Positions 1 to 64,000 of a stretch of DNA of 64,000 nucleotides are shown here, piece after piece. Within the stretch, counting starts at the first letter, position 1; every line of letters begins with the position of its first letter. The stretch lies in contig CBDCWU010000009.1 of NCBI GenBank assembly GCA_965223555.1, positions 375,619-439,618 on the forward strand, in the 5' to 3' direction. The stretch comes from Candidatus Promineifilaceae bacterium. Its GTDB lineage: Bacteria > Chloroflexota > Anaerolineae > Promineifilales > Promineifilaceae. Both the position numbers and the translations under genes were made by a program. The notes beneath the pieces are model-generated. The model was not told the origin of the DNA. It did no database searches and saw only the letters and a list, made by a program, of their open reading frames with translations.

Positions 1-325
1 CAGCTGGGTGGATTTAGCCGCACCAGGCGAACGTATTTTTAGTACTTTCCCTGGGGAAAACTTTGGCTGGTGGCAAGGAAGCTCAATGTCTGTACCTTTT
101 GTTTCAGGTCAAGTGGCACTTTTGCAAAGTTTGTATCCTGGCCTGACATTGAACCAAACGAGCAATTTTCTGGCAGGCACAGCCAGCGCGCTTGATACTC
201 AAAATCCTAACTATAGCGGTTGGCTAGGGGCTGGTGAAGTGAACATTGGCGATAGTGTAGCTAATTTAGCTGCCGGCCAGTGGCCTACCTCGTCCTCAAA
301 TTTGTTCCAAAACTGCCTACCGTAA
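1..325 (+). CDS. Subtilisin-like S8 serine peptidase, C-terminal fragment (gene starts upstream of the window)
   Basis: Frame is open from nt 2. The ...SWVDLAAPGERIFSTFP...GWWQGSSMSVPFVSGQVALL motif matches the subtilase catalytic-Ser region (GTSMAAPHVAG-like). Confidence 0.75.
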   Translation, partial: SWVDLAAPGERIFSTFPGENFGWWQGSSMSVPFVSGQVALLQSLYPGLTLNQTSNFLAGTASALDTQNPNYSGWLGAGEVNIGDSVANLAAGQWPTSSSNLFQNCLP

Positions 326-410
326 AAGACCCTTGTAGTACTTTGGTACTATTTCAAGGGTGTGTGTATTTTTTCGGCCGTTTTCTGCATTTATTTCCTG
401 AGAAGAGGAG

Positions 411-451
411 GAGGAACTCGTTGAAGTGATGTTTCATTTCACGAGTTCCTC
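411..451. other. Imperfect inverted repeat (gaggaactcg ... cgagttcctc) between the S8 and M4 protease genes; no T-run
   Basis: 10-bp arms seen directly in the sequence. Function unknown; possibly a transcript-processing or regulatory hairpin. Confidence 0.3.
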
Positions 452-558
452 ACTGTTCCCCATTCCCACACTCAGGAGGTTTTATGTAGTTGGTTTCGTT
501 TCTCTTTTCATCTACGTTGTCTGGATTATATAAATATCAAAAGGAGTTTATTTCATAT

Positions 559-2337
559 ATGTTACGTTCAAATAAGACCCAAAAGGTTTTCTTGATGATG
601 ATTCTGTTAACTTTAACAGTTTCTATTTTAACAGCCTCGCTGGCAGCGGCAGAGGTTGAGGTTGCCGTTAGTGATGGCTTTGTGGCCCTTAATGGTAACG
701 ACGCGAAAGATTACCAGATCCCCTCCGATATGAATTTGGTATCACAGGAGACGCTAGCTAGTAATAGCTTTGCAGCCAATATCTCGGTCGAGCGATACCA
801 ACAATATTTAGGCGAAGCGGCCGTTTTTGGCGGGCAATTGACCATATATCGTGATGGTAATGGGGATGCTGTAGCTGTTATTGGCGCTCACTATGCCAAT
901 GTCTCCCCCCAAAACAGTGTAAATCTAACGGCTACTGAAGCGCGTCGCCGAGCAATGATTCAAATCGAACGGGGTGGCACTTGGCTGGTTGAGTTGATGA
1001 TTCACCCTGACACAGGCCATTACTTCTACATTGTGGAAAACCAACGTGTTGATAGCCGCTGGTTCCATTGGATTGATGCTGGTCATGGTGGTATCTTGAA
1101 TGCCTATAATGGGTTGGCGCATGGCACAGGTGTGGGTGTCTTAGGGGACACCAAAGACTTGACGGGTCTAACAACTCAGAATGGTAGCCAATATGAGATG
1201 GTCTCAGCTAACGGCCGTATCACCACTTATGACGGCCGTAATCGTGGTGACAACTTTTTACCCGGTGTGTTAGCAACAGATAGTGACGATATTTGGGATA
1301 CTGCTGGAAACAAATCCCCTGGCCAGCCTGCCTTAGTAGATGCCCATTTCTATGCCAACGTCACCGATCAATATTTGCAAACAGTGCATGGATTTGATTG
1401 GCTCAACCATTACTCGCAAGGCATTGTCTCCACAGCCCACTATAAACGTAGGCTCAATAATGCTTATTGGACTGGCTCCCAAATGCTTTATGGCGATGGG
1501 GACGGCTCGAGCTTCATCGAGCTCTCTGGCGAGTTGGATGTAGTTGGCCATGAACTAGCTCACGGTGTGACTGAAGCTACCAGTAATCTAGTTTATCAAA
1601 ACGAATCTGGCGCACTCAATGAAGCCTTCTCTGATATTATGGGCACTTCTATTGAGTATTATGATGGCAGTGGCAACTGGACAATTGGCGAAGACATTAC
1701 ACCTAATGATAATGGCATCCGTAACATGGCGAATCCTGGCGAAGATGGTGATCCTTCTCATTATGCCGATCGTTATACGGGCACAGGCGATAATGGTGGC
1801 GTACATATCAACAGCGGTATTGCCAACCACTGGTTCTATCTATTGGTCAATGGCGGTCAAAATGCCGATCCAACCTATGCTTCGGGCCAGAATGTCACAG
1901 GCATTGGCCTAGCAGCAGCAGCAGATATTGCTTTCTTAGGCTTCACTGCCTTGACAGCCAGTGCTGATTTCTGTGATGCACGGGCCAGCACGATTGCTGT
2001 CGCTGGCGGCAATGCAGCCAATGTAACAGACGCTTGGGATGAGGTCGGTGTAGATGACGCGCTTTGTAATAACACAGGCAATGGTGACGGCCCAGTTATT
2101 TCCAATGTCGCTTCGGCCAAACTCAATGGTCGCTCCTTTGAAATTACCTGGGACACCGATGTGGCTTCCGATAGCACTGTAACCTTCACCTGTTGTGGCA
2201 CTTATAATGATCCGGCTCAAGTAACCAGCCACCGGATGACCTTTAATGGTCAAAAGAATGTACTGTATGAATATTTTGTAACTTCCGAGAATAATGATGG
2301 CTCGACAACGGAAGGGCCATTCTATCATCAAAATTAG
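559..2337 (+). CDS. Secreted M4 (thermolysin-like) zinc metallopeptidase with C-terminal Fn3/PKD-like extension
   Basis: HEXXH motif (VVGHELAHGVTE) and downstream NEAFSDIMG glutamate motif, typical of M4. N-terminal signal peptide (MLRSNKTQKVFLMMILLTLTVSILTASLAAA). RBS AAGGAG at 541-546. The track ORF starts at 490, but 559 is the better start. Confidence 0.8.
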   Translation: MLRSNKTQKVFLMMILLTLTVSILTASLAAAEVEVAVSDGFVALNGNDAKDYQIPSDMNLVSQETLASNSFAANISVERYQQYLGEAAVFGGQLTIYRDGNGDAVAVIGAHYANVSPQNSVNLTATEARRRAMIQIERGGTWLVELMIHPDTGHYFYIVENQRVDSRWFHWIDAGHGGILNAYNGLAHGTGVGVLGDTKDLTGLTTQNGSQYEMVSANGRITTYDGRNRGDNFLPGVLATDSDDIWDTAGNKSPGQPALVDAHFYANVTDQYLQTVHGFDWLNHYSQGIVSTAHYKRRLNNAYWTGSQMLYGDGDGSSFIELSGELDVVGHELAHGVTEATSNLVYQNESGALNEAFSDIMGTSIEYYDGSGNWTIGEDITPNDNGIRNMANPGEDGDPSHYADRYTGTGDNGGVHINSGIANHWFYLLVNGGQNADPTYASGQNVTGIGLAAAADIAFLGFTALTASADFCDARASTIAVAGGNAANVTDAWDEVGVDDALCNNTGNGDGPVISNVASAKLNGRSFEITWDTDVASDSTVTFTCCGTYNDPAQVTSHRMTFNGQKNVLYEYFVTSENNDGSTTEGPFYHQN

Positions 2338-2362
2338 GCACAAGGGCCAATTGGCGTAAGAA

Positions 2363-2390
2363 AAGGGGATGCGAGACATCCCCTTTTTTT
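2363..2390 (+). terminator. Rho-independent terminator after the M4 protease gene
   Basis: Stem aaggggatg/catcccctt with a 5-nt loop, followed by TTTTTTT. Confidence 0.7.
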
Positions 2391-2465
2391 ACGCGGCGTT
2401 TACTAGGAAAACGGCCGTTTCCCCTTACAATGAGTGTACGATTTTAGACTGATAAGGAGATAACC

Positions 2466-2894
2466 ATGACATTCCAACTTTCTGACCCCGCCGAAGCCTA
2501 TATCTCACTTGTTTTTGCCATTAGTGCCGCCGATGGCGACTTTAATCCCAGTGAATTTCAATCGTCCCACAGCTTGTTCGATAATCTGCCCGCTTTTCAG
2601 CGTCATGACGATGAGGCAATTGCCAATTTCTGGATTGATATGACACGCAACTTTTTTGAGGAGTTTAGCAGCGGTGGCAGTTTGAGCAGACGTGAAGCAG
2701 AGGATTTGATCGGTGCGGTAAAAATGGTGTTGCCCGTAGATCAATATGAGATGGCTTATGCAATTACTTTACAAACGGCCGTTGCTGATGGCCTCCAAAC
2801 ACGCGAGCAGCAATTTCTCTCACAGCTCCAACACAGCCTTAATATCAACGATATCGAGGCAGAAAATATCCTAGCGCATGCACAGGGACATTAG
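2466..2894 (+). CDS. Hypothetical protein, possibly TerB-like helical domain
   Basis: 142-aa ORF. The ISAADGDFNPSEF motif resembles TerB-family AADG segments. Weak assignment. Confidence 0.35.
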   Translation: MTFQLSDPAEAYISLVFAISAADGDFNPSEFQSSHSLFDNLPAFQRHDDEAIANFWIDMTRNFFEEFSSGGSLSRREAEDLIGAVKMVLPVDQYEMAYAITLQTAVADGLQTREQQFLSQLQHSLNINDIEAENILAHAQGH

Positions 2895-2971
2895 GGCAAC
2901 GGCCGTTTTGAGCTTTTAGGGCCAATTCCAAAAAAAACATCCAGGTTTGAAGGGATTTTTGGAGTCGGCTT

Positions 2972-3048
2972 GAGGCTTTTTCAGAATATATTGGATAAAA
3001 ATTTTTTCTGAAAAAGCCTAGATAAGTGATTGTAAGATCAATCACTTA
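2972..3048 (-). terminator. Two stem-loops immediately downstream of efp (bidirectional terminator region)
   Basis: Inverted repeats aggctttttcaga/tctgaaaaagcct and taagtgattg/caatcactta, with T-rich flanks on both strands. Confidence 0.5.
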
Positions 3049-3053
3049 CTCCC

Positions 3054-3611
3054 TTACACACGGGTCAAATATTCACCAGTCGTCGTATTAATCCGAATGC
3101 GGTCACCAGCCTGAACAAAGAGAGGGGTTTTCACCTTCAATCCTGTCTGGGTAACAACTTCTTTAGTGGCCCCAGAAGCTGTGTCACCTGCAATAGCATT
3201 TTCAGCCTCTACCACATCAAATTCCATCGTAATAGGCAGATCATAATCAAGCACTTCTCCTTCATAGGAGAGAAGTTCCATCTCCATATTATCGACCATA
3301 TATTTGGCATCGTCGCCAATAACATCGTGGTTAATCATCTTTTGTTCGTAGGTGTCTATATCCATAAAGACATAGAAACGGCCGTCGTCGTATAGGTATT
3401 GGAACGGCCGTTTTTCTAATCGTATATCATTCACCCGGTCACCCGAAGTAAATGTCAGTTGCAAATTCGCGCCACTACGTAAATTTCGCACATTGACCCG
3501 AATCGTTGCTTTACCACGTCCTGGTTTGCTATGGCTATATTCTGTTACCTTGAACAAGTTGCCATCATGTTCAAAACTCGTGCCACGACGCAGTTGGTTT
3601 ACATCAATCAT
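3054..3611 (-). CDS. efp: Elongation factor P
   Basis: 185 aa. N-terminal MIDVNQLRRGTSFEHDGNLFKVTEYSHSKPGRGKA is the classic EF-P KOW-like fold with the conserved KPGKG loop. Confidence 0.9.
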   Translation of the reverse strand: MIDVNQLRRGTSFEHDGNLFKVTEYSHSKPGRGKATIRVNVRNLRSGANLQLTFTSGDRVNDIRLEKRPFQYLYDDGRFYVFMDIDTYEQKMINHDVIGDDAKYMVDNMEMELLSYEGEVLDYDLPITMEFDVVEAENAIAGDTASGATKEVVTQTGLKVKTPLFVQAGDRIRINTTTGEYLTRV

Positions 3612-4174
3612 TTACATTGCTCCTCATATCTACAATTTTTGTATTGGTCAAGAGTAGCTTGAACTATGCAGTGCACAAAGAAAAACTCATTCTTTTCTCT
3701 GTGAAACTCTGTGCCTTCTCCGTGTGTCTCTGTGTAACTTTCTTTTGACCATTACCCATATCTACAATTTTCCTGATCTGGCGAAAATTATACCTGCCAA
3801 AGTGACCGAACACCTACACTATTACGCCATTCACGAACGCCAGAATCCTTGATATTTTTCTCATCAGCTAGGGGGTCTGCCTCACACAAAGGGGTCAGGA
3901 CGGGACCGACGACTCCACCACAAAACGGCCGCTGACGAACCAACCAACAGTACCAAACCACCGACAAACCAAAGCAAATCCGCCAATGGCACTGCACTAC
4001 TGATTCTAATGCGACCCAATTCAATGACTAAAGGCCATAATGGTGTCATCATAGACCAAAGTTTAACATACTTGCCAGAAGGAGAGCAAAGACAGGCCAA
4101 ACGGCCGTTGTCCCATCCAGCCCTGGCAATGGTATACTTAATCTAAATTCTCCAATTTCTACGAGAGGTACAAA

Positions 4175-5131
4175 ATGTCTTATCAAACTGAACCCTTTAA
4201 CGTATCTGCTTATGGCGGTGAGGGCTGGTCTCCCCGTACCAACTCACTGGCTGAAGAACTCGGCACCATCTGGGGCCAAGCCGGCATAAACAATGAATGG
4301 TCACGTCTCAAATCCGTCTTGCTACATCGCCCTGGCACCGAGCTGAATGCCTCAGCCGATCCCAACAGCGTACAAATGATTGAGCCACTGGACCTGTCTC
4401 GTGCCCAGGCTCAACATGATGGCATTGCCGCGGCCTATCGTAATGCTGGGGTAACCGTCCACTATGCCGAGCCTAATTGTCAACCTACGCCCAATCAAAT
4501 GTTCGTCGCCGATCTCATGTTTGCCACACCAGAAGGCGTGATACTAGCCCGGCCCGCCTCCACCATCCGCGCCGGCGAAGAACGATATGTGGCCCGCCGC
4601 CTAGCCGATATGGGTGTCCCCATCATCCGCAGCATACGCGGCCAAGGCACCTTTGAGGGAGCTGATGCCGCCTGGATTGATCCCCAAACCGTCATCTTAG
4701 GACGTGGCTTACGTACTAATGACGAGGGCGCGGCCCAAGTCACCAGCACATTGAACGAGATGGGCGTGGAAGTCATTCAAGTAGATTTACCCTTTGGCTC
4801 CATGCACCTGATGGGGATGTTGCGCTTTTTTGATCGTGATCTGGCCATTGCTTGGCCTAGACGATTCGTGCATAAAGGCGTGGAAGCCCTCAAAGCACAC
4901 GGCTATAAAGTTGTCTATTTGCCAGATGAACAAGAAGCCACACGTGGCAAAGCCTTTAATTTTGTGACACTTGGTCCCTGTGAAATTCTGATGGCCGCCG
5001 GGAACCCCAATGCTCAAGCATTTTATGAGAGCCTGGGTGTTACTTGCCATCCCGTGCCAGTAGATGAGCTAGGTAAGGCAGCAGGGGCAATTGGTTGCCT
5101 AACAGGAATTGTGGAGAGAGAAGGGGTGTAG
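4175..5131 (+). CDS. Amidinotransferase-superfamily hydrolase (DDAH / arginine deiminase-like)
   Basis: 318 aa with a C-terminal catalytic-Cys context (GAIGCLTG), typical of the dimethylarginine dimethylaminohydrolase / arginine deiminase fold. Confidence 0.5.
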   Translation: MSYQTEPFNVSAYGGEGWSPRTNSLAEELGTIWGQAGINNEWSRLKSVLLHRPGTELNASADPNSVQMIEPLDLSRAQAQHDGIAAAYRNAGVTVHYAEPNCQPTPNQMFVADLMFATPEGVILARPASTIRAGEERYVARRLADMGVPIIRSIRGQGTFEGADAAWIDPQTVILGRGLRTNDEGAAQVTSTLNEMGVEVIQVDLPFGSMHLMGMLRFFDRDLAIAWPRRFVHKGVEALKAHGYKVVYLPDEQEATRGKAFNFVTLGPCEILMAAGNPNAQAFYESLGVTCHPVPVDELGKAAGAIGCLTGIVEREGV

Positions 5132-5188
5132 GGCTAACAGCCATCAGTCAGCAGTGTAGAACTGCTGACTGATGGCTGCTGACTGAGA

Positions 5189-5944
5189 TTAGTGATGCAG
5201 AATCTGAGACAAAAACAGCTTCAATCGATCATCTTTGGGATTCTCAAAGAACTCATCTGGGTTATTGGTTTCCAAGATTCGACCATGATCCATGAAAATA
5301 ATACGATCAGCCACACCACGAGCAAAACCCATCTCGTGTGTCACAGCTAGAATTGTATACCCTTCCCGGGCTAGATCGGCCATCACTTCTAATACTTCCT
5401 TTACCATCTCCGGGTCTAGAGCCGAGGTTGGCTCATCAAATAGCAAAACCTCTGGTTCCATGGTCAAAGTACGGGCTATAGCCACACGCTGTTGTTGACC
5501 ACCGGACAGTTGCCCTGGATATTTGTTGGCCTGCTCAGGAATACCAACACGGGTCAACCACTTCATACCAATTTCTTCCGACTTTTCCCGTGACCATTTA
5601 CGAACGTTGATTGGTGCCAGGGTAATATTCTCCATAATTGTCAAATGGGGAAATAGGTTAAATTGTTGGAACACCATACCCACTTCACGCCGTATCTCAG
5701 CAATGTTACGTACATCATAACTCAAGGGTATGCCCTTAACGACGATATCTCCTTGACTATGCTCTTCAAGACGATTAATGGCCCGAATAAAGGTGGACTT
5801 GCCCGAGCCTGATGGCCCCAAGATAACAATCACTTCACCTTGCTTGACAGTTAAATTAACCCCCTTTAGGGCTTCGTATTCACCATACCACAAATGGACA
5901 TCTCGAACTTCAATGACGGTTTCAGCCATCGGATTTACAGCCAT
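5189..5944 (-). CDS. Polar amino-acid ABC transporter ATP-binding protein (AapP/GlnQ-like)
   Basis: Walker A GPSGSGKST, ABC signature LSGGQQQRVAIARTL, Walker B LLFDEPTSALD. Confidence 0.9.
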   Translation of the reverse strand: MAVNPMAETVIEVRDVHLWYGEYEALKGVNLTVKQGEVIVILGPSGSGKSTFIRAINRLEEHSQGDIVVKGIPLSYDVRNIAEIRREVGMVFQQFNLFPHLTIMENITLAPINVRKWSREKSEEIGMKWLTRVGIPEQANKYPGQLSGGQQQRVAIARTLTMEPEVLLFDEPTSALDPEMVKEVLEVMADLAREGYTILAVTHEMGFARGVADRIIFMDHGRILETNNPDEFFENPKDDRLKLFLSQILHH

Positions 5945-6024
5945 GTTATTTTCTCCTTATTTTCAACTTGCCTTGTTCTGGTTAGCCATACTCTACTGAT
6001 CTGATCTTAACTATTTGTCACTAT

Positions 6025-7719
6025 TTAGCGTTCCCCCACACCCAGCCTAGCTTCCAACCGACGGCTGTAAGCAGACATAGCAAAACTAACTAAAAAGTAA
6101 AAAACGGCCATAGCATAATAAAGTTCTTTTTTGAGGCCTAGCCACTGCGGATTACCCACAATAGTAGTAGCAATACCTACTAAATCAAATAGACCCACAA
6201 TGGAAACGAGGGATGAGGATTTGAAGTTACCAATAAACGACCCCACCAAAGCAGGGATCAAAACTCGCAAAGCCTGCGGAAAAATGACAAAACGCATTTT
6301 TTGCAGTGTATTGAGCCCTAACGCATCGGCAGCCTCAAACTGCCCTTTGGGGATAGCCTGCAAGCCGCCCCGAATCAGTTCGGCCATATAAGCCGCAGCA
6401 AAGACGGTATAGCCAACGATAACAGCGTAAGGATTAGGTATTTTGGTTCCTTCTGGGAAGAAGAAAGGAGCCATGATGATGGCCATAAACAGCAAAGTAA
6501 TCAGAGGCACACCCCGCACAATTTCAATAAAGGCTGTTGATGAGGCCGCCACCACATTGCCCTTGAAAACTCGTTGCAGCACGAAAGCAATCGCCAAAAT
6601 CAAAAGAGGCCAGAAAGCGATTATTGTTTCAATGGGGTTGCGCGCATCCTCTAATAGTTGGGGTGTAGTCGTGAAGCCCCAAATGGTAGCAATAATAGCC
6701 ACTGGCCAAGTAATCCAATTAGGGATGCCGCGCACCTCACTACGCCGTCCCAAAGCCAACAACATGCCCACAGGGAAGGAAAGCAAGATGACAGACACAG
6801 CAATGATCAGGGTCAGCATCAGCCCGCCCCAAGTATCTACGTTGATGGCAGGAAAAGCTTCGCTGCGAGCAATGAGTCGCCATACAACGTAGGCGATCGG
6901 CCAAGCGGCAGCGGTAATAATCAAGCTGACAGGGTTAAATTTGATAACTTTTTGCCACCAAAGTAGTCCATAAATAGCCAGCAACACGACGATGCCACCA
7001 ATTAGGGTACCGAAATTGATGAGACTGCTGCCCGGCTCATAAGCAATGCCATTGATGAGAATGAATAGGATAATAGGCGAGAGAAGCCATAAATACGTCA
7101 GGGTTTGACGCAGAGGCTTCACCCGCTCCCATACCCCTGTTCGATTGGCAGCAAAGGTTACAATAGCCAGAAGGAGGAACATGTAAACGGCCACTTGCAC
7201 ACGGGGTACGTGTATTCTGTCTAGGCGGCCATAATATAGAAGGTCTCTAGCGCCACCATTCTCGGACGAGGCCAGCCAGCCCCATGTGCCGCCAGTATTG
7301 GTACGCACATCAGGCGCAGTGAGGGCCGGATCAAAGGTGGCATTGGTCACAGCGTAACTCCAGGCTCCACGGAAAGCAGCAGCCAGAAGCAGCATGAGGA
7401 AGAGGGTTAACAGAGCATTGGACACAGAGCCAACGAGATTGGCTCCCAGCCAATCTCCTACTCTAGTGTGACGTTGGAACAGTCCACTAGCAATGGCCAG
7501 TATGAGAAAGGCTGCCCACACTACCAGAATAATAATGGTCCAAAGTGGCTCAGCAGAAAGTTGGCTTATCGTATAAAAAACTGTGATCAGCCCTAAAACA
7601 GCCACCCATATCATTAATCCAACAGAGCCAGTAACATTATCTTGCAAAAAATAATCCCAACGGAAACGTCGCCCAATGGAACTTCTTAAATCTGTGAATG
7701 ATTGCGTTATCGCTGTCAT
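6025..7719 (-). CDS. Amino-acid ABC transporter permease (AapM/HisM family, extended N-terminal membrane domain)
   Basis: EAA-like loop region EAADALGLNTLQKMRFVIFPQALRVLIP. Polytopic membrane protein of 564 aa. Confidence 0.8.
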   Translation of the reverse strand: MTAITQSFTDLRSSIGRRFRWDYFLQDNVTGSVGLMIWVAVLGLITVFYTISQLSAEPLWTIIILVVWAAFLILAIASGLFQRHTRVGDWLGANLVGSVSNALLTLFLMLLLAAAFRGAWSYAVTNATFDPALTAPDVRTNTGGTWGWLASSENGGARDLLYYGRLDRIHVPRVQVAVYMFLLLAIVTFAANRTGVWERVKPLRQTLTYLWLLSPIILFILINGIAYEPGSSLINFGTLIGGIVVLLAIYGLLWWQKVIKFNPVSLIITAAAWPIAYVVWRLIARSEAFPAINVDTWGGLMLTLIIAVSVILLSFPVGMLLALGRRSEVRGIPNWITWPVAIIATIWGFTTTPQLLEDARNPIETIIAFWPLLILAIAFVLQRVFKGNVVAASSTAFIEIVRGVPLITLLFMAIIMAPFFFPEGTKIPNPYAVIVGYTVFAAAYMAELIRGGLQAIPKGQFEAADALGLNTLQKMRFVIFPQALRVLIPALVGSFIGNFKSSSLVSIVGLFDLVGIATTIVGNPQWLGLKKELYYAMAVFYFLVSFAMSAYSRRLEARLGVGER

Positions 7720-7721
7720 AA

Positions 7722-9413
7722 TTATCTCTCCGCCAGTACAACGTAATTGTTATTGTACCAATTAAGTATTATCGAAAAGACGATGCTAATCGCCAAATAA
7801 ACCAGCATCATCAGGATAACCAACTGCAAGGAACGGCCCGACTGGTTAATCGTCACATTTGAAACACGGTACATATCTGAAAAACCTAAGGCCAGACCCA
7901 AACTCGTATCCTTAATTAGGCTGAGATAGGTGCCAATCAGGGGAGGAATAATAACCCTTAAGGATTGTGGCAAGACCACTAGCCGGAGTCGTTGACTTTC
8001 GCTCAAACCTAACGCACGGGCTGCTTCTGACTGTCCTTTAGACACAGATTGAATGCCGGCCCGTACCAACTCAGCCAGACCGCCACCATAAAATAGTACC
8101 AAACCTATGAGTAACGCAGTGAATTCTGGTGTTAACTTGGTGCCACCAGCGATGTTCAAACCTTCGAAGGCGGGCACACTCCAAACAACTGGCTTTTCGC
8201 TGACAGGCACAATAAGATGCCCATTAGGATTTTCCAAAGTGACACGCTCTGCTGCTAATACAGACTTGGGAGCAGCAAATACTTCACAGCTCCCTTCGCC
8301 ATAGGCCTCTGCTGCTTGGTCAGCCCGATCAAAGCGGGTGATCTGGTAAGGAATACCTTGCCGACGTAACTGTGAAATAAAGTTAGCTTCCGACGGTGAA
8401 TCCCGCAAGACACAGATGGTGAGCGCGGCCGCGGCCAGATCCTCTTCCGATAATTGATCTAGTTCGCCGATAATATTGACACCAGTGCGATTGATCATCA
8501 ACTGCTCAATATCGCCTACTTCTCGAATCCGGCTGGCCTTTGTTGCTAACAAACCTTGCGTATCTGACAAAGCACCAGACACAAACCAACCAATGCCAAT
8601 GACGATGAGGAAAGAGAGGATGCCCAAACCCACTTTGTTACTGGCCTTGCCCGTTTGTTCTTCACGGCGGCCTAAAAAGATAGAGAGTACCTGATATTGA
8701 ATAACACCTAATACCAGAAATGCCAGCCAGATGGCAGCCGATGAAGTAAATTGCGGCCAAGGGAAGTTTAAGCCGCGATTATTAAAGAAGATGGGCAGTC
8801 CCAATAGTTGCACAGTATCTTGGAGATCTGGCCCAGCTAAAATAACGCCAAAATACAAAATAAATAGCACGATCAACAGGGGGATGTTACGCATCAACTC
8901 CACATACCATAGAGCGATTTGGCTTATCAGCCAATTGCTAGATAGGCGGGCAATACCGGCCAAGGTACCCACAATTGAAGTTAGGAGCACCCCCAAAAGC
9001 CCCACCTTCATGGTGTTCAAAAAGCCTTGATAGAAGGCATACCAATAAGAGTCGGTGGTTTCATAAGGCAAAACGGTTTCGCTAATATCAAAACCAGCCT
9101 GTGTACTCATGAAATCGAAGGCACAGCGGTAACTAAAGCTGCCATCCGAACAAATAAACTGGGATTCACCCAATTTGCCGACATTTGAAGCAAAGTTCGT
9201 GCCTAAAGTTTGGACAGCGATTATCACCAAGATAATGAAGCCAATTTGCCCAAACACGCCTAACACACGGCCGTCCCGCCAAAAAGGGATATTTTGGGTA
9301 GGGGCAGCACTTATTTCTGGTCCCATAATTCTCTCTCCTTCCCGAATCCTAATCCAAGCTAAACCAAGCCAACTGCCCAACAGGGTTTTCCCTGTTGGAA
9401 AGTAGACATCCAA
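7722..9413 (-). CDS. Amino-acid ABC transporter permease (AapQ/HisQ family, extended)
   Basis: SEAARALGLSESQRLRLVVLPQSLRVIIP permease signature. 563 aa. Sits 2 nt upstream of the second permease. Confidence 0.8.
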   Translation of the reverse strand: MDVYFPTGKTLLGSWLGLAWIRIREGERIMGPEISAAPTQNIPFWRDGRVLGVFGQIGFIILVIIAVQTLGTNFASNVGKLGESQFICSDGSFSYRCAFDFMSTQAGFDISETVLPYETTDSYWYAFYQGFLNTMKVGLLGVLLTSIVGTLAGIARLSSNWLISQIALWYVELMRNIPLLIVLFILYFGVILAGPDLQDTVQLLGLPIFFNNRGLNFPWPQFTSSAAIWLAFLVLGVIQYQVLSIFLGRREEQTGKASNKVGLGILSFLIVIGIGWFVSGALSDTQGLLATKASRIREVGDIEQLMINRTGVNIIGELDQLSEEDLAAAALTICVLRDSPSEANFISQLRRQGIPYQITRFDRADQAAEAYGEGSCEVFAAPKSVLAAERVTLENPNGHLIVPVSEKPVVWSVPAFEGLNIAGGTKLTPEFTALLIGLVLFYGGGLAELVRAGIQSVSKGQSEAARALGLSESQRLRLVVLPQSLRVIIPPLIGTYLSLIKDTSLGLALGFSDMYRVSNVTINQSGRSLQLVILMMLVYLAISIVFSIILNWYNNNYVVLAER

Positions 9414-9521
9414 TTTCCTTACTTAATAAGTTAACCCAGGTCGAATGTCTATATAATCAATTGTTAAAGACCAAAGAGGCGAACTTGTTTAAGTGTTCGC
9501 CTCTTTGGTTATCGTTTATTA

Positions 9522-10715
9522 TTAACGGAATGGTGGCGAGTACAACAGGCCGCCATCTGTCCATAGAGCATTCACACCGCGAGGCAGGTCAAACTTGAAG
9601 GGGGAATCGGGGCCAAGATTGGCCAGATAAATCTCTTCGTAATTGCCCACTTGTTTGATGATCTGGTAACAGAAATCATTATTCAAGCCCATAGCTGAAC
9701 CTAAATCACCCTCAACGCCAAGCAGGTTCAAGATTTCGGGATCGTCACTGCCCAACATTTCGTCCACATTCTGGGAATTTACGCCCTTTTCTTCGGCTTG
9801 CATGGTGCAGAAGGTAGACCATTGCACGATGTCAAACCAGTTATCATCGCCATGACGTACTAGTGGGCCAAGAGGCTCTTTAGACATGGTGACTTCCAAG
9901 ATAACATGGTCGGAAGGCTCGGTCATAATCACTTGTCCGCTAACCAGGCCAGATTTATCCGTCGTATATCCGTCACAACGCCCCTCGTCATAAGAGATAC
10001 GTGCATTATCGCCTTCAAAGGTAACGGCTTCATAGTTGATACCGAGGCTCGACATCACAGAGGCCAGGTTTAGCTCAGTAGTGGTACCAGCAGTCACACA
10101 TACGGAACCGCCTTCGAGGCCTTCTAGATCGGTAATGCCGGAATCTTTACGCACCATCATGCCTTGCCCATCGTAGAAGGTTGTGGCCACAAAGTTGAAG
10201 CCCAAGGCTGTATCACGGGTCGTGGTCCAAGTGGTCTGGCGTGAAAGCAAATCTACCTCACCAGATTGCAGGATGGGGAAGCGCTCGGTGGATGTATTGG
10301 GACGGGCAACAACGGCATCGGCATCGCCAAAGACGGCGGCTGCTATGACACGGCAATATTCCCAGTCAAAGCCAGAATAGCTGCCGTCGGCCTCAATAAA
10401 GCCAAAACCTGGCGAGGCACCTTGGGGTACACCACAAATTAGCTCGCCGCGATCTTGGACTGTTTGTAGGGTATCGCCCCCACCAGCAAATTCAATGGCC
10501 TCGGCTGCACCACCAGCAACAGCGTCGCCTGCCGCAGAAACGGCCGCTTCTGCGGTGGCTTGGGCATCTGCCAATTGTTGAGTTAAATCATCAATTTGGC
10601 CTTGTAAAGCGGCTGAATCGCCACTATCTCCACCACCACAGGCTACGATACCGAGGCTCAGAATAAGCATTGCAACAATAAATTTGATTCGTTTTGTCAT
10701 TTGTCTCTCCTCCAA
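9522..10715 (-). CDS. Amino-acid ABC transporter substrate-binding lipoprotein (family 3 SBP, AapJ-like)
   Basis: Lipoprotein signal with lipobox IVAC. SBP_bac_3-like core. First gene of a four-gene minus-strand operon. Confidence 0.75.
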   Translation of the reverse strand: MEERQMTKRIKFIVAMLILSLGIVACGGGDSGDSAALQGQIDDLTQQLADAQATAEAAVSAAGDAVAGGAAEAIEFAGGGDTLQTVQDRGELICGVPQGASPGFGFIEADGSYSGFDWEYCRVIAAAVFGDADAVVARPNTSTERFPILQSGEVDLLSRQTTWTTTRDTALGFNFVATTFYDGQGMMVRKDSGITDLEGLEGGSVCVTAGTTTELNLASVMSSLGINYEAVTFEGDNARISYDEGRCDGYTTDKSGLVSGQVIMTEPSDHVILEVTMSKEPLGPLVRHGDDNWFDIVQWSTFCTMQAEEKGVNSQNVDEMLGSDDPEILNLLGVEGDLGSAMGLNNDFCYQIIKQVGNYEEIYLANLGPDSPFKFDLPRGVNALWTDGGLLYSPPFR

Positions 10716-11442
10716 TGTGTAGAGTATTAATTTTGTTTTTTGAAACTTTTGCGTCGTGTGTTTGGGTAAATAATTCGCTTGTCTTTCACCTCCTTTAATG
10801 AACGGTCAGGCAGCTATGAATGTTTTACTCATTCTGTAAATGCCTTATTGCTTTTTTACTCGCAATTGCTTAGCGATCACGAGAGGATAAGAGAGATTGT
10901 TGAGTGGAGGGTAATGACCAGCAAGATAGGCGTTCATTGTATCGTTCACAATGAGGTGAGTTGCTAGTCGCCGATTTAAGGGGAAATCTTGCATTCGTAA
11001 TTGCATAGATTCTTGGATTTTTAGTATTGGTTGTTTCTTCCCGATATACTCGCATTAGAAGCTTTTCCTAATATGAGTGGATGCTTAGTATAGCCTTGCG
11101 TTCAAAATTATCAAGTTTTTGTTAAGGAAAGCTATTTTCTGGGGGAGAATTAGCAACAATGAATTACTCTCAAAACTTGACGATCTGGCCTCAAACAGAT
11201 CTGTCAACTTGGGGGCAAAGAACACCTACTCGCTTGCTTATTGAAATCAGCAACCAGGGTGATAAACTAGACTTGCCCAAACGGGTTGGCTACGACTTGC
11301 ACAATGCGATTTGGCACGGCTTGATAACCCTAGAGAATCTAAAACGGCCGAACACAAATTGCCCAGCTAACGCGGTCTGAAGGCTAACCAGAACGCAAGG
11401 TTGGTTGCTCGAAGAGGAAATGCTATCCTGCTCAAGATATTA

Positions 11443-11775
11443 CTAACGATTATCCACGAAGAGCAAAATCATCAAGATCACCTCGATTGCCTTGGTGACG
11501 AGGCCAAGAACGCTGCTCCATGGTTCAGGGTTGACGAGAAAATAGGCGATAATCGTGACACCTGTATAAACCAATAAGGCCCAATAGGCATAGCTGCGGA
11601 ATTCGTGAAAAAAAACGATAGGCAAGAATATAATTGCTAACAACCCGAGAAAGCCAAGGCCATTCAAGATGAACAAGGTGTTGCCAAAACCAATACCTAG
11701 CGGAACCAGATGAATAACGGCCGTTGCTAAGGTCAAAACAATGATACCAATTTGGGTCGTATTTAGCTTCTGCAT
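11443..11775 (-). CDS. Small integral membrane protein, hypothetical
   Basis: 110 aa with three or four predicted TM helices. Confidence 0.4.
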   Translation of the reverse strand: MQKLNTTQIGIIVLTLATAVIHLVPLGIGFGNTLFILNGLGFLGLLAIIFLPIVFFHEFRSYAYWALLVYTGVTIIAYFLVNPEPWSSVLGLVTKAIEVILMILLFVDNR

Positions 11776-11937
11776 AATAATCTCTCCTCTTCTAAAATTA
11801 ATTATGCCCTTTGCGCTTGGCGGCTTACCAACTAATTCATGCTACTTTAGATGAACTTGTACCAGTTGACAACTATTCACAATTGTCTGTTTATACCATG
11901 ATCACCTTCCTTATTGCTGAGACCACCATATGTTAAA

Positions 11938-11964
11938 TTAGCACTCTCTCAAACTAACTGCTAA
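11938..11964 (+). promoter_or_regulatory. Imperfect CIRCE-like operator (TTAGCACTC-N9-aactGCTAA)
   Basis: Left half-site perfect; right half-site matches 7/9. Lies upstream of the groES -35 element. Confidence 0.5.
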
Positions 11965-11971
11965 AATACTC

Positions 11972-11999
11972 TTGACAAGCTATTGAACTATGCTAAAAT
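11972..11999 (+). promoter_or_regulatory. Sigma70-type promoter of groESL (TTGACA-N16-TGcTAAAAT, extended -10)
   Basis: -35 TTGACA at 11972-11977; TGn plus TAAAAT at 11991-11999. Confidence 0.6.
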
Positions 12000-12012
12000 G
12001 TCGTCAGTTAGA

Positions 12013-12039
12013 TTTAGCACTCTGGTCAAGAGAGTGCTA
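12013..12039 (+). promoter_or_regulatory. Perfect CIRCE element (HrcA operator) TTAGCACTC-N9-GAGTGCTAG
   Basis: Canonical CIRCE consensus between the promoter and the groES RBS. Confidence 0.9.
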
Positions 12040-12089
12040 GAATCGCCAAAACAGTAACCCAAATTTAGTTTACAGAAGGAGAACGTATT

Positions 12090-12386
12090 ATGTCTATGAA
12101 GCTCAAACCGCTGGGCGATCGTTTAGTGGTGGAACCCAAAGAACGTGAAGAAATGACGGCTTCTGGTTTGATTCTGCCAGAAACAGCCAAAGAAAAGCCT
12201 CAAGAAGGCGAAGTCATGGCCATAGGGCCTGGTCGCCGCGATGATGATGGCAAACGTGTGGCTATGGATGTGTCTGTAGGTGATCGTGTTTTGTACGCCA
12301 AATATGGCGGTACAGAAGTTAAAATTGATGGCAAAAAATTGCTCATTTTGAAAGAATCAGACGTCCTCGCAATTGTTGAGGCTTAA
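12090..12386 (+). CDS. groES: Co-chaperonin GroES
   Basis: 98 aa with the mobile loop and GroES fold sequence. RBS GGAG upstream. Confidence 0.95.
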
Positions 12387-12396
12387 AGGAGATTGA

Positions 12397-14040
<1,644 letters not shown>

Positions 14041-14070
14041 AGCCAAAAGATTAGGAATAGTAGGAAATAA

Positions 14071-14103
14071 GACCCCTCAGTATTGAGGGGTCTTTGCTTT
14101 TAA
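14071..14103 (+). terminator. Rho-independent terminator after groEL
   Basis: gacccctca-GTAT-tgaggggtc hairpin followed by TTTGCTTTT. Confidence 0.75.
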
Positions 14104-14166
14104 GATGGTTTTTTGTACACTAATCAGAAAGTATCGGTTACTAATCATTATTTCTTTGGGATTATT

Positions 14167-14979
14167 ATGAGTCAAGCACTGCTAAAAAAATTGATACCAC
14201 AATTACAAAAAATGCGGTGGCCGCAAAACCCCGCTCTGACTGAACTGGGTCGAAAAACATATGATGCTTGTTTAGATAAAGTGGACATGTATCGAGATGA
14301 TCCGAAGGTACTGATTGAAGCGTTGCGCGTTCTACAGACGGGAGATTCGATGCCTTATGCTTATGCTGGTGTAGCCTATACACTTGTGGCTGCCTCCCAA
14401 CAAAAAGATGGCAGCTATTTGGAGTCAGGCCTCGAAGCCGCAATGGAATGGCTGGAAATGGCCCAGGAATCCGCACCAGATGAAGTCGACATTAATATGA
14501 TAGAGGCGTTGGCTTACATTCACAGCGGCCGTTTTGAGGATGCACGCCTTGTTCTCAACTATCTACATGATCGTGATCCCAATGATTACTATGTCCATGT
14601 GGCTGAGATCATTTTCTGGCAAGCACAAGATGATGTTGAACAGGCGACCCATTGGTATGAAAAAGCCAGCCTTTCTGCCAGAGAAGTACCACAACGCCTG
14701 CGTTTGCTGACTCGTATGGGCGAATTCTATACCAAAGAGAAAAATTACAACAAAGCCTTACAAATGTATAAAGAAGCTCTACATTTCAACAAAGAAAAGC
14801 CCGAACTTTGGCACAGCATTAGTGTGATCTATTGGCAGTTAGAAGAGTATGAAGAAGCGGCCAGGGCCAATAAGCAAACCCTGCGGTATGGGGATGTGCC
14901 AGGGGCGCAGCGAATGGCAGAGGCGCTGAAACAGAAGATGGGGGGCTCAGGAATTTTGTCGAGATTTAGACGAGGGTAG
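14167..14979 (+). CDS. TPR-repeat protein, hypothetical
   Basis: Repeated AxxAL/YxxA helical-pair pattern. The track ORF starts at 14113, but the ATG at 14167 removes an implausible leader. Confidence 0.5.
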   Translation: MSQALLKKLIPQLQKMRWPQNPALTELGRKTYDACLDKVDMYRDDPKVLIEALRVLQTGDSMPYAYAGVAYTLVAASQQKDGSYLESGLEAAMEWLEMAQESAPDEVDINMIEALAYIHSGRFEDARLVLNYLHDRDPNDYYVHVAEIIFWQAQDDVEQATHWYEKASLSAREVPQRLRLLTRMGEFYTKEKNYNKALQMYKEALHFNKEKPELWHSISVIYWQLEEYEEAARANKQTLRYGDVPGAQRMAEALKQKMGGSGILSRFRRG

Positions 14980-14993
14980 TTTCAATTGTCACA

Positions 14994-15020
14994 AAAAGCC
15001 GGGCATACCCGGCTTTTTTT
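14994..15020. terminator. Bidirectional rho-independent terminator (aagccgggc-ATA-cccggctt plus T7)
   Basis: Perfect 9-bp stem with an A-run upstream and a T-run downstream. Serves the TPR gene (+) and the FtsX permease gene (-). Confidence 0.75.
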
Positions 15021-17424
15021 ATTCGTAACTCAACACCTCGCGGATGGTGAGGCGGGACGCGCTACGGGCGGGCAGATAGCTGGCAATGACGGCCAAAATC
15101 AGCACGGTAAACAGCCACAGAAAAGCGCCAAATGTTGAGAAAATGTAACTGGGAGCGGCTTGCAACAGGGCTGTACCAACAGCGTTTGCTAAAAAGCGAC
15201 TAGTAGGGAGGGCCACGAGACCTCCAATCACCCAACTGATAAGACCAATAATCAGGCCTTCGAGCAAGACAATGCGCAGTACGGCACCATCGGAGGCCCC
15301 AATGGCACGCATGACACCAATTTCTCGGGTGCGTTCGATGACATTGATGCTCATCGTGCCCATCAAGCCCAAACCACCGACGATACCCAGCAACAGTGCC
15401 ATGAAGAGCAAAAAGACGATGATGACATTGAAAACGGCCGATATGGTTGTCCTCAACTGAGCAATGGTTGCCACTTGCTGCACACGGAAGCTGCTGCGAT
15501 AAATATCTTCCAAAATCTGGGCCATGGTCCTTTGGTTCTCTGGTGTGCGATCATTCAAACGTATGAGTGAGATTTGGGCCTGTCCCGCCGCTTTGGTGAT
15601 GCGGCTGAAATAATCAAAATTAGCAAACACATTAGGACCAGTTAGGATACCGCGTACAATGCCCACCACAACCCAATCTGTTTCCCTCCCATCAATGTTG
15701 AGAACTATGGTGTCGCCCAACGTCACATCATCTTCTGTTCGTAAAACATCGGTGTTGATCACGACGGCATTGGTGTCACCCTCCTGAATCCAGCGGCCTT
15801 CGATAAGGATGGGGTTGAGCATATCAGAATCGGCCGTTGGGGCATAGGCAATAATGGTGTCGCTTTCCGTGCCATCGGGCCGAATACGGCTAATGGAACC
15901 AAAGCCCCACGTCTCCACATTAGCCACCTCAGGCATATCTTGCACAATGCGCTGGATGCGCTCGGTGCGATAGGCACGATCAAATACCACTTGAACATCA
16001 TAATCAAAAAGCTGCAAAGCATCATCCAATGTCTGCTGCAAGGAAGCTCGGACGCTGAAGATGGAAATGAAGATAGCACTGGCTAAACAGAGGGTAATGA
16101 GAGTGAGGATCAGCCGCCCTTTGCGACGGAAGGTGTTACGGAGAGAGATTTGTGACGGCCGTTCCATGGGTGTCACCTTCCCCAAATTTACTATCAGCCG
16201 ATCGACAAAACTCGTTCCAAACTGCCCCTTGCCTAAACCATGTTCACTCAAAGCCTCTCGTACCGTCACCCGCACCCCGCGCACAATGGGAAAAATCGCT
16301 GCCAGCAGCGGGACAGCCAAAGCAATCACCGTCTGAATCACCACCACCACTGGCTCAAAACGGAAGCCGCCCACATCAAAGTTGAGCAAAGTGGCAAAAA
16401 GCGAGGCTAAGCCAATACCACCAGCCGCACCCAGGGGCACAGCAATCAGCAGCGATAAGAGGCCCAACATAATGACCATTACAAAATACATAACCGTAAT
16501 TTGGGGCGTCTTGGCTCCGATAGCCTTCATAATGCCAATCTGCTGCACCTGTCGGGTCAAAATAGCTGACAAAATATTGATGATGAGGAAACTGCTAAGA
16601 ACCAATGACAGCCCGCCCATTGCCCCTAAAATCAGCGAAAAGGCATCGAGGAAATTTTGGGCTGGATGCTCACCCGGCGGAAAAATGAGAGCGAACAAGA
16701 CAGCCACACCACTACGCTCTAACCGATTTTCGATCATCTTGCCCACAGATTGGACATGTTCTTGGTTCAACTTGTCCTCTGCCGCCACAAACACAAGCTG
16801 ATTAAAGTCACGTGGTTCCCCCAACCATTCCAGCGTCTCATAAGTGATATAGGCATAGCCAGAACCATTGATAAAAGCTGGCAATTGGCTCAAATCATGC
16901 ACAGTACCCGATATGTGAATCTCACGCTGTTTACCATCTGGTGGCTCAATAATGAGCGTATCGCCAATGGCAACGTCGCCCAGGCCCAGCGAGGCATCCA
17001 GAGAAGCCCGTTCAATCAGCATCGTTTCTTCGGGCGGCGGGAAGGCACCTGCTTGCGGATTGACGCGATTAATGGTGATGTCCTCAAAGTCAGGTATGGC
17101 GATAAGTTGGATGTTGCGCCATTCACCCGCCGGGGTCAGAAAGCGTACAAAAACAGCCCGACGGCCTTCAGCCTGCCCAATTTCGGGCAGCGCCCGAATC
17201 GTTTCTACCATGTCGTCATCAAAGGTGTTGAGGGTAAGGATCGTACCGCTGGCAGGATTGATGGCAGCATAGGCTTCGGGCAAGTTGCGATCTATGATGA
17301 TTTGGGACACCATGACCATGCCAATAGCTGTAACGCCCACGGCGATGGAGAGGAGTACCAGCAAGGTACGGGTTTTATTGGCCCAAAGATCGCGCACCAC
17401 TTTGCGCCAGCGTGTTGAAGACAT
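15019..17424 (-). CDS. ABC transporter permease with two FtsX-like domains (MacB/YbbP-like); no ATPase gene adjacent
   Basis: 801 aa. The N-terminal MSSTRWRKVVRDLWANKTRTLLVLLSIAVGV is typical of FtsX-family permeases. Two four-TM bundles. Confidence 0.7.
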   Translation of the reverse strand: MSSTRWRKVVRDLWANKTRTLLVLLSIAVGVTAIGMVMVSQIIIDRNLPEAYAAINPASGTILTLNTFDDDMVETIRALPEIGQAEGRRAVFVRFLTPAGEWRNIQLIAIPDFEDITINRVNPQAGAFPPPEETMLIERASLDASLGLGDVAIGDTLIIEPPDGKQREIHISGTVHDLSQLPAFINGSGYAYITYETLEWLGEPRDFNQLVFVAAEDKLNQEHVQSVGKMIENRLERSGVAVLFALIFPPGEHPAQNFLDAFSLILGAMGGLSLVLSSFLIINILSAILTRQVQQIGIMKAIGAKTPQITVMYFVMVIMLGLLSLLIAVPLGAAGGIGLASLFATLLNFDVGGFRFEPVVVVIQTVIALAVPLLAAIFPIVRGVRVTVREALSEHGLGKGQFGTSFVDRLIVNLGKVTPMERPSQISLRNTFRRKGRLILTLITLCLASAIFISIFSVRASLQQTLDDALQLFDYDVQVVFDRAYRTERIQRIVQDMPEVANVETWGFGSISRIRPDGTESDTIIAYAPTADSDMLNPILIEGRWIQEGDTNAVVINTDVLRTEDDVTLGDTIVLNIDGRETDWVVVGIVRGILTGPNVFANFDYFSRITKAAGQAQISLIRLNDRTPENQRTMAQILEDIYRSSFRVQQVATIAQLRTTISAVFNVIIVFLLFMALLLGIVGGLGLMGTMSINVIERTREIGVMRAIGASDGAVLRIVLLEGLIIGLISWVIGGLVALPTSRFLANAVGTALLQAAPSYIFSTFGAFLWLFTVLILAVIASYLPARSASRLTIREVLSYE

Positions 17425-17591
17425 GCAGGTTATTATAGGGGGGAACTATCTTGATGGGAAGCATGAAAGCAGATAAATCTGCAGCTACGACTACAAAGTA
17501 GCCCTGTGGCGACTAAAGCAAGAATATTTCTGTCTCTTTTAGCCCGCGCAGGTGAGGTTTGTACAGCCGTCTTCGCGTTGTAGCCGCGATT

Positions 17592-18368
17592 TTAATCGCT
17601 TTTTCGTTCATTCGATTGCCCTGGCCTGTCAAACCCCCGTGCTTGCCAGGCCACATACAGCAGCACTGAACCAGCCACGGCCGCGTTTAAAGATTCCACC
17701 TGGCCGCGCATAGGCAGTTTGATGAGAAAGTCACAGCTTTGACCCACCAGCCGCCGCAGCCCTTGGCCTTCATGACCAACAACGATGGCCAGGGCGCGAT
17801 CCAAATCCACACTGCCCAATACCTGCGACTCCGGCACAATGTCCATACCCGCCACCCACACATCACGCTCTTGAAGTTGTTTGATACTGTGTACCAGATT
17901 CGTTACTTGGGCAATAAGCAGATGTTCAGTAGCCCCCACAGCGTATTGGACGACAGCGGGGGTGATGTCGGGGGCGCGACGATCTTGCAAAATGACACCA
18001 TGCACACCCACAATTTCGGCTGTGCGTAGCAGTGCGCCGATGTTTTGGGGGCCGTGCAGTAAATCGAGGATGAGTAAAAAGGGAGCTTCACCCCGATTAG
18101 CAGCCAGGGCCAGCATTTCATCTATGTCACTGTATTCATAGGCCCCTACTTCGAGGACGACACCTTGATGTTTGCTGTCTTTGGCTAGGTTGGCGAGCTT
18201 TTGTTTATCGGCCGTTTCCACCCTCACCCCCCGCTCCTTCGCCGCCGACATAATTGGCACTGCCAATTTACGATCCAACCCCTTTTGTAGCCACACTTTA
18301 TGTACCTGCCGCCGTCGGCCACGCAGCACTTCCAGAGCAGGATTACGACGGATGATAATTTCAGTCAT
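17592..18368 (-). CDS. rlmB: SpoU/TrmH-family 23S rRNA 2'-O-methyltransferase (RlmB-like)
   Basis: SpoU motifs GPQNIGALLRTAEIVG and SLNAAVAGSVLLY. 258 aa. Confidence 0.7.
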   Translation of the reverse strand: MTEIIIRRNPALEVLRGRRRQVHKVWLQKGLDRKLAVPIMSAAKERGVRVETADKQKLANLAKDSKHQGVVLEVGAYEYSDIDEMLALAANRGEAPFLLILDLLHGPQNIGALLRTAEIVGVHGVILQDRRAPDITPAVVQYAVGATEHLLIAQVTNLVHSIKQLQERDVWVAGMDIVPESQVLGSVDLDRALAIVVGHEGQGLRRLVGQSCDFLIKLPMRGQVESLNAAVAGSVLLYVAWQARGFDRPGQSNERKSD

Positions 18369-18428
18369 TGGTGAACCATAATCGGTAATCGGTTTTCGGA
18401 TTACGGTTCACCGAATACCGATTACCCT
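18369..18428. repeat. Palindromic ccgattac/cggtaatcgg repeat element forming a long hairpin between rlmB and cysS
   Basis: ggtgaaccataatcggtaatcgg ... cggattacggttcacc. Related copies occur at 44239-44275 and 45079-45100. Confidence 0.5.
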
Positions 18429-19871
18429 CTACTCCAGCTTCCAAATCGTCCCATCAACCCGATCTTCCAGCGCTACACCCAAATCACGCAACTGGTCGCG
18501 GACTTTGTCAGATGTGGCCCAATCTTTGTTAGCACGAGCAGTGGCGCGGAGGTCAATCAACAAGCGAATGAGGCCATCTTCACGTTCGGCATTGGCACTG
18601 CTTTCAGCTTGGTCGGGCACAATGCCCAGCACATCGCCACCCAACTCGCGGTAAAGCTGGTCAATAGCATTGAGCGTTTCACGGCTTTGGGCTTGGCCTT
18701 CATTCAGCAGTGTGTTTACTTGACGTGTCAAATCTTGCAATGATGCCAGGGCAGCAGGCATGTTGAAATCATCATTCATCTTTTCTATGAAGATAGCTTT
18801 GGCTTTTTCTAGCATCGCCAAAACATCGGCATTGGCCTCGCCAGCCTCTGCGCGGCGCAGTTGGTCACGCACCAGCGTGACCGCCCCCCAAATGCGCTGC
18901 CAACCCTTGAAAGCTGCTTCCACAGCCTCATCAGAGAAATCAATGGGGTTGCTATAATGACTAGACAAAATAAAGGTACGAATGGCCTCTGGTCGCCAGC
19001 GTTGCAGAGCATCTTTAATAGTCAAAGTATTGCCCAAACTCTTGCTCATTTTCACGCCATCCAATGTCAATGAACCAGTCAACATCCAATAATTACAAAA
19101 GGCTTCGCCATGAGCCGCTTCACTCTGAGCAATCTCACATTCATTATGAGGGAAAATATTGTCAATACCACCGCCATGCAAGTCAAACGTTTGGCCCAAA
19201 TATTTGGTGGCCATAGCCGAACATTCAATGTGCCAGCCGGGAAACCCTTCGCCCCAAGGGCTGGGCCAACGCAAAATATGTTCAGGTTCGGCCTTTTTCC
19301 ATAGGGCAAAGTCAGCTGGATGTTTCTTCTCTTCACGAATAGTGACCCGTGCCCCTTCTTCAAGGTCTTCGACAATACGGCCGCTTAACTTGCCGTACTC
19401 TGGATGGGAAGCCACATCAAAGTAAACTGAGCCATCTACCTCGTAAGCGTGCCCTTTTTCAATCAGGGTTTGCACCATAGCGATCTGTTCGGGGATGTGG
19501 GCACTGGCGCGGGGGCTGATGTCGGGGCGTCTAACACCTAGTGCATCCATATCGGCGAAGTAGTCACGCATATAGGTCTCGACAACGGCCATCGGCAGCG
19601 AGGAAATTTGTCGTGCTTTACGCAAAATGCGGTCTTCGCCAGTATCCAACATGTGGCCCACGTCGGTGATATTTTGCACGTATAAGACGTCGTAACCGAT
19701 GTAACGCAGGTAGCGCACGATAATGTCAAAGCTGACGTAGGTTTTGCCGTGACCAATATGGGAATAGTCATAAACGGTCGGACCACAGACGTAGATGTTG
19801 ATTTTGCCTTCAGTAAGCGGTTGGAAAGCCTCTTTTTGGCGAGTTAAGACGTTGTAGATTTTCAAAGTCAT
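18429..19871 (-). CDS. cysS: Cysteine--tRNA ligase
   Basis: HIGH motif ([17 protein letters not shown]) and KMSKS motif. 480 aa. Confidence 0.95.
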
Positions 19872-20215
19872 AGTTGCTCCGTTTTCAGTATTCTGTGTTC
19901 AGTAAACAGGTGTCGGTCACTAACTTTACCCTGATTATGGCTCACTGACCACTGATCATAGAGTAGGTTATACTGGTTTTATAAATGGATTAATCACTTT
20001 TCATGCGGGGACAACGGCCGATTTCCACACTATCTTTTGTCTCCTTGAGGAAACCTATGCTGATTTGGCACGGCGCATACAGCAAACAGCGTTAACAAGC
20101 TGAGCTGATCCGGCTCAGTTAGCACGCATGTGAAAGATGTGGCGGGGATTATATAATCATTTCGCAAAAACGGCCGAGCAAGATAATATGGTAGTTGGTT
20201 TTGCCCACTCTATTT

Positions 20216-20869
20216 CTAGCTGAGCCACTCATCCTCCTCTGCATCTTCATCTTCATCATCTTCCCACAACATGGCTGCTGGAGTGCGGTATTCTTCTCGG
20301 TGGGCGCTTTTTATCTGCCCCATCCAAGCCACTCGAGCCGCATCTACCGCACGCTCCACTGTGATCCAATCTTCCTCAGCCAGTAGCAACAAACCAATTT
20401 GAGTTGTACCGAACATGAAACGGGGCATCACTTTCTTGGCAGCTTGTACTTCTTCTGTCTCTTCATGCAGCGAAACAAATATCTGCGTCTGATTAAAGTA
20501 GGGTTTCACTGCCTGTTGTTCCTTCCGGCTTAATTCCTTTAAGGCATGGTGCTGAGCAATGCGCCCCCCCGTAATCACGTCAATGTTCTCATAGGTTATT
20601 GGCAGCTCATGGCCCTCATAGGCAACAATGATGCCATCTTCTTCAATTTGTAAAAAGCCTGATGGGGCTGATAGTGAAAGCAAGCGTAAGACGATGGCGA
20701 TAAGAATCAGCAAACCACCCAGCCCCCAAACCACGATGGTCAAAGAACCTAGGAATGAGAAATAAAATTGGTCAACGGCCGCTACCAACAATAGCAACAA
20801 CCCGAACCAAAACAGCCCTCTCCCACGCCTCTTTGGCGCAAAACCAAGCAATGGATACTTTTTCGTCAT
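20216..20869 (-). CDS. Membrane protein with acidic C-terminal tail, hypothetical
   Basis: Two N-terminal TM helices. C-terminus EDDEDEDAEEDEWLS. Confidence 0.4.
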   Translation of the reverse strand: MTKKYPLLGFAPKRRGRGLFWFGLLLLLVAAVDQFYFSFLGSLTIVVWGLGGLLILIAIVLRLLSLSAPSGFLQIEEDGIIVAYEGHELPITYENIDVITGGRIAQHHALKELSRKEQQAVKPYFNQTQIFVSLHEETEEVQAAKKVMPRFMFGTTQIGLLLLAEEDWITVERAVDAARVAWMGQIKSAHREEYRTPAAMLWEDDEDEDAEEDEWLS

Positions 20870-20916
20870 GACTACTACCTATACTGGTACGGTGATGGGT
20901 CTATTTTCACCTTGAG

Positions 20917-21234
20917 CTAAATTTGGAAACGATCCTTATATGGCACAACTTTATAAGTTAGACCCTCTACAAAAGTTTCCAACTTTTCATTAAATGACAC
21001 CCACTCGTCATCCTGAAACAAGTTCGTAGCTGTCTCACGTTCTCGGCAAACAAATTCCAAGAGCCGGTTGGGTGCGCTACCATAGGCTGTATGCCAAGCC
21101 TGGCTAATTTGTAGGCCCATGGATCCCATAAAGGGGATATACTTCCCCAATATAAATTGACGATATTCGTCAATTTGGTTTGGTCTCACATCATAGCTCA
21201 CAAGTATTTTGTAGCCTACCAGATTATCACTCAT
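20917..21234 (-). CDS. Hypothetical protein
   Basis: 105-aa ORF overlapping the kinase gene stop by 4 nt. Confidence 0.35.
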   Translation of the reverse strand: MSDNLVGYKILVSYDVRPNQIDEYRQFILGKYIPFMGSMGLQISQAWHTAYGSAPNRLLEFVCRERETATNLFQDDEWVSFNEKLETFVEGLTYKVVPYKDRFQI

Positions 21235-22970
21235 GTTTCACCCCCTAGAGCCAATGGCACAGTAAAAGTAAAGATGCTCCCCGTACCCAATTTACTCTCG
21301 AAGTAAATATCGCCCCCTTGAGCTTCGACTATTTTTTTGACAATAGATAGGCCAAGCCCCCACCCAGCCTGTTCCCGCACTTCCCGATCTTCTGCCCGGA
21401 AGAATTGGGTGAACAGCTTTGCTTGATTCTCTTCGGAGATGCCCAGTCCATTATCCCTGACGGAGATGGTGGCGATACGGCCGTTATGCTTTGCCTCAAT
21501 CGTTATCTCCCCCCCATCTGATGTGTACTTATGAGCATTGCTGACTAAATTCATAATCACTTGGCTTAAGCGCGTCGGATCCGCATATACAAATGGCAAA
21601 TCCTCAACCACCTGCATCATCACAGACTGTTCTCTTGCCGCAGTTGCCTCACTCAAATTCTCCATGACATCTTCAATCACTTCCGGCAAATCTACAGCCT
21701 CAAACTCAAACTGCATACGGCCACTTTCAATACGATTAATGTCCCCTAAATCCCGGATCAAGGCTCCCATGCGATCCAAATTGCGCTTTACCACATCCAA
21801 AAACTGTCCCTGCTGCTCACTTAACGGCCCTGCCATCCCCGAAGCAATCAAGTCCGTATAACCCTTGATTGAAGTCATGGGCAGGCGCAGTTCATGCGTT
21901 ACTAGCGAGACAAAATCACTTTTAGCCTTATTGGCATCCTGAATAGCCTGGTACAGGCGGGCATTTTTAATCGCAACAGCCGCCCGGTCAGCCAACCGCT
22001 CCATAAACTCAACATCCTCGTCATTCAGGGCATTGACATTCATGCTTTTCAGGGTTAATAAGCCCGTAATCACCCCATCCCGCTTGATAGGCACGTTAAT
22101 CTGGATGGCCGCTGGCACATCATCAAAGGCTTGTACGGCCGTTAAATCATGTGTCACTACCACTTTTTCCTCGGCCAAAATCTGTGCCAAAATCGGATGC
22201 GTTGTGCGAATCACCTTCGCCTGCTCGTTCTGCTCAACCCCCTGATAAAATAGAATATGCAGGACATATTCTTCATTTCCATCATCCAATTGCTCCATCA
22301 AACCAATGGACCCCATTTCGGCTGTTGTCAATCGTAAAGCCCAATCTAGCGATAAGCTAAGAACTCTATCCAAATCCAACGAACGGTTCAGTTCCTGGTC
22401 AATCTGTTGGAACAGCGACAACTCAGCCACACGCCGCGCCAAGGCCTGATCCGTCTGTGTAAACAGGCGGGCGTTCTCAATAGCAATCGCCGCCTGATTA
22501 GCAAAAGTGGCTAATAGTTCCAAGTCTGCATCCTTGAAAATATTAGTCATAAAGCGGTTATCTACATACACCGCCCCCAAGGTGCGGCCTCTAGCCAACA
22601 GTGGGGCACACATAATTGAGCGCAATTGATAGCCCACCACACTTTGCTGGCCCGAAAAACGTTCATCTTCCTGGGCATTATTGGTGACAATACCTTTACC
22701 CGTGCCGGCAGCGCGCTTCACCACCGTCTGGCTAATTTGTAGAGAGCGGGCCTCCATGGCGTTCTCATCCACATTCCGGGCCGCCATCATCTGGAGTTCT
22801 TCAGTCATGTCGTCGAACAGCATTAAAAAGCCGCGCTCAGCGCCAGTCAGTTTAATAATGGCATCCATCACCTGATTCAATACTTCACCCAGGTCCAGAC
22901 TCGTCCCCAGTTGCGAACTGAGTTCATAAAGAATCGCAAGTCGTGATTGTTCTGCGGCTTGTTTGCTCAT
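21231..22970 (-). CDS. Sensor histidine kinase with tandem GAF domains
   Basis: HisKA H-box (THELRLPMTSIKGY) and HATPase_c (DNGLGISEE, GLGLSIV) motifs. Two GAF-like segments. Confidence 0.75.
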   Translation of the reverse strand: MSKQAAEQSRLAILYELSSQLGTSLDLGEVLNQVMDAIIKLTGAERGFLMLFDDMTEELQMMAARNVDENAMEARSLQISQTVVKRAAGTGKGIVTNNAQEDERFSGQQSVVGYQLRSIMCAPLLARGRTLGAVYVDNRFMTNIFKDADLELLATFANQAAIAIENARLFTQTDQALARRVAELSLFQQIDQELNRSLDLDRVLSLSLDWALRLTTAEMGSIGLMEQLDDGNEEYVLHILFYQGVEQNEQAKVIRTTHPILAQILAEEKVVVTHDLTAVQAFDDVPAAIQINVPIKRDGVITGLLTLKSMNVNALNDEDVEFMERLADRAAVAIKNARLYQAIQDANKAKSDFVSLVTHELRLPMTSIKGYTDLIASGMAGPLSEQQGQFLDVVKRNLDRMGALIRDLGDINRIESGRMQFEFEAVDLPEVIEDVMENLSEATAAREQSVMMQVVEDLPFVYADPTRLSQVIMNLVSNAHKYTSDGGEITIEAKHNGRIATISVRDNGLGISEENQAKLFTQFFRAEDREVREQAGWGLGLSIVKKIVEAQGGDIYFESKLGTGSIFTFTVPLALGGET

Positions 22971-23013
22971 AAGTTTAGAGAGTGGAGATTAGAGAATGGA
23001 GATGCAGAGAAAC

Positions 23014-23706
23014 TCAACTTCTAATCTCTTCTGAGTCTGCATAATAAGCACAGTATATTGAGATTGGGCAGCGGTGGCAATGGGGGTTTCGGGCTAGACA
23101 GATTGTACGACCATGCCGAATGAGGTTCATGTGCATAGGATAGAAGGTGGCGGGCTCTCCCATAGCTTCCAGAATGTCGTGGGCTTTTTCGGCCGTTACC
23201 TTGGCTCCAATCAACCCTAGCCGCTTTGTAATGCGATGAACATGGGTATCTACGGGAAAGGCCTCACGACCAAAGGTGAAGAGGAGGATGATTGCGGCCG
23301 TTTTCCGTCCCACACCTTTAATATTTGTCAACCAGGCAATGGCCTCAGCCACGGGCATCTCTGCCAAAAAGTCCAACTCAATCGCGCCTCGTTCTTCCAG
23401 AACATAACGTAAAGCGGCTTGAATACGTGGCCCTTTCTGATTGGCCAATCCTGCCGAGTAAATCGTTTCCACCACCTCCTCCGCTGGCGCATTCATCACG
23501 CTTTCCCAATCAGGAAACCGGGCCTTTAAGGCTGAGAAGCCTTTGTCCCGGTTCGTGTCCGAAGTGGCTTGCGACAAAATTGTACAAACTAGTTCATCCA
23601 CAGGTGGATTATGAGGCCGCCAGACAGGCTCACCATAGCTATCTGCTAAGGCCTGATAAACCACTTGATATTTGGTTATGAGTGGCTCTTTATTGGTTGT
23701 CATCAC
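23014..23706 (-). CDS. HhH-GPD base-excision DNA glycosylase (endonuclease III-like)
   Basis: HhH (LPGVGRKTA) and C-terminal 4Fe-4S loop C-X6-C-X2-C-X5-C. Confidence 0.75.
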   Translation of the reverse strand: MMTTNKEPLITKYQVVYQALADSYGEPVWRPHNPPVDELVCTILSQATSDTNRDKGFSALKARFPDWESVMNAPAEEVVETIYSAGLANQKGPRIQAALRYVLEERGAIELDFLAEMPVAEAIAWLTNIKGVGRKTAAIILLFTFGREAFPVDTHVHRITKRLGLIGAKVTAEKAHDILEAMGEPATFYPMHMNLIRHGRTICLARNPHCHRCPISIYCAYYADSEEIRS

Positions 23707-23806
23707 AAACTATTGTAACCATAAATGACAAATTATTCCGCATAGGTTTTGTAAAAAGGAATCATACTCATCATGCTTAACCCACTGCTTGCGCTATAAT
23801 CGTAGA

Positions 23807-24265
23807 ATGACTACGATGTCTTACAACAAGTTTTTACAAACATTACCAGACTTGGTGCTGCCTCTCTTGCCTCCGGCCCTACAAGATATAGAAGTGCGAC
23901 AGCCTTGGCGTTGGCTTGTGCAATTTCATTATGGCGAAGCACGCCTACATTATGAGGTGTCCAAGGTGCGCTATCGGGGTGGCTGGGAGTTGGGCTTTCA
24001 TTGTGAATCGAGCGACAAAAATCTCAATCGCTTTTTGCTAGATGGCTTTCGCCGCCATTTGTTTGAGATTAAGGCCATCTTGGGCGATAGCATCGAAGCA
24101 GAGATGTGGGATAAGGGCTGGACAAAAATTTATGAAGTATACCCCGATGGGGCGTTAACTGAAGCCTATCAAGCGGAAATCGGCCATCGCCTGGCCCAAA
24201 TCATCACCTGCCTGCACCCCATCTATGTAGATTTGCGAAATACAGTGGCTCGTTCTTATCGCTAA
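23807..24265 (+). CDS. Hypothetical protein
   Basis: About 150-aa ORF with no recognisable motif. Confidence 0.3.
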   Translation: MTTMSYNKFLQTLPDLVLPLLPPALQDIEVRQPWRWLVQFHYGEARLHYEVSKVRYRGGWELGFHCESSDKNLNRFLLDGFRRHLFEIKAILGDSIEAEMWDKGWTKIYEVYPDGALTEAYQAEIGHRLAQIITCLHPIYVDLRNTVARSYR

Positions 24266-24284
24266 CGCGAATAAGGGAATTGAC

Positions 24285-25901
24285 CTATAAATACCCTAAG
24301 CCTTTCAGACGTTCTTCTACTTGAGCAGCATCTTCGGCAGCTAGGGATTGATCGGCAAATGTGTGATCATCGGTGTCATCGCTGTAGGCAACGGCCGTTT
24401 CCCGCACAAATATCTCCTGCAATACACGACCATCAAAGATCGTAGGCACTTTCTCTGCCAACAAATGCAGCATCGTAGGGGCCAGATCCAAGATGTTTGA
24501 CTCGGGTAGCTGGACACTTTGCTTAATATTGGGGCCAGTTGCAATAAAGATGCCCTCACTGCGATGACAACCCGAATCTCCCCGAATTTGTTGCGTAATC
24601 ACTTTGCCTTCAGTGGCAAATAGAGGATAGGCAATGATATTGTAATCATCTAAGACCAGGTGTAGATCGGGGCCAAACTGGGTGTATGGGCCATGATAGG
24701 TTTCATGTCGGGCAATGATGCTGGTGACAAGAGAACGGCCGTCTTCATCCCGCAACTCCCGCAAAGCATCTGCCACTTCCCGGCGGGTGGACTCATAATG
24801 ATTGGTCGTGACAATGCCCTCAGGCTCCCGCCCTGCCACATTTAGATACACCTGTCCTACATGCCCCATGCTATAAGCCACAGTACGGCCCCAATCCACA
24901 CTATCAAAGCTGAGGAACTTACCCACAATCTGATTGCGCGTATTCTTTGAAACCCGCGTTGCCAGGTTTTGGATACCAATCTTCGAGGCCATTTTGAAAG
25001 CCCCCGAAGGCGTAAGGCCATGCTGAAACGCAAAAGACTTCAACTGCGTCCAAGCATCTTTTTTCAGCTTGAGCAACCCCTTTTGCATCAAATAGATATT
25101 GAGATTAACCATTTTGTGCAACGGCCCAAAACCATGATCGGACATGACGATGACGGATGTATCAGGCGGTAATTGATCCAGCATACGCCCGATATAGGCA
25201 TCCACTAGGGCATAACCATCTCGAATAGCATGTTCATAGGGCGACGGCTCAAAACGGGGATGGGTATGATCCATAAAACGCCACAGGGCATGTTTCATGA
25301 TGTCTAGGGCAATAAAATGCACCATAAGCACATCCCAAGCCTCATTCTGCATAAATTTTAATCCCCAATCCCCGTGCGCTCGCACCAAACCATAAATATC
25401 TTCAGTGAACTCTGCCTCAATACCCGGTTTATACTGAATATTGGGGGCCACCCGATAATGGCCTGTTTCGGCTTCATAACGGCTGATCAAATCATCTGGA
25501 TAGCTAATCATCACATTCTTGGGGCTGAGAATCCCAGTCACCATGAAGCCATTCAACGGCTGGGGCGGGTAGGTCACAGGCACATTCAGCACACCTACTT
25601 GCCAATCAAGACCAGAGAGTCGCTGCCAAATGGTGGGCTGCTTGACACGAGTGGAATTAACCAGCGAAAAGTTGGCCCCTTGCGGCTGGATAAAGTCAAA
25701 AACACCATGTTTGCCAGGATTACAACCTGTCATAAAAGTGGGCCAAGCAGGACTAGTTACAGGCGGCAAGGTAGAGTGCAAGTCGCCATGCACCCCTTCC
25801 TGCATCAGTTGAGCCAGATTGGGCAAATGACCCTGTTCAGCCCAAGGGCGGATGAGGTCAAATGTGGCACCATCAAAACCGATGATGAGGAGTTTGGTCA
25901 T
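24285..25901 (-). CDS. Alkaline-phosphatase-superfamily protein (type I phosphodiesterase / nucleotide pyrophosphatase-like)
   Basis: The N-terminal LLIIGFDGATFDLI metal-binding segment is typical of PF01663-type enzymes. Confidence 0.6.
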   Translation of the reverse strand: MTKLLIIGFDGATFDLIRPWAEQGHLPNLAQLMQEGVHGDLHSTLPPVTSPAWPTFMTGCNPGKHGVFDFIQPQGANFSLVNSTRVKQPTIWQRLSGLDWQVGVLNVPVTYPPQPLNGFMVTGILSPKNVMISYPDDLISRYEAETGHYRVAPNIQYKPGIEAEFTEDIYGLVRAHGDWGLKFMQNEAWDVLMVHFIALDIMKHALWRFMDHTHPRFEPSPYEHAIRDGYALVDAYIGRMLDQLPPDTSVIVMSDHGFGPLHKMVNLNIYLMQKGLLKLKKDAWTQLKSFAFQHGLTPSGAFKMASKIGIQNLATRVSKNTRNQIVGKFLSFDSVDWGRTVAYSMGHVGQVYLNVAGREPEGIVTTNHYESTRREVADALRELRDEDGRSLVTSIIARHETYHGPYTQFGPDLHLVLDDYNIIAYPLFATEGKVITQQIRGDSGCHRSEGIFIATGPNIKQSVQLPESNILDLAPTMLHLLAEKVPTIFDGRVLQEIFVRETAVAYSDDTDDHTFADQSLAAEDAAQVEERLKGLGYL

Positions 25902-25934
25902 AATTGGATAACTGAGTAATTGGGTAATCCAAGA

Positions 25935-26936
25935 TCACCTAATTACCTCTTGCACAAAATAAACAGGTTTATTCTGTGATTCATAATAAGTACGTACATT
26001 TAATTCGGCCAGAAGGCCCATCACCAGAAATTGCACACCAATGATGACCAGGAGAATAGCCAGTTGGAGTAACGGCCGTTCGCCAATCTGCACACTACGA
26101 AAACCATCTGCGCCACCCACAATGCCTGCCCCTACCTTCAATACAACCAAATAGAGACCAATAAAGCCACCTAGACCACCTGAAAGCAAGCCGAGGCTAC
26201 CAAACAAGTGCATGGGTCGGTCACTATAACGGCGCAAAAAGAGGATGGTCATCAAATCTAAAATCACACGAAAGGTGCGCGAGATGCCATATTTTGATGT
26301 GCCAGCCACCCGCGCCCGATGATTCACTGGTACTTCAGCCATCCGAAAGCCAGCAAAATTTACCATTTCCGGGATAAAGCGGTGCATTTCGCCATACAGA
26401 TGTAAATCTTGTACCACATAGTGTTGAAAGGCGCGGATCGAGCAACCTCGATCACGTAAACGTACACCAGTGCTACGCGCGATAAGCCAATTGGCAATTT
26501 TAGAGGGTAATTTACGCGATATAAAGGCATCTTGGCGGTTTTGACGCCAGCCATTGACAACATCATACTCCTCATTTAATTTGGCAAGCAAAAGGGGAAT
26601 ATCGGCCGGATCATTCTGCCGATCTGCATCTAGAGTGACAATCATGGCTCCCTGTGCTTGACTGAAACCAGCGGCAAAAGCGGCCGTTTGCCCATGATTA
26701 CGGCGAAACCGAACGGCCGTTATTCGTTCATCCTCCTCGTGCAACTCTCGCATACAGGCAAAACTGTCATCATTGCTGCCATCGTCTACAAAGATAACCT
26801 CATAGGCTAAGTTTTGATCGGCCAGGGCTACGGTGATTTCATCCGTTAACGGCCGTAAATTCTCCACCTCATTAAAACAGGGAATCACAATCGTCAAATC
26901 AAGCGTAGGCCCACTTATTTCACTCATCTCACTCAT
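25935..26936 (-). CDS. Family 2 glycosyltransferase (polyprenol-phosphate sugar transferase-like) with C-terminal TM helices
   Basis: VIPCFNE ... VDDGSNDDS ... LDADRQND motifs (DxD). Two C-terminal TM helices. Confidence 0.75.
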   Translation of the reverse strand: MSEMSEISGPTLDLTIVIPCFNEVENLRPLTDEITVALADQNLAYEVIFVDDGSNDDSFACMRELHEEDERITAVRFRRNHGQTAAFAAGFSQAQGAMIVTLDADRQNDPADIPLLLAKLNEEYDVVNGWRQNRQDAFISRKLPSKIANWLIARSTGVRLRDRGCSIRAFQHYVVQDLHLYGEMHRFIPEMVNFAGFRMAEVPVNHRARVAGTSKYGISRTFRVILDLMTILFLRRYSDRPMHLFGSLGLLSGGLGGFIGLYLVVLKVGAGIVGGADGFRSVQIGERPLLQLAILLVIIGVQFLVMGLLAELNVRTYYESQNKPVYFVQEVIR

Positions 26937-27119
26937 TTACCGCGCCTAGAATTCTATCACGCCCTACCCAAGCACCAAAACCAGCCAAAGCCTGTCACGG
27001 CTGACAAGAATGCAAAAAGTAGAAAAGGGGCTACAAGAATACTGCGCGACTCTGGTCAAGCCAACCAAAGTATGATCTGGCGACTGGTCTCAACAATTAG
27101 GAAGGGTTGGACGGGCAAG

Positions 27120-27497
27120 CTACTCTAGAAAAGTCCTCATCTTTTTTAGCAATCGTGAAAAGTTGACAGGTTTGGCTTCATAATCATCACAACCAGCTGC
27201 GAGGCTCTTTTCACGATCACCCGAAAGGGCATGCGCGGTGAGGGCAATGACAGGAATATGCTGTGTGTTGAGGTCAGCTTTGAGGCGGCGGGTTGCTTCC
27301 CAACCATCCAATATAGGCAAGCTCATGTCCATAAGGATGAGGTCTGGCTTTTCTTTTCCAGCCGCGTTGAGGGCTTTTTCACCGTCTGAGGCAATGACAA
27401 CTTCATATCCGCGAAAACTTAAACGCTCAGATAAAATTTCTTGAAGCATTTCATTGTCTTCTACAATCAATATTTTGCTCAAGCTGTTTATCCTCAA
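27120..27497 (-). CDS. Single-domain response regulator (CheY-like receiver)
   Basis: Receiver Asp pocket (LILMDMSLP). 125 aa. Start overlaps the upstream gene stop (ATGA). Confidence 0.8.
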   Translation of the reverse strand: MRINSLSKILIVEDNEMLQEILSERLSFRGYEVVIASDGEKALNAAGKEKPDLILMDMSLPILDGWEATRRLKADLNTQHIPVIALTAHALSGDREKSLAAGCDDYEAKPVNFSRLLKKMRTFLE

Positions 27498-28573
27498 ATA
27501 GTGTCTCTGCGTACCTGTCCGTTTAATTTGCCCTTGAGGAAAAAGGCCGACATCTGCCCTTTCCCCTTCACATCAATTTCGCCACGAGACTCAAACAGGA
27601 ACTTGTTTTGTAATAATTCATAAGTGGTGCGACTAACTTGAATATGGTTGGCAAGGCTATAGGTTTCCATACGACTGGCTGTATTTACCGTATCTCCCCA
27701 CAAATCATATGCAAATTTCCTTTTGCCTATGACACCAGCTACAACCGGCCCACTATTGATGCCAATCCGCATATGTAAAGGAATATCATGCTGATCGCTC
27801 ACATCAGTTAGGGCTGTCAACATAGCCATAGCCATTTCAGCAATGGCTTCAGCGTGATCATCTCGCGGCGTTGGCAACCCTCCTACAACCATATATTCAT
27901 CGCCAACAGTTTTGATTTTTTCCAGGCAGTAATGATCGGCCAACTCATCAAAAGCAGAAAATATTTTGTTTAGGAGCTGCACAATTTCCGTAGGGGATAA
28001 CTTTTCTGAAAGTGCAGTGAAGTCCACAATGTCGGCAAACAAGACGGTCACTTCCTCAAATCCATCAGCAATGATTTCTTGTCCTTGTTTAAGCCGTTCA
28101 GATACTGGTTCCGGCAGAATATTGAGCAGTAATTCATCAGCTTTACGCCGCTCCTGCTTTATTTGTTCTAAATATTCCTGTTCCTGATCATACCATCGCT
28201 TTCTGTCGAGTGAAGCCTCAATACGTGCTTTGAGCAAGGTTCTATCGAACGGTTTAAAAAGATAATCTTCCGCACCCAATTTGATACATTGAACAATACT
28301 TTGGATATCATCTAGAGCGGAGAGCATGACAACAGGAATATGGCGCAGGTCGGGGTTGTTTTTGAGGTAGCTGAGGACATCGAAACCATTCATTTCGGGC
28401 ATCATAATGTCCAGAAGGATAAGATCGTAGGGGCGTTCATGGACTTTGTTGACTGCAACACGGCCGTTTGCCGCCCAATCCACCTCATATCCTTGCAACT
28501 CTAATAACAAGATCAAAGGCTCACTGATCATGTCATTATCTTCTACAACTAGAATTGAATATTTCTGTTCCAT
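27494..28573 (-). CDS. Response-regulator receiver fused to class III adenylate/guanylate cyclase domain
   Basis: N-terminal receiver (LILLDIMMP). C-terminal CYCc (VTVLFADIVDFTALSEK ... KTVGDEYMVVGGLP). Confidence 0.8.
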   Translation of the reverse strand: MEQKYSILVVEDNDMISEPLILLLELQGYEVDWAANGRVAVNKVHERPYDLILLDIMMPEMNGFDVLSYLKNNPDLRHIPVVMLSALDDIQSIVQCIKLGAEDYLFKPFDRTLLKARIEASLDRKRWYDQEQEYLEQIKQERRKADELLLNILPEPVSERLKQGQEIIADGFEEVTVLFADIVDFTALSEKLSPTEIVQLLNKIFSAFDELADHYCLEKIKTVGDEYMVVGGLPTPRDDHAEAIAEMAMAMLTALTDVSDQHDIPLHMRIGINSGPVVAGVIGKRKFAYDLWGDTVNTASRMETYSLANHIQVSRTTYELLQNKFLFESRGEIDVKGKGQMSAFFLKGKLNGQVRRDTI

Positions 28574-28893
28574 AATCCGTTTTAAGCCAACTCCTCCCCA
28601 AATAGGAACGAATAAGATGAGAGGTTTCAGGGAATTGGCTTGCAGTTGCTATCAAAATGGATCGGATATTTTATATTTTTATTAAAGGCAACCGTACCCA
28701 AAAGGGTAACCTCCCTACTAAGTATAAGCCATGAAGGCTAATTCTTAAAGACAAAAATATTATCTAAAGGTCACAAATCATGGTATGGCCAATCTACTAT
28801 TCTGTAATGCTCTTATAATATTTTTTTAAGCAAGTCGCTATATGTTCACGGTAGAATACAGATTGAAATGTTATTTTAATTTGTTAGGAGCGC

Positions 28894-29883
28894 ATGATGC
28901 TAATAAAAAGAACGAGAGGAATAGAGATTCCTTCATCACAGATTACGCCTAAACAGGCATATTTTTCACGACGTACATTTATGAAAAGTGCAACGGCCGT
29001 TGCCGCAGGCACATTGCTAGCAGCCTGTCGCCCCGAGCCACCCACTACTACTAATAATTCTGAACCTGCAGCAACAAGCAATACACCCGCTGAGTCCAGT
29101 AAAGTCTCTATGACAGCAGATGAGTTAGGCGACCCACTAAACTCATACCAAGATGTTACCAACTTTAACAACTTTTATGAATTTACCCAAAGTAAAGAGG
29201 ACGTGGCTCGTTTAGCTGCCGATTTTCCCACCTCACCCTGGCAAGTTGAAGTCAAGGGGCTAGTGAAAAATCCAGGCACATATGATATGGATGACATGCT
29301 GACAAAGTTTGAGCAGCAGGATCGTGTTTACCGACTGCGTTGTGTCGAAGGCTGGTCCATGGTCATCCCCTGGCAAGGCTTCCCTTTGGCACAACTTTTG
29401 CAAGAGGTGGAACCAACAGCCCAGGCCACTCATGTCCTTTTTGAGACACTCCATGATCCAGACACGATGCCCGGACAACGCAGTCCTTGGTTTGAGTGGC
29501 CCTATGTTGAAGGCTTACGCCTGGACGAAGCCATGAATGATTTAACCTTGATGGCAACGGGCCTGTATGGCGAATCTTTGCTACCGCAAAATGGAGCACC
29601 AATTCGCTTGGTTGTACCTTGGAAATATGGTTTCAAAAGTATCAAGTCTATTGTGCGCATTGAATTAGTTGATTATCAACCGACGAGCTTGTGGATGGCG
29701 GCCGCCCCCAATGAGTATGGGTTCTATGCCAATGTGAACCCCGCAGTGGCTCATCCACGCTGGAGTCAGGCCACAGAAAGACGCATTGGTACCTCAAACC
29801 GGCGTGAAACCTTGATGTTTAATGGCTATGAAGAGCAAGTAGCTCACTTGTATGACAATCTCGATTTGAAGGTAAATTATTAA
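28894..29883 (+). CDS. msrP: Protein-methionine-sulfoxide reductase catalytic subunit MsrP (YedY, Mo-pterin)
   Basis: Tat signal [15 protein letters not shown]. Sulfite-oxidase-family Moco domain. Immediately followed by msrQ. Confidence 0.8.
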
Positions 29884-29885
29884 TC

Positions 29886-30542
29886 ATGCTAGCTAACATG
29901 GACCGAAAGACAAAAAGCAACACGTTAAAAATTGTGACTCATGTAGGGTCACTTATTCCCTTGGCTTGGCTTTTGTCGGATTGGTGGTTCTATCTATTGG
30001 GGCCAAATGAGATTCAGGCCATAACGATTCGTACAGGGCAGGCGGCGATTATCTTGTTGGCCTTGTCGTTAGCAGTGACCCCCCTGAACATGGCTTTTGG
30101 CTGGAAGCAGTTAATTCCGTTGCGACGGCCGTTAGGCCTTTACGCCTTTCTCTACGTCTCGCTGCATCTGCTCACATTCCTCGTTCTCGATTATGGCCTC
30201 AATCTAGTCTGGATAAAGGAAGCGCTTTTTGAGAAATGGTATACGTTGCTTGGTTTTTCTGCTTATCTTATCCTGTTAGCTTTGGCAGCAACATCAACAA
30301 AATGGTCTATGCGCAAGATGGGCAAGCGTTGGAAACGTTTACATCGCTGGGTCTACCTGGGTAGCATTTTGGCCAGTGCCCATTACTTTTTTGCGGTGAA
30401 AACTGTGACGACACGGCCCTTCATCATCATCGGTCTTATCCTCATCTTGCTCATCGCTCGTATCACCCCTATCAAACAAACCCTGATTCGTTGGCAGCGC
30501 AAGAGAAAAGTAATAAGGAAACGGCCGATTCCCGCTGAATAA
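29886..30542 (+). CDS. msrQ: MsrQ (YedZ) haem-binding membrane subunit
   Basis: Six-TM ferric-reductase-like protein with conserved His. 218 aa. Confidence 0.75.
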   Translation: MLANMDRKTKSNTLKIVTHVGSLIPLAWLLSDWWFYLLGPNEIQAITIRTGQAAIILLALSLAVTPLNMAFGWKQLIPLRRPLGLYAFLYVSLHLLTFLVLDYGLNLVWIKEALFEKWYTLLGFSAYLILLALAATSTKWSMRKMGKRWKRLHRWVYLGSILASAHYFFAVKTVTTRPFIIIGLILILLIARITPIKQTLIRWQRKRKVIRKRPIPAE

Positions 30543-30582
30543 CCCAGATAAGTGGCGCAGCATATAGCTGTGCCACTTATCC

Positions 30583-31218
30583 CTAATCTAATATCATCAG
30601 CCGCCCCATCACCTCAATCGCCACCCTTCCTTCCTCCATCAAAGTCTCAAATCTCTCCTTCTTGGCCGACAAGCAAGACGGCCCTTCCAGCCAAATCAGC
30701 AATTGTTGCCCAAATGTTTGCATATGTAGCCCAGGCCGTCTCTCATAATGCTTACGCAAGTCGCCAGAGAAGACTTCCGCCAATTCAGCCTCATCCGCAT
30801 CACCATATACCGTAAAATTCCAAGCCACTAGCCCCATCTCCAGCCAATCATCCAACAACCAGGTCTTGGGAAATAGGTGCAGTCGTGGCAGATCACAAGG
30901 GAAATACAGTATGAGACAAGTGGCAAAGGGTGGCAAGAAGAGTGAGTGTGATCCTATCGTGATATGCGTTTGCTCAGAGCTTCTGGCCACAACACATATC
31001 TGCGCGGGCAGACCTTTGATTGTGCCTTCAATTTGGTCATAGACCCGAACTTCCTGGGCCAAGGCAAACCAACCATCAGATTGATACTGCCAATTGTAAA
31101 AAGCCGCGATCTGTTTGAGTTTTGGGGAACGGCCGTTAACCCCACCTCGCGTCAACAAACCTGGCAAACACACTACAAGCACCACCCCAACAGCAATCAT
31201 AAAGATGTCCATCATCAT
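30583..31218 (-). CDS. Membrane-anchored hypothetical protein downstream of flotillin gene
   Basis: N-terminal TM helix. 211 aa. Confidence 0.4.
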   Translation of the reverse strand: MMMDIFMIAVGVVLVVCLPGLLTRGGVNGRSPKLKQIAAFYNWQYQSDGWFALAQEVRVYDQIEGTIKGLPAQICVVARSSEQTHITIGSHSLFLPPFATCLILYFPCDLPRLHLFPKTWLLDDWLEMGLVAWNFTVYGDADEAELAEVFSGDLRKHYERRPGLHMQTFGQQLLIWLEGPSCLSAKKERFETLMEEGRVAIEVMGRLMILD

Positions 31219-31283
31219 TTCCCTTGCAAACAGCAGCAGCCAGGTTTTATCTCAAAAACCTGGCTGCATAGACAAGACACAAG

Positions 31284-32864
31284 CTATTGACCATTTGAGT
31301 GCGTAGACACTTGATTGCGTAAAATCATCCCCAACAAGCCTTCAACCATGCCATTGCCATTGCTGGCTCCGGAGAGTACATCAGGCACAATCCGCACCTG
31401 GCGCTCCCCCACAATCTGCATCAACTGCAAGGCCGTATATCCTTCTGCGCCTAAAGCGTCGACACTGGCCCGATATACCTCAGACTGTGCCTTGCCCTTT
31501 TGTCGAATGGATTCTGCTTCGCCTAAAGCCTTCAACCGAGTAGATTCCGCCTCACCAGTGGCCTGCTTAATATCGGCTTTAGCCTGCAATTCAGCCATTT
31601 GTACACTCTGCTCCGCCTGCACCATCTGCTGCTGGATATTGGCTAATGAGGTGGCACGAACCAACTCTTGCCGCTGATCTTGAGCCAGACGCTGCACCTC
31701 ATATGTTTTACGCTCCTCCTCGGCAATTTTGCGATCAGTTTGCGTCCGCATCAGATCATCGGGCGGTGTAATATCACCAATCAGGGTATCCAAAGCCTGC
31801 ACATCATAGGCACTAATGGCTCGGCGAATATGCTGAGTAGCCTCATGCTGCCGCTCACTGCGGTCACTAAGGAAATCCAATACCGTATACTCTTGGGCTG
31901 AGTTACGGAAGTAGTTGCCCACAATAGGCTGCAACACATGATCCACCAGATTTTGTACGGAACCTACACGGGAAATCACCTTAGGTGCTTCCGGAGCACC
32001 GATGTGGATAATCTGGGAAACATCGAGGTTGAAAGCAAATCCATCCTTGGAACGCACAATGATGGGCGAGAGCTGCGCATCATATTTGTGTGACTCGGTG
32101 CGCTTGGCCCAGTTAAGAACAATGTTGGTTGTTGGCACTAGCTCCACCCGCATGATACGCGGGTTGATGGGATGTTTGCCCGGATAGAGGGGTGTTACCC
32201 AGACACCTTTGTGTCCCGGCTCTACCAGATTACCGTGCTTAAATGATTCACCACTGACATCCTGATGGGCTTTGCCAACATAAGCAATAACAATACCAAC
32301 ATGGCCGATGGGAATAGCCGTCATGTTGACTTGCTCAACTCGGACAAACCAGGGGTTCAGGTTCCATGAACCGGACAAAAGCACTTGTTCTTGCAAACCA
32401 CGACGGCCGTGATTGTTTAAAAAGGTTTGGGCACTTTGGAAGTTATTATGCCCTTCGATAACAGGGCCAGCGATCTCGCCCTCATCGATGGGCTGACCAT
32501 CAAGGGTAGTAACGATGCCCACTTTGTCAGGTTGAACGGTGTAGACCATGAGCAGGCGGGGGTCAATGTCGTAATCGGCGGCATTGTTAGAGGTAATAAT
32601 AGTGAAAACGGCCGTGTTAATGCGATATTTACCTGCTGTCAAAATGCCTAACTGTCGCCCTTTCTCCCCTCCGTGCAACAAAAATTCTCGGGTATCTTGA
32701 AAATTATGGCAGGGCACTGCTTTCGCTAAAATACGGTTAGAGGGGATTGGTGCCCCATCAGAGGCAACAACCAGACCAATCTCTCCCTGCGGAATTGTGA
32801 TAACTGGTACCTTACGTACAGAGTATTGCCAAGGAAAATAGCTAAAATGCCAACCAGGGGCCAA
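31284..32864 (-). CDS. SPFH/band-7 flotillin-like protein (YqiK/FloT family)
   Basis: SPFH domain followed by a long Ala/Glu/Gln-rich coiled coil (LAQDQRQELVRATSL ... AELQAKADIKQATGEAES). Confidence 0.8.
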   Translation of the reverse strand: MAPGWHFSYFPWQYSVRKVPVITIPQGEIGLVVASDGAPIPSNRILAKAVPCHNFQDTREFLLHGGEKGRQLGILTAGKYRINTAVFTIITSNNAADYDIDPRLLMVYTVQPDKVGIVTTLDGQPIDEGEIAGPVIEGHNNFQSAQTFLNNHGRRGLQEQVLLSGSWNLNPWFVRVEQVNMTAIPIGHVGIVIAYVGKAHQDVSGESFKHGNLVEPGHKGVWVTPLYPGKHPINPRIMRVELVPTTNIVLNWAKRTESHKYDAQLSPIIVRSKDGFAFNLDVSQIIHIGAPEAPKVISRVGSVQNLVDHVLQPIVGNYFRNSAQEYTVLDFLSDRSERQHEATQHIRRAISAYDVQALDTLIGDITPPDDLMRTQTDRKIAEEERKTYEVQRLAQDQRQELVRATSLANIQQQMVQAEQSVQMAELQAKADIKQATGEAESTRLKALGEAESIRQKGKAQSEVYRASVDALGAEGYTALQLMQIVGERQVRIVPDVLSGASNGNGMVEGLLGMILRNQVSTHSNGQ

Positions 32865-33070
32865 TGTGTCTGCCTGTCAAAATAGCCAGCCTCGCCCTCG
32901 AGGGCAATGAGTTGACCGGGAGGCAAGCGCGGGCCAAATTTTTTCACCACAATACCAACTTCATGTTCCCGAATGATGACAATACCAAAAAGCGACGTGG
33001 CAAAAACACCTACAAAAATGAGTAGAGTAAGACCTAAAATGAAACCGAAAAGAGTCATGGGGGTGACCAT
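32726..33070 (-). CDS. Small ORF encoding a TM anchor plus SPFH-like start; probably the displaced N-terminus of the flotillin gene (frameshift or split gene)
   Basis: RBS GGAGG 4 nt before the ATG at 33070. TM helix MTLFGFILGLTLLIFVGVFATSLFG, then IIREHEVGIVVKKFG. Overlaps the flotillin ORF start in another frame. Confidence 0.4.
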   Translation of the reverse strand: MVTPMTLFGFILGLTLLIFVGVFATSLFGIVIIREHEVGIVVKKFGPRLPPGQLIALEGEAGYFDRQTHWPLVGILAIFLGNTLYVRYQLSQFRRERLVWLLPLMGHQSPLTVF

Positions 33071-33498
33071 GATAAACCTCCTGACCAGTTTTAAGTGCAC
33101 GAATACAGCCTAAACGACTAAAACTGTGTCAAGCGAAAAAACGATAGACGCATCTGTGCCTATCAGGGGAAAATATATGATTCAGAGAACAAAAAGGGAT
33201 TTGTATTAAGTAGGAGTACGCTGTTTCATAGTCCAACCTCCACCAGGGCTTTGTTAATATTTTTCCTAGTTGAATCGCCCCTAAATCACAACCGGGAAGC
33301 CAATATATGGGCATATTAGTGATATACGCAGAATTTGTCAAGATATTCTACCCAGAATATTCAAAGGGGTGTCATACAAAAATGTAGGAATTTTTGGATA
33401 AATATCCCTAGCTTTCCAGACAGCACCCACGATTTCAAGTTATCTTCCCTGTCCTATAGATCGTGTCCTAAATACCCCAATTCTGGTATCATAGCCAG

Positions 33499-36210
33499 AT
33501 GAACCTTGCAAATTTTGAGGCAGATGTAGCGGCTCCACAACGGCCGTTACTGCAAACCAAGCTCTGTATGCCCCGTACCCGGCACAGGGCCATCTCTCGC
33601 CCACGCTTAATCGAACAGCTGAATACGGCCGTTACCCCCGATGGCCTCATCCAACCCAAACTCACCCTCATTACCGGCCCCGCTGGTTACGGCAAAACCA
33701 CCCTCGCCACACAGTGGCTTAGCAATTTACGATTAGAGAATATTGCAATCAGCAATCGGCAATCGCAAATTGTCAATCCACACCTGGCTTGGCTCTCCCT
33801 CGACACAGGCGACAACGACGAAGCCCGCTTCCTGGCCTACCTCTTTGCCGCCATCGGCACGGTGCAGGAAGAGATTGGCGAGGCAGCCCAATCTCGCCTC
33901 ACCACCACGTACCTCTATAACGATACACAGGCTATCCTGACAACCTTTCTCAATGATCTGGCTGTGTGCAGCGAAACCATTGTCCTAGTTTTGGACGATT
34001 ATCACTTGATTACAGCCACGGCCGTTCATGAAATTACTACCTGCATTCTGCAGCACATGCCCGTGCAACTGCATATGGTCATCACCAGCCGCAGCGAGCC
34101 ACCCCTGCCTTTGGCCCTCCTGCGTGCTCGCCACAGCCTCAACGAAATCACTGCCCGTGATCTACGTTTTAACCAAGAAGAAGCTGCTCAGTTTTTGGGC
34201 CATACCATGAGTATACATCTGGCTCCTGCCCAAATCAGCCAGCTTGAGGAACAGGTTGAAGGCTGGGTCACAGGCTTACAATTGGCAGCCTTAGCTTTGC
34301 AGGAAAATGTGACCCTTCAACAATCCTTCTCCGGCAACCAACGCTATCTAGTGGATTATTTGGCCGAGCAGGTACTTGGCTGCCAACCGCCCGATGTACA
34401 GGAATTTTTGTTAAAAACGGCCGTTCTCAGCCAATTCAATGCCGATTTATGCGCCCATCTTACCGATTGTGATAGCCAAGCCATGCTCAGTTACCTTGAA
34501 ACTGCCAACCTCTTCCTCATCCCTCTAGACGCTGAGCGGCACTGGTATCGCTATCACCATCTATTTGCTGACTTTTTGCACGGCCGTTTGCAACAACAAA
34601 AATCCACCAGCACCATCTCTACTCTACACCAACGCGCTGCCCATTGGTATCAAGTCAATGGACAGCCGCTAACGGCCGTTGACCACGCCCTAGCCGCTGG
34701 CGACTACGATCTGGCCGTCACCGCCATTGAGCAAGTGGCCCGACAAGTGCTCATGTTTGGCGAAGGTAGCACCCTGCGCCATTGGCTAGAAAGCTTACCG
34801 GATGCCAAACGTACCGCTCAACCCAACCTTATCCTCTTCTATGCCTGGTCCCTCATCCGCACTGGCGATTTAGATCAGGCGAAAGTCATGCTGAAAGCCA
34901 TTAGCGACCAGCTAGATACACCACTGCTTTGGGGCGAATGGTCTGCTCTTTGGGCACGGCTGGCTGTTATGACGGGCGATGTAGACATCAACATTCGCTT
35001 CTCCCAAAAAGCCTTAGCCAAATTACCTCCCGACCAGCATATGCTCCGCAGCGAAGTCGCTATTAATCTGGGCTTTTCCCACTTGCAGCAAGCTGATGTG
35101 GCTGCCGCCCGAGCCGCTTTTGCCGAAGCCGCCCAAAACACAGCCCATGACCCTGGCCTGTGGGCCGTCATGTTCGCCACCTTCTATTGGGGACAAACAT
35201 ATGAGAGGCAAGCCCAGCTTCATGAGGCTTTTGAGATTTATCAGCGTGGTTTAACTTTAGCCGAGGGTCAAATGAACGGCCGTTCTCCCTCATCGGCCGT
35301 TGGCTTTATGCACATTGCCTTAGGACGTATTTACTACGAGTGGAACCGTCTGGCCGAAGCTGAAAGTCACATTCGCCGTGCCCTAGCCTGCGCCGAACGC
35401 AGTGGCGACCATAAAATGCTCATCTACAGCCGCGAAGCCCTAGCCCAACTCCTCACCACTTTAGGGGACTGGCAAGCAGCTCAAACTATCGTCAACGATT
35501 TGGAGCAGCAAACCCAGTCTCCCCCTGGAACATCTAAACTTCGTGCCATCCTGGCCTTGCAATGTAGCGACATAGCTACAGCCCAAAAGTGGGCGACCAA
35601 TCTAGAAATTGCCCTCACCGACCCGCCCCATCGCATCCAAGAATGGCCGATGGCCTATCTCACATTGGTGCAATTACACCTAGTGACGCGGGAGTTTGAG
35701 GGCGTTTTAGGCGTCTTAGACACATTGGCCGCCTACGGCAAAACTCGGCAAAGTACACAATTTTTACTTACGGTCCATTGTTTACAAGCGCTAGCCTATA
35801 GCAAACAGGGGGATATAGAAACGGCCGTTACCCATTGCCAACGTGCCTTGGCTCTGGCCGAACCAGGTGGCTATATCCGCCTCTTCCTCGATTATCAAGA
35901 TGCCGCACTGGCCCGTTTATGGCACCAGGTAGCTGCTAGTGGTGGGGCCACAGCCACATATGCCCATGCACTCCTAACCCATCTCCAGCCTGAAGAAGCC
36001 AGCTCCGTGCCCGCTGTCCAACCACTCAGCCCCCGCGAGTTGGAAGTGCTACAGCATTTGGCCGTTGGCCTCACTAACCGCCAGATCGCTGTCCAAATGG
36101 TCGTTACTATCAATACTGTCAAGGCCCACACGCGTCGTCTCTATGCCAAGCTGGATGTCAAAAGTCGCACTCAAGCTGTAGCCCGCGCTCGTCAATTGAA
36201 CCTCTTGTAA
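33499..36210 (+). CDS. MalT-like STAND ATPase / LuxR-family transcriptional regulator
   Basis: Walker A GPAGYGKTT, long TPR-like helical region, C-terminal LuxR HTH (LSPRELEVLQHLAVGLTNRQIA). Confidence 0.8.
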   Translation: MNLANFEADVAAPQRPLLQTKLCMPRTRHRAISRPRLIEQLNTAVTPDGLIQPKLTLITGPAGYGKTTLATQWLSNLRLENIAISNRQSQIVNPHLAWLSLDTGDNDEARFLAYLFAAIGTVQEEIGEAAQSRLTTTYLYNDTQAILTTFLNDLAVCSETIVLVLDDYHLITATAVHEITTCILQHMPVQLHMVITSRSEPPLPLALLRARHSLNEITARDLRFNQEEAAQFLGHTMSIHLAPAQISQLEEQVEGWVTGLQLAALALQENVTLQQSFSGNQRYLVDYLAEQVLGCQPPDVQEFLLKTAVLSQFNADLCAHLTDCDSQAMLSYLETANLFLIPLDAERHWYRYHHLFADFLHGRLQQQKSTSTISTLHQRAAHWYQVNGQPLTAVDHALAAGDYDLAVTAIEQVARQVLMFGEGSTLRHWLESLPDAKRTAQPNLILFYAWSLIRTGDLDQAKVMLKAISDQLDTPLLWGEWSALWARLAVMTGDVDINIRFSQKALAKLPPDQHMLRSEVAINLGFSHLQQADVAAARAAFAEAAQNTAHDPGLWAVMFATFYWGQTYERQAQLHEAFEIYQRGLTLAEGQMNGRSPSSAVGFMHIALGRIYYEWNRLAEAESHIRRALACAERSGDHKMLIYSREALAQLLTTLGDWQAAQTIVNDLEQQTQSPPGTSKLRAILALQCSDIATAQKWATNLEIALTDPPHRIQEWPMAYLTLVQLHLVTREFEGVLGVLDTLAAYGKTRQSTQFLLTVHCLQALAYSKQGDIETAVTHCQRALALAEPGGYIRLFLDYQDAALARLWHQVAASGGATATYAHALLTHLQPEEASSVPAVQPLSPRELEVLQHLAVGLTNRQIAVQMVVTINTVKAHTRRLYAKLDVKSRTQAVARARQLNLL

Positions 36211-36342
36211 TTCCCCCCTCATTGCCGCCAAACACATATAGACCTAATAAGCGGCCGTTGTGGATCGCTTTTCGGCACGTTTGGAGATCGGTCGTCTTGT
36301 ATGCTGGTCATACCTTACAAATCATTTTTTTAGGAGATAGCA

Positions 36343-37533
36343 ATGTATAAGAACAAAAGTAGTCAACAAGACAACAGCAGAGCAGCGGTGACCTCAACCC
36401 CCACGTTACTCAGCAAGCCCTTGAGCCAAAGCAAGATGCCTATAGCAGCCTTGCTTTTAGCTCTAGTTTTAGCCGCAACCAGCCTCTTCTCATTGGCCAG
36501 CCCGGCTCAAGCGGATAGCAATGAGATAGGCGAAGGCACTGTATTCACCTACATGGAGCAGGAGCCCGGTTTTCCTGAAGGCATTGTCGTTCACGGCAAT
36601 CGAGTTTTTGTCTCAACCCCCGCCCGCTTTGGCACAGCTGGAACTGGCCCATCCCAAATCTTTGTCTATGATCGACTAGATGGAAGCTTGGTGCAGACCA
36701 TCATCATTAGTGGTGAGGTTTTGAGCCAGGAACATGCCCTTAGCGGCCTAGCTATTGATGGTAACGGCCGTTTATACGCCATCAGCACCCAATTAGGCAT
36801 CATTCGCTTCACAAAAATGGGTCAAGCCTATGTCCAGGAACCCTGGGCTGACCCCATTCCTGATCTCAACCCCAACGATCCCATTCCACCCTTGCCCAAC
36901 GACATTGTTTTCGACGAAGCAGGCAACCTGTACCTGACTGATTCCTTGCAAGCCACCATTTGGCGCATTCCCACCACCGGTGGACAACCTCAAATCTGGT
37001 TCCAAGATCAAGCCTTGGCCATCACCGGACAAGCACAACTGGGGCCAAATGGCATCCGTCTTAGCCCCCAACGGGATTATGTCTACTTTGTTTACTCTGG
37101 CGGCCCCGCCCTCAATCCCTATGAACTGGCCCAACCCGGCCGCATTTACCGCCTGCCCTTGGTGGAGAATCCAACGGCCGTTCAATTGGAGACCGTCTTT
37201 ACCTATAGCGAGTTTGACCAGCCCGACGGCCTAGCCTTCGAACAGACGGGTCAGCTCTATGTGGTGTTAGCCGGAACCAATGCCATTTCCATCCTTGATA
37301 TAGATGCTCAAACAGGCCAAGCCACCGAGCAGCAGCGGCTCACTGGCCCCAGCAACAGCCCCCTGCCTTATGTCCAACCAGCCAATATTGCCTTTGACAG
37401 CCGCACCCATTCCCTGCTGGTGACGAATCACGCCATCTTTGCCCCGCTGCCACACAATTTATTTGCCGTCCTGCAAGTATTTGTAGATGCTGAAGGCGAT
37501 CCACTGGCAGAGCCGGACATGGATCAAGATTGA
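36343..37533 (+). CDS. Secreted beta-propeller protein (SMP-30/gluconolactonase/strictosidine-synthase-like)
   Basis: Signal peptide, then repeated blade-like motifs (NLYLTDSLQATIWRI, GQLYVV). Weak family assignment. Confidence 0.4.
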   Translation: MYKNKSSQQDNSRAAVTSTPTLLSKPLSQSKMPIAALLLALVLAATSLFSLASPAQADSNEIGEGTVFTYMEQEPGFPEGIVVHGNRVFVSTPARFGTAGTGPSQIFVYDRLDGSLVQTIIISGEVLSQEHALSGLAIDGNGRLYAISTQLGIIRFTKMGQAYVQEPWADPIPDLNPNDPIPPLPNDIVFDEAGNLYLTDSLQATIWRIPTTGGQPQIWFQDQALAITGQAQLGPNGIRLSPQRDYVYFVYSGGPALNPYELAQPGRIYRLPLVENPTAVQLETVFTYSEFDQPDGLAFEQTGQLYVVLAGTNAISILDIDAQTGQATEQQRLTGPSNSPLPYVQPANIAFDSRTHSLLVTNHAIFAPLPHNLFAVLQVFVDAEGDPLAEPDMDQD

Positions 37534-37598
37534 GTTCAATCTAAAAACCAAATTAGTGGAGATCTTCTCCCCATCTAGCATCAAAAAGTTAGCAAACG

Positions 37599-37630
37599 AA
37601 AAGGCCGCCTGGTCTAGGCGGCCTTTTTGA
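37599..37630. terminator. Bidirectional rho-independent terminator (aaaaggccgcc-TGGTCTA-ggcggccttttt)
   Basis: 11-bp GC stem with an A-run on one side and a T-run on the other. Marks the left boundary of the NACHT/CHAT island. Confidence 0.8.
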
Positions 37631-37660
37631 TCTAAAGACCGGGCGAGTTGCCAGCCACTA

Positions 37661-38521
37661 TTACCGTCTTCGTTTTTTCTTTTTGGCTTTGCGACGTGTT
37701 TTTAGTTTGATGATACGTTTCTTTTTAGGCGGTGGCGGGGGATCGGCCGTTTCCTCACCCATATCTCCAGCTAGCAACTGTTCTAATTTTGCCATAGTAG
37801 GATATTGCTCACCCAACCACCCCCGACGCGGCGCAGGTGTGATTCTTTCGCTGAGCAAACCCAATCTAATTTGTACCTCTTCCCAATCACCTAAAATAGA
37901 AACATCCACCTTGTTCGCTTTGAACGCCGCCGCCATCGTATCAGCCGCCTCAACGGCCTGTAAATCACACAACTCAGAAACAAGGCCACCATTAAGCGTG
38001 AGGGATTGTTTACGATGCTTGGCTAACTGGCGGGTCAAGAGTTCGACACACTCTTCTCGGTAAGCCGGGTATTGCCCACCGATTTTTTGAATGGCAGTTG
38101 CTGCCGCCCAACGACTAAAATCCCCATATTGCGGATTGACCAGATAGCCAGCTAGGTTAGGCAAAGTCTCTGGGCCAATCATAGCCAAGACATCCGGCAA
38201 GTCGCCATGTTCCCAATCGTGATTGAGGTCATCATCGTCAATACGAGTCAGAAGTTTGACCAACGGTTTAATGGCCACAACAGCTTGCAGTTGCCCTAAA
38301 GCCCGCCAAGCGTGGAGGTTGGCCCACACCTCATCTGAATCCTCATCCGCCCAATTAAGTTCCTCGTCTTGCATCATGCGTATGAGATCGGGAATGTGTG
38401 CCTCTGTTAGGCCACAGGTGGTTTTATAATCCAGCCACTCCTCCTGGCCGCGCACGTCGCCTAGCGTCAGCAGTTGGGCCATGGGCTGTCCATACGTTTG
38501 TGGCTTTGGCAAATCTGCCAT
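37661..38521 (-). CDS. Hypothetical protein with polyproline plus polybasic C-terminal tail (PPPPPKKKRIIKLKTRRKAKKKKRRR)
   Basis: 286-aa ORF co-oriented with the NACHT gene and immediately downstream of it. Confidence 0.5.
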   Translation of the reverse strand: MADLPKPQTYGQPMAQLLTLGDVRGQEEWLDYKTTCGLTEAHIPDLIRMMQDEELNWADEDSDEVWANLHAWRALGQLQAVVAIKPLVKLLTRIDDDDLNHDWEHGDLPDVLAMIGPETLPNLAGYLVNPQYGDFSRWAAATAIQKIGGQYPAYREECVELLTRQLAKHRKQSLTLNGGLVSELCDLQAVEAADTMAAAFKANKVDVSILGDWEEVQIRLGLLSERITPAPRRGWLGEQYPTMAKLEQLLAGDMGEETADPPPPPKKKRIIKLKTRRKAKKKKRRR

Positions 38522-38530
38522 CTCTATTTC

Positions 38531-38630
38531 TCCTCAGTGCCTTGCACCGTCTGCGGTGCGTGGCACTTTGCATAGTGTAACACCCTCGTGTAAGAAAGGT
38601 GCAAGGCACGTTCCCACGTGCCACGCACAG
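38531..38630 (-). other. Interleaved inverted-repeat structure between NACHT gene and downstream gene
   Basis: gtgccttgcacc (38537) pairs with ggtgcaaggcac (38599). gtgcgtggcac (38557) pairs with gtgccacgcac (38618). The arrangement A-B-A'-B' can form alternative hairpins or a pseudoknot. Confidence 0.45.
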
Positions 38631-38636
38631 GAGTGG

Positions 38637-40799
38637 TTACAGGTCGTTGATTAGTTTTTGGAATTCGGCTTCGTCGGCCAGGAATTCTAGGAGGGTGCGA
38701 TGGATGAACATCCAGCCGCCACCCACGCGGCGCAGCAATAGACGCGCCGCCATCCCATCCAAATAGGCAACCAACTTCCGATCCCGAAAAGGAAAGGGTA
38801 GCATCCCCTGCCGCGCCAACAACCAGCGCAACACATAATGCTTTATCACCGTTTCTCCCCCATATTGCATTGGCCCGATCATAAGCCCGATCATAAGCCC
38901 GACCACCAGCCCCAGCCCCAGCCCGAAAATCAGTTCACCAATGAGCGCAAAGATTAGTCCACCTCCCAATCCGAAAATTAGAGCAACAATTAGCCCATAC
39001 ACAGGACCTGTCCGCCGTGCATTATGCCATGATGTCCGAACACCTTGATTAGGTTGGGAACGTTGAAGCGTTCTATTTGTATGAATAAGAGATTCAAGTG
39101 CAGCTATTAGCCCGAAAATTAGCACACCGCCCAACCCGACAATCAGCCCAGCAATCAGCCCAGCAGTCAGCCCAGCAATCAGCCCGAAAATTAGCCCAGC
39201 ACCCAACCCAAAAATTAGCCCAGCGATCAATCCTTGTTTGATTTTTGACCGCAAAAGGGGAGAGTGAGGGCGTAGCCAACGGATTTCTTCAACTAACTGT
39301 ATAGGACCACTATCAGATACAAAAAACTGTTTAAGACTCTCGTCACGAATGCCTATACCACCTTTGAAACCGAGAAACAATCCTATTAACAGCCAAACAA
39401 CTAACCCTGCAATTAGCCCAAGAATTAGACCAACAACCAAGCTGGTAATCAGACTAAAAATTAATCCAATAACCAGACTAACAATCAGCCCAGCAATCAG
39501 CCCAGCAATCAGCCCGAAAAGCCAACGGTAGGAACGGGGATTGGGTGGCCAGCTTGGTTGTAGCTGCTCAATGTAAAAAACAGATTGGTTATGGGCTTGC
39601 AATTGGTGGGCAAGGTGGTACAACCAGGTTAAGGCGGCATGTTCATTATACGGGCCATCAGGGGGTAAGGGGCGGCGGTGCAAGTTGTGCTTGATGTAAG
39701 CGGTAAACAGTTGGTTCCGCTTGTCAGCCAAGCTCCCGCCTGCGGGCAAGGGCGTTTCACTAAAGGTGAAGGCCATGAGGTTAAGCATGAGGGGGGATTG
39801 GGCCAGTTCGCGCCACTCGTCGTCGGTGGCCACGGCTTGGCGCAGGCCGGCCAGGGGGGCGCTGAAGCTGGCTAGGTAGTCGTCTATCTGGCTGGGGGTC
39901 AGGGGCTGGAGGCGGATGGCGCTGCTGAGGTTGAGCTGTGCTTGCAGTTGCTCGTAATCGGCCAGGCGGCTGCACACCACCATGTCGGCGGGGTGGTCGG
40001 CTTTGAAGCTGTTGATGGCTGTCACACAAGCTTCGCGCTGTTCGGCAGCCACTTCATCCAGCCCATCCAGCAGCAGTGTTAACTGGTTGCCTGTCAGCCA
40101 GTCGCGGCTCAACTGGCGCGGGGCTTGGTACTGCACCAGCAATTCCTCCACTATCCAAGCAACCAAGTCCCCGCCTTCTCGCGCCCACGAGGAGAGATTA
40201 AGGACAATGGGAATGGGCTCATTGGGGTCGGCTTGGGCGGCGGTCAGCAACTCTTGCAAGAGTTGCAGCAGGGCAATGGTTTTGCCACTGGCTGGTTCGC
40301 CCAAAATCAGCAAGGCTCGTCCCCGCGCCGCGAATATTTGGGCCAAACTGGTGTCGGCTGGAATAGGCTGCTCCTCAGGGTAAAGGCTACGGTGGGGGCG
40401 GCTAAGGGCATCATGCTGGTAGCTCATGTCCAAGGCCAGGGCCACATCGTTGTGCAGGGCTGGCTCTAATATGCCCTCAATCCAGGTGTGGTGGATGTTG
40501 TTGAGGATGTTTTGGCGGTTGCGTTGTTGGGGGTGGCTGGGGGTGGCGGTGGTCAGGGCGGCAGCGAGTTCGGCGGCATTGGGCCACGTGAGTTTGTCAC
40601 GTTCCTCACGTAAAGCGGCAATTAGTTCATCTAATTGCTCGCGCCGCTGCACGTGAGTTAGCAGGGAACGAATTTTGCTGGATTTGCGAAAGCCATCCAA
40701 CTCGTCCCAATCCACACCTAAATCCATAGCCAAACCGCGTAGCTCTTCTTGGTCGAAGCTGCGGGCGATTTGTTGGTGGAGCTGTTTGGCTAGGTTCAT
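38637..40799 (-). CDS. NLR-like NACHT/STAND NTPase: N-terminal effector-associated (death-like) adaptor domain, NACHT core, and about 290-aa glycine-zipper TM repeat insertion before the C-terminal winged-helix motif
   Basis: Walker A LILGEPASGKT. Walker B LTLLLDGLDEV. Winged-helix motif RRVGGGWMFIHRTLLEFLA at the extreme C-terminus. Three blocks of (GLIxGLIx)n. The N-terminal ~60 aa are homologous to the N-terminus of the CHAT protein. Confidence 0.8.
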   Translation of the reverse strand: MNLAKQLHQQIARSFDQEELRGLAMDLGVDWDELDGFRKSSKIRSLLTHVQRREQLDELIAALREERDKLTWPNAAELAAALTTATPSHPQQRNRQNILNNIHHTWIEGILEPALHNDVALALDMSYQHDALSRPHRSLYPEEQPIPADTSLAQIFAARGRALLILGEPASGKTIALLQLLQELLTAAQADPNEPIPIVLNLSSWAREGGDLVAWIVEELLVQYQAPRQLSRDWLTGNQLTLLLDGLDEVAAEQREACVTAINSFKADHPADMVVCSRLADYEQLQAQLNLSSAIRLQPLTPSQIDDYLASFSAPLAGLRQAVATDDEWRELAQSPLMLNLMAFTFSETPLPAGGSLADKRNQLFTAYIKHNLHRRPLPPDGPYNEHAALTWLYHLAHQLQAHNQSVFYIEQLQPSWPPNPRSYRWLFGLIAGLIAGLIVSLVIGLIFSLITSLVVGLILGLIAGLVVWLLIGLFLGFKGGIGIRDESLKQFFVSDSGPIQLVEEIRWLRPHSPLLRSKIKQGLIAGLIFGLGAGLIFGLIAGLTAGLIAGLIVGLGGVLIFGLIAALESLIHTNRTLQRSQPNQGVRTSWHNARRTGPVYGLIVALIFGLGGGLIFALIGELIFGLGLGLVVGLMIGLMIGPMQYGGETVIKHYVLRWLLARQGMLPFPFRDRKLVAYLDGMAARLLLRRVGGGWMFIHRTLLEFLADEAEFQKLINDL
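38850..39530 (-). repeat. Three arrays of 12-nt tandem codon repeats (GCTGGGCTGATT-like, encoding A-G-L-I) inside the NACHT gene
   Basis: Direct tandem DNA repeats, e.g. aatcagcccagc x4 and gatcataagccc x2. In-frame, hence copy-number variable without frameshift. Confidence 0.7.
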
Positions 40800-40974
40800 G
40801 GTTGGTTTAGATAATAGTCAGCTTGCAGGAGATTGTACAGAGGAAGAAAAGGGATTACAACATCTGCACTCAAACAATTTGTTGCTTGACAACTCTCCTG
40901 GCAGGATCGTATCATCTGCTCACGATATTGTTCTCCGGTTAGATAAATATTTACTATCCATTCGCAAACAAAAC

Positions 40975-42261
40975 ATGACATCCGCGAATGGGCTTCAAGT
41001 AGCCGCTCGGTTGGGAACGTGTGCAGTTCATTATGAAATGAACGGCTACTTGGCAATCAGTGAGCAGTCCATGACAGCAAGCATCCCATTTCAACTTGAT
41101 AAACCGGGGAGTGGAGCCACGATTGTCTATCGCCCTTGGGGAATTTCTACGCTGAAAGTGCAAATAAGCACCCAAACAGATCTACCTCCTTTACGTCTAC
41201 GGCCGCAAAATGTGCACCCTGAAGAGGCAGCCAATGGGCTCTTTCGGGCCTTTGCTGATGATAGTGACGCCTTCATTATCAGCTGGGGTGGTGGCAATGA
41301 GCCGGGGCCATGCAGCCAAGCCGAAGATTTTCTGATGGCCTTTGAAAAGTGCGTGGACTTAAATCCGGGCGAAGGCAGCACTGTCTTTTTTAATGTGCAG
41401 CATGTGGGGCCAGATGTGCCGGAAACAAGCCTCATTACGTTGCAAGCCTATGATGAAGAGAGCGGGGATGTCGTAGCCGTGCTGCCTATTCAGATGGAAC
41501 AAACGGCGGCTTATCGGGCGGATGCGGTGCAATTTGTTGAGGCGGAGCCAGGGATTTGGCGACCATCAGGCAGCAGCTTGCCCACGTATGATCCGCGCTG
41601 GTGGCCGCGCTCAGTGGACTATGTGCCAGCCGATGAGTTGCCGCTAACAATTCAGTGGGGGAATAATGAGCTATTTGTGTTATGGCAGGATCATGTAGCT
41701 GCAACGGTAAGGGATCATACGCAGCCGACGATTTTGGATTTAGGCGACATTTCGTATGAACTATTTTACTTTGATGAGTGGCATGTGGCTTTACGAATCT
41801 GGTTTTTTTGGCTGGACAAGAATGTTGGCACGGATTTTTTTGTAGGGCGACATGAGGTGCCCGATGCCGAACGCTTTGATATGTTGATCCGACGCCAAGA
41901 CGGCGCCACGACGCTGGCTTGCACGGATTTGCATTGGCGGGAGACGTGGGGGCGGGTGAAAAAAGGCGAGCCGCTAGAGGCAACGCTGGGGCTGAGTACG
42001 GATACAAAGATTAAGCTGGCCAAGGAGGCTTTGGGCAAGGTGTGGCAGGTGTGGCAGCGGGATGAGAAGGTGGATCATAAACGGCCGTATGACCCTCTCA
42101 CCTATATCCAACGCATGGCCGCCACTCTGGGGGCAGAAGCTGTAGGCACGGTTCGGGCCAAAGGCACCGAAGCCCATTTGCCCGCTTTGCAAAATGTGGA
42201 AACAACTGACCAACCAGGCCGGCCGCCACGCATGACAAGTAGTGATGTGAGATTAGGATAG
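40975..42261 (+). CDS. Hypothetical protein (428 aa) divergent from NACHT gene and immediately upstream of CHAT gene
   Basis: No recognisable motif. The track ORF begins at 40675 but that would overlap the NACHT start; the first ATG after the NACHT gene is 40975. Confidence 0.5.
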   Translation: MTSANGLQVAARLGTCAVHYEMNGYLAISEQSMTASIPFQLDKPGSGATIVYRPWGISTLKVQISTQTDLPPLRLRPQNVHPEEAANGLFRAFADDSDAFIISWGGGNEPGPCSQAEDFLMAFEKCVDLNPGEGSTVFFNVQHVGPDVPETSLITLQAYDEESGDVVAVLPIQMEQTAAYRADAVQFVEAEPGIWRPSGSSLPTYDPRWWPRSVDYVPADELPLTIQWGNNELFVLWQDHVAATVRDHTQPTILDLGDISYELFYFDEWHVALRIWFFWLDKNVGTDFFVGRHEVPDAERFDMLIRRQDGATTLACTDLHWRETWGRVKKGEPLEATLGLSTDTKIKLAKEALGKVWQVWQRDEKVDHKRPYDPLTYIQRMAATLGAEAVGTVRAKGTEAHLPALQNVETTDQPGRPPRMTSSDVRLG

Positions 42262-42358
42262 CATATCAGTAAATGGGGGATTGAGTGATAATTGGGTAAT
42301 TATCGAATTAGTCGCTCCAAGTCGAATATCATCAGTACAAACCGCAGGAGATAATTAA

Positions 42359-44086
42359 ATGAACAGAAGGGATCTCGTTAAGTTAATAGCCCGTGATTTT
42401 GCGGATCAAGAGGAGTTTACCGATCTGCTCTTTGAGCTTGATTTAGAATACGGCAACATAAAAGGCAGCACGATTTCGGCCAAGTCACGTGAATTAGTGA
42501 CTTACAAGGAACGCCGTGGTGAAGTGGAAGAGTTATTAACAGCAATCGTCGCGATGCGACCAAATTTACAGGAACAGTTGGAAGCATATGATGGTGTGCG
42601 GCCTGGCATGGATATTGGCAAGAACAAAGGTCAAGGCTCATCCAGGCGGGGAGGGCAATCTCATCCAGGAATGGGTGATGATACGACTGATGAGCAGCAA
42701 GGTTTAGCATACGAGAATTTTGATATACGGATTCTGACGGCGGATTCAGATGGCAGTTATCGCATTCAAGTAAATCGTAATCCCGAAAATATGGAGATGT
42801 ACGATGATGTACGGCAGAAGTTTCCCCTGGATGATTATGATTTTGTTGATTTGGTAGATTACTTGTCTGATTTGATTGCCCAAGGGAATGATGCCAAACA
42901 GTTGGGGAAAATGATGCGCGACTTGCTCTTTCCGGGGCGTATTGGCGAGATATTTTTTGCCAATATGGGCAGTATGCGGCGGCAGGGGAAGGGGTTGCGC
43001 ATTCGTTTGCGCATTGATGCGCCGGAATTGAGCAAACTACCTTGGGAATATTGTTATGGCGGGGATGAGTTTGGCTTTTTTGCTCTGGACCCGCGTACGC
43101 CGCTGGTGCGCTATATTGCACGGCCGTTTGAGACTTCAACACTAGCTGTACCCAACCCCATGAAAGTGCTGCTGGCGATTGCGGCACCCTCAGACCAAGC
43201 ACCTTTGAGTGTGGATGAGGAAGAGCGGCGGGTGCGCAGTTGGCTCAGCGTGATGGGGGATCGGGTACAGTTGCGAGTAGTGCGCAATGCCACCCCGCAG
43301 CGTCTACAGGCAGCCTTGACGGATTCACCCCACATTTTCCACTTTATTGGGCATGGTGAATTTGTAGATGGGATGGGCAAATTGGTGCTGGAGGATAATT
43401 TTGGTAAATCTGAATATCGTGATTCGGAGCAGTTGAAGGTGATGCTGCGTGGGCGTGATGTGAAGGTAGTGATTCTGAATGCTTGTAAGTCGGCGGCGGG
43501 CAATGCCCACGCCGCTTTTGCGGGGGTGGCTCCAGCCTTGGTGCAGGCAGATGTGCCGGCGGTGATTGCCATGCAGTTTAATGTGCCGGACAAGACAGCC
43601 TTGGGCTTTACGCAGGATTTGTATCGCTATTTGATGGCGGGTTATCCTCTGGATCAGGCGGTGACGGAGATGCGGGCGGGGGCGTTTAATAATGCCAATG
43701 ATAAGTATTTCTGGGGTATCCCGGCCTTGTATATGCGCTCACCAGACGGCCGTTTGTGGGAGCCTGAGGCTGAATTATTGGCTAAGTTTGAGGAGGCGCG
43801 GGAAACGGCCGTTGACCAAGCTGGTGCCACGATTCCTGAGTTATTGCAGCAAATTAAAGATGAGGTGCAGAGCGCGGGTGATGTTGATGATCGAGATCGA
43901 GAGTACATTCTGCGCGGTTTAGATGATGGTTTGAGAGCGGCCAATGAAGGAGACGGCCGAGATGTGGCCTATTATCTTAACCGTGTTATTGATGATCTGA
44001 AGCGTTCTCGTTCGGATACGGCCGAGAAAGAGATTGTGCCGAAGGTGGAATTTGTGATACAGCGGGCAGAGAACGAGATGGGTTAA
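42359..44086 (+). CDS. CHAT-domain caspase-like peptidase with N-terminal effector-associated adaptor domain
   Basis: Catalytic His (IFHFIGHGEF) and Cys (VVILNACKSAAG) of the caspase-haemoglobinase fold, preceded by the LPWEYCYG helical region. N-terminal 65 aa align with the NACHT N-terminus (IAR.F.DQEE...L..L...G...K.R.L.T...RR...EL). Confidence 0.85.
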   Translation: MNRRDLVKLIARDFADQEEFTDLLFELDLEYGNIKGSTISAKSRELVTYKERRGEVEELLTAIVAMRPNLQEQLEAYDGVRPGMDIGKNKGQGSSRRGGQSHPGMGDDTTDEQQGLAYENFDIRILTADSDGSYRIQVNRNPENMEMYDDVRQKFPLDDYDFVDLVDYLSDLIAQGNDAKQLGKMMRDLLFPGRIGEIFFANMGSMRRQGKGLRIRLRIDAPELSKLPWEYCYGGDEFGFFALDPRTPLVRYIARPFETSTLAVPNPMKVLLAIAAPSDQAPLSVDEEERRVRSWLSVMGDRVQLRVVRNATPQRLQAALTDSPHIFHFIGHGEFVDGMGKLVLEDNFGKSEYRDSEQLKVMLRGRDVKVVILNACKSAAGNAHAAFAGVAPALVQADVPAVIAMQFNVPDKTALGFTQDLYRYLMAGYPLDQAVTEMRAGAFNNANDKYFWGIPALYMRSPDGRLWEPEAELLAKFEEARETAVDQAGATIPELLQQIKDEVQSAGDVDDRDREYILRGLDDGLRAANEGDGRDVAYYLNRVIDDLKRSRSDTAEKEIVPKVEFVIQRAENEMG

Positions 44087-44238
44087 CAGTAAACGGTAAC
44101 CCATAAGGCGGCAAAGCCGCAAAATTTTTCCACAAAGGGTACAAAGGACACAAAATTTATCTATACTTGGTGTTATTCGTGACCTTCGTGGAGGACAATT
44201 TACGCTTATGGTGCACATTTCGCGCTTGTACGAAGTAA

Positions 44239-44275
44239 CCGGATTACGGTTTACCGATTACTGATTACGGAACAT
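44239..44275. repeat. Copy of ccggattacggtt.accgatta repeat element between CHAT and nuclease genes
   Basis: cggattacggtttaccgattactgattacgg compared with 18395-18425. Confidence 0.4.
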
Positions 44276-45074
44276 GCCAGATACGCTCACCCTTAGTCGC
44301 ACGAAGTTTTCTGCTTTTTTGGCTTGCCAGCGGCGCTTTGAATTGCGCTATTTGCGGCAATTGTCCTGGCCAGATGTGCCTTTGTCGGAGCAGTCGGCCT
44401 TGGTGCAGAAACGGGGGCAACAGTTTCATCAGTTGTTGGAAAGACATTTCCTAGGGCTGTCAATAGAGTTGAATGGCATTAGCGACAGTGTGGTGCGCCG
44501 ATGGTGGCTGGCATTTCAGGGCAGTAATCCAGTCTCCAGTCTCCAATCTCCAGCCTCTAGCTGGCAACGATTACCAGAACTGTCGCTCACTATTCCGGTG
44601 GGAGGTTATTTGCTGAACGGCCGTTTCGACCTCCTCGTTATAGCTGACCAACAAGCCCACATCTTTGACTGGAAAACGGGCAAACCCCAACCGGAGCGGC
44701 GTTTGCGCCATGATTGGCAAACACGCCTTTATTTGGCAATGGTAGCCGAGAGCAGCACGGCATTGGGGGCAGATTTTGCGCCGGAGCAGATTACCCTCAC
44801 CTACTGGTATGTGTCCGAACCAGATGCGCCGCGCACAATCCAGTATGATGCGGCCTGGCATAGGCAAAATTGGGCCGAGATTGAGCAGTTGGTGACACAA
44901 ATTGAGGTCGCCACAGCTGAGGGGATGTGGCCGTTAACGGATGATTGGGAGCAATGCCGTCCGTGTGCCTATCGGGCCCATTGTGGGCGACAAGAGGTTG
45001 AAACGGCCGAATCCGCTCCCGATGAAGATGCAGAAGAAGTTGTGAGTTTGCAATTGGAACCAAATATCCCATAA
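44274..45074 (+). CDS. PD-(D/E)XK nuclease with Cas4/AddB-like Fe-S cysteine cluster
   Basis: Motifs GRFDLLV ... IFDWKTGK (D ... D/ExK). One N-terminal Cys plus C-terminal C-X2-C-X5-C (CRPCAYRAHC). Confidence 0.6.
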   Translation: MPDTLTLSRTKFSAFLACQRRFELRYLRQLSWPDVPLSEQSALVQKRGQQFHQLLERHFLGLSIELNGISDSVVRRWWLAFQGSNPVSSLQSPASSWQRLPELSLTIPVGGYLLNGRFDLLVIADQQAHIFDWKTGKPQPERRLRHDWQTRLYLAMVAESSTALGADFAPEQITLTYWYVSEPDAPRTIQYDAAWHRQNWAEIEQLVTQIEVATAEGMWPLTDDWEQCRPCAYRAHCGRQEVETAESAPDEDAEEVVSLQLEPNIP

Positions 45075-45103
45075 TAAGACAGCGGATTTACGGAATGGTT
45101 TTT

Positions 45104-45142
45104 GACACGGATAGGGAAGAGGCCTTATCCGTGTTTGTTTTT
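45104..45142 (+). terminator. Rho-independent terminator closing the CHAT-nuclease unit
   Basis: acacggata-loop-tatccgtgt followed by TTGTTTTTT. Confidence 0.7.
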
Positions 45143-45147
45143 TATCT

Positions 45148-46320
45148 ATGACTTTAGATGAGTTTTATTTTTTGTTGACGGCTGAAGGGCAGCAGCTTTT
45201 GGGCCAGGTTCCCTTAATTACGCCGGAAACGCATTTGGCAACGGCGGTCCAGTTACGACGCCAGGTGGGCCAGGGGTTGGCGCAGGCAGTACTGGAAACA
45301 GCCTTATTGCGGCAGGAAGCGGCCGTTAAGTTTAGCCGAGCGTCTGATATGTACTTCAGTCGGGAAGCTTTGGAACAATCCTCATCGGAGGTGGTAGCTA
45401 GGTATCGGGCAGAGCGTTTTTTTCGGGCTGGGATTGAGCGCGTGGCAGATTTGGGCTGCGGCATTGGCGGTGACTCGTTGGCATTGGCGGCAGGGATGGA
45501 AGTGATGGGGGTGGAGTGGCAGCCAGTACGGTTGGCCATGGCCCAAGAGAATGTGCGGGTGTATGGTCATGGGGCTAATTTTCGGCCGTTGCAGGCAGAT
45601 TTACTGGAATTAACGCCGCTGCCTGTGCAGGCCGCTTTTTTTGATCCAGCGCGGCGGGATGAAAACGGCCGTCGTCTCACTTCTGTTCATCAATATCGGC
45701 CCCCACTTAGTTTGATTGACAAGTGGCGGGTGTGGATTGGGGAAACGGCCGTGAAAATCAGCCCCGGCGTGGCCTATGACGAATTGCCAGAAGATGCTGA
45801 GATAGAGTTCATTTCTGTAAATGGTGATGTAAAAGAAGGCGTATTGTGGTTTGGCGATTTGCGCTCCGGTGTTAGGCGACGGGCGACATTATTGCCCTCA
45901 GGTGAGACGTTGACAGACAGGGAGATGCCGATGACACCCATTGCTGTGACTAAACCACAGGCCTACCTGTATGAGCCAGACAAGGCGGTAATTCGGGCAC
46001 ATCTGGTGCAAGCATTGGCACAGCAGTTGGGGGCAACTAAACTGGATGAGGAGATCGCCTATTTAACGGCCGATTCAGTCCAACCAACTCCTTTTGCTCG
46101 CTGTTTTGTCATTGAGGATTGGTTTCCCTTCCAACTTAAACGGCTGCGGCACTATTTACGGGAGCGTGATATAGGACGTGTGGTCATCAAAAAGCGCGGT
46201 TCGCCCTTGCAGCCAGAAACATTGCAACGCCAATTACGCTTACAAGGCGATAATGAATGTATTATCTTTTTGACACATGTGGGGGGAGAAGCGGCCGTTT
46301 TAATTGGGCAACGCCCTTAG
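45148..46320 (+). CDS. Class I SAM-dependent methyltransferase (putative RNA methyltransferase with N-terminal extension)
   Basis: Motif I VADLGCGIGGDSLALA. 390 aa. Confidence 0.5.
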   Translation: MTLDEFYFLLTAEGQQLLGQVPLITPETHLATAVQLRRQVGQGLAQAVLETALLRQEAAVKFSRASDMYFSREALEQSSSEVVARYRAERFFRAGIERVADLGCGIGGDSLALAAGMEVMGVEWQPVRLAMAQENVRVYGHGANFRPLQADLLELTPLPVQAAFFDPARRDENGRRLTSVHQYRPPLSLIDKWRVWIGETAVKISPGVAYDELPEDAEIEFISVNGDVKEGVLWFGDLRSGVRRRATLLPSGETLTDREMPMTPIAVTKPQAYLYEPDKAVIRAHLVQALAQQLGATKLDEEIAYLTADSVQPTPFARCFVIEDWFPFQLKRLRHYLRERDIGRVVIKKRGSPLQPETLQRQLRLQGDNECIIFLTHVGGEAAVLIGQRP

Positions 46321-46700
46321 CTAACTGAATTGTTCGTATACTGCTTGATAACTTCGCGCAATTTGCGAATATCTAATGGCTTGGGTAGATAATCATCACA
46401 ACCAGCTTCAAGGCAGCGTTCCCGGTCACCAACCAACACTTGGGCTGTCGTAGCAATAAGCGGTACCGGGGCCAATCGTTCATCAGCCTTAAAGCAACGG
46501 GCTAACTCTAAACCATCAATTCCTGGCAGGTTAATATCTAGCAAAATAATGTCAGGTACTATATGCTCTAAAATATCAAGGGCCGTAGGACCATCTTCTG
46601 CTTTGATTACTTCATGTCCCGCTGCTTCCACAACACGACTAACTAAAATCATATTGGCCGGATTATCTTCAATGCATAGTACAATCATCTGTTTGAGCAT
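46317..46700 (-). CDS. Single-domain response regulator
   Basis: Receiver fold (ILLDINLPGIDG). 127 aa. Confidence 0.75.
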   Translation of the reverse strand: MLKQMIVLCIEDNPANMILVSRVVEAAGHEVIKAEDGPTALDILEHIVPDIILLDINLPGIDGLELARCFKADERLAPVPLIATTAQVLVGDRERCLEAGCDDYLPKPLDIRKLREVIKQYTNNSVS

Positions 46701-46997
46701 ATTTTTTTCCTGAAAAGGATTCCAAGTCTATTCTAACAGTGATTTTCCATTTTGGGTAAAAATTCACTCTGGTTTTCCGCACTCAAATGATTGTATTACT
46801 GAAGGCTGTTGACAGTAAAAAATGTCATGGCTCTGTAGGTGTTGATGACTTGGGCAAACATGGCAGAGCAAACCAAAAAAGTACCCGCAATCGTTACAGC
46901 CAAAACAAAGCCTGTAGGAGCCAGCATAGCCAACATCCCCACCTTGGTAGAGAATAGGCTGGTATACAAAAATTATTATGGCGATTTGTAACTGCTA

Positions 46998-47067
46998 AGT
47001 CCCTCTGGAGATTGGGCCAATTTGTACCCATCATTGCCCCTATTTCCAGAGAAATTGGCCCAATCTG
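46998..47067 (-). other. Interleaved inverted repeat downstream of gatB (ctctgga/tccagag and attgggccaattt/aaattggcccaat)
   Basis: 13-bp perfect arm pair plus a 7-bp pair in A-B-A'-B' order. Probably a gatB 3' structure or terminator. Confidence 0.4.
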
Positions 47068-47086
47068 ACTAAGTAGCAACGGCGAT

Positions 47087-48532
47087 TTATCGCTTTTCTG
47101 ACAGCTGTTGGCTTAGAAGTTGATTTACTAAAGCTGGATTGCCCTTACCGCGTGTGGCTTTCATCACTTGCCCCACAAACCAGCCACGCAATTTTGTCTT
47201 GCCGCCTAAATATTCTGCCACCATCTCTGGGTTGTCATGCAACACTTGGGCCACAATCTCGGCAATGGCTGCTTCATCTGAAATTTGGGCCAATCCTTTG
47301 GCTTTTACAATAGCCTGCGCCGACTGTCCTGTTGTGAACATCTCCGCCAGCACATCTTTAGCAGTGTTGTTGTTGATGGTCTGTTTATTTATTAACCCAA
47401 TCAGCTCCACCAAAGCGGCTGGGGTCACTTGAATCTCGTTAATGGTCTGTTTGTGTTCGTTCATGAGGCTGAACAGGTTGTTGATCATCCAGTTGGCCAC
47501 GGATTTGGGCTCACTGCTAGAGGCAACGGCCGTTTCAAACCATACCGCTACCTCCCTTTCCTCTGTCAGCACGCCTGCATCATAGGCTGACAAACCATAC
47601 TCCGCCTGATATCGGGCCAACTTGGCCTGCGGCAGTTCTGGCAGCGTGGCCCGCACCTCGGCCACCCAATCGTCCGAAATCTGTAGGGGCGGCAAATCTG
47701 GCTCAGGGAAGTAGCGATAATCTTCCGCCTCCTCCTTGCTGCGTTGGCTAAAGGTCTCGCGCCGCCCTTCCTGCCAACCCCGCGTCTCTTGCAGCACTGT
47801 ACCACCGGATTGGAGAACGGCCGTTTGCCGTTCAATCTCATAGGCCGTGCCATCAGCCAACACGCGGAAACTGTTTAAGTTCTTCAGCTCTGTGCGTTTG
47901 CCAAATTCACTGCTGCCCACTGGCCGAATGCTGATATTTGGCTCCACCCGCAGCACCCCCTTCTCCATATCGCCCGAATTTACTCCCAGATAGCGCAAAA
48001 TCTGCCGAATCTTGGTGGCATAAGCCCGCGCCTCCTCGCCCGAGCCAATATCAGGCTCGGACACAATTTCCAATAGCGGCACACCCGAACGATTGTAATC
48101 CACCAGTGAACCACCCTCATCCAAATGGGTTAGTTTGCCCGTATCCTCCTCCATATGCACCCGCCGCACGCCAATGCGCTTCGTTTCACCTGACTCTAAT
48201 TCAATGTCCAACCAGCCGTTTACCCCTAAGGGCAGTTCGTACTGGCTAATCTGGTAGGCCTTGGGCAAGTCGGGGTAAAAGTAATTTTTGCGGGCAAAAA
48301 TATTGTGGGCCTGGATAGTACAGTTCAGTGCCAGAGCCACCCGCATAGCAAATTCGATGGCGCGGCGGTTGATGACCGGCAGCATACCGGGCATACCGAG
48401 GCAAATGGGGCAAACGGCCGTGTTGGCTCCCGCCTCCACACTATCCACCACCCGACAGCCACAAAACATCTTGGAGTCCGTCATCAACTCCGCATGTATT
48501 TCCAACCCAATCACTGCTTCATAATTCGTCAT
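47087..48532 (-). CDS. gatB: Asp-tRNA(Asn)/Glu-tRNA(Gln) amidotransferase subunit B
   Basis: N-terminus [26 protein letters not shown] and C-terminal GatB/YqeY domain. 481 aa. Confidence 0.95.
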
Positions 48533-48535
48533 AAC

Positions 48536-48919
48536 TTAATCCACAAAAGTAAGGCTCAAATCCTGCAAATTAATAACCGCACCAGCTTGGCGCAAAAAAT
48601 CCATTCCCAGAATGCCATTAATTTCAAATCCATAATCCATCCCACCCACCTCAATTTCCAAATTTGGCACTTGCTGTTTACCGATTTGGACGTAATCTAC
48701 ACGCCTTGTGAAAACAACTTCTGTGCCACCTACACCGCGAATGGTGTGTAATGTGTCATTGGGTTCAGGGGTGATGTGAACGGCCGTTAACCGATCCGCC
48801 GCCAAAATTGTCGTCGCCGAACCCGTATCAATCAACACATTATCAACCGTGGCTGTTATACCACGGTAAGCAATCGTAATCTGGCTAAAAGGTAAATTAT
48901 CAACCAACCTGAGCTTCAT
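48536..48919 (-). CDS. Retropepsin-like (clan AA) aspartic peptidase domain protein
   Basis: DTGS active-site motif (LIDTGSATTILA). 127 aa. Confidence 0.55.
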   Translation of the reverse strand: MKLRLVDNLPFSQITIAYRGITATVDNVLIDTGSATTILAADRLTAVHITPEPNDTLHTIRGVGGTEVVFTRRVDYVQIGKQQVPNLEIEVGGMDYGFEINGILGMDFLRQAGAVINLQDLSLTFVD

Positions 48920-49178
48920 GGCTTCTGCGAACTCCTAACCAGTAGCGCACCTCAATATCCAGTTCTTCCCGACTTGTATGCACAAAATAAAACTCCCGAT
49001 CAGGATACTGCTGGTGCCAACGACGATAGCTCTGCATAGCACTGCCACCATCATCACATTGCTCAATCACCGCCAATCGCACTACTTCTCGATGGTTATC
49101 AGGCCGTGTATATGCTTCCAATGCTTCCACCACCAACCACTGTTCAGGATAAACCTGTCGTATTTCAGTCCAAATCAT
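48900..49178 (-). CDS. Hypothetical small protein co-transcribed with the aspartic peptidase gene
   Basis: ORF with probable start at MIWTEIRQ..., overlapping the peptidase gene by 20 nt. Confidence 0.35.
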   Translation of the reverse strand: MIWTEIRQVYPEQWLVVEALEAYTRPDNHREVVRLAVIEQCDDGGSAMQSYRRWHQQYPDREFYFVHTSREELDIEVRYWLGVRRSHEAQVG

Positions 49179-49184
49179 AGTCAG

Positions 49185-49290
49185 CCTCCACACTATCCAC
49201 CACCATACAGCCACAAAACATCTTCGAGTCCGTCATCAACTCCGTACACATCTCTAATCCAATCACTGCTTCATGATTCGTCATCCACAT
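49185..49290 (-). pseudogene. Diverged duplicate of the gatB 5' end (first ~35 codons, ~90% nt identity to 48432-48532)
   Basis: Encodes [34 protein letters not shown], compared with [34 protein letters not shown] for genuine GatB. Homology ends at gcctccacac on both copies. Confidence 0.8.
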
Positions 49291-50597
49291 CTTTCCAAAA
49301 TAAGAATATGTTCTTCTACATTCATCTTCGTTACTGTAGACAAGCGCGTACGCCACAACAAGGTTTCCACTTCTCGATAGTTCAATTTTTGGCAAGCAAT
49401 TAAGCTGAGAAGTTTAGCTGTATAAATTGGCACACGAAAATAACTCATCTGATCGCCAACAACAAAAGCCAATTGAGCCCCGACAGACGTAACTTGTTGC
49501 AATTGTTCCAAAACTCGAAACATGCCACCAAAATATTCTGTGACTACTCGATGATACAGGCGTTCAAAGCCAGATGTCGCTCCCCGTTCAATTCGTTTCC
49601 GTTCAATCTCCTGAGACAGTTTCTGAATTTCTGGCATATCGGCTACGTATTGGGCATCATCATCAGCAACATACACATTACGTGTATGAGAACGCAACAT
49701 CTCCTTTTTGATGGTACGTAAATCCCCTTTACTTTGCATAAAATCTAGCAAAAGCAATTCTAATCGTGTGATGCGCGAATAATCTTTCTCATTAGGGTAT
49801 GGGGGTGAGCAGATGATGAAATCTATGTTCGTATCCATAAACGCTGTCAACTTTCGTGCATCCCCTAAATAAACAATTGATTCGCCAAGCTGTTCAATCT
49901 GCTGCACTTTCACCAAATCAATCCGCATTCGGCGCAATTTATCTACAAATAAATTATAAACATCTGCATCTTTGCGCTTTTTAGACACATACACTTCTGG
50001 CCCAAACCCTAAATTAGAAGCCGCTACAAATACGTTGGCTAAAGCCAGTTGAAACAACTCTGTTAAACTATCCTCCGGTTCGTCAATTAGCAATTGTTTG
50101 ATGATTAAACATTTCTGCAAAGGGTTAGGGCTAATCCAGTTCTTGGGTAATAAGCCCCGGATAATTTCCCCATCCACTTCCATTTCTGTCTCAGCAAGCA
50201 AGCCGCCAGGTGGCAATAAATCATCGAAGGAAAGTTGTGTTGCATATTGTTTGCCCACTGCATGAATTGGTTGCCAGATTCTCTGGCATAGAGATTGAAA
50301 TCGATTATCAAATTCTGTTAAATCAATGTCCCAATTTGTTTTCACCCGACTAGCAAAAGCGGTGACTGGATTCGCATCAATGCCGATAGAATTGATCCCT
50401 CGTCGCTTACATTCCACCAAAGTTGTTCCTGTTCCCACAAATGGGTCTAGCACTACATGATTGTGCCCAATCCCAAATTTTTCGATGAGACCAGATACGA
50501 GATGATCGGGATAAGACAAAACGAAACGATACCAATCATGAATAGTTGTATCGTCTAATTGTTGCGCCGTGTGATTCGGCCGTTGTAAATCACTCAT
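49281..50597 (-). CDS. DNA methyltransferase, N6-adenine/N4-cytosine type (SPPY motif IV, alpha-class order)
   Basis: Motif I DPFVGTGTT near the N-terminus. Motif IV FIICSPPYPNE about 200 aa downstream. Confidence 0.75.
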   Translation of the reverse strand: MSDLQRPNHTAQQLDDTTIHDWYRFVLSYPDHLVSGLIEKFGIGHNHVVLDPFVGTGTTLVECKRRGINSIGIDANPVTAFASRVKTNWDIDLTEFDNRFQSLCQRIWQPIHAVGKQYATQLSFDDLLPPGGLLAETEMEVDGEIIRGLLPKNWISPNPLQKCLIIKQLLIDEPEDSLTELFQLALANVFVAASNLGFGPEVYVSKKRKDADVYNLFVDKLRRMRIDLVKVQQIEQLGESIVYLGDARKLTAFMDTNIDFIICSPPYPNEKDYSRITRLELLLLDFMQSKGDLRTIKKEMLRSHTRNVYVADDDAQYVADMPEIQKLSQEIERKRIERGATSGFERLYHRVVTEYFGGMFRVLEQLQQVTSVGAQLAFVVGDQMSYFRVPIYTAKLLSLIACQKLNYREVETLLWRTRLSTVTKMNVEEHILILERCG

Positions 50598-50725
50598 AGT
50601 TCTCGCACCAATAAGTACCGTTTATACCGTTTCGTAGCAATTTGGTCGGGATCAGTAACTGCCGTAAACTCTAAAAACAAATACGAGCCATCCGGCATTA
50701 GTTTGACCCCAATCGGTCGTATCAC

Positions 50726-51358
50726 CTAATCAGGGAACTGTGCCGCTGCAAACCGAATCATCTGCGTTACTTGAATGACCCCCAATTGGTCTTTAACCGA
50801 GTCAATTTTCGCCTCAATCGGTAAAATAAAACCTACTCCATCACTATCCAAACCAATATATAAATCATCAATTTCAATCTGACCTGTATTGGCAACCGTC
50901 GTGCGAAAATGTCCTTGCAGATGGTAAGTCGTCAACGACGTGAAAATATCTACCAAACGATTGTATCGAATACGAGCTAATGCTGCTTGTTCATCGGAAC
51001 TCTGATAGTTCAGAACAATTTGTGGCGTGGCATCAGGAATCGTTGTGACTTCAATGTCAGATGGCATATCAAAATAAGGAGAACGAGATAACTTACGAAA
51101 AGCATATTTGCTCTTTCCCATCCCCTCAATCGCCCAAGATCCATGCTGCAAAATAAATTTCGGCAAAGCAGATCTGCCAGAGCGATACGTATAAACAATA
51201 TCCGGTACATTTTTCGTCGAAAGCTGTAATCCCAGTTGCTGAATAGCTTGTTCAATATCTGCTTTCGTGAAAGGCAAGGTGTCAGCACCTTCTGCAAAAA
51301 CACTTTCAAAAACACGAATAATAACTTGATCGTAAACTTTCAAACCTTCTGTTTCCAA
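50726..51358 (-). CDS. Putative Type II restriction endonuclease (PD-ExK-like) partnered with the methyltransferase
   Basis: 210-aa protein with GLDSDGVGFILPIEAKI (D ... ExK) adjacent and co-oriented with the MTase. Assignment by context. Confidence 0.4.
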   Translation of the reverse strand: METEGLKVYDQVIIRVFESVFAEGADTLPFTKADIEQAIQQLGLQLSTKNVPDIVYTYRSGRSALPKFILQHGSWAIEGMGKSKYAFRKLSRSPYFDMPSDIEVTTIPDATPQIVLNYQSSDEQAALARIRYNRLVDIFTSLTTYHLQGHFRTTVANTGQIEIDDLYIGLDSDGVGFILPIEAKIDSVKDQLGVIQVTQMIRFAAAQFPD

Positions 51359-51370
51359 ACTCTATTCTCC

Positions 51371-52534
51371 TTACCCATGCCTTCGCATGAAGCGTTCTAG
51401 GCGGTTGAGGGCTTCCTCGATTTTTTCGTAGGCGGTGGCGTAGGAGGCCCGCATGAAGCCTGCGCCGCTGGCACCAAAGGCTTCGCCCGGAACCATAGCC
51501 ACTTCTTCCTCCTCTAGCAATTTCATGGCAAACTCATCGCCGCCCATGCCGGTACGAGCGATGGAGGGGAAGGCGTAGAAAGCGCCGCGTGGCTCAAAGC
51601 AGTCCAGTCCCAAGCTGTTAAAGCCATCCACAATCAGGCGGCGACGACGGTCATATTCGCCCCGCATTTGCTCCACGTAAGCATTCGCTTCGGGGGTGAA
51701 GGCGGTGATGGCGGCGGCTTGGGCGGTGGTGGGCGCGGACATGATGGTGTATTGATGCACTTTGCGCATGGCGGCCAGCAAGTTAGGATTGGCGCAGGCG
51801 AAACCTAGCCGCCAGCCCGTCATGGCGTAATCCTTGCTAAAGCCACCCAGCAAAATGGTGCGATCCCGCATTCCGGGCAGGGTGGGCACACAGATATGGT
51901 CAATGCCATACACCAAGCGATCATAAATCTCGTCGGAGATAACGACGAGATCATGTTTTTCGGCCACGACGGCGATATCGGCCATGATGGTGGGGGTCAT
52001 AACGGCCCCAGTGGGGTTGTTGGGATAGCCAATGAGCAAGGCTTTGGTTTTGGGGGTCACGGCCGCTTCAATGGTTTCGGCCGTTACTTGAAAATCATCT
52101 TCTACATAACAAGGCACAGTAACGGCTACACCGCCCGCCAGTGTCACTTCGGGGGCATAGGAGACGAAACAGGGTTCGGGAATGATCACTTCGTCGCCAG
52201 GGTCGAGAACGGCCGTACAGGCCAAATACAAGGCCTCACTACCACCCACCGTAATAATCACCTCCGTCTCGGCATCATAGTCCACACCATACAGCTTGGC
52301 TAAATTGGCCACTAACGCTTGTCGCAGCTCCTGAATACCGCTGTTCGAGGTATAGGCCGTCTCTCCGCGCCGCAAGGAGGCAATGCCAGCCTCCAAAATC
52401 GGCTTCGGTGTCACAAAATCTGGCTCGCCAATTCCCAGCGAAATGACATCCTTCATCGTGGCGGCAATGTCAAAAAACTTGCGAATCCCCGAAGGGGGAA
52501 CTTGTTGAACTCTTTGAGAAATGAAACGTTGCAT
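51371..52534 (-). CDS. PLP-dependent class I/II aminotransferase (AspC family)
   Basis: Lys-PLP region GFSKDYAMTGWRLGF. 387 aa. Confidence 0.8.
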   Translation of the reverse strand: MQRFISQRVQQVPPSGIRKFFDIAATMKDVISLGIGEPDFVTPKPILEAGIASLRRGETAYTSNSGIQELRQALVANLAKLYGVDYDAETEVIITVGGSEALYLACTAVLDPGDEVIIPEPCFVSYAPEVTLAGGVAVTVPCYVEDDFQVTAETIEAAVTPKTKALLIGYPNNPTGAVMTPTIMADIAVVAEKHDLVVISDEIYDRLVYGIDHICVPTLPGMRDRTILLGGFSKDYAMTGWRLGFACANPNLLAAMRKVHQYTIMSAPTTAQAAAITAFTPEANAYVEQMRGEYDRRRRLIVDGFNSLGLDCFEPRGAFYAFPSIARTGMGGDEFAMKLLEEEEVAMVPGEAFGASGAGFMRASYATAYEKIEEALNRLERFMRRHG

Positions 52535-52642
52535 GATGTCTCCTACTCTTTCATAATTCTATGCGGCGACTATACCGATAATTGTTTCAAGTGTAAAGTG
52601 GGCCGGCCTGCTGGCAACAGGGTGCTGTGCCTGTAAACAAGT

Positions 52643-53374
52643 TTAGAGGCTGTTATGATCTTGGTTCAGCCATGCGCCAATATCGTCCAGCCAATCAGAA
52701 TCTTGATTTGTATCGAATATTTCCCGCGCATATTGCACCAATTCGCTAGGCAAGTTGCTCAAGGCTTCTTCTCTAGTTGCCACCCAATATGACTTGGCTC
52801 CCTGCCAATCTGATTGACGCAAGCGGCGAGCTTCGTCTAGCCAATAGCGGTTGGCTGGCTGGCCAGCGATATATTGGCTAATGAGCCATAAGCGAGTGGG
52901 CTGATTGAGTAATTTGACATCACGCCAGCCTTGGGAAACGAGAACGGCCGTCTCCCCCACACCCCCCGAGGCATCATCAATCAATGTTGAATGAACCTCA
53001 TACCCTTCTACAAATGGCATGGTCACGATGGATGGATAATAGCCATAACTGGGCCGGGCATTTGAGGGTACGGTCTCCGAAAAAACATCCTCGTCAATTT
53101 GGCACACGATCTTTCCGTCCCGAAATTGTGCCTGAATGGCTGCCCCATCGTTCATGTCAAAAAGATAGGCATGAGCTGGATAACCGGGTTGGTTGTAAAA
53201 CCAGAAGTGATTTTCACGGCTAGCCACACCACCTTGTGCATAGAATAAAATGTGTAATTTGCTCACAAATAGGTCAGGTGTTTCCGTTGCCGTTGTCTGG
53301 CGATACAGAAAACCCACCTTTTGGCCTTCAATATAAAAACTCTCCCAGATTTCACCTAGCAAAACCTCTTCCAT
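52643..53374 (-). CDS. Hypothetical protein
   Basis: 243-aa ORF with no recognisable motif. Confidence 0.35.
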   Translation of the reverse strand: MEEVLLGEIWESFYIEGQKVGFLYRQTTATETPDLFVSKLHILFYAQGGVASRENHFWFYNQPGYPAHAYLFDMNDGAAIQAQFRDGKIVCQIDEDVFSETVPSNARPSYGYYPSIVTMPFVEGYEVHSTLIDDASGGVGETAVLVSQGWRDVKLLNQPTRLWLISQYIAGQPANRYWLDEARRLRQSDWQGAKSYWVATREEALSNLPSELVQYAREIFDTNQDSDWLDDIGAWLNQDHNSL

Positions 53375-53497
53375 ATAAATTCTCCGTCACCAAAGCAGGG
53401 CGAGACGGGCAAGGGACAGGTCTATCCTGCTTCACTAGTTTCTTGCGGCCCGTCCCGCCCCTACCGTTGACTGATAACCGTACACTGCTCACTGAAA

Positions 53498-55345
53498 TCA
53501 CGGCGCATCTGAAGCGCAGCGGAAACCGAGATTGGCGCGGGCCACAAGTGGGTCGAAAGAGGTGCGTGCTGTCGTAGCCACATCTTCCACATCGGACAGC
53601 CAAGAGCCACCACGTATTGTTTTGAACTGACCCTCTACGGGGCCAAGCGGATTGGTGTCGCTGATGTCCTGATAGGCACGGAAGTCGTACCAATCGTTGA
53701 CCCATTCCATCACATTGCCGCTCATGTCATAGAGGCCAATGGGGGAACGGCCGTCGCCATAGCTACCTACCGGCGCTGTATCCCGATGCCCATCATCAAA
53801 GGCGGGATCACGCTGATCGGCAGGGCAATTACTATCACAAAAATTGAGCTTGGCCCCGTCAAAAGCTTCGCCCCAAGGATAACGTAACTTCAAGGCTTGC
53901 ACAGGATCAAAACCAGCCGCTTTCTCCCACTCTGCTTCTGATGGCAGGCGAGCCTCGCGCCACTCACAAAATGTTTGAGCATCATACCAACTAACAAAAA
54001 TTACGGGATAATCGATAAAAGCTGGTGAGCCATAATAAGCATTATGGTAGGTGGCATTGGGCCGACGGGGCGGCTGGCACACACCGGCATCTACACATTG
54101 GGCATATTGGCCGTTGGTCACTTCGGTTTCATCAATGTAAAAGGGGTTGAGCCGCACCAATTGTGAGGGCTTTTCATCGTTTTCACCCTCATCATGGCCG
54201 ATGCGAAAGACGCCAGCCGGCATAAAGATCATACGTGCCCCCGTTTCGGTGATGATAGGTTCGGGGGTGGGTGTCGGTGGCTCAGTGGGAGCGGGCAGAG
54301 GTGTGGGTGTGGGGGCAATAGCTGTTAGGGCAGCGATGACGACGGATTCGACAGTGGCAGTGGTCCCAATTTCGGCTGCCTCTGGCTCGTCTTGGCTGGC
54401 AAGGCTGAAGAGGCCAATCAGTGTGAGGAGGATTATGAGAACGACCGCTAAACCCCAAATGGTGCGCTGTTCAATCTGTTTACGCCGGGTAGGTGTGAGA
54501 ACAGGTGGCGGGGCGGTGGCTGAGGGAACGGCCGTGCGTCGCAGTTCATCTGGGGGCAAAGGCACTGGATGGCCGGCAGGGCGATTGAGAGCTTGAGCAA
54601 AATCAGCCGCCGTCTCATAACGAGCGTCAGCCCGCATAGACATAGCTCGGGCCGCTACCAGCGACAGATAAGGTTCCACATCAGGGTTTACCTCTCGCGC
54701 CGGAATAAGATCAACTAGGCCGCTTTCGCGGCTGAGGGCTTGGGGCGGCACTTGGGCCGTCAACAGCGTGTAGAGCGTAGCCCCCAGACTGTAGATGTCA
54801 CTATAAGCTGACACCTCTGTCTGTGCTTGCTGTTCCGGTGCGCCATAGCCATCTGTGTGGGGGCGCACCCCCATGCCTGATAACCCGGTGTCTACGAGGA
54901 AGATTTGGGAATCGGCCGTTAGTCGTAAATTAGCAGGTTTAATATTGAGATGCAGCACACCTTGCTGGTGCAAATAGCCCAGCGGTTCACAAGCCGCTTG
55001 CAGCCAGCCAATAAGCAAATCTGAGGGTAACGCGCCATACTGATTCAGCAGACTTTGTAAATCCACACCATCCACATAATCACTGACCAAATATTGGCCG
55101 ACGCCATCCAGCGGAAAGTGGTCGCGGAAGGTTGCTAGCTGAGGATGGCTCAGTTGGGTGAGGCGGCGGGCTTCGCTACGGAAGCGTTTTTGAATCTCTG
55201 GCGAGGCATCTAGATACTCTTTGATGGCATAATGCCGCTCATCTTTGATGTCGTAGGCGCGGTAGGTGGCCCCATATGAGCCAGAGGCCATCAAGTTGAC
55301 AATACGATAGCGGTGATTGAGAAGTTCACCAGGAAGAAGAGGCAT
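53498..55345 (-). CDS. Ser/Thr protein kinase fused to C-terminal FGE-sulfatase (SUMF1/formylglycine-generating enzyme-like) domain via a Pro/Thr-rich TM linker
   Basis: Kinase subdomains (AIKEY, HLNIKPANL, DTG-like) in the N-terminal half. FGE motifs (NGQYAQC ... RGGSW ... W-rich) in the C-terminal half. Confidence 0.75.
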   Translation of the reverse strand: MPLLPGELLNHRYRIVNLMASGSYGATYRAYDIKDERHYAIKEYLDASPEIQKRFRSEARRLTQLSHPQLATFRDHFPLDGVGQYLVSDYVDGVDLQSLLNQYGALPSDLLIGWLQAACEPLGYLHQQGVLHLNIKPANLRLTADSQIFLVDTGLSGMGVRPHTDGYGAPEQQAQTEVSAYSDIYSLGATLYTLLTAQVPPQALSRESGLVDLIPAREVNPDVEPYLSLVAARAMSMRADARYETAADFAQALNRPAGHPVPLPPDELRRTAVPSATAPPPVLTPTRRKQIEQRTIWGLAVVLIILLTLIGLFSLASQDEPEAAEIGTTATVESVVIAALTAIAPTPTPLPAPTEPPTPTPEPIITETGARMIFMPAGVFRIGHDEGENDEKPSQLVRLNPFYIDETEVTNGQYAQCVDAGVCQPPRRPNATYHNAYYGSPAFIDYPVIFVSWYDAQTFCEWREARLPSEAEWEKAAGFDPVQALKLRYPWGEAFDGAKLNFCDSNCPADQRDPAFDDGHRDTAPVGSYGDGRSPIGLYDMSGNVMEWVNDWYDFRAYQDISDTNPLGPVEGQFKTIRGGSWLSDVEDVATTARTSFDPLVARANLGFRCASDAP

Positions 55346-55475
55346 GGGACGTAAAAGAGACTCCTACACGTCTCGCTTTTGTATTTTGTGGTCAGTCATA
55401 TCATACCTTTACTTGGGTTACTGATGTTTATGACTTCGTCAAGGTGCCGAAATTATAACAGATACGGCCGTTTCC

Positions 55476-57407
55476 CTACGCATCAAAACGCAGCATGACC
55501 TCTTCCAGCTTTTTAGTTGAGCCAACCATCGTTACCTTGTCACCCAAGTGTAAGCGGGTGTAGCCGTGGGAGATGATAGTGTGATGGTCGCGGCTGACGG
55601 AGAGGATGAGGACATCGAAGGGGAGTCGTAAGTCACGCAAGGTAAGTCCATGAATATCGGGGTTACGGACTTCAATATCGACCACGTCTTGGTCCCCATC
55701 CATGCCCAACAGCATAGATGCACCAATAGGTGAACGCACAAAATGTTCTAAGAGGGAGACAACGGCCGTTTGTGGTTCCACAATCAAGGCTCCTAATTCA
55801 TGGAAACGGGGTACATTTTCTCGCTCATTCAACTGAACAACAACTGTCTCTATACCAAAATATTCATATACTAGCTCGCAGATTTGGTAATTCTCATCAT
55901 CTGACAGCATCGTTACCACACTGTCTGCGTTATGTAAATCTAACTCTTGCAAAGCCTCAATTGTCCAATCTGATAGTAAATGAACGTGAATATCAACGCC
56001 ATCCAACTCTTTTTGGCGCTCGGGATTGCATGTAGCAATCTTAACCTGCCAATCATGCTGCTGTAATTGACGGGCTACTTGGGTTGAACGGGGTGTCAGA
56101 CCAAAGATTACCGCGTCACGTACCCCATCAAATTCAGCATGCTTGGCCCGAACATGGCTCTCCCCTGCCCAGCTAATACCGCGCTTGAATAGAATTGGGC
56201 CTACAATTTCATTGACAACCACAATGGAGATGATCATGGTCACAAAACCAGAATCAATTTGCGTAAATTCACTAGCGGTTTCCTCTGCCAAACCCAAAGC
56301 AACACCGGCTTGTGTGACCAAAGACATCCAGAAGAGACGGCTGCGGGCAATGGGTTCACCCGCAATCAGTCCACCAGCCGCAGAGCCGATAATAATGGCG
56401 ATCAAGCGTACCGCAAAAAGAGCCAGAGCAATGGGCCAAGTTTCCAAAAAGACAGGCAACTCTAATAAAGCACCGACTAAGGTAAAAAAGAGCACATACA
56501 CAAAGGGGCCGGCATCATGCAGCACTTTGGCGAACTCCATACGGTGCCTACTGTAATTGTTAACCAGGAAGCTGGCCATCAAGCAGACGAGGAGAGGTTC
56601 AATAAAAATTTCAAATGGCAAAACCTCATGCGTATATTCGCGCACGAAATGGAGCAAAACGAAGGTGCCATAACCCGCCATCACAATCAAAAAAGCTTTA
56701 ATAGTTTGCCCTAACTCCAAAGCGAGTATGGCGGAGATGACATGATAAAGCAGATAGCCTACAACAGCAGCAAGTGCTAATTCCAGTAACAAGAGTAAGA
56801 AAAAACTAATTTGGATGCTTTGATCGGTTAAAAGGACGTTAGCCAAGGAGGCAGTCACGGCGAAGAGGGTGATGACAACCACATCACTAACTACTGTAAC
56901 GCCTAATACGGTTTGTGTAAACGGGCCTTTGGCGCGGAGTTCGTTGACAATGGCAATGGCGGAGGATGGTGAACGGGCTGTCATAATAGCACCTGCCAAT
57001 AGTGCAACTGCTAGGCGGGTGTTGGCTGACATCTCTTGCATGAAGGGAATGTAGGCGGCAAGAAAGTAGACGGCCGTTGTAATGAGGCCAAATGTCAGCA
57101 CCACAATCCCGGCAGTTATCCAGCTAATACTGCCAAAACGACTACGGAGTTCTGGCAAATAAAGTTCACTGCCAGCCGCAAAAGCAATGAAAGCGAGCGA
57201 TAATTCCTCTAGAAAAAAGAGTCCATGCCCCATCTCGTCGGTAACAAGGTCTAGCGCAAAGGGGCCAGCTATCACACCCGTAAAAAGATACCCAGTGATA
57301 ACGGGCAGCCCCCTGCTTTTAAAAAATTTTCCTACCTGCCAGGCGGCTAAAGCCACGAGGGTAAATCGAAAAAAGTAAATGGCTAATTCTTGGTATACTT
57401 GCATCAC
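55476..57407 (-). CDS. CPA2-family cation:proton antiporter with C-terminal RCK (TrkA-N/TrkA-C) domains
   Basis: 12-13 TM Na+/H+ exchanger fold followed by an NAD-binding-like RCK and TrkA-C. 643 aa. Confidence 0.75.
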   Translation of the reverse strand: MMQVYQELAIYFFRFTLVALAAWQVGKFFKSRGLPVITGYLFTGVIAGPFALDLVTDEMGHGLFFLEELSLAFIAFAAGSELYLPELRSRFGSISWITAGIVVLTFGLITTAVYFLAAYIPFMQEMSANTRLAVALLAGAIMTARSPSSAIAIVNELRAKGPFTQTVLGVTVVSDVVVITLFAVTASLANVLLTDQSIQISFFLLLLLELALAAVVGYLLYHVISAILALELGQTIKAFLIVMAGYGTFVLLHFVREYTHEVLPFEIFIEPLLVCLMASFLVNNYSRHRMEFAKVLHDAGPFVYVLFFTLVGALLELPVFLETWPIALALFAVRLIAIIIGSAAGGLIAGEPIARSRLFWMSLVTQAGVALGLAEETASEFTQIDSGFVTMIISIVVVNEIVGPILFKRGISWAGESHVRAKHAEFDGVRDAVIFGLTPRSTQVARQLQQHDWQVKIATCNPERQKELDGVDIHVHLLSDWTIEALQELDLHNADSVVTMLSDDENYQICELVYEYFGIETVVVQLNERENVPRFHELGALIVEPQTAVVSLLEHFVRSPIGASMLLGMDGDQDVVDIEVRNPDIHGLTLRDLRLPFDVLILSVSRDHHTIISHGYTRLHLGDKVTMVGSTKKLEEVMLRFDA

Positions 57408-57492
57408 GTTCCTTCAAAAAAAAATTCTAAAAAATAGAAGATCTTATAATTATTTTCGGTCTATACAGTCCATCAATCCTTCGCGTATTTTA

Positions 57493-59418
57493 TTAGGCAG
57501 CAAGTCGTAGCATAACCTCTTCCAGCTTTTCTTCAGAGCCAACGATGGTCACTTTGTCACCCAAGCGCAGACGGGTGTAACCATGGGAGATAAAAGTGCG
57601 ATGACCTCGGCTAACAGACAGGATCAATACATCGAGTGGTAGACGTAGGTCGCGCAGAGTCAGGCCATCAAGCTCAGGGTTGCGGACTTCGATGTCTATG
57701 ACATCCTGGATGCCCTCTGTGCCCAAGAGCAGCGATGCTCCAACAGGCGAACGCACAAAATGTTCTAGAAGTGAGACAACGGCCGTTTGTGGCTCAACAA
57801 TTAATGCGCCCAGTTCATGGAACCGAGAGGCATTCCCCCGCTCATTCAACTGAACAACCATGGTTTCAATGCCAAAATGTTCATACACCATTTCACAAAG
57901 TTGGTAATTCTCCTCATCAGATAGCAAGGTAACGATACTATCTGCATTAGTTATATTTAGTTGACGTAGTGTTGCTTTAGTCCAATCTGCTACTAAATGG
58001 ACTTGAATGTCGCTTTCATCTAACTCCTCCTTACGTGTTTCACTGCGTGTGGCAATCACTACTTGCCAACTATGTTGTTGCAGTTGGTGAGCCAGCTGTA
58101 CTGACTGGCGCGTTAAGCCAAAGATGATGACATCGCGGACACCATCGAAGGCAGGGGCCTCAGCACGGGTATGTGATTCACCAATGCGATTAATAGCCCA
58201 TTTCAACAACGGCGGGCCTACAATTTGGTTAAGGACTATGACCCCAATAGAAAGCGTTGCTAATTCTGCACCCCAAGTATGGAATTCTACGCCAATTTCC
58301 TTAGCTAGACCTACACTTACACCTGCTTGGGTGATAAAACCAAAACCAAGTAAAGCATTACCAACACTTCGATCTCGTGCTGCCATGCTCCCAGCAAAAC
58401 TACCAATAAAAATGCCCACTAGACGGACTGTAAAGAGGATAAGAATAATGCCCCAGGCTTGACCAATCACGTCAAGCTCTAACTCAATGCCTACCAATGT
58501 AAAGAAAACAAGAAATACGAGTGGCGACATCTCTTCAATAGTGTGTTGAAAATCTGAGGCAAGGCGCGAGTAATTGGTCACATAAAACCCTGCCGTCATA
58601 CAAATCAAGAGTGGCTCAGAGAAAAGACCAACTGGAAGAGAGAAGAGGTGAAAATCATGCAACTCAACCGAAAGCACAAAAACGCCTAGCCCAATTAGCA
58701 GAATCAAACTACTTCTGAGCAATGGGACAGGAAGGCTCGTAATCGCTTGAAGTAGCAGACCAATAAGAATACCTAATACAATATCGAGGAAAATCTCAAA
58801 AATAACAAGGGCCAGAAGACCGATATTGAATGTGGCTCCTTCTACAAGCACGGCCGCAACGGAAACGGAGGCAGCAAAGATGATAATAACAACAGCATCT
58901 TTTAGAACAGTGGCTCCTAATACTTTATGCGTAAATGGGCCGCGTGCGCGCAACTCTTTGATAATTGCCAAAGCTGATGAAGGGGAACGTGCAATCATAA
59001 TCGTTGTGCCTAGCAAGGCAATCGCCAAAATCTCTCTTTGGGGCAAGGCGACCATGAAGGGTACCATATCCTTGATTGAGAGGAAGGTTATGATACCGAT
59101 AGTAAATACAGCTATAACCTGCCCACTAATGATAGAGATGATGCTACGAAAATAGCCTCGAATGACTTGTAACTCAAGCTCTGCGCCAGCAGCAAAGGCA
59201 ATAAAGGCCAACGCCATTTCGTCGAGTAAGAGAAATTGAGGAATGTTTTGCTCATGAATGAAATCAAGTACAAAGGGACCTGTGAGAATGCCAATGAATA
59301 AAAAACCGCTGATAAGGGGTAATTTGAAGCGAACAAAAATATCACCCATCTGTCGGGCAGCCATAACTAGGACAGCGAGGCCTATGAAAACAGGGGCAAT
59401 TGCTAGAAAGTTATCCAT
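57493..59418 (-). CDS. CPA2-family cation:proton antiporter, tandem paralog
   Basis: Same architecture. C-terminal ~120 aa about 80% identical to the neighbour; TM region much more divergent. Confidence 0.75.
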   Translation of the reverse strand: MDNFLAIAPVFIGLAVLVMAARQMGDIFVRFKLPLISGFLFIGILTGPFVLDFIHEQNIPQFLLLDEMALAFIAFAAGAELELQVIRGYFRSIISIISGQVIAVFTIGIITFLSIKDMVPFMVALPQREILAIALLGTTIMIARSPSSALAIIKELRARGPFTHKVLGATVLKDAVVIIIFAASVSVAAVLVEGATFNIGLLALVIFEIFLDIVLGILIGLLLQAITSLPVPLLRSSLILLIGLGVFVLSVELHDFHLFSLPVGLFSEPLLICMTAGFYVTNYSRLASDFQHTIEEMSPLVFLVFFTLVGIELELDVIGQAWGIILILFTVRLVGIFIGSFAGSMAARDRSVGNALLGFGFITQAGVSVGLAKEIGVEFHTWGAELATLSIGVIVLNQIVGPPLLKWAINRIGESHTRAEAPAFDGVRDVIIFGLTRQSVQLAHQLQQHSWQVVIATRSETRKEELDESDIQVHLVADWTKATLRQLNITNADSIVTLLSDEENYQLCEMVYEHFGIETMVVQLNERGNASRFHELGALIVEPQTAVVSLLEHFVRSPVGASLLLGTEGIQDVIDIEVRNPELDGLTLRDLRLPLDVLILSVSRGHRTFISHGYTRLRLGDKVTIVGSEEKLEEVMLRLAA

Positions 59419-59486
59419 TTGATCCTTAAGTCGTATGACGAAGAAGCAATCTCATGATGCTTTTTGCCAGCACCAGCATTGCTTGT

Positions 59487-60041
59487 CTATTCGCGTTTAT
59501 CTATCCGTTCAAAGCGGTGCAACTGGGCCCCCTTATTGGCACCCATCATTTCTGCCTCTACCACAGATGCGGCTTGGGCTGCTTCGGCAAATTCGGCCAG
59601 CATAGCATAGTCGCTGGGAATAATCGCGTTTTGGTCGTTTAGTGTATCGATATCCATGCGGCTGAACCAGGCTACGCTACCTTCATCTTGTTCGCGAGCT
59701 TGGCCCCAAACGGCCGTTACCTCACACACAAAAAGCAAAAAATGGGCCGCTGTGCCATCATCGATCAAGCGCTCGCTAACGAGGCCGCGTAAGGCAATAA
59801 ATTGGGATTCCAGGCTAGTTTCCTCGTTCACTTCACGGGTAACGGCCGTGGCCAACTCTTCTCCAAAATCCCACTTGCCCCCCACCAAGGCCCACATCCC
59901 CTTGTAAGGATCACTATTGCGCTGAATCAATAAATATTCTGCATCTCGCCGAATAATAGCCACGACGATGGGCGCAGGGAGTTGTTGTTCTCGCCACCGT
60001 TGAGCCAAGGGCAAGGTATGTAAATCAGAAAATAACATCAT
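59487..60041 (-). CDS. NUDIX hydrolase
   Basis: Nudix box GKWDFGEELATAVTREVNEETSLE. Confidence 0.75.
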   Translation of the reverse strand: MMLFSDLHTLPLAQRWREQQLPAPIVVAIIRRDAEYLLIQRNSDPYKGMWALVGGKWDFGEELATAVTREVNEETSLESQFIALRGLVSERLIDDGTAAHFLLFVCEVTAVWGQAREQDEGSVAWFSRMDIDTLNDQNAIIPSDYAMLAEFAEAAQAASVVEAEMMGANKGAQLHRFERIDKRE

Positions 60042-60106
60042 TTGAGTTTAGCGGATGTTATAATGGATGGCGAGAGACAAATCGCTTGTTTACCAATTGA
60101 TAACAT

Positions 60107-60979
60107 ATGATGCGTAAAAAAAATAACCTACAAGATGCGTTATGGCAAATTTATCGGCGACCCGATGTGCCTCAGCCTTGGTCAAAACATGATGGCAATC
60201 TACCTTGGGATAAGCCTGGGTTTTCGGCGCGGATGCTGCGAGAGCATCTGGATGAAGGGCATGGCGCAGCCTCGCGGCCAGCGGCCGAACGCAAGGCACA
60301 AATTGATTGGCTCTGGCACAAATTACACCTACAACCAGGTCATGCCTTGTTGGACATGACCTGTGGGCCAGGTTTGTATGCAGTAGCTCTGGCACACCGA
60401 GAGGTGGTGGTAACCGGCGTGGACTTTGGCCCGGCCGCCATTGTCTATGCACGGCAATTGGCGGAGAAGGAGGGGATCAACAGCCATTGTCGCTTTATCC
60501 AACAAGACATCCGCCATATGTCCCTAGAGGACGAACGTTTTGATGCTGCTCTGCTACTCTACGGTCAATTAGCCGTTTTTCGCCGCCAAGAGGCACAGGC
60601 CATCTTGGCCAACATCCGACGATGCTTAAAGTCAGGCGGTAAACTGTGTGTGGAACTGCTGCATCCAGACAAAGTAGACCGCAGCCCCAGCCAGTGGTGG
60701 TTTACGGATGATACAGGTTTATGGGGGGGTACACCCTTTTTGCATTTGGGTGAACGCTTTTGGCTGGCAGAGGAAGTTGTTTCAGTGGAGCGGTATTATG
60801 TGCTGGAGATTGAGACGGGGCAGTTGACCCATGTTGAATTGTGTGACCAAATGTATCAACCTGATGAGATGGTGAAAATGATGCAGGCGGCGGGGTTTAC
60901 GGCCATTGCCATCTATGAAGGTTGGGATGGCTTGCCGCTGTATGATGCAGCCGAGTGGGTGGTGTATGTAGCTAGTTAG
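60107..60979 (+). CDS. Class I SAM-dependent methyltransferase
   Basis: Motif I LLDMTCGPGLYAVALA and motif II VVTGVDFGP. Confidence 0.7.
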   Translation: MMRKKNNLQDALWQIYRRPDVPQPWSKHDGNLPWDKPGFSARMLREHLDEGHGAASRPAAERKAQIDWLWHKLHLQPGHALLDMTCGPGLYAVALAHREVVVTGVDFGPAAIVYARQLAEKEGINSHCRFIQQDIRHMSLEDERFDAALLLYGQLAVFRRQEAQAILANIRRCLKSGGKLCVELLHPDKVDRSPSQWWFTDDTGLWGGTPFLHLGERFWLAEEVVSVERYYVLEIETGQLTHVELCDQMYQPDEMVKMMQAAGFTAIAIYEGWDGLPLYDAAEWVVYVAS

Positions 60980-60990
60980 CAACGAGCAGT

Positions 60991-61959
60991 TTAGTTATTT
61001 GGAGGGGGATCGGCCGTTTCGGTGTCTTCGGTAGTGGCAAGTGTAGGGTCTACGGGTGGTAGTTCATAGCGTTGATGTGTAACTTGTATGGCGCCTTCAG
61101 CCAAAGTCAACCGCGAGCCATAGCGATTGGCATAGACCTGAGTAAATTCGGCTCCAAACAGGAGAATTTGAGCCGACAAATATAGCCAAAAGAGCAACAA
61201 AATCAATGAGCTGGCCGCCCCATAAGCCGCGCCGCCTGTCCAATTACTCAAATACCAACTAATCAAATATTCGCCCAAACTAAAGAGAACGGCCGTAACC
61301 ACTGCCCCCAAGCCTACATCCTGCCAAGACACATCAGCATCCGGTACAAACTTAAAGATCAAGGCAAAACAGCCAATCATAATCGTAAAAGAGACTACAA
61401 AATCCAAGAGCGGCAACACGGTGGCCAACACCGGAGCTATAACTGATAGCCACTGGTTGACAATTCCCAATATGGTACTCGTTGCCAACGATACCATCAG
61501 CAAGGCTCCCACACCCAATACCATGATGAAGGCTAAAATGCGGTTTTGGACAATGGCTAACAAACCTTTGTTGGGTGGTTGGGCAATGCGCCACATGCTA
61601 TTAATGGCTCGTTTTAGCTGAGTAAAAACACCGGAAGCCCCCAGCAGCAACAAGGCAGTACTAATGATAGTAGCTGTGGTGCTGGAACTAGTTGTATTAG
61701 CATTTTCAATAATGCTTTCAATAACAACGGCCGCTTCCCGGCCCACAACCCGCTCAATCGGTGCCACCAATTCCCCTGCCACCGCTTTTTCGCCATAAAA
61801 TATACTCACTAGGGCTACCGTGAGTACAATGAGAGGAGCTAGAGAAAACATCGTGTAGTAGGCCAAAGAAGCAGCCAACATTGGCCCTTTATCTTGTGAA
61901 TAGCCTTGGGCTGTGTCACGAAATAATTCGAATATTGCTTTTACTTTGCTTTGCCTCAT
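60991..61959 (-). CDS. YihY/BrkB family membrane protein
   Basis: FRDTAQGYSQDKGPMLAASLAYYTMFSLAPLIVL is the family signature. The track ORF extends to 62370, but the N-terminal 137 aa look non-coding; the ATG at 61959 gives a normal ~320-aa protein. Confidence 0.7.
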   Translation of the reverse strand: MRQSKVKAIFELFRDTAQGYSQDKGPMLAASLAYYTMFSLAPLIVLTVALVSIFYGEKAVAGELVAPIERVVGREAAVVIESIIENANTTSSSTTATIISTALLLLGASGVFTQLKRAINSMWRIAQPPNKGLLAIVQNRILAFIMVLGVGALLMVSLATSTILGIVNQWLSVIAPVLATVLPLLDFVVSFTIMIGCFALIFKFVPDADVSWQDVGLGAVVTAVLFSLGEYLISWYLSNWTGGAAYGAASSLILLLFWLYLSAQILLFGAEFTQVYANRYGSRLTLAEGAIQVTHQRYELPPVDPTLATTEDTETADPPPNN

Positions 61960-62360
61960 ATACCAAACTACCCAAATATCATAGCCCAATCCATGATGGT
62001 TGTAATAATTGTTAAGCTTTTTACCAAGATGCTTATACTTTGGTTTTCCTAAGAGGATAAGAAAAAGAGACCTAATGTGCAACTTCCCAGAACACAAATA
62101 TGGCAAGAATGAGGGCAATCTCGCCTGGTCACCCATATATGGAGGGCTACGATCTACAGCTAATGCTCTACAACAAAACTGCAATAGGTCTGAGAAGTGC
62201 GCTCTTGCCATATTTGTCAGAAGTGATGATTCTGGGCGGTGTTTGCCCAGATATAGGTCAAGAAAAAGTTGCACATTGGATAAAGAGGAAAATAGGATGT
62301 ATCGAGAGATGATTGTGGAGTGAACAAAACCAGCTCCACCATCAGAACTATAAAAGTGGA

Positions 62361-62397
62361 AAAGAGCCATTGGTTTTAGGCCAATGGCTCTTTTTGC
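62361..62397. terminator. Bidirectional terminator (agagccattgg-TTTTAGG-ccaatggctct, A/T runs both sides)
   Basis: 11-bp perfect stem directly downstream of the minus-strand beta-helix gene stop. Confidence 0.7.
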
Positions 62398-62402
62398 GTT
62401 GA

Positions 62403-64000
62403 TTACAATTGGATCAAGATATTCTGTATATATGCTGTCAGCAGGTTAGCTTGCTCTACCGTTAAATCTTGACCGCTTTGGGCAGCAATGTGATTGAGAA
62501 GGGCATTAAGGTGTGCCTCTGTTCCTGCGATATCTCCATTATTAAAAGCAGCTTGTGCATCGTACACCTTGGTCAGCAAAGCGTTTTCAGCACCATGCGG
62601 CAAATTCATGCTTAGAATCAGGATTTCCAGACCATCCAAACTATCTAAACAGCCATCTCCATCGGCATCTAGCCCAGTGGCATCAACGAGAGGACAGTTA
62701 TCGTCTTCATTTGGAATACCATCACCATCACTATCAGGATTCACCTCATAAGCACCTCTGTCTGGCGCGTTTCCTTGTGGGCGAGGCATGCCCAGCAAAT
62801 CATCAACAACTGGCAATAAGCTGCCTGTATCAATTGCTGGAGAAGATGAGAGCAGTTGATAATCCCCATTGGTTGAATCGACAAACTGCGGGTCAGCAAC
62901 AACATTGTTAATACTAGAGACAACACCATGTTCGTTGAGAAAGTTGTTAAAGTAAAGGTTGGATTCGGTCGAAATAGGAACCAGTGGCTCGGTAAGGTAC
63001 CCATAATTAATCGCCGTATTGGGCGTATTTGTAATGATGTTATTGCTAATATTTACATAGGCATCACTATTTTCTTGACCAAGCTGTATCATGATGGAGC
63101 CGATGGCGTCTGGGTCGTGATACAGTTGAGTTCCTGCTTCATCGATGGTGTTATGCCAGATATCGACCTGAATAGGATTGTCAGTAGCTGCTGCATTGCT
63201 CCAAAAACTGATTGCACTACCACCATCAGCAGCACTGTTGTGCAAAAAGAGGTTGTTAAAAATTGTGGCCTTAAACCCAATGTTGGAAGGTGTAATACTC
63301 ATGGCACCACCTAACCTATTAGGTGCTGTGTTGTTCTTAAAAATGGAATGGCTTATCACGATATTTTTAGTTCTGGCAGTAAGTCCACCGCCTCTCCAAT
63401 CGCTTTTATTGTTAACAAACCTACTGTTTGAAACAGACAATTCGGAGCCGACTTCGCTGACATGTAACCCGCCACCTTGATAGTATGCGTAATTGTTGAT
63501 AAATGAGACATTGTCTAGACTAGCACTTTGGATAGCGTGGGCAGCACCTCCATATCTTCCCATATTGTTGGAAAAATGAACAGTAGCTGCAGTTAGCCTA
63601 TTTGCGTAAACTGCACCACCACGCCCATTGTTATAAAGTTCGACTGTGTTATTTGTGAATGAACTATTATACAGTTCTAGGTGGCCATCTTTAATATGGA
63701 CGGCTCCACCCTCCTTAGACATTCCGTTTGTAAATAGTAAGTCCTCAAGCTGTAAATGGTGCTGTCCCTCAACATGGAGCAAGCGAAATGCTGGAACTGG
63801 GTGAGCATCATCCGTCCGTTGGATGGTGCTACCATTTCCATAGATGGCTAAATCGTCGGTAATAATCGGGAGCCCTATTGGGTCACCAATATCTGTATAA
63901 GCATGAATATTTTGGAGATTATAGAGACACGCTTCTCCGGCATCACCAAGAACAATGACATCTTGTCCTTGTGCTGCATTGGCGTTCTCAATAGCGTTAA
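62403..64000 (-). CDS. Secreted right-handed parallel beta-helix protein with thrombospondin-type-3 Ca-binding repeats (DxDGDGxxDxxD) and C-terminal helical domain; 5' end beyond window
   Basis: Periodic N/S/T-x-(I/V/F)-x-N-N beta-helix rungs. DSDGDGIPNEDDNCP and DADGDGCLD repeats. The frame remains open to the window edge. Confidence 0.7.
   Translation of the reverse strand, partial: NAIENANAAQGQDVIVLGDAGEACLYNLQNIHAYTDIGDPIGLPIITDDLAIYGNGSTIQRTDDAHPVPAFRLLHVEGQHHLQLEDLLFTNGMSKEGGAVHIKDGHLELYNSSFTNNTVELYNNGRGGAVYANRLTAATVHFSNNMGRYGGAAHAIQSASLDNVSFINNYAYYQGGGLHVSEVGSELSVSNSRFVNNKSDWRGGGLTARTKNIVISHSIFKNNTAPNRLGGAMSITPSNIGFKATIFNNLFLHNSAADGGSAISFWSNAAATDNPIQVDIWHNTIDEAGTQLYHDPDAIGSIMIQLGQENSDAYVNISNNIITNTPNTAINYGYLTEPLVPISTESNLYFNNFLNEHGVVSSINNVVADPQFVDSTNGDYQLLSSSPAIDTGSLLPVVDDLLGMPRPQGNAPDRGAYEVNPDSDGDGIPNEDDNCPLVDATGLDADGDGCLDSLDGLEILILSMNLPHGAENALLTKVYDAQAAFNNGDIAGTEAHLNALLNHIAAQSGQDLTVEQANLLTAYIQNILIQL

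Follow-up and report, generated by a model that had tools for sequence, protein, structure and literature searches.

The gene of interest occupies positions 38637..40799 (-) of the window, by which we mean the whole 64-kb stretch of DNA that was analysed, and encodes a 720-aa protein in which the open reading frame list, Pfam, an AF2 model and Foldseek identify an EAD7 adaptor domain and a NACHT NTPase. Over 696 aa this protein is identical to an independently recorded one. The EAD7 domain (aa 7-67; 40599..40781 (-)) matches Pfam PF19960 with E=2.2e-19 and 69.4 bits, against a cut-off of 32, over profile positions 1-61 of 62. The NACHT P-loop NTPase core (aa 162-310; 39870..40316 (-)) is identified by Pfam, motifs and a fold match. 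Its PF05729 score of 26.7 bits falls exactly at the threshold of 26.7, and homologs carry a precomputed PF05729 annotation. The Walker A (GEPASGKT, aa 167-174) and Walker B (LLLDGLDEV, aa 242-250) motifs fit the NACHT patterns GxxxxGK[ST] and hhhhDGhDE, and both are invariant across 60 homologs. Searching the PDB by sequence with the family profile yielded weak RFC P-loop matches only, so that a fold search was required to confirm NACHT: Foldseek, run on the model, returned NOD2, NLRC4 and NLRP3 as top matches (E down to 4.9e-07, probability 1.00). NACHT-like matches in NCBIfam and PADLOC were all sub-threshold, and the gene is therefore not a member of any named defence system.

A second gene, at 42359..44086 (+), encodes another EAD7 domain (Pfam, 46.7 bits) together with a CHAT, or caspase-like protease, domain (96.4 bits). 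The two EAD7 copies, one on the NACHT protein and one on the CHAT protein, are 36% identical (E=6e-11). EADs are known to recruit effectors carrying a matching EAD (PMC7159879), and both features of the EAD7-coupled conflict systems described by Kaur et al. (2020), EAD7 on a core NTPase and a separate EAD7 effector nearby, are present here. Judging from its domains, the EAD7-CHAT gene product is likely the recruited effector.

The AF2 model of the 720-aa protein (pLDDT 89.4) contains three hairpins, with helices mostly at pLDDT 82-95, whose tips carry no extracytoplasmic domain. In this model six long hydrophobic helices, two per hairpin, sit between the first winged-helix part and the C-terminal FIHRT..LA element, so the predicted membrane hairpins are inserted ahead of a C-terminal winged-helix element. 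The region past the hairpins (aa 646-720; 38640..38864 (-)), defined by invariant or near-invariant columns and by AF2 strands (E689-692, E695-698), contains YGG..HY.LR, a beta-hairpin and GGGWMFIHRTLLEFLA, the NACHT winged-helix signature; the element FIHRTLLEFLA is found at the C-terminus of the protein. From the unit table and the model, block 1 (39348..39515 (-)) comprises 14 tetrad units over aa 429-484 and forms hairpin H421-451 / H454-479; block 2 (39090..39233 (-)) comprises 12 units over aa 523-570, hairpin H513-542 / H544-571; and block 3 (38865..38996 (-)) comprises 11 units over aa 602-645, hairpin H585-618 / H623-663. Homolog alignment and the model delimit the loops between them: loop 1 (aa 485-522; 39234..39347 (-)) has a conserved LVEE..W motif and a short strand, and loop 2 (aa 571-601; 38997..39089 (-)) has an invariant P-N-Q-G motif and a short strand that pairs with loop 1 in the model. 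Glycine starts 28 of the 37 tetrad units, which gives a GxxxG, glycine-zipper-like pattern along the hydrophobic helices. Small open reading frames in other frames overlie the repeats at 39094-39279 (-) and 39349-39531 (+); we regard them as probable side products of the periodicity.

Gly-Leu-Ile-x tetrads follow one another along each hairpin, hence a strict in-frame 12-nt period in the DNA: the 37 G-L-I-x tetrads of the three blocks all keep the 12-nt register within their block, and the offsets between blocks are multiples of 3. A sequence-only reading of this DNA had quoted several repeat strings, which are indeed there. On the plus strand, aatcagcccagc aatcagcccagc agtcagcccagc aatcagccc is located at about 39141-39185, a further aatcagcccagc run at 39482-39515 and two copies of gatcataagccc at 38877-38900; on the coding (-) strand GCT GGG CTG ATT reads A-G-L-I in frame. 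The tandem-repeat search which that reading had proposed as a check also bore it out, since TRF found period-12 arrays at 38873-38902 (2.5 copies, 100%), 39140-39229 (7.5 copies, 70%) and 39482-39515 (2.8 copies, 100%), and six of its seven rows for the whole window fall inside the NACHT gene. The window contains five matches to a two-unit pattern allowing at most two mismatches (0.00 expected), and every one of them lies in this gene. The description of three blocks built from near-identical 12-mers stands only in part: identical DNA does occur, in three patches, but only 9 of the 37 units lie within two mismatches of the consensus GGGCTGATTGTT, most differing from it at 3-6 of 12 positions. 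Adjacent units have a mean identity of 7.0/12, against 6.6-6.8/12 for distant units (6.6 between blocks).

Truly identical DNA is restricted to four copies of GGGCTGATTGCT (two in block 1, two in block 2) and two copies of GGGCTTATGATC in block 3, and the patches of identical or nearly identical DNA are correspondingly short (3, 4 and 2 units). The patch in block 1 (39480..39515 (-)) consists of GGGCTGATTGCT twice followed by GGGCTGATTGTT, as seen in the unit table and by TRF. The patch in block 2 (39138..39185 (-)), seen by TRF, in the unit table and in the pattern count, comprises four units at most two mismatches from the consensus, and has a 27-nt exact stretch in common with block 1. In block 3, the perfect duplication of GGGCTTATGATC (LMIG LMIG; 38877..38900 (-)) is found both by TRF and in the codon alignment, where it adds four codons that neither ortholog has. 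The longest perfect runs by TRF are of 2.5 and 2.8 copies (34 nt), and all are below three copies.

A repeated protein motif can by itself produce periodic DNA, and the question arises as to whether this is all that is seen here. Synonymous codons were shuffled within the arrays 20,000 times. The observed number of same-codon neighbours, 42 of 68, compares with 24.6±3.4 under this null model and was reached in 0 of the 20,000 shuffles; the longest 12-periodic run is 22 nt, against 10.1±2.6 in the shuffles (p=0.002). Codon use also differs between the arrays and the rest of the gene (GGG, 55% vs 25%; GCT, 9 of 12 vs 8 of 58). DNA identity thus exceeds what the protein repeat and codon bias give, and the excess is limited to the three patches. 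The majority of the 37 units are old and have diverged, and the repeat in this gene looks only mildly unstable. The three small patches are recent local duplicates, one of them a lineage-specific 12-nt insertion. The recent expansion that the sequence-only reading had proposed holds for these patches, but not for most units.

Comparison with orthologs at about 70% identity shows few units' difference per block, and most indels inside the membrane arrays are of 4 or 8 residues. The exceptions are gaps of 14, 15 and 5 residues, and one of 11 residues in the loop after block 1; these arise in pairwise alignments that cross the end of block 1 or run through the repeats, where a gap can be placed in more than one way. 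Where block 1 begins, the amplified 12-mer differs from lineage to lineage, and each ortholog has an identical pair of its own: GGGCTGATTGCT in the window gene, GGATTGATTATT in ortholog L001 and GGACTGCTTGTC in ortholog L002. A search of the assembly index for the exact protein, in its 720-aa and 696-aa forms, found no strain variants, and the protein cluster look-up returned a single member. Scanning metagenomes with the protein gave 84 pattern matches and 0 relatives, and with the DNA pattern GGYGGCTGGATGTTCATCCAYCGCACCCTC, conserved among three orthologs, 0 matches. The best match in a scan of genome contigs was a truncated contig (L003) at 70% identity, without the repeat region.

In a survey of 78 family loci, a same-codon excess of z>2.5 was found in 14 genes, the window gene included, spread over Chloroflexota, Cyanobacteria and one Methanocrinis. 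The window gene is among the weaker repeat carriers (7.5 copies, 70%, against 14-19 copies, 80-85%, in L069 and L083). Subfamilies with non-repetitive arrays have 0 gaps in the membrane arrays at 72-91% identity, and those with repetitive arrays have 16-80 gapped positions at 67-77% identity. We considered whether the repetitive members make up a single subfamily and rejected this, as repetitive and non-repetitive genes are found as mutual nearest relatives (L033/L013, 70% identity). Across the family the membrane module is constant, and what varies is the N-terminal effector (EAD7, TIR, kinase, CHAT, two-helix segments).

Length alleles were compared in 20 clusters of homologs, each of at least 90% identity. 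In 4 of the 20, membrane arrays differ by indels that are multiples of a tetrad (4, 4+4, 8, 8 and 4 aa, that is, one or two units each), and in the other 16 the arrays are invariant; the remaining indels, of 1 and 2 aa, both lie outside the arrays. L083 and L084 show 0 mismatches over 3004 nt and are a single 12-nt unit apart, L085 and L086 differ from L087 by one 24-nt unit, and the P0119 and P0095 clusters show 4- or 8-residue differences. These alleles come from metagenome assemblies, in which repeats may be misassembled, although alleles recur in separate contigs or samples (P0064/P0163 vs P0164/P0165; L085 and L086 vs L087). Among these relatives, then, length changes mainly through the addition or removal of 12- or 24-nt units, and does so even where two alleles are otherwise the same; such changes are concentrated in members with arrays that repeat in their DNA, and a whole hairpin with its loop is occasionally duplicated. 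The latter is seen in L069 as a 210-nt higher-order repeat, so that the addition of whole membrane helices, foreseen by the sequence-only reading, does take place in a homolog. The in-frame gain and loss of units that it had also foreseen is likewise found in homolog alleles; for the window gene's own array, any such instability is extrapolated from homologs of 37-46% identity.

We consider it probable that the arrays are a coding minisatellite of slow-to-moderate turnover, rather than a phase-variation switch, in the membrane part of an NLR-like STAND ATPase of EAD7-NACHT architecture. The minisatellite changes helix length in steps of one turn. Replication slippage or unequal exchange between neighbouring units would change unit number, and the 27-nt identity between blocks 1 and 2 suggests that exchange between these two blocks may occasionally occur as well. 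One extra helical turn (4 residues, about 6 Å) could be absorbed by a hairpin of uniform composition, and unit changes would be tolerated for this reason; an added hairpin would bring two helices at once, and so leave the topology unchanged. The hairpins would hold the protein in the membrane and are probably also its sensor, with the conserved, predicted cytoplasmic loops (LVEE..W, PNQG, YGG..HY.LR) coupling them to the winged-helix domain. Activation would then cluster EAD7 and recruit the neighbouring EAD7-CHAT protease.

Four other explanations deserve consideration. The periodicity could exist at the protein level only, through selection for a (GxxxG)n helix combined with codon bias and without ongoing duplication of DNA, and the divergence of most units at 3-6 of 12 positions, the almost equal likeness of adjacent and distant units and the lack of a same-codon excess in 64 of the 78 family members all fit such a scenario. 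However, the shuffles leave the number of same-codon neighbours unexplained, codon use in the arrays departs strongly from that of the rest of the gene, both orthologs lack the inserted LMIG copy, and 12- and 24-nt indels separate otherwise identical homolog alleles. For the three patches this scenario is largely refuted, and as an account of the whole we regard it as very unlikely. That the repeats and allele differences are assembly or sequencing artefacts of a low-complexity region is even less credible, and we give it almost no weight: the homolog alleles do come from short-read metagenome assemblies, yet the arrays are short and their units non-identical, so that reads bridge them, the same alleles turn up in separate contigs or samples, every allele indel keeps frame and tetrad register, and the window gene product has its identical, independently recorded counterpart over 696 aa.

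The opposite proposal is that of a true contingency-type hypervariable locus, where unit number would change frequently within populations and selection would use this as a source of diversity in an immune receptor's membrane sensor. Alleles differing only in units in 4 of the 20 near-identical clusters, with zero substitutions in 3 kb for one pair, and the position of the arrays where NLRs carry variable sensor repeats speak for it, as does the repeat-number polymorphism between isolates, with concerted evolution within the gene, of fungal NLR repeats (PMC4986451). Nevertheless we hold it to be unlikely, given perfect runs of at most 2.8 copies (34 nt), orthologs at about 70% identity that differ by few units per block, and 16 of 20 clusters without variation in their membrane arrays. 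Runs below three copies and changes that stay in frame, and so produce no switching, argue against a contingency locus, and the hypervariability which the sequence-only reading had compared to such loci is not borne out: most units are diverged, and variation between close homologs amounts to one or two units in a minority of clusters. A last possibility concerns function, namely that the hairpins are themselves the effector, their glycine-zipper helices forming a membrane pore upon NACHT oligomerisation. GxxxG stripes are a typical feature of helices that pack tightly or form channels, and the bare hairpin tips of the model would suit a pore, but the membrane module is constant across the family where the N-terminal effector or adaptor domains vary, and a dedicated EAD7-CHAT partner is encoded nearby; we think a pore improbable.

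Several known systems resemble the slowly turning-over minisatellite that we favour. Contingency loci are marked by long perfect tracts that switch at very high rates, usually through a shift in frame or promoter spacing that turns genes on or off. With these loci and with the coding VNTRs of bacterial surface proteins, the window gene has in common tandem repeats in coding DNA and a unit length that, as a multiple of three, keeps the frame; its units are in frame and head to tail, with excess DNA identity in three patches. In its homologs, copy number differs between close relatives as well. It differs in its short perfect runs and lack of switching, and in a product predicted to be a membrane protein that faces the cytoplasm rather than a surface antigen. 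Glycine-zipper (GxxxGxxxG) transmembrane motifs also have glycine at every fourth position along long hydrophobic helices. Known examples are short, with 2-3 GxxxG repeats within otherwise unique helices, whereas here the whole helix and the hairpin turn are made of the tetrad unit. In fungal NLRs (Paoletti 2007; Dyrka 2014, PMC4986451), which are STAND proteins as well, it is also the non-NTPase WD40, ANK or TPR repeats that gain, lose and exchange units, but those units are soluble, ligand-binding and 33-42 residues long, with >85% internal identity over at least 100 aa. The window gene has 4-residue units in membrane helices, an internal DNA identity of about 58% (mean adjacent-unit identity 7.0/12), and falls short of that level.

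KAP family P-loop NTPases (Aravind et al. 2004, cited in PMC8195603) similarly carry membrane segments inserted within the NTPase module; they are another NTPase family with another place of insertion, and the window protein is NACHT by profile and fold. The closest counterpart is the 'TM regions' sensor class of bacterial NACHT proteins (Kibby et al. 2022/2023; Kaur et al. 2020, 2021), which has in common a NACHT with an N-terminal adaptor or effector (here EAD7), several membrane segments placed within the NACHT module, an occurrence in multicellular or filamentous lineages (Chloroflexota, Cyanobacteria) and a partner effector with the same EAD. That literature gives the architecture one sentence; (G-L-I-x)n composition, a 12-nt DNA repeat and unit-number polymorphism are not described in the papers searched on these proteins, and our literature search for NACHT membrane inserts with tetrad or glycine-zipper repeats, or for slippage in membrane helices, found nothing specific.

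A GGGCTGATT unit recurs in arrays from different phyla. It is conceivable, if rather doubtful, that this recurrence reflects sequence-specific amplification or exchange instead of chance, and that a bacterial NLR embedded in the membrane has in its tetrad arrays a fast-evolving sensor. Turnover of 12-nt units, and now and then of whole hairpins, would in that case tune the length and packing of the helices and diversify receptors within populations, much as repeat shuffling does in the NLRs of fungi and plants. NLR-type receptors diversify soluble repeat sensors by unit shuffling; if our interpretation is correct, this mode would act on membrane helices too, one helical turn per step, and would apply to a widespread and uncharacterised class of bacterial NACHT proteins with a membrane module inside the NTPase module. 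The window gene itself carries a real repeat with a history of unit gain, and shows no sign of present hypervariability. In the family, natural alleles exactly one tetrad apart offer a handle on what the membrane module senses, and on how much change in length a glycine-zipper hairpin tolerates.

The hydrophobic arrays lie in an ORF of 720 amino acids (38637..40799, minus strand). Codon-by-codon reading resolves residues 429-484, 523-570 and 602-645 into three runs of tetrads, which mostly read G-L-I-x and number 37 altogether, with a single register within each run. The protein has a single public record, P0001, which gives it 696 amino acids and places the start 24 codons downstream (window 40728-40799). 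We consider the 720-residue ORF the better call, because both orthologs described below begin at its start and because the shorter form truncates the EAD7 domain (Pfam match at residues 7-67). Over the entire 64-kb window, six of the seven rows returned by TRF fall inside this gene, among them period-12 arrays at 38873-38902 (2.5 copies, 100%), 39140-39229 (7.5 copies, 70%) and 39482-39515 (2.8 copies, 100%); the remaining row, a 14-nt unit in 2.1 copies at 22975-23003, lies between two ORFs. All five matches of a two-unit pattern in the window are likewise in this gene, against 0.00 expected. G+C content drops from approximately 0.60 in the NACHT part to 0.43-0.50 over the arrays (38865-39515), where GGG, GCT and ATT are the preferred codons, as against GGC and GCC in the rest of the gene.

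The sequence-only reading had described the three blocks as built from near-identical 12-mers. The strings it quoted are present, and GCT GGG CTG ATT does encode A-G-L-I in frame. Some units are indeed identical: GGGCTGATTGCT occurs four times, twice at the start of block 1 (39348..39515) and twice in the middle of block 2 (39090..39233), GGGCTTATGATC occurs twice at the end of block 3 (38865..38996), and blocks 1 and 2 have a 27-nt exact stretch in common. This does not hold throughout, however, as only 9 of the 37 units match the consensus GGGCTGATTGTT with two or fewer mismatches, and most are off at 3 to 6 of the 12 positions. On average, adjacent units share 7.0 bases per 12, non-adjacent units of the same block 6.8, and units of different blocks 6.6.

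The question arises as to whether the periodicity exists only at the protein level. Within the arrays, synonymous codons were therefore swapped between occurrences of one and the same residue, so that neither the protein nor the codon usage of the arrays changed. Same-residue neighbors one unit apart use the same codon in 42 of 68 cases, compared with 24.6±3.4 after shuffling (none of 20,000 shuffles reached 42), and the longest 12-periodic run is 22 nt, compared with 10.1±2.6 (p=0.002). Given this excess, a purely protein-level periodicity does not account for the three patches of (near-)identical units, which represent recent local duplicates, although it is nearly true of the bulk of the arrays. 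Within the arrays, GGG is used for 21 of 37 glycines and GCT for 9 of 12 alanines, compared with 6 of 25 and 8 of 58 in the rest of the gene.

A protein search returned P0001 itself and two orthologs at 66-67% identity, P0002 (locus L001, an ENA contig) and P0003 (locus L002, an Ardenticatenaceae MAG). In a three-way codon alignment, every gap within the three membrane blocks measures 4 or 8 codons or, less often, 6, and a single long gap of 14 codons covers the last part of block 1 and the beginning of the loop after it. Pairwise alignments put some gaps elsewhere (5, 11, 14 and 15 residues), because repeats leave the position of a gap ambiguous. Against both orthologs, the perfect LMIG-LMIG duplicate in the window gene stands out as a lineage-specific insertion of 4 codons. 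Short period-12 arrays are found by TRF in both orthologs as well, and at the start of block 1 each gene has its own locally duplicated 12-mer: GGGCTGATTGCT in the window, GGATTGATTATT in L001 and GGACTGCTTGTC in L002. Ongoing duplication and loss of local units, lineage by lineage, would produce such a pattern.

Searches of the available collections returned neither strain nor read data for the window locus, and copy number was therefore compared among close homologs, in 20 clusters sharing at least 90% identity, each with several long members. Four of them vary, and every indel in a membrane array is a multiple of four residues: P0064/P0163 are 100% identical to P0164/P0165 but for one GLIG unit, P0087/P0150 differ from P0152/P0153 by one GLIGGLFV unit, P0119 differs from P0128/P0131/P0132 by 8 or 4+4 residues, and P0095/P0172/P0174 differ from P0173 by one GLTE unit. 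Apart from these, the 20 clusters contain just two indels, of 1 and 2 residues, and neither falls in an array. In the nucleotide comparison, the 3004-nt alignment of contigs L083 and L084 has no mismatch and one 12-nt indel (TGGGCTGATTGG), situated within a run of GGGCTGATTGNT units; L085/L086 and L087 are separated by one 24-nt unit and 10 mismatches over 1602 nt. The near-identical contigs L085 (~3951-4253) and L087 are further distinguished, on the downstream side of the homolog gene, by a 303-nt indel that consists of three ~101-nt tandem repeat copies. Separate contigs carry the same alleles, which argues against assembly error, and unit-number polymorphism in this NACHT family is therefore real. 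It is modest nevertheless, amounting to one or two units in a fifth of the clusters.

A genome scan gave 80 loci, in Chloroflexota, Cyanobacteria and scattered other phyla. Among 78 genes submitted to the shuffle test, 14, including the window gene, had a same-codon excess of z>2.5; in the other 64, the arrays are hydrophobic but give no signal in the DNA. Subfamilies lacking the signal show no gaps at 72-91% identity, whereas those with it show 16 to 80 gapped positions at 67-77% identity, nearly all within arrays and mostly of 4, 8, 12 or 20 residues. The window gene is a weak repeat carrier compared with L083 (18.8 copies at 83%) and L069 of Lyngbya aestuarii (14 copies at 80%); the latter also has a 210-nt higher-order tandem repeat (3891-4383, 2.3 copies at 84%), equivalent to an entire hairpin and its loop that were duplicated recently. 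An archaeal genome, Candidatus Methanocrinis alkalitolerans (L035), has a family member with a significant DNA-level tetrad repeat (z=3.6), which points to movement of the family between domains. Over 79 family genes, GGGCTGATT encodes G-L-I within the arrays 83 times out of 335, whereas 10.8 are expected from the codon usage of the same genes outside arrays. It reaches at least three copies in 11 genes of different phyla (L002, L005, L011, L021, L033, L041, L055, L069, L076, L083 and the window gene). One repetitive subfamily fails to explain this recurrence, because genes with and without the repeat are intermixed across the family. GGG is enriched among array glycine codons in 56 of 81 genes.

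Pfam recognizes EAD7 (69.4 bits) and, at threshold, NACHT (residues 162-310). In a confident AlphaFold2 model built on 60 homologs (pLDDT 89.4, pTM 0.79), each block is predicted to form a helical hairpin with a turn of 1 to 4 residues (421-451/454-479, 513-542/544-571 and 585-618/623-663). The two inter-hairpin loops contain short strands and conserved family motifs, LVEE..W and an invariant P-N-Q-G, and the third hairpin is followed by YGG..HY.LR, a beta-hairpin and GGGWMFIHRTLLEFLA, where the protein ends. Foldseek groups the model with NOD2, NLRC4 and NLRP3. The membrane hairpins are thus inserted inside the NACHT module, in its winged-helix part, with no separate carboxy-terminal repeat sensor. 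Charged residues lie beside the hairpin bases rather than the tips, a placement consistent with all loops being cytoplasmic. Across the family, the amino-terminal domain varies (EAD7, TIR, kinase, CHAT, two-helix segments) and the membrane module is constant.

A gene for EAD7 fused to the caspase-like protease CHAT (42359-44086, plus strand) lies 1.5 kb away, divergent from the NACHT gene, and the two EAD7 domains are 36% identical; together the genes look like an EAD-coupled NACHT/caspase conflict system. Between them, an ORF of up to 528 amino acids (40675-42261, plus strand) has no Pfam match; its real start is probably later, since the listed TTG overlaps the NACHT 5' end, and genes for its product were not seen beside the two orthologs. 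The CHAT gene is directly followed by a PD-(D/E)XK nuclease gene (44274-45074, plus strand) and, a few kilobases beyond, by a DNA methylase-like gene (49281-50597, minus strand); this neighborhood may be a defense island. Elsewhere in the window are a second STAND-type protein, a MalT-type regulator with AAA_16, MalT-like TPR and LuxR/GerE HTH domains (33499-36210, plus strand), and a protein kinase fused to an FGE-sulfatase (FGS) domain (53498-55345, minus strand), an architecture described as a sensor type in the conflict-system literature.

The initial observation is real but overstated in degree. In-frame gain and loss of units, the proposed mode of change, is seen in relatives, but hypervariability of the window gene itself is unsupported, and the likeness to contingency loci fails on their defining features, as there is neither a long perfect tract nor switching. 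Repeat-number polymorphism and concerted evolution are well known in the soluble WD40, ANK and TPR sensors of fungal NLRs (PMC4986451); here, in contrast, unit polymorphism in homologs affects tetrads of membrane helices, and in the literature searched we found no account of membrane helices whose tetrads are encoded by a polymorphic repeat of 12 nt. Slippage or unequal exchange among neighboring units would add or remove four residues, about one helical turn, and a hairpin composed of one repeated unit could absorb the change by moving its turn; duplication of a hairpin adds two helices, so that topology would be preserved. The hairpins would tether the NTPase to the membrane and, as has been suggested for proteins of this architecture, probably respond to a signal within the membrane. 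Once activated and oligomerized, the protein would bring EAD7 domains together and draw in the EAD7-CHAT protease (PMC7159879).

What the first reader, a model, noticed from the sequence alone, without database searches (positions are those of the whole stretch)
40975..42261. Uncharacterised 428-aa protein between the NACHT and CHAT genes
It is transcribed divergently from the NACHT gene and sits only ~100 nt upstream of the CHAT gene, so it is probably co-operonic with the protease. It has no signal peptide, TM helix or motif that I can recognise, is Trp-rich (WGGGNEPG, WRPSGSS, RWWPR, WQVWQ) and lacks the adaptor domain. In tripartite NLR-like systems the third gene is often a second effector, a trigger-binding sensor or an immunity or chaperone factor.
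Basis: inference. Interest (0 to 1): 0.55.

Follow-up and report, generated by a model that had tools for sequence, protein, structure and literature searches.

The report
Unknown partner protein of caspase-like proteases
The gene is real and encodes an undescribed, mostly beta-strand protein that in filamentous Chloroflexota nearly always sits beside, or is fused to, a caspase-like protease, so it is probably what that protease acts on or is controlled by in a cell-death or immunity pathway.

Summary
The ORF at 40975-42261 exists. Alignment with homologues puts the true start at ATG 41071, giving 396 aa rather than 428. The protein belongs to a small family: 149 representatives among 1.84 billion proteins, with no match in Pfam, NCBIfam, PADLOC, PHROGs or PDB sequences.

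The AlphaFold model is confident (pLDDT 85, pTM 0.88). It shows two beta-sandwich-like domains and a C-terminal segment that folds back. Fold searches return only generic Ig-like matches.

Of 35 informative, non-redundant loci, 26 have a CHAT protease gene directly adjacent. This holds at 26% identity, in non-syntenic contexts and with reversed gene order. A distant branch is fused to a clostripain-type (C11) protease. The partner that stays constant is the protease, not the NACHT. Only the window has a separate divergent EAD7-NACHT. Elsewhere the CHAT is fused to NACHT, iSTAND or nSTAND1, is coupled to an iSTAND/MoxR/vWA set, or has no STAND nearby.

Nine loci are orphans, and Asgard archaea carry the same module with no protease nearby, so the fold has an activity of its own.

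My best reading (about 0.4) is a protease-gated pro-effector in an NLR, adaptor, caspase-like protease, executioner cascade. A regulatory or sensor role (about 0.3) is not excluded.

The parts
41071..42261 (+). Most likely coding sequence of the target: a 396-aa cytosolic, acidic, Trp-rich protein of an undescribed family (two beta-rich domains plus a C-terminal helical/extended segment).
   Evidence: The start is set by the alignment of 38 and 53 homologues. AF2 model: pLDDT 84.8, pTM 0.88. No family match in any library.
40975..41070 (+). It is probably 5' untranslated leader rather than coding sequence.
   Evidence: It is not conserved in homologues, most of which start at MTASIPF. The ORF in the 82%-identical locus L001 starts at the equivalent of 41071.
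40886..40915 (+). Best sigma-70-like promoter match (TTGACA-18-TATCAT, 11 of 12) in the divergent intergenic region. It is a candidate promoter for the target-CHAT unit.
   Evidence: Consensus scan only; this is not evidence of function.
41284..41295 (+). Invariant WGGG motif (W72-G75) at the end of a strand in domain 1.
   Evidence: Invariant in 53 sequences. Kept in C11 fusions, orphans and, as YGGG/WGGG, in Asgard homologues. Coordinates verified.
41596..41607 (+). RWWP motif (R176-P179). R, W and W are invariant.
41851..41949 (+). The most conserved stretch of the family: HEVPDAERFD (H261-D270) and DLHWRETW (D286-W293). It is a candidate active site or metal/ligand-binding site.
   Evidence: Lowest column entropy in the alignment, 0.79-1.27 bits, with 14 invariant positions in residues 261-300. 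The PDxERxD and TDxHWxE motifs are retained in C11 fusions, orphans and Asgard proteins.
42154..42183 (+). RAKGTEAHLP (R362-P371): a segment that is strongly conserved yet predicted to be disordered. It is a candidate protease cleavage or docking site just before the C-terminal latch. This is inference.
   Evidence: pLDDT is below 50 for residues 360-369. G365, H369 and P371 are invariant, and E367 and A368 are at least 90% conserved.
42238..42258 (+). C-terminal SSDVRLG motif (S390, D392, V393 and R394 invariant). It is modelled as packing back on the beta core.
   Evidence: pLDDT is about 84 for the last 20 residues. It is retained internally in C11 fusions, directly before the linker to the protease, and it is retained in orphans.
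42359..44086 (+). Partner gene: EAD7-CHAT caspase-like protease (575 aa) with an intact His/Cys dyad (H332-G333, C376).
   Evidence: Pfam EAD7 2.7e-12 and CHAT 2.6e-27. The dyad is conserved in 28-29 of 29 partner CHAT domains.
38637..40799 (-). Accessory regulator in this genome: EAD7-NACHT (720 aa) with Walker A and Walker B motifs and a C-terminal multi-TM repeat region (residues about 424-627, window 38919-39530).
   Evidence: Pfam EAD7 2.2e-19 and NACHT 5.5e-06. Sequence and hydropathy analysis. Its EAD7 is 36% identical to the CHAT's EAD7, E = 3e-11.
44108..44120 (+). Terminator-like hairpin 22 nt after the CHAT stop codon. It is a candidate end of the target-CHAT transcription unit.
   Evidence: Consensus scan only.
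44274..45074 (+). PD-(D/E)XK (Cas4-like) nuclease gene. It is a syntenic neighbour in about 20 loci. Whether it belongs to the system is unresolved, and it is probably only a flanking gene.
   Evidence: Pfam PDDEXK_1 3.8e-28. It is present with ThumpMT-RR in syntenic loci but absent from L003, L028 and L040-42, which still have target + CHAT. Other genes are inserted between it and the CHAT in L004, L008 and L013.

Best explanation
The gene encodes a 396-aa soluble beta-rich protein that is the dedicated client of the neighbouring caspase-like CHAT protease. Together the two form a conserved two-gene core.

In this genome the proposed cascade is as follows. The membrane-embedded EAD7-NACHT NTPase senses a perturbation and oligomerises. 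It recruits EAD7-CHAT through homotypic EAD7 contacts, and proximity activates the protease. The protease then cleaves the beta-protein in an exposed but conserved loop (RAKGTEAHLP, residues 362-371). That cleavage loosens the C-terminal latch (the SSDVR motif) and unleashes an intrinsic activity of the beta core, whose candidate site is the invariant His/Asp/Glu/Trp cluster. The resulting logic is NLR, adaptor, caspase, executioner, but the executioner is not a gasdermin.

Shown here: the family exists, its fold class, its coupling to clan-CD proteases by adjacency and by fusion, catalytic competence of the CHAT and NACHT motifs, and EAD7 on both partners.

Inferred: that the protein is a substrate, the cleavage position, the latch mechanism, and the nature of the activity. 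The coarser claim that this is a dedicated functional partner of clan-CD proteases in STAND/EAD conflict systems I hold at about 0.85. The pro-effector mechanism I hold at about 0.4.
For: - CHAT is adjacent in 26 of 35 informative non-redundant loci. These include non-syntenic contexts (L003, L020, L024, L028), the most distant bacterial members at 26-27% identity with overlapping stop/start codons (L040-42), and a locus with reversed gene order (L007).
- An independent Rosetta-stone link exists: three or more distant members are single polypeptides of this module plus Peptidase_C11, another clan-CD protease.
- The CHAT dyad is intact. EAD7 is present on both the NACHT and the CHAT. EAD7 is found on the CHAT only where the CHAT is not fused to a STAND.
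- The STAND partners carry their own sensor-type C-termini (multi-TM in the window and L003, FGS-like in L030), so a separate sensor is not obviously needed.
- Every experimentally solved case I could read of a defence protease with a conserved adjacent non-protease partner is a substrate or pro-effector. Examples are bGSDM with CHAT/caspase proteases, some fused to NACHT (10.1101/2021.06.07.447441), and trypsin-MBL (10.1101/2025.09.03.673762).
- The model shows a conserved but disordered loop followed by a C-terminal segment packed on the core, resembling the bGSDM arrangement of a cleavage loop and an inhibitory peptide.
- The C11 fusion model is beads on a string (pTM 0.51) with a disordered linker right after the S-x-N-V-R motif, which is compatible with autoproteolytic release.
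- The invariant His/Asp/Glu residues persist from Chloroflexota to Asgard archaea, which suggests catalysis or metal binding rather than a passive scaffold.
Against: - No cleavage, toxicity or enzymatic activity has been shown.
- In characterised systems, fusion of a module N-terminal to a protease is more typical of sensor or regulatory domains than of substrates.
- The C11 fusions are standalone genes with no other sensor nearby.
- Nine orphan loci and the Asgard homologues keep every motif, including the proposed loop and latch, without an adjacent protease. Those motifs are therefore not protease-specific.
- Within the syntenic block, co-evolution of target with CHAT (r = 0.74) is no tighter than with the flanking methyltransferase (r = 0.73).
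- The protein is strongly acidic (57 D+E against 36 K+R), which argues against a nucleic-acid-binding effector.
Confidence: 0.4

Rival explanations
1. Regulatory or sensor module. The beta-protein binds a small molecule, metal (for example Ca2+), glycan or invader component in its invariant Trp/His/Asp/Glu pocket and switches the CHAT protease on. It would do this in trans here and in cis in the C11 fusions. The protease itself would be the effector, degrading cellular or phage proteins.
For: - The module lies N-terminal to the protease in standalone single-gene C11 fusions that have no other sensor nearby. This is the usual sensor-effector architecture.
- An aromatic-rich beta-sandwich with invariant polar residues resembles carbohydrate- or ligand-binding modules. 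Several weak fold hits are N-terminal beta-sandwich domains of glycoside hydrolases and Ca2+-binding Ig-like domains.
- The module is reused with unrelated partners (Zn-ribbon + DUF4332 in Asgard archaea; alone in orphans), as expected for a recognition module.
- Some STAND partners are short: L040 CHAT-nSTAND1 is 638 aa and L028 CHAT-iSTAND is 672 aa.
Against: - The STAND partners in the window, L003 and L030 already have sensor-like C-termini.
- The protein is not hypervariable: 41 invariant positions and mean pairwise identity 0.50, similar to the CHAT domain. A sensor of fast-evolving phage proteins would not look like this, although a sensor of a conserved ligand could.
- No signal-generating enzyme is conserved in the loci.
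- The fold hits are non-specific, with TM-scores of 0.15-0.2.
- The fusion model shows no confident interdomain packing, pTM 0.51.
Confidence: 0.3
2. Trans-acting prodomain-like inhibitor or chaperone (an immunity factor). The protein binds the CHAT and keeps it latent or helps it fold, as securin does for separase or as separately encoded propeptide-like inhibitors do for some cysteine proteases. These comparisons are from memory. Activation would remove or displace it.
For: - The N-terminal position in the C11 fusions corresponds to where protease prodomains sit.
- The gene is co-transcribed upstream of the protease.
- An invariant Arg lies in the C-terminal SSDVR motif directly before the linker to the protease in fusions, and could be a pseudosubstrate P1 residue.
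Against: - About 40 invariant polar and aromatic residues spread over 396 aa far exceed what an inhibitor needs.
- Orphans and Asgard homologues without proteases keep all motifs.
- The fusion model gives no confident module-protease interface, pTM 0.51.
- The C-terminal motif is modelled as packed on the protein's own core.
Confidence: 0.12
3. Unrelated protein. It has its own housekeeping function, and its adjacency to the CHAT reflects inherited synteny in one Chloroflexota lineage rather than shared function.
For: - Most CHAT-linked loci share the same chromosomal site (ABC transporter ... target-CHAT-PDDEXK-ThumpMT-RR) and all genes there co-vary equally.
- Nine orphan loci and the Asgard homologues lie in ordinary contexts.
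- There are no relatives on phages, plasmids or viral contigs.
Against: - The pairing recurs outside the syntenic site: L003, L020, L024, L028 and L040-42, none of which has PDDEXK/ThumpMT.
- It survives reversal of gene order (L007) and divergent arrangement (L028).
- It survives exchange of the CHAT architecture.
- It is reinforced by gene fusion to a different clan-CD protease.
Confidence: 0.08

Closest known systems
Bacterial gasdermin + caspase-like/CHAT protease operons (Johnson et al., 10.1101/2021.06.07.447441)
   Same: - A 5' gene encodes a soluble protein without protease motifs, and a 3' gene encodes a CHAT or caspase-like protease.
- The protease is sometimes fused to NACHT or repeat sensors.
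- The partner has a flexible loop followed by a short C-terminal segment packed on the core.
   Different: - The protein is larger (396 aa).
- There is no N-terminal Cys of the kind reported to be palmitoylated in bGSDMs.
- Cleavage and pore formation are untested.
EAD-coupled STAND/ternary conflict systems, the EACC1-caspase two-gene system, and the Trypco-trypsin pairings (Kaur et al. 2020, PMC7159879; Kaur et al. 2021, PMC8195603)
   Same: - EAD7 on the NTPase and on the peptidase follows their 'EAD-coupling principle'.
- The iSTAND/MoxR/vWA variants (L008, L023) are their subsystem 2.
- A conserved 5' constant component followed by a 3' caspase-superfamily gene mirrors EACC1-caspase.
- The hosts are filamentous or multicellular bacteria.
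   Different: - The target matches neither the EACC1 nor the Trypco Pfam models, nor any other.
- EACC1 is a single-TM domain, whereas this is a 396-aa soluble beta protein.
- I found no mention of such a family in the passages of those papers that I read.
Trypsin-MBL module (10.1101/2025.09.03.673762) and Craspase-Csx30 (PMC9729208)
   Same: A sensor-coupled protease has a conserved adjacent protein that is its specific substrate. In trypsin-MBL that substrate is an autoinhibited enzyme released by loop cleavage.
   Different: The protease class differs (trypsin) or the sensor differs (CRISPR). The partner folds are unrelated. Here the substrate relationship is only inferred.
Sensor-protease fusions such as SAVED-CHAT / TPR-CHAT
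   Same: A non-catalytic module is fused or tightly coupled to a clan-CD protease. This is the architecture of the X-Peptidase_C11 proteins.
   Different: There is no SAVED, CARF or TPR similarity. No second-messenger synthase is conserved nearby. In most loci the module is a separate protein.

Membership tests
Bacterial gasdermin (bGSDM) | Gasdermin N-terminal-domain fold (twisted beta-sheet core with helices) or sequence homology to gasdermins | tested here: not met
   [not shown]
Bacterial gasdermin (bGSDM) | Adjacent caspase-like/CHAT protease gene | tested here: met
   CHAT lies 97 nt downstream in the window and is adjacent in 26 of 35 loci.
Bacterial gasdermin (bGSDM) | Cleavage by the protease removes an inhibitory C-terminal peptide and causes membrane pores | not testable with these tools
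   The only supporting observation is structural: a conserved disordered loop (residues 360-369) followed by a packed C-terminal motif.
EAD-coupled STAND conflict system (Kaur et al. 2020) | The same effector-associated domain on the NTPase component and on a separately encoded effector in adjacent genes | tested here: met
   EAD7 on the NACHT (2.2e-19) and on the CHAT (2.7e-12). The two copies are 36% identical, E = 3e-11. This applies to the system, not to the target, which has no EAD.
EAD-coupled STAND conflict system (Kaur et al. 2020) | STAND NTPase with intact Walker A/B motifs | tested here: met
   GEPASGKT and LLLDGLDE are present in the 720-aa protein. The Pfam NACHT score is exactly at the gathering score of 26.7 bits.
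EACC1 (effector-associated constant component 1) | [quoted passage not shown] | tested here: not met
   No Pfam match even at E = 5 for 53 members. No TM-like segment. Only the gene order (5' of the peptidase) is analogous.
Clan-CD protease prodomain or inhibitor | Confident, specific packing against the protease with a segment occupying the active site | tested here: inconclusive
   The AF2 model of the natural C11 fusion has pTM 0.51 and a disordered linker. The alignment is shallow and coordinates could not be inspected.
Carbohydrate-binding or ligand-binding beta-sandwich module | Specific structural or sequence similarity to a defined CBM or ligand-binding family | tested here: not met
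   [not shown]
Known anti-phage defence system components (PADLOC-DB) | Match to a PADLOC model | tested here: not met
   Zero families for the target. The CHAT partner hits SAVED_CHAT only through its protease domain.

The most novel reading that the evidence does not exclude
This is a new, non-gasdermin family of executioner proteins that caspase-like proteases activate by removing a C-terminal latch. It would complete an inflammasome-like NLR, death-fold-like adaptor, caspase, executioner cascade in multicellular (filamentous) Chloroflexota. Its catalytic or metal-binding beta-module would be ancient enough to be shared with a conserved Asgard-archaeal protein.
Probability: 0.3. Interest if true: 0.8.

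Novelty: new variant of a known kind. Interest (0 to 1): 0.6.

Why it matters
STAND/NLR-caspase-like systems are widespread in bacteria, but for most protease-bearing versions the protease's target is unknown. A protein family that stays with the protease while the NTPase, adaptor and gene order change, and that is sometimes fused to a protease, is a strong candidate for the missing downstream or upstream component. It gives a directly testable pair: purify the CHAT and the 396-aa protein and look for cleavage, then test toxicity of truncations.

If the protein is an executioner, it would be a second solution, independent of gasdermin, to protease-triggered cell death. If it is a sensor, it would define a new ligand-binding fold that controls caspase-like proteases. 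The link to a conserved Asgard-archaeal protein adds evolutionary interest.

Tried and rejected
2. Any known family by sequence. Pfam, PADLOC, NCBIfam, PHROGs, PDB phmmer, PDB profile search and a per-member Pfam scan at E = 5 were all empty.
3. The idea that the C-terminal AH(L/V)P and SSDVR motifs are protease-recognition elements lost in orphans. Rejected: orphans and Asgard proteins retain them.
4. A mirror-tree test for specific target-CHAT co-evolution. Not discriminating: r = 0.74 with CHAT, 0.73 with the methyltransferase and 0.69 with PD-(D/E)XK.
5. The 1512-aa EAD7-EAD7-Ig-target fusion in L023 as proof that the module is an EAD-recruited effector. Rejected: that copy has mutated invariant motifs and a truncated tail whose remnants lie after the stop codon, so it is a decaying paralogue.
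6. The idea that the target supplies the sensor the STAND partners lack. Weakened: the window NACHT and L003 have multi-TM C-termini and L030 has an FGS-like C-terminus.
7. A mobile-element or phage origin. No relatives in viral contigs, plasmids or phages.
8. AFDB50 fold search. The library was unavailable.
9. PD-(D/E)XK and the THUMP methyltransferase as system members. Probably only syntenic flank, because they are absent from the non-syntenic target+CHAT loci.
Full report
**1. The observation**

An ATG-initiated ORF of 428 codons runs from 40975 to 42261 on the + strand. It lies divergently from a 720-aa gene on the minus strand (38637-40799) that Pfam identifies as EAD7 + NACHT. It ends 97 nt upstream of a 575-aa gene (42359-44086) identified as EAD7 + CHAT. 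The protein has 14 Trp in 396 residues, no TM-like segment and an acidic composition, 57 D+E against 36 K+R.

The ORF is not a chance ORF. A search of 5.8 billion proteins gave 160 homologues with E-values down to 1e-236.

One correction is needed. Alignments of 38 and 53 homologues show that the family starts at MTASIPF, which is ATG 41071, and most members are exactly 396 aa. In the 82%-identical locus L001 the ORF begins at the equivalent Met. The likely coding sequence is therefore 41071-42261 (396 aa), and 40975-41070 is probably leader.

**2. What the protein is**

No library recognises it:
- Pfam, PADLOC, NCBIfam and PHROGs give nothing.
- PDB sequences give nothing by phmmer or by family profile.
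- A scan of all 53 aligned members against Pfam at E = 5 gives nothing recurrent.

An exhaustive profile search of 1.84 billion representative proteins found only 149 members, so the family is small.

AlphaFold2 with the family alignment gives a confident model (pLDDT 84.8, pTM 0.88). It has about 11 strands in residues 1-145 and about 13 strands in residues 150-306. Three helices follow (310-355), then an extended C-terminal segment modelled at pLDDT about 80-85. Three loops are low-confidence: 256-263, 320-329 and 360-369.

The family has 41 invariant positions in 53 sequences. They are concentrated in WGGG (72-75), H111, RWWP (176-179), LRxWFFW (241-247), HEVPDAERFD (261-270), DLHWRETW (286-293), the disordered-but-conserved RAKGTEAHLP (362-371) and the C-terminal SSDVRLG. 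The lowest column entropy is in residues 241-300.

**3. Genomic context in relatives**

I fetched 42 loci from metagenomes and from GTDB species representatives. All 33 genome hits are Chloroflexota of class Anaerolineae: Ardenticatenaceae, Promineifilaceae and Anaerolineales. I mapped neighbours with local HMMs seeded from the window's Pfam-identified genes, and confirmed key cases with Pfam.

After removing duplicates and four contigs that end at the gene, 35 loci are informative.

- **With adjacent CHAT: 26 loci.**
  - In 24 the CHAT is immediately downstream on the same strand, with gaps of -8 to 199 nt.
  - In one it is immediately upstream (L007; the CHAT stop abuts the target start).
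  - In one it is divergent (L028).
- **Robustness of the pairing.**
  - It persists in the most distant bacterial members (L040-42, 26-27% identity).
  - It persists in loci that lack the otherwise recurrent flank PD-(D/E)XK / THUMP-methyltransferase / response regulator (L003, L020, L024, L028, L040-42).
- **Orphans: nine loci** are in unrelated contexts such as SbcC-like, photolyase-related and Kelch genes.

Within the syntenic block a mirror-tree comparison does not single out the CHAT: r = 0.74 with CHAT against 0.73 with the methyltransferase. The evidence for functional coupling therefore rests on the non-syntenic and rearranged cases, and on gene fusion.

Three or more distant members (P0165, P0167, P0199 and relatives) are single polypeptides. 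They consist of this module, with all its motifs, followed by a Peptidase_C11 (clostripain) domain, which is another clan-CD caspase-fold protease. These fusions are standalone genes in housekeeping surroundings, with no STAND NTPase nearby.

**4. The NTPase layer is variable**

A separate divergent EAD7-NACHT is unique to the window. Elsewhere:
- The CHAT is fused to NACHT (L003, L020, L030), iSTAND (L028) or nSTAND1 (L040).
- Or the locus holds EAD7-iSTAND + two MoxR-type AAA + vWA, which is the iSTAND ternary system of Kaur et al. (PMC7159879) (L008, L023).
- Or no STAND is listed within 10 kb (L001, L002, L004, L007).

EAD7 is present on the CHAT only where the CHAT is a separate protein. 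This fits the EAD-coupling principle described in PMC7159879.

In the window the two EAD7 copies are 36% identical, E = 3e-11. The CHAT has an intact His/Cys dyad, conserved in 28-29 of 29 partner CHAT domains. The NACHT has Walker A and Walker B motifs.

The NACHT's C-terminal region (residues about 424-627) consists of GLIxGLI-type hydrophobic repeats that score as TM segments. The CHAT-NACHT of L003 has about seven TM-like segments and the same terminal RRVGGG(W/F)xFI motif. The CHAT-NACHT of L030 ends in an FGS-like domain. The NTPases therefore have their own sensor-type regions.

**5. Transcription**

- The best promoter-like site on the + strand lies in the divergent intergenic region (40886-40915).
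- There is no terminator-like hairpin between the target and the CHAT.
- One follows the CHAT stop (44108-44120), and a strong one follows the PD-(D/E)XK gene (45104-45135).
- An AGGAG lies 8 nt upstream of the CHAT start.

These are consensus matches only, but they fit a bicistronic target-CHAT unit.

**6. Beyond Chloroflexota**

The most distant branch (P0178, P0195, P0276-P0287) comes from Asgard archaea: Loki-, Hel- and Hodarchaeota. It consists of proteins of about 855 aa with:
- an N-terminal helical region;
- this beta-module, retaining YxPxG, (W/Y)GGG, RW(H/Y)P, VRVWFWW, HEMPDFERVD, TDVHWKEFW, CHVP and SS-x-V-x-K;
- CxxC pairs;
- a C-terminal DUF4332 domain.

Two contexts examined show no protease and are not conserved. 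With the orphans, which also keep every motif, this shows that the module has an intrinsic activity independent of proteases. No relatives occur in viral contigs, plasmids or phage genomes.

**7. Mechanism**

Three things are shown: a conserved two-gene (or fused) unit of this module with a clan-CD protease, a catalytically competent protease, and a variable STAND/EAD regulatory layer. The role of the module is inferred.

*Pro-effector (my preferred reading, about 0.4).* The points in favour are:
- Every experimentally resolved example I could read of a defence protease with a conserved adjacent partner is a substrate. These are bacterial gasdermins with CHAT/caspase proteases, some NACHT-fused, and trypsin-MBL.
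- The NTPases already carry sensor regions.
- The invariant His/Asp/Glu/Trp set, conserved from bacteria to archaea, looks catalytic or metal-binding.
- The model has a conserved yet disordered loop (360-369) followed by a C-terminal motif packed on the core. This is formally like the cleavage loop and inhibitory peptide of bGSDMs.
- The model of the natural C11 fusion is beads on a string (pTM 0.51), with a disordered linker immediately after the S-x-N-V-R motif. This is compatible with autoproteolytic release, and it gives no support to a tightly packed prodomain.

*Regulatory or sensor module (main rival, about 0.3).* This is favoured by the N-terminal fusion to a protease in standalone genes, by reuse of the module in other architectures, and by the aromatic-rich sandwich.

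*Inhibitor or chaperone (about 0.12) and coincidental synteny (about 0.08)* are less likely, for the reasons given under the rival explanations.

I tested whether the C-terminal motifs are specific to protease-linked members. They are not. That removes one argument for the pro-effector model but does not contradict it.

**8. Comparison with known systems and novelty**

The system in the window is a member of the EAD-coupled STAND conflict systems of Kaur et al. (PMC7159879, PMC8195603). Both EAD7 pairing and an intact NTPase were tested here and met.

The target itself is not a member of any described family:
- It fails the gasdermin fold test.
- It fails the EACC1 test (no TM segment, no Pfam match).
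- It matches no PADLOC model.

In gene order it works like the gasdermin or EACC1 slot, as the 5' constant partner of a caspase-superfamily gene. I found no description of this family in the papers I searched.

I therefore rate it a new variant of a known kind: a new component family in a known class of system, not a new kind of system. Interest is moderate to high (0.6). It offers a concrete, testable candidate for what STAND-coupled CHAT proteases act on or respond to, with an unexpected Asgard connection. The function remains unproven.

Noticed in passing
window 38919-39530 (minus strand; residues about 424-627 of the NACHT protein 38637-40799): The NACHT protein has no LRR, TPR or WD40 sensor. 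Instead it carries about 200 residues of low-complexity GLIxGLI-type hydrophobic repeats that score as several TM helices. After these comes a conserved RRVGGGWMFI motif that is shared with the CHAT-NACHT of locus L003. This suggests a membrane-embedded bacterial NLR.
   Followed up: partly
L046 8001-10553; L047 8001-10568 (proteins P0276, P0285; also P0178, P0195, P0279-P0284): Asgard archaea (Loki-, Hel- and Hodarchaeota) encode conserved proteins of about 855 aa in which the same beta-module is combined with an N-terminal helical region, CxxC Zn-ribbon-like pairs and a C-terminal DUF4332 domain. No protease lies nearby. The function is unknown.
   Followed up: partly
window 44274-46700 and loci L001, L002, L004, L007, L008, L011-L018, L030-L033: The block PD-(D/E)XK nuclease / THUMP-like methyltransferase / response regulator (usually followed by giant PAS/GAF kinases) recurs to the right of target-CHAT. 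An SBP/permease/ABC transporter recurs to the left. Variable genes are inserted between them: an RT-like 758-aa protein, a 359-aa protein, an AMP-binding protein, and iSTAND/MoxR/vWA genes. The site looks like a conserved chromosomal hotspot for conflict-system cargo in Anaerolineae.
   Followed up: partly
L023 6494-11032 and 11237-12598: There are two tandem copies of the family. The first is fused in frame to a large protein with two EAD7 domains and an N_BRCA1_IG domain. It has mutated invariant motifs (WGRG, HQVPDVKRFD, DNHF) and a premature stop, and remnants of its tail (MAKGTEAHLLQLQNV) are readable downstream. It is a decaying paralogue.
   Followed up: yes
L030 11246-16676: Two CHAT genes sit in tandem after the target. 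One is a 1258-aa CHAT-NACHT with a C-terminal FGS-like domain. The other is a 542-aa EAD7-CHAT. This could be a protease cascade, or two alternative partners.
   Followed up: no
window 33499-36210 (+): A 903-aa MalT-like STAND ATPase with TPR repeats and a LuxR/GerE HTH lies about 2.4 kb beyond the 3' end of the NACHT gene, separated from it by NHL/SGL-like and DUF1186/HEAT genes. It is a second STAND-type protein in the same neighbourhood, and is probably a transcription regulator.
   Followed up: no
L004 11204-13480 (also L005, L025): A 758-aa protein with a weak reverse-transcriptase (RVT_1) hit is inserted between the EAD7-CHAT and the PD-(D/E)XK gene.
   Followed up: no
L034 7199-8379: The family member here is split into two overlapping ORFs (151 and 242 aa). 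This is either a frameshifted pseudogene or an assembly error.
   Followed up: no

What the first reader, a model, noticed from the sequence alone, without database searches (positions are those of the whole stretch)
44274..45074. Cas4/AddB-like PD-(D/E)XK plus Fe-S nuclease immediately downstream of the CHAT protease, inside the same terminator-bounded unit
Carries the RecB-fold motifs (FDLL ... DWKTGK) plus the terminal cysteine quartet typical of Cas4-type Fe-S nucleases. There is no CRISPR array or cas gene anywhere in the window. Its position, with the terminator only after it at 45104-45142, suggests it is a nucleic-acid-degrading effector arm of the NACHT/CHAT system; protease-activated nucleases are plausible by analogy with other abortive-infection systems. 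Alternatively it is an unrelated repair gene.
Basis: partly seen in the sequence, partly recalled or inferred. Interest (0 to 1): 0.55.

Follow-up and report, generated by a model that had tools for sequence, protein, structure and literature searches.

The report
Stand-alone Cas4-like nuclease beside CHAT protease
The gene is a real iron-sulfur Cas4/AddB-type DNA nuclease, but it is a vertically inherited gene of this Chloroflexota lineage whose more distant relatives sit in DNA-repair operons, so it looks like a repair-type nuclease lying next to a variable slot for cell-death genes, not a dedicated weapon of the NACHT/CHAT system.

Summary
The ORF 44274-45074 (+, 266 aa) is real. It matches Pfam PDDEXK_1 (3.8e-28) and carries the RFD / DWK / QxxxY motifs and exactly four cysteines (C18 + C228/C231/C237). 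Its predicted fold matches the Cas4 family protein ACE1, AdnA, AddB and Cas4. A strong, conserved terminator follows it, and no CRISPR array is present.

All 80 related species-level Chloroflexota genomes keep the gene. A THUMP-like methyltransferase follows it in 73. The position just upstream varies: EAD7-CHAT or other CHAT proteins in 39, EAD7-TIR in 8, an ABC-transporter gene or a small membrane protein in 17, other genes in 16. The catalytic motifs and acidic C-terminal tail persist in every class, and the protein has no EAD adaptor domain.

The sister subfamily lies between a UvrD helicase (45/63) and RecJ (44/61), never next to CHAT.

Best reading: a solo AddB/Cas4-type DNA-end nuclease of the core genome that flanks a slot where CHAT/TIR modules are inherited and replaced. 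The "effector arm" idea is not supported but not excluded, because the CHAT adjacency is old and tight. Interest is modest.

The parts
44274..45074 (+). Nuclease gene (266 aa): stand-alone Cas4/AddB-type PD-(D/E)XK nuclease
   Evidence: ORF. Pfam PDDEXK_1 3.8e-28. Foldseek matches to ACE1, AdnA, SSO0001 Cas4, AddB and MGME1 at probability 1.0. dN/dS 0.13-0.16 against close relatives.
44325..44327 (+). Codon of Cys18, the N-terminal ligand of the predicted 4Fe-4S cluster
   Evidence: Invariant in alignment A1.
44619..44636 (+). Motif G-R-F-D119-L-L (catalytic Asp)
   Evidence: Read from the sequence. Invariant. Kept in 79 of 80 orthologues.
44667..44675 (+). Motif D132-W-K134 (the D/ExK catalytic pair)
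   Evidence: Read from the sequence. Invariant. Kept in 80 of 80 orthologues.
44718..44732 (+). Q149-x3-Y153 motif of RecB/Cas4-type nucleases
   Evidence: Invariant. Kept in 79 of 80 orthologues.
44955..44984 (+). C228-x2-C231-x5-C237, the C-terminal three cluster ligands
   Evidence: Invariant. Kept in 75 of 80 orthologues; five lack the CxxCx5C pattern.
44985..45071 (+). Acidic C-terminal tail ending in L-E-P-N-I-P; predicted partner-docking peptide
   Evidence: The tail tip L(E/T/V)PxxP is conserved whether or not CHAT/TIR is upstream. The sister subfamily has an acidic tail ending ...DFDQIAEIEF. The model has low pLDDT here, so the tail is probably disordered. The docking role is inferred.
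44528..44557 (+). Heptamer tandem repeat (TCCAGTC x 4.3) inside the coding region, seen as an in-frame insertion
   Evidence: Tandem Repeats Finder. The insertion is present only in the window sequence and P0013 in the alignment.
44087..44273 (+). 188-nt spacer between CHAT and the nuclease, holding a weak hairpin (44108-44120) and heptamer repeats (44242-44268)
   Evidence: The spacer is 54, 16 or 0 nt in the closest relatives. No sigma-70-like site was scored in it.
45104..45145 (+). Intrinsic terminator-like hairpin (13-bp stem) plus T-run, between the nuclease and the methyltransferase
   Evidence: -21.1 kcal/mol, z = -3.9. The hairpin sequence is conserved in L089, L090 and L091.
45148..46320 (+). 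THUMP-like class I SAM methyltransferase (PG_1098 / 3LL7 family); the conserved downstream neighbour
   Evidence: Pfam Thump_like 1.6e-19 and Methyltransf_15. PDB 3ll7 at 5.6e-16. Directly downstream of the nuclease in 73 of 80 genomes. Pairwise distances correlate with the nuclease, r = 0.84.
42359..44086 (+). EAD7-CHAT protease; occupant of the variable slot upstream (context, not part of the nuclease)
   Evidence: Pfam EAD7 and CHAT. The His (FIGHG) and Cys (LNACKS) of the catalytic dyad are visible in the translation. Orthologues or other CHAT proteins lie upstream in 39 of 80 genomes.
41071..42261 (+). orf396: conserved all-beta partner gene directly upstream of EAD7-CHAT (context)
   Evidence: The start was reset from homologue lengths. 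Upstream of CHAT in 12 of the 80 loci and in L089 and L090. Paired with a CHAT-NACHT fusion and no nuclease in L172. Model pLDDT 82, tandem Ig-like domains.
38637..40799 (-). EAD7-NACHT protein, divergently transcribed (context)
   Evidence: Pfam EAD7 and NACHT. Conserved next to the block only in L089.

Best explanation
The gene encodes a stand-alone ('solo') Cas4/AddB-family nuclease. It has a PD-(D/E)XK active site (D119, D132, K134, Q149/Y153), and a predicted 4Fe-4S cluster (C18, C228, C231, C237) staples its N- and C-termini together. A disordered acidic C-terminal tail ends in a conserved L-E-P-x-x-P tip.

Shown here:
- The family, motifs and fold.
- Purifying selection on the gene.
- Presence in all 80 species-level relatives that the scan retained (Ardenticatenaceae / Promineifilaceae-type Anaerolineae), in one conserved chromosomal frame: amino-acid ABC transporter, variable slot, nuclease, THUMP-like methyltransferase, response regulator.
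- A sister subfamily embedded between nuclease-less UvrD-type helicases and RecJ.

Inferred:
- It is a metal-dependent single-strand / DNA-end nuclease. It does the job that the AddB/AdnA nuclease domain does in end resection and recombinational repair, and possibly also degrades foreign linear DNA.
- It is supplied as a separate polypeptide and is recruited to a helicase, RecJ or SSB-type partner through its acidic tail.

In this genome it is probably co-transcribed with the upstream EAD7-CHAT gene. That is because the CHAT module occupies the variable slot directly upstream. It does not show that the nuclease is the module's effector.
For: Identity:
- PDDEXK_1 at 99.5 bits, with invariant catalytic and Cys residues.
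- Foldseek top hits are ACE1, AdnA, SSO0001 Cas4, AddB, MGME1 and Exo5.
- dN/dS is 0.13-0.16.

Core-gene behaviour:
- All 80 retained relatives have the methyltransferase directly downstream in 73 and the convergent response regulator in 58.
- Nuclease and methyltransferase pairwise distances correlate, r = 0.84. Nuclease and CHAT correlate at only 0.39 overall.

Independence from CHAT:
- 17 genomes have the nuclease directly after an ABC-transporter gene or a small membrane protein, with gaps as small as about 10-12 nt (L044, L077). 16 have other neighbours. All classes keep the motifs and the tail.
- CHAT genes of groups C and D are non-orthologous (distance about 0.8) although the nucleases are close (0.30-0.47). 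This indicates replacement in place.
- No EAD domain is present on the nuclease. EAD systems recruit effectors through paired EADs (PMC7159879).
- orf396 plus a CHAT-NACHT fusion occurs without a nuclease.

Repair link:
- In 80 metagenome loci of the sister subfamily, a UvrD helicase is directly upstream in 45 of 63 evaluable loci and RecJ directly downstream in 44 of 61. The methyltransferase and CHAT are each present in 0 of 80.
- Those helicases are 715 and 749 aa and contain helicase domains only.
- L075, a member of the window's own subfamily, still has a UvrD helicase two genes upstream.

Literature: solo Cas4 is monophyletic and vertically inherited in many Chloroflexi, and pfam12705-UvrD operons have been read as repair (PMC5704561).
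Against: - A CHAT or TIR death-type effector gene lies immediately upstream, co-oriented and often overlapping, in 47 of 80 genomes.
- Within the 28 EAD7-CHAT orthologue genomes, CHAT and nuclease distances correlate, r = 0.80. The adjacency is therefore old and stably inherited, which is often taken as a sign of functional coupling.
- In this subclade the conserved terminator separates the nuclease from the methyltransferase, not from CHAT.
- No UvrD or RecJ gene lies in the 64-kb window. The repair link rests on homologues that are only about 30% identical.
- Solo Cas4-family nucleases can be accessory immune factors (ACE1 with pAgo, PMC12094033).
- No biochemical data exist for this family.
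Confidence: 0.6

Rival explanations
1. The nuclease is functionally tied to the upstream CHAT/TIR conflict modules. It could be a protease-activated DNase (a bacterial analogue of a caspase-activated DNase), an accessory nuclease that boosts the module, or the host protein that the NACHT-type sensor 'guards' against phage inhibitors of end-resection nucleases.
For: - CHAT (39) or EAD7-TIR (8) lies directly upstream on the same strand in 47 of 80 genomes, with gaps of 0-20 nt or overlaps in many.
- When one CHAT system is replaced by another, the effector gene again ends up next to the nuclease (L012, L014, L023, L027).
- EAD7-CHAT is co-inherited with the nuclease in 28 genomes, r = 0.80.
- The terminator lies after the nuclease, not before it.
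- ACE1 is a precedent for a solo Cas4-family nuclease acting as an immune accessory (PMC12094033).
Against: - 33 of 80 genomes keep an intact nuclease without CHAT/TIR.
- Equally tight spacing to an unrelated ABC ATPase gene shows that tight spacing at this locus is not specific to CHAT.
- The nuclease has no EAD adaptor.
- No sequence feature of the nuclease co-varies with the content of the slot.
- The orf396-CHAT/NACHT pair exists without a nuclease.
- The sister subfamily never neighbours CHAT, 0 of 80.
- The NACHT gene is not conserved.
Confidence: 0.22
2. The nuclease and the downstream THUMP-like methyltransferase form the real functional pair, for example a nucleic-acid processing/modification or restriction-modification-like couple. 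The CHAT gene is irrelevant to it.
For: - The methyltransferase is directly downstream in 73 of 80 genomes, often with 0-4 nt spacing or an overlap.
- Distance correlation between the two is r = 0.84-0.98.
- The SAM-binding region of the methyltransferase gives a weak hit to PADLOC mad2.
Against: - The correlation is what vertical co-inheritance of any two core genes would give.
- The sister subfamily never has the methyltransferase, 0 of 80.
- In this subclade a conserved strong terminator separates the two genes.
- The methyltransferase belongs to the widespread PG_1098 / Tgs1-like family. Its 'FDPARR' motif lacks the aromatic residue of the (D/N/S)PP(Y/F/W) motif of amino-methyltransferases (read from the sequence; the motif rule is from my own knowledge).
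Confidence: 0.1
3. It is an orphan CRISPR-associated Cas4 left behind by a lost CRISPR-cas locus.
For: - Sub-threshold Cas4 matches: TIGR00372 at 29 bits, PF01930 at 18.8 bits, PADLOC Cas4 at 6.4e-11.
- Some sources label homologues 'Cas4'.
Against: - The scores are below both curated cutoffs (65 and 22.7).
- No array and no CRISPR RNA family is present in the window.
- The same non-CRISPR context is conserved in 80 genomes.
- At 266 aa with long inserts it is larger than typical Cas4, and its best fold matches are ACE1 and AdnA.
Confidence: 0.02

Closest known systems
Solo Cas4-like nucleases of Pfam PF12705 (Hudaiberdiev et al. 2017, PMC5704561)
   Same: A stand-alone PD-(D/E)XK plus 4-Cys nuclease outside CRISPR loci. 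It is vertically inherited, under ordinary purifying selection, and reported as monophyletic in many Chloroflexi. Some members sit in operons with UvrD and have been read as repair genes.
   Different: This clade pairs the gene with a THUMP-like methyltransferase and very often with an upstream CHAT/TIR gene. The conserved acidic C-terminal tail and the RecJ link of the sister subfamily did not come up in my term search of that paper; I did not read it in full.
Nuclease domains of AddB / AdnA-AdnB (AddAB, AdnAB helicase-nucleases; PDB 3u44, 7sjr, 6ppr)
   Same: The same fold (Foldseek probability 1.0). The same 1+3 cysteine iron-sulfur staple as AddB. The sister subfamily is encoded between two UvrD-type helicase genes, like a split AddAB/AdnAB.
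   Different: Here the nuclease is a separate 266-aa protein, not the C-terminal domain of a helicase. No helicase gene lies in the window. TM-scores are only about 0.4 because the termini are poorly modelled.
[quoted passage not shown]
   Same: The best structural match (E 1.6e-6), of similar size (266-269 aa). It is a stand-alone Cas4-family single-strand DNA nuclease that works with a partner protein.
   Different: Sequence identity is 14-18%. No Argonaute gene was seen among the neighbours examined, though none was specifically searched for. ACE1's partner and role (trimming guide DNAs) have no counterpart shown here.
CRISPR-associated Cas4 (TIGR00372 / PF01930; SSO0001, PDB 4ic1)
   Same: The catalytic motifs, the four cysteines and the fold.
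   Different: It scores below both curated cutoffs. No CRISPR array or cas context is present. It is longer, with extra helices and an acidic tail.
EAD-coupled effectors of STAND/NACHT conflict systems (Kaur et al. 2020/2021, PMC7159879, PMC8195603)
   Same: It lies directly downstream of an EAD7-CHAT effector gene and close to an EAD7-NACHT gene. Restriction-endonuclease-fold DNases are known effectors in such systems.
   Different: It carries no EAD and is not fused to a core component. The DNase effectors that my term search of that work turned up are NaeI-like, Mrr-like or a new clade, and Cas4/RecB did not appear. The gene persists where the system is absent.

Membership tests
PD-(D/E)XK nuclease superfamily, Pfam PDDEXK_1 (PF12705) | HMM score above the gathering cutoff over the whole domain | tested here: met
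   99.5 bits against a cutoff of 22; residues 6-237 match profile positions 1-246 of 247.
PD-(D/E)XK nuclease superfamily, Pfam PDDEXK_1 (PF12705) | Catalytic D ... (D/E)xK residues plus the QxxxY motif | tested here: met
   D119, D132-W-K134 and Q149..Y153 are invariant in A1 and kept in 79-80 of 80 orthologues.
Cas4/AddB-type iron-sulfur nucleases | Four cysteines arranged C-x(~200)-C-x2-C-x5-C | tested here: met
   C18, C228, C231 and C237 are the only cysteines in the protein and are invariant.
Cas4/AddB-type iron-sulfur nucleases | An actual 4Fe-4S cluster and nuclease activity | not testable with these tools
   Requires purified protein (UV-vis/EPR spectroscopy, nuclease assays).
Cas4/AddB-type iron-sulfur nucleases | RecB-like nuclease fold | tested here: met
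   AF2 model with a confident core (residues 40-215). Foldseek probability 1.0 to ACE1, AdnA, SSO0001, AddB and MGME1, but TM only about 0.4.
CRISPR-associated Cas4 (TIGR00372 / PF01930) | Score above the curated cutoff | tested here: not met
   TIGR00372 at 29 bits against 65. PF01930 at 18.8 bits against 22.7.
CRISPR-associated Cas4 (TIGR00372 / PF01930) | Encoded next to cas1/cas2 or a CRISPR array | tested here: not met
   No array-like repeats and no Rfam CRISPR family in 64 kb. The neighbours are CHAT and a methyltransferase in the window and in the 80 relatives. cas proteins were not scanned across the whole window.
AddAB/AdnAB helicase-nuclease | Nuclease domain fused to, or encoded beside, a UvrD-like SF1 helicase | tested here: not met
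   A stand-alone 266-aa protein. No UvrD or RecJ homologue lies in the window. The feature is met only for the sister subfamily (45/63 and 44/61) and partly for L075.
EAD-coupled effector of a STAND/NACHT conflict system (Kaur et al.) | The effector carries the cognate EAD or is fused to a core component | tested here: not met
   The only Pfam domain is PDDEXK_1 (6-237) and the remaining 29 residues are an acidic tail. The recruitment rule is from PMC7159879.
EAD-coupled effector of a STAND/NACHT conflict system (Kaur et al.) | Presence and absence of the gene track the system across genomes | tested here: not met
   The nuclease is present in 80 of 80 relatives, CHAT/TIR is next to it in 47, and the NACHT gene is next to it essentially only in L089. 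The orf396-CHAT/NACHT pair occurs without the nuclease.
EAD-coupled effector of a STAND/NACHT conflict system (Kaur et al.) | Co-transcription with the system | tested here: inconclusive
   There is no significant terminator between CHAT and the nuclease, and a conserved one after the nuclease. No transcript data are available.

The most novel reading that the evidence does not exclude
In filamentous Anaerolineae, the solo AddB/Cas4-type nuclease gene may be more than a passive flank. It may be the fixed partner of a long-lived slot in which EAD7-linked CHAT and TIR death effectors are inherited and swapped. In that reading the nuclease is either a caspase-type-protease-controlled DNase or the 'guarded' end-resection enzyme whose inhibition by phage triggers the NACHT/CHAT or TIR module.
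Probability: 0.2. Interest if true: 0.7.

Novelty: new member of a known kind. Interest (0 to 1): 0.35.

Why it matters
As it stands, the gene is an ordinary member of the little-studied solo Cas4-like (PF12705) nucleases, so the finding mainly corrects an over-reading of gene adjacency. Two things would be worth a specialist's time.

1. The family appears to be a detached AddB/AdnA-type nuclease subunit with a conserved acidic docking tail. In its sister clade it is encoded with two nuclease-less UvrD-type helicases and RecJ. This may be an undescribed split end-resection machine.

2. The position directly upstream of the nuclease is a stable niche for CHAT/TIR cell-death modules in multicellular Chloroflexota. 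This gives a natural series of genomes with and without the modules, in which to test whether such modules talk to the DNA-repair machinery.

Tried and rejected
- Sequence search of the PDB with the family profile found nothing at E <= 1. Only the fold search was informative.
- Looking up the window protein itself (P0001) in the contig index failed, because it is not on record.
- A scan of viral contigs for relatives found none.
- I suspected that the GATTACGG-like motif just upstream of the start was an operator. It turned out to be one of many short heptamer tandem repeats that differ in sequence between relatives, so I rejected it as a conserved regulatory site.
- I tested whether orf396 could be a gasdermin-like substrate or effector of CHAT. 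It has no Pfam or PADLOC hit. The confident model is made of tandem Ig-like beta-sandwiches with no informative PDB match. It remains unresolved.
- My first single-linkage clustering merged the CHAT and nuclease families through read-through ORFs, so I re-classified with BLAST against the window proteins.
- The 5-bp hairpin after CHAT (44108-44120) was rejected as a terminator (z = -0.8).
- The orphan CRISPR Cas4 reading was rejected (see the rival explanations).
Full report
**1. Observation**

The ORF 44274-45074 (+) starts with ATG and encodes 266 aa. It matches Pfam PDDEXK_1 end to end (99.5 bits, cutoff 22). It matches Cas4 models only below their cutoffs: PF01930 at 18.8 against 22.7, and TIGR00372 at 29 against 65.

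A Q149xxxY153 motif is also present. The protein has exactly four cysteines, arranged C18 ... C228-x2-C231-x5-C237, which is the Cas4/AddB layout. All of these residues are invariant in a 19-sequence alignment of homologues 53-83% identical to it.

An AlphaFold2 model has a confident core (residues 40-215) and poorly modelled termini, as expected when the cluster that ties them together is missing. Foldseek against the PDB gives, at probability 1.0, the Argonaute-associated Cas4 family protein ACE1, AdnA of AdnAB, the Cas4 protein SSO0001, AddB, MGME1 and Exo5. TM-scores are only about 0.4. A profile search of PDB sequences found nothing.

The hairpin at 45104-45135 plus T-run is strong (-21.1 kcal/mol, z = -3.9). 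A small hairpin after the CHAT gene is no better than shuffled sequence. The window has no CRISPR-like array and no Rfam match.

**2. Who has this gene and what surrounds it**

The closest proteins all come from Chloroflexota: Ardenticatenaceae, Promineifilaceae, 'Leptofilum' and unnamed Anaerolineae. I fetched 80 loci from species-representative genomes, with the nuclease 41-62% identical, and mapped the window's neighbours onto them.
- The THUMP-like methyltransferase (window 45148-46320) lies directly downstream in 73 of 80, often with 0-4 nt spacing or an overlap.
- The convergent response regulator (46317-46700) is present in 58 of 80.
- A CHAT homologue was hit upstream on the same strand in 39 of 80 by this tblastn; the ORF-based class count below also comes to 39.
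- The orf528 family is present in 12 of 80.
- The NACHT gene is essentially absent.

ORF-level maps show one conserved frame: an amino-acid ABC transporter (binding protein, permease, ATPase), then a variable slot, then the nuclease, the methyltransferase and the response regulator.

Pfam on representatives shows what the slot holds:
- EAD7-CHAT, with or without the orf528-family protein or an unrelated 300-aa protein;
- MoxR, a vWA protein, and a STAND-CHAT protein with four EAD7 copies;
- CHAT-NB-ARC-WD40;
- CHAT-NACHT-FGE-sulfatase;
- EAD7-NACHT-FGE, a methyltransferase-like protein, and EAD7-TIR.

By class, the gene next to the nuclease (within one gene in L017, L022 and L066) is a CHAT protein in 39 genomes and EAD7-TIR in 8. 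In 17 it is an ABC-transporter gene or a small membrane protein. In 16 it is something else, for example an M23 peptidase gene on the other strand.

**3. Does the nuclease depend on the CHAT/NACHT system?**

- The catalytic motifs, the cysteines and the acidic tail ending L(E/T/V)PxxP are kept in every class.
- Where the slot is empty, the nuclease follows the ABC ATPase gene by as little as about 10-12 nt (L044, L077). Tight spacing to the upstream gene is therefore a property of the locus and not a CHAT-specific signal.
- Pairwise protein distances of the nuclease and the methyltransferase correlate at r = 0.84. Nuclease and CHAT correlate at only 0.39 overall.
- Splitting the CHAT genes explains why. 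In the 28 genomes with orthologous EAD7-CHAT the correlation is 0.80, so that gene has been inherited together with the nuclease for a long time. The CHAT genes of the '300-aa protein + CHAT' group and the 'MoxR-vWA-STAND-CHAT' group are about 0.8 distant from them, although their nucleases differ by only 0.30-0.47. That indicates replacement in place.
- The nuclease has no EAD domain. In the EAD systems described by Kaur et al., effectors are recruited through a copy of the EAD carried by the effector itself (PMC7159879; PMC8195603).
- An orf528-family protein 45% identical to the window's sits next to a CHAT-NACHT fusion with no nuclease downstream (L172).
- In the three closest relatives the block orf396 - EAD7-CHAT - nuclease - methyltransferase - response regulator is kept, except that L091 lacks orf396. 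The divergent NACHT gene is seen only in L089.
- There the CHAT-nuclease gap is 54, 16 and 0 nt, and the terminator hairpin after the nuclease is conserved. Co-transcription with CHAT is therefore plausible in this subclade.
- dN/dS of the nuclease is 0.13-0.16. That is similar to CHAT and somewhat above the methyltransferase and GatB, so it reflects purifying selection and not an arms-race signal.

**4. What the wider family does**

A profile search of 1.84 billion representatives finds 410 clusters at E <= 1e-30. Most of the more distant members are 270-285 aa and have an acidic tail ending in a very conserved ...DFDQIAEIEF-COOH.

Their contexts are uniform: a UvrD-like helicase of about 700 aa, a UvrD helicase of about 745 aa, the nuclease, then RecJ. 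One protein fuses NERD and two kinase domains to the nuclease, in the same position between UvrD and RecJ.

In 80 metagenome loci of this sister subfamily:
- UvrD is directly upstream in 45 of 63 evaluable cases;
- RecJ is directly downstream in 44 of 61;
- the methyltransferase and CHAT are each present in 0 of 80.

The helicases contain helicase domains only. The arrangement therefore looks like an AddAB/AdnAB-type machine with its nuclease domain detached, plus RecJ.

L075, the most divergent member of the window's own subfamily, still has a UvrD helicase two genes upstream. No UvrD or RecJ gene lies in the window.

This agrees with Hudaiberdiev et al. 2017. They found solo Cas4 monophyletic and vertically inherited in many Chloroflexi, and read unfused UvrD/Cas4-like operons as repair (PMC5704561).

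**5. Mechanism I commit to (about 0.6)**

The gene encodes a metal-dependent, iron-sulfur-stabilised single-strand / DNA-end nuclease of the AddB/Cas4 type. It acts as a separate subunit in DNA-end processing and is recruited to a partner through its acidic C-terminal tail.

Shown: family, motifs, fold, conservation, synteny, selection.
Inferred: activity, the repair role, tail docking.

In this genome the nuclease is probably transcribed together with EAD7-CHAT, because that module occupies the slot directly upstream.

**6. Rivals**

(a) Functional coupling to the CHAT/TIR modules, as a protease-controlled DNase, an accessory nuclease or a guarded target (about 0.22). This is kept alive by the old, tight and repeatedly re-established adjacency, and by the ACE1 precedent (PMC12094033).

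(b) A nuclease-methyltransferase functional pair (about 0.1). The adjacency is strong, but it is absent in the sister subfamily and interrupted by a conserved terminator in this subclade. The methyltransferase belongs to the PG_1098/3LL7, Tgs1-like family.

(c) An orphan CRISPR Cas4 (about 0.02).

**7. Novelty and score**

The nuclease is a new member of a known kind, the solo Cas4-like PF12705 nucleases.

What is mildly new is the context: a stable slot for CHAT/TIR death-effector genes directly upstream of this nuclease in about 60% of the species, and a probable split helicase-nuclease-RecJ operon in the sister clade. Two full-text searches found no paper linking CHAT and Cas4-like nucleases.

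Interest: 0.35.

Noticed in passing
L001-L080, the region between the ABC-transporter ATPase gene and the nuclease; in the window 38637-44086: The position directly upstream of the nuclease is a variable slot that holds different STAND/EAD7/CHAT/TIR conflict modules in 47 of 80 species. The modules include EAD7-CHAT, MoxR-vWA-STAND-CHAT-4xEAD7, CHAT-NB-ARC-WD40, CHAT-NACHT-FGE, and EAD7-NACHT-FGE + methyltransferase + EAD7-TIR. Close relatives show clear replacement in place.
   Followed up: yes
L083-L088 and L092-L171 (sister subfamily; not in the window): A conserved operon: UvrD-like helicase (about 700 aa), UvrD helicase (about 745 aa), Cas4-like nuclease, RecJ. The nuclease has an almost invariant C-terminal ...DFDQIAEIEF tail, reminiscent of the acidic SSB C-terminal peptide. 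It looks like a split AddAB/AdnAB-type machine.
   Followed up: partly
L081 8001-11339 (protein P0236): A 1112-aa fusion of a NERD domain, two protein-kinase domains and the Cas4-like nuclease occupies the nuclease position between UvrD and RecJ.
   Followed up: partly
window 44242-44268 and 44528-44557; upstream of the nuclease in L011, L014, L025, L031, L035, L042, L048, L050, L055 and others: Short tandem heptamer repeats whose unit sequence differs between genomes sit just upstream of the nuclease start in many relatives. One array (TCCAGTC x 4.3) lies inside the window's nuclease gene as an in-frame insertion. They recall the heptamer STRR repeats of filamentous cyanobacteria (from my own knowledge).
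   Followed up: partly
window 41071-42261 (+): The ORF listed as 528 aa from 40675 is really a 396-aa gene, judged by homologue lengths. It defines a Chloroflexota-only family (160 proteins) with no Pfam match and a confident all-beta tandem Ig-like model. It is the constant partner directly upstream of EAD7-CHAT, and in L172 of a CHAT-NACHT fusion. Its function is unknown.
   Followed up: partly
window 38873-39515 (within the NACHT gene, minus strand): 12-nt periodic repeats encode long runs of GLIxGLIx hydrophobic four-residue repeats in the C-terminal half of the EAD7-NACHT protein. This suggests a membrane-embedded or glycine-zipper region in place of the usual repeat sensor domain.
   Followed up: no
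L058, L060, L069, L072, L080 (nuclease orthologues next to an M23 peptidase gene): In this subclade the last cysteine of the CxxCx5C triad is replaced (by T or D), so these orthologues may have lost the iron-sulfur cluster while keeping the catalytic motifs.
   Followed up: no
window 53498-55345 (-): A protein kinase fused to an FGE-sulfatase-like domain. The same FGE domain forms the C-terminal part of the NACHT proteins found in the slot of L014 and L027.
   Followed up: no
window 48536-50597 (-), against L089 7962-8733: Downstream of gatB the window carries a retropepsin-like aspartyl protease, a small ORF and an N6/N4 DNA methylase. The closest relative has a DUF5615/DUF433 pair at that position instead, so this is a second small variable spot.
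   Followed up: no
window 45104-45145; L089, L090, L091: In the window's subclade a conserved terminator hairpin separates the nuclease from the methyltransferase. In most other lineages the two genes abut or overlap, so the transcription-unit boundary has moved within the clade.
   Followed up: partly

Follow-up and report, generated by a model that had tools for sequence, protein, structure and literature searches.

The window, by which we mean the whole 64,000-nt (64-kb) stretch of DNA analysed here, carries an intact gatB gene preceded on the same strand by a two-gene cassette, a second copy of the gatB 5' end (gatB'), two R-M genes and an aminotransferase gene:

47087-48532, minus strand: gatB, intact functional gene, 481 aa (PF02934, 1.1e-114; PF02637, 1.2e-49)
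48414-48421, no strand assigned: palindrome ACGGCCGT, gatB codons 38-40 (from the iterated-octamer count)
48432-48532, minus strand: proximal repeat copy, gatB codons 1-34, within the live gene (repeat alignment)
48536-48919, minus strand: PDC-M08B, retropepsin-like aspartic protease, 127 aa, DTGS (PF13650, 5.5e-11; PF13975; PADLOC PDC-M08B, 2.4e-45)
48900-49178, minus strand: PDC-M08A, conserved 92-aa protein with no assigned fold, ATG start (PADLOC PDC-M08A, 4.8e-31)
49184-49284, minus strand: distal repeat copy gatB', codons 1-34 (repeat alignment)
49281-50597, minus strand: Type II DNA methyltransferase, 438 aa, outside the repeats (PF01555; PADLOC MTase_II, 2.2e-34)
50594-51358, minus strand: Type II REase, split into 210 aa and 43 aa by an in-frame stop at 50726-50728 (PADLOC REase_II, 9.4e-59; translation compared with L005)
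51371-52534, minus strand: class I/II aminotransferase, core gene, far border of the variable region (PF00155, 6e-74)

The two copies of the gatB 5' end form an ungapped direct repeat of 101 nt, 48432-48532 against 49184-49284, with 90 of 101 positions identical (89%; E = 2.5e-29 by BLASTN of one flank against the other, the comparison suggested by the first-pass annotation), and direct repeats of 35 nt or more, no further than 6 kb apart, form only three families in the 64-kb window, this one included. That annotation had described a repeat of the gatB start plus about 35 codons at about 90% identity, and the repeat is as it said, as are its translations of both copies; its range for the distal copy, 49185-49290, was a few bases off. 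On the minus strand the repeat starts exactly at ATG and ends at GAGGC (codon 34), and gatB' lies 750 bases upstream of the live gatB start. In the GatB homology search, 7996 of the 8000 candidates scored are homologues with E <= 1e-100. The 11 differences between the copies affect four codons synonymously and five non-synonymously (including His13->Cys), and those borne by gatB' include non-conservative changes. The gatB' copy is still open as a 39-codon mini-ORF (49284-49165) whose stop lies 11 nt beyond the PDC-M08A start codon; the SD-bearing spacer present before PDC-M08A in relatives has been deleted in the window, and the original joint is absent, about 22 nt having been lost there. No promoter or RNA element was found inside gatB'. 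The copies are not the template and variable repeats of a diversity-generating retroelement: no reverse transcriptase is present, and the mismatches are not confined to adenines.

Between the copies lie the DTG aspartic peptidase of 127 aa and the overlapping small ORF that had been read there from the sequence. By profile match this pair is a recognised candidate defence module, PDC-M08A/B of PADLOC-DB 2.0: the genes strongly match the A and B profiles and have the expected order, co-directional and with a 20-nt overlap, and the PDC-M08B stop codon falls 3 nt ahead of the gatB ATG. The PDC set was put forward by Payne et al. as candidate phage defence systems (bioRxiv 10.1101/2024.01.29.577857). 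Across 160 loci from many phyla the two genes are adjacent or overlapping in most. PDC-M08B is often lost or decayed while PDC-M08A is kept, which suggests that PDC-M08 may behave like a toxin-antitoxin pair. A literature search on PDC-M08 returned nothing relevant.

The R-M genes do begin immediately past the distal copy, as first noted, the methylase stop codon overlapping the gatB' ATG (ATGA, 49281-49284). They are not part of the bracketed unit: the repeats enclose the PDC-M08 pair only and the R-M genes stand outside. An 85% identical methylase orthologue is present in L001 and L005, where the REase is broken (L001) or N-terminally truncated (L005); in the window the MTase is intact and the REase interrupted, so that the pair does not amount to an intact Type II system, and the R-M genes of the window are decaying. 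The aminotransferase gene borders the variable region on its upstream side in L001, L167, L168, L170 and L173 as well.

Relatives of the window were reached via protein homologues; exact look-ups of its GatB and PDC-M08A gave no contig. All sampled relatives whose GatB is 88% identical or more (88-98%) and for which there is upstream sequence have gatB' or a remnant of it. In L168, L170, L167/L173 and L001 gatB' ends after codon 37 (..AAT|), where the real gatB continues ACGGCCGTT; in L005 its inner end is degraded, and in L174/L175 only GGAGTTGATG is left of it. Common ancestry of gatB' is also seen at codon 27, which is ATG in the window and L168 pseudo-copies and in no real copy. The within-genome repeat of gatB' and gatB spans about 108 nt at 93% identity in L168 and 98 nt at 95% in L170. 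Relatives with the same duplicated arrangement and identical copies, as in a local tandem duplication, had been named as a finding that would refute the first reading; that finding is half borne out, since the arrangement is indeed shared but the copies are not identical. Outside the clade, L169 and L172 (79-80% GatB identity) lack the cassette and carry the gatB 5' end just once, and their upstream genes differ too. Because these nearest genomes lacking gatB' differ upstream of gatB, we can only infer the state before insertion.

The shared inner end also bears on when the duplication arose. At 4-fold sites, the window is.52 identical to L168 and.50 to L001 in gatB, and.61 and.60 in the aminotransferase; the corresponding values are.59 and.55 for PDC-M08A and.67 and.51 for PDC-M08B, and the methylase is.45 identical between the window and L001. 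At synonymous sites the cassette and the methylase have thus diverged as far as the core genes, which makes the duplication an old one that did not arrive with the R-M genes. A recent co-arrival with the R-M genes is ruled out by this divergence together with the decayed REase, and the event is not a recent one, its trace being common to relatives with 88-98% GatB identity. The first-pass annotation had taken the divergence of the copies as a sign of a foreign donor. Their 89% identity is no evidence of one: most of the differences are unique to the window pseudo-copy, and the L168 and L170 copies are 93-95% identical to their real genes.

The gatB' copies are about 85-98% alike, whereas neutral sites are merely 50-67% identical, and the conservation between window and L168 is far above neutral (P < 1e-10). 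One way to account for this is that gatB' is kept as a useful leader ORF, one that would couple translation of the module's first gene to that of the gene upstream. Besides the conservation itself, gatB' is open in the window, L168 and L170, its stop overlapping the next start in the window and L170 and lying 17 nt upstream of it in L168; in the window the methylase stop runs into the gatB' ATG and the SD spacer before PDC-M08A is gone, both as coupling would have it. But the gatB' start codon is missing in L001, L005 and L167/L173, L001 also has an in-frame stop, gatB' has nearly vanished from L174/L175, and the window copy bears its non-conservative changes. Each pseudo-copy moreover shares lineage-specific states, synonymous ones included, with its own genome's real gatB, a pattern more in keeping with gene conversion than with a peptide under selection. 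We regard a retained leader as quite improbable. Patchy gene conversion is the likely reason that the gatB' copies stay alike. Because of such conversion, the phylogenetic affinity of gatB' cannot name a donor; affinities are scrambled by gene conversion and by recombination between lineages. A relic of 100 nt can evidently last long, probably through gene conversion, and hence the divergence of such a repeat is a poor clock and a poor sign of foreign origin.

The upstream copy gatB' is a real, old leftover of a cassette insertion, an event of a known kind, and the proposal that the repeat marks the insertion of foreign genes at the gatB 5' end is upheld. Pfam annotation of the window genes and of the syntenic relatives shows no integrase or transposase at the site, which also lacks tRNA genes and Rfam hits, and neither the window region nor the syntenic loci contain a tyrosine or serine recombinase gene, so the repeats do not qualify as an attL/attR duplication. 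Targeting by a tRNA or an integrase was rejected accordingly. A transposon or IS target-site duplication was set aside as well, in agreement with the original argument against one: the repeat is long (about 101-111 nt), the cassette ends lack terminal inverted repeats, and there is no transposase. The best fit, to which we give a probability of about 0.55, is an integrase-free insertion of PDC-M08 with long target duplication at gatB. PDC-M08A and PDC-M08B would have inserted into the extreme 5' end of the essential gatB gene in an ancestor of this Chloroflexota clade, using no integrase or transposase and duplicating a target of about 111 nt (codons 1-37). The copy contiguous with gatB would have stayed functional, now translated right behind the protease gene, and the upstream copy would have become the non-functional relic gatB'. 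Since then, the R-M system and other genes have piled up upstream of gatB', in sister lineages PDC-M08 has been swapped in situ for DUF433/DUF5615, MNT/HepT or a small membrane-protein gene, and gatB' has eroded from its outer side to a varying extent, its likeness to gatB probably renewed in part by gene conversion.

One feature sits awkwardly with a duplication made by a staggered break: a repeat beginning exactly at a start codon, as seems to be the case in the window and L083, or ending at a stop codon, as in L060, is not expected of it. Such limits fit a gene end carried by a donor at least as well. Homology-anchored integration, the mechanism first proposed but taken here in either polarity, would start from donor DNA in which the cassette already lay beside gatB, one copy being xenologous from the start, and could have proceeded by a single crossover of a circular fragment in the gatB 5' homology, or by a homologous end plus an illegitimate join after codon 37. 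Repeats that are coding only, from the start codon here and in L083 and up to the stop codon in L060, are what would be seen if donor and recipient had just the conserved gene end in common. Among clade members and outgroups alike, gatB keeps 79-89% nucleotide identity in its opening 140 nt, enough to serve as an anchor. In L060 another PDC-M08 insertion, independent of this one, adjoins gatB, and alleles are reticulate: the L001 pseudo-copy has AGC..AAG, found elsewhere only in the real gatB of L168. Yet this account pushes the problem back, leaving the cassette's first arrival beside gatB unexplained; it has no identifiable donor, neither copy shows a foreign affinity, real and pseudo-copies being intermingled by gene conversion, and the R-M genes, which the repeats do not enclose, match the core genes in age. 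We consider it possible though rather unlikely.

Independent insertions of PDC-M08 elsewhere bear on both the preferred insertion with target duplication and its alternatives. In L060 the module is flanked by the duplicated last ~31 codons of gatB, in L083 by 27 codons from the start of a zinc-finger gene, the copies being 97.5% identical, and in L155 by a long duplication of host sequence. Of about 146 independent PDC-M08 loci, 7 are strong cases of flanking duplication, compared with 3 among 308 control positions (P = 0.015, Fisher test), a modest enrichment in which some cases are repeat elements and not target duplications (attC-like hairpins in L158/L162; L061). Nor does the duplication always stop at a gene boundary, a rule that was considered and dropped: the L155 repeat takes in a promoter, and those of L158/L162 and L061 resemble repeat elements.

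In L168, L170, L167 and L001 the ancestral duplication (codons 1-37) has its inner boundary at the 5' edge of the palindrome ACGGCCGT, which makes the palindrome a possible break site. A breakpoint would land at a palindrome edge by chance with a probability of about 0.002-0.005, and the coincidence is a single observation. ACGGCCGT occurs 57 times in the 64-kb window where 0.47 would be expected, an excess of more than 100-fold, with one copy roughly every 1.1 kb, mostly inside genes; AACGGCCGTT occurs 27 times against 0.05 expected, and ACGGCCGT is frequent as well in L001, L005 and L167-L170. Like cyanobacterial HIP1, GCGATCGC (Elhai 2015, PMC4390886), ACGGCCGT is an 8-nt palindrome, highly iterated and mostly genic, and it has the frequency by which a HIP-type sequence is recognised, an octameric palindrome at about one per kb and orders of magnitude over expectation; unlike HIP1, its sequence is ACGGCCGT and its host is Chloroflexota-like, not cyanobacterial. 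A literature search that included the text of Elhai 2015 (PMC4390886) returned no mention of ACGGCCGT. For the origin of such palindromes and their possible role as break sites, a HIP-like palindrome in a Chloroflexota-like lineage may outweigh our main finding.

The interval between the aminotransferase gene and gatB is a hotspot of gene turnover. In close relatives the position directly upstream of gatB is held instead by DUF433/DUF5615, MNT/HepT or a 105-aa membrane protein, making four different occupants within one narrow clade. Recurrent breakage at ACGGCCGT could in principle remake the same duplication each time, in a recombinase-independent exchange site whose constant boundary reflects site specificity and not descent. 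Three unrelated modules (PDC-M08, DUF433/DUF5615 and MNT/HepT) do lie behind copies of gatB' that share one end nucleotide, at the palindrome edge, and the high within-genome identity in L168 and L170 is a further point in favour. However, in L170 the spacer TTGGTTCGAGGTTTATTATTG is similar to the PDC-M08A leader TAGAGTGGAGGTTCATCATG, and L171 has kept the protease-gatB junction GATTGAGTT|ATG behind its DUF5615 gene, remnants which indicate that the module was replaced inside an existing structure. The aberrant gatB' start ATGAAT common to L168 and L170, which flank different modules, argues for common descent, and the 64-kb window, with its 57 palindromes, has no other repeat of this kind. 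L174/L175 swapped their module while deleting most of gatB', and thus the repeat is not needed for turnover. A site that remakes its own duplication is accordingly a long shot. A broader speculation, to which we also assign a low probability, is that gatB'/gatB repeats and ACGGCCGT constitute a recombinase-free slot in which palindromes break, gene ends are duplicated and TA or defence modules are swapped, PDC-M08 spreading in this way (L060, L083, L155). If so, the slot would be protected and co-transcribed, and PDC-M08, DUF433/DUF5615 and MNT/HepT would have been captured there repeatedly.

Several known systems resemble the insertion with target duplication that we favour at gatB. In homology-facilitated illegitimate recombination, reportedly described by de Vries and Wackernagel and by Prudhomme et al. 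in 2002, foreign DNA is likewise fixed by a conserved anchor gene with no dedicated recombinase. Its classical outcome is insertion with deletion, not duplication, whereas the window shows duplication. Elements that integrate into protein-coding genes and bring a replacement end include e14 or phage 21 in the icd gene of E. coli, and mobile endonuclease ORFs of fungal mitochondria with a duplicated gene C-terminus; there too the live gene keeps one terminus, a diverged copy lies across the insert and the repeat stops at the gene boundary. The closest parallel is the insertion of R-M gene complexes with long target duplication, which Nobusato et al. are said to have described in 2000 and whose mechanism has, to our knowledge, never been established experimentally. 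The window shares with it a small unit of selfish or defence genes that lacks both integrase and transposase, an insert of lower GC than its surroundings, and flanking direct repeats of tens to hundreds of bp that represent one target sequence and may overlap host gene ends. Integrase-free R-M insertions with target duplications of 46-423 bp have been documented (Furuta, Abe & Kobayashi 2010, PMC2853133), defined by flanking direct repeats of more than 30 bp, found here in the window, L168 and L170, by the lack of a mobile element in or beside the insert, also found here, by alignment of the repeat to a single-copy target in a related genome free of the insert, for which L169 and L172, with their different upstream genes, are the nearest but not clean counterparts, and by R and M genes both inside the insert, where the gatB locus has PDC-M08A/B only. 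Unlike those cases, the cargo in the window is the PDC-M08 pair with the R-M genes outside the repeats, and the event is ancient, clade-wide and inside an essential gene, the module having since been swapped in some lineages. The gatB locus may thus extend the footprint of long target duplication, so far one of R-M systems, to a small TA-like candidate defence module in an essential gene.

The 5' end of gatB is present twice in the window, as the first-pass annotation had claimed, and the copies lie in a run from an aminotransferase gene to gatB in which every gene is co-directional and stops and starts overlap or nearly abut:

52534-51371, minus strand, aminotransferase
51358-50594, minus strand, Type II restriction endonuclease (REase), in-frame stop at 50728-50726
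50597-49281, minus strand, Type II methyltransferase (MTase)
49284-49184, minus strand, gatB', the displaced copy of the gatB 5' end
49178-48900, minus strand, 92-aa protein gene (PDC-M08A)
48919-48536, minus strand, 127-aa retropepsin-like protease gene (PDC-M08B)
48532-47087, minus strand, gatB

The MTase stop overlaps the ATG of gatB', and the gatB ATG lies 3 nt after the protease stop. The copies align over 101 nt without gaps, from the ATG to codon 34, at 89% identity (E = 2.5e-29), and since a scan of the whole window for direct repeats of at least 35 nt lying within 6 kb of each other gave just three families, the repeat is real and far beyond chance. Their 11 differences make 4 synonymous and 5 non-synonymous codons, with the conserved His13 among those changed. 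A 39-codon mini-ORF (49165-49284) is still open in gatB', chained between the methylase gene and PDC-M08A via overlapping stop and start codons, and translation of PDC-M08A may be coupled to this relic ORF.

PF13650 and PF13975 both match the protease, which carries a DTGS motif; the 92-aa protein has no match in Pfam or NCBIfam and belongs to a tightly conserved family (267 matches; 58-86% identity among those aligned). PADLOC identifies them as PDC-M08B (2.4e-45) and PDC-M08A (4.8e-31), a system in its authors' candidate defence set that was proposed by "guilt-by-embedding" (bioRxiv 10.1101/2024.01.29.577857). Among 160 loci taken from genomes and metagenomes across many phyla, most have A next to or overlapping B; in many others A is kept and B is truncated or absent (e.g. 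L008, L069, L101/L103 and L152, which have no full protease match), the decay that would be expected if A acted as an antitoxin and B were the toxic partner. Another defence-type locus may lie at 42359-45074, some 2-5 kb downstream of gatB, where a CHAT-domain protein (its L167/L173 orthologues match Pfam EAD7 + CHAT) adjoins a PD-(D/E)xK (PDDEXK_1) protein.

Relatives, reached via GatB homologues and their contigs, carry the following upstream of gatB.

Loci of relatives, with GatB identity to the window
L168 (90%): aminotransferase, two small genes, nearly intact gatB' (codons 1-37, 93% identity with its own gatB), PDC-M08A/B; without R-M
L001, L005 (88%): decayed REase, MTase, 291-296-aa gene, gatB' of about codons 11-37, PDC-M08A/B
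L167 (98%), L173 (in the same 90%-identity cluster as the window GatB; flanking synteny equal to the window's on both sides): aminotransferase, gatB' codons 18-37, DUF433/DUF5615 pair
L171 (92%): short contig, same DUF5615 gene end before gatB
L170 (90%): gatB' (95% identity with its own gatB), MNT/HepT pair
L174, L175 (88%): MTase, 291-aa gene, about 10 nt of gatB', 105-aa membrane-protein gene
L169, L172 (79-80%): gatB 5' end present once, preceded by a cytochrome c peroxidase gene; without cassette

L168, L170, L167/L173 and L001 still have the inner end of gatB', and in all of them it falls at the same nucleotide, closing on AAT after codon 37; in the window about 22 nt are lost there, including the Shine-Dalgarno spacer that precedes PDC-M08A in relatives. 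At 4-fold degenerate sites, identity of the window to L168 and L001 is.52 and.50 for gatB,.61 and.60 for the aminotransferase,.59 and.55 for PDC-M08A, and.67 and.51 for PDC-M08B; for the MTase it is.45 to L001 (not applicable to L168). Cassette and methylase have thus descended together with the core genes from the clade ancestor. The REase is damaged differently in each lineage: it is broken in L001, N-terminally truncated in L005, and interrupted in the window at 50726-50728 (minus; ..AAQFPD*VIRPIGVKL, where L005 has ..AQFPDLSVRPIGVKL). The window methylase is intact, and the R-M system is on its way to a solitary methylase by decay. The duplication is therefore neither fresh nor connected with the acquisition of the R-M genes, a link that had been proposed earlier.

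Within this clade (at least 88% GatB identity) one position holds four different occupants: PDC-M08, DUF433/DUF5615 (L167:2827-3717, L173:5098-5988), MNT/HepT (L170:4197-4991) and the 105-aa membrane-protein gene (L174:3627-3955), the last three directly upstream of gatB. L170 retains, after the AAT, a degenerate PDC-M08A leader and start (CGAGGTTTATTATTG vs GGAGGTTCATCATG), L171 retains the protease-gatB junction (GATTGAGTT, up to the ATG) behind DUF5615, and the gatB' of L168 and L170 have an aberrant ATGAAT start in common, though the modules behind them differ. These remnants argue that PDC-M08 was replaced in place inside an older gatB'...gatB frame; L174 and L175 show that gatB' is not needed for module turnover.

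How did the second copy arise? The first-pass annotation proposed that the cassette brought a gene end along with it and integrated by homology, and took the divergence of the copies (about 90% identity) as a sign of a foreign donor. Neutral sequence between these lineages should be about 45-50% different, and the pseudo-copies differ far less (window vs L168, 1/47 and 8/91 positions; window vs L001, 6/47; P < 1e-6 to 1e-13). Lineage-specific states also link them to the real gatB of their own genome (in L005 CGA at codon 27, in L170 GGA9 and GTA28, in L168 codons 35-37), and pseudo-specific states are kept too, such as ATG27 in the gatB' of the window and L168. Patchy gene conversion with exchange between lineages is the simplest account, so the 89% identity says nothing of a donor, and the phylogenetic affinity of the copy relative to gatB cannot serve as a donor test. 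A travelling gene end would fit the tendency of repeat boundaries to coincide exactly with start or stop codons (in the window, L083 and L060), which a staggered-break model does not predict, and we consider it possible but rather unlikely. We rate target duplication above it, at a probability of roughly 0.55: the PDC-M08 module would have inserted into the start of gatB without a recombinase, duplicating its target, in an old event. A search of the site for an integrase, transposase, tRNA gene, inverted terminal repeats or Rfam element found none.

Independent PDC-M08 insertions in unrelated genomes left comparable footprints. L060 has the last ~31 gatB codons, through the stop codon, duplicated around the module (2997-3073, 3783-3859); in L083 a solo A gene, just 305 nt long, is enclosed by copies of codons 1-27 of a zinc-finger (MqsA-like) gene (4888-4968, 5274-5354; 81 nt, 97.5%); and the L155 duplication spans at least 99 nt, promoter included (5-103, 1050-1148). 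Of about 146 independent loci, 7 have strong flanking repeats; among 308 control positions drawn at random from those loci the count is 3 (Fisher P = 0.015). The enrichment is real but modest, and some of the flanking sequences (L158/L162, L061) are repeat elements and not duplicated targets. In L158 (2470-2509, 3663-3702) and L162 (704-742, 1897-1935) the repeats around PDC-M08 are 40 nt long, contain a hairpin and resemble integron attC sites; the module itself has a tyrosine-recombinase gene upstream, so some PDC-M08 copies may move in the manner of integron cassettes.

On its inner side the ancestral duplication stops exactly where a copy (48414-48421) of the palindrome ACGGCCGT has its 5' edge, a single observation with a chance of ~0.002-0.005 that makes this site a lead as the break site. 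ACGGCCGT occurs 57 times in the window vs 0.47 expected, about once per 1.1 kb (another copy is at 48780-48787), and the decamer AACGGCCGTT 27 times vs 0.05; the low-GC R-M stretch 48788-52208 has zero ACGGCCGT copies. It is as dense in the clade's other loci (L001, L005, L167-L170), not in other PDC-M08 hosts. Other repetition in the window includes a coding region at 38869-39527 with 15 overlapping copies of a 68-nt unit, whose 12-nt periodicity implies a repeat protein of 4-residue period, and a 300-nt direct repeat (55477-55776 vs 57494-57793; 76% identity, spacing 2017 nt), possibly tandem paralogues: the first copy is the 3' end of a 643-aa transporter gene (55476-57407) and the second lies just beyond its start.

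We conclude that the gatB repeat is a relic that has persisted for a long time after an old PDC-M08 insertion, made without a recombinase at a hotspot of rapid module turnover. The palindrome iteration, of which we found no mention in the searchable literature, resembles cyanobacterial HIP1, but in a Chloroflexota-like lineage. The closest documented process to the insertion itself is "insertion with long target duplication", described for R-M systems with 46-423-bp unique-target duplications and no mobility gene in many bacteria (PMC2853133), and the gatB case is best taken as a new example of this known kind of event.
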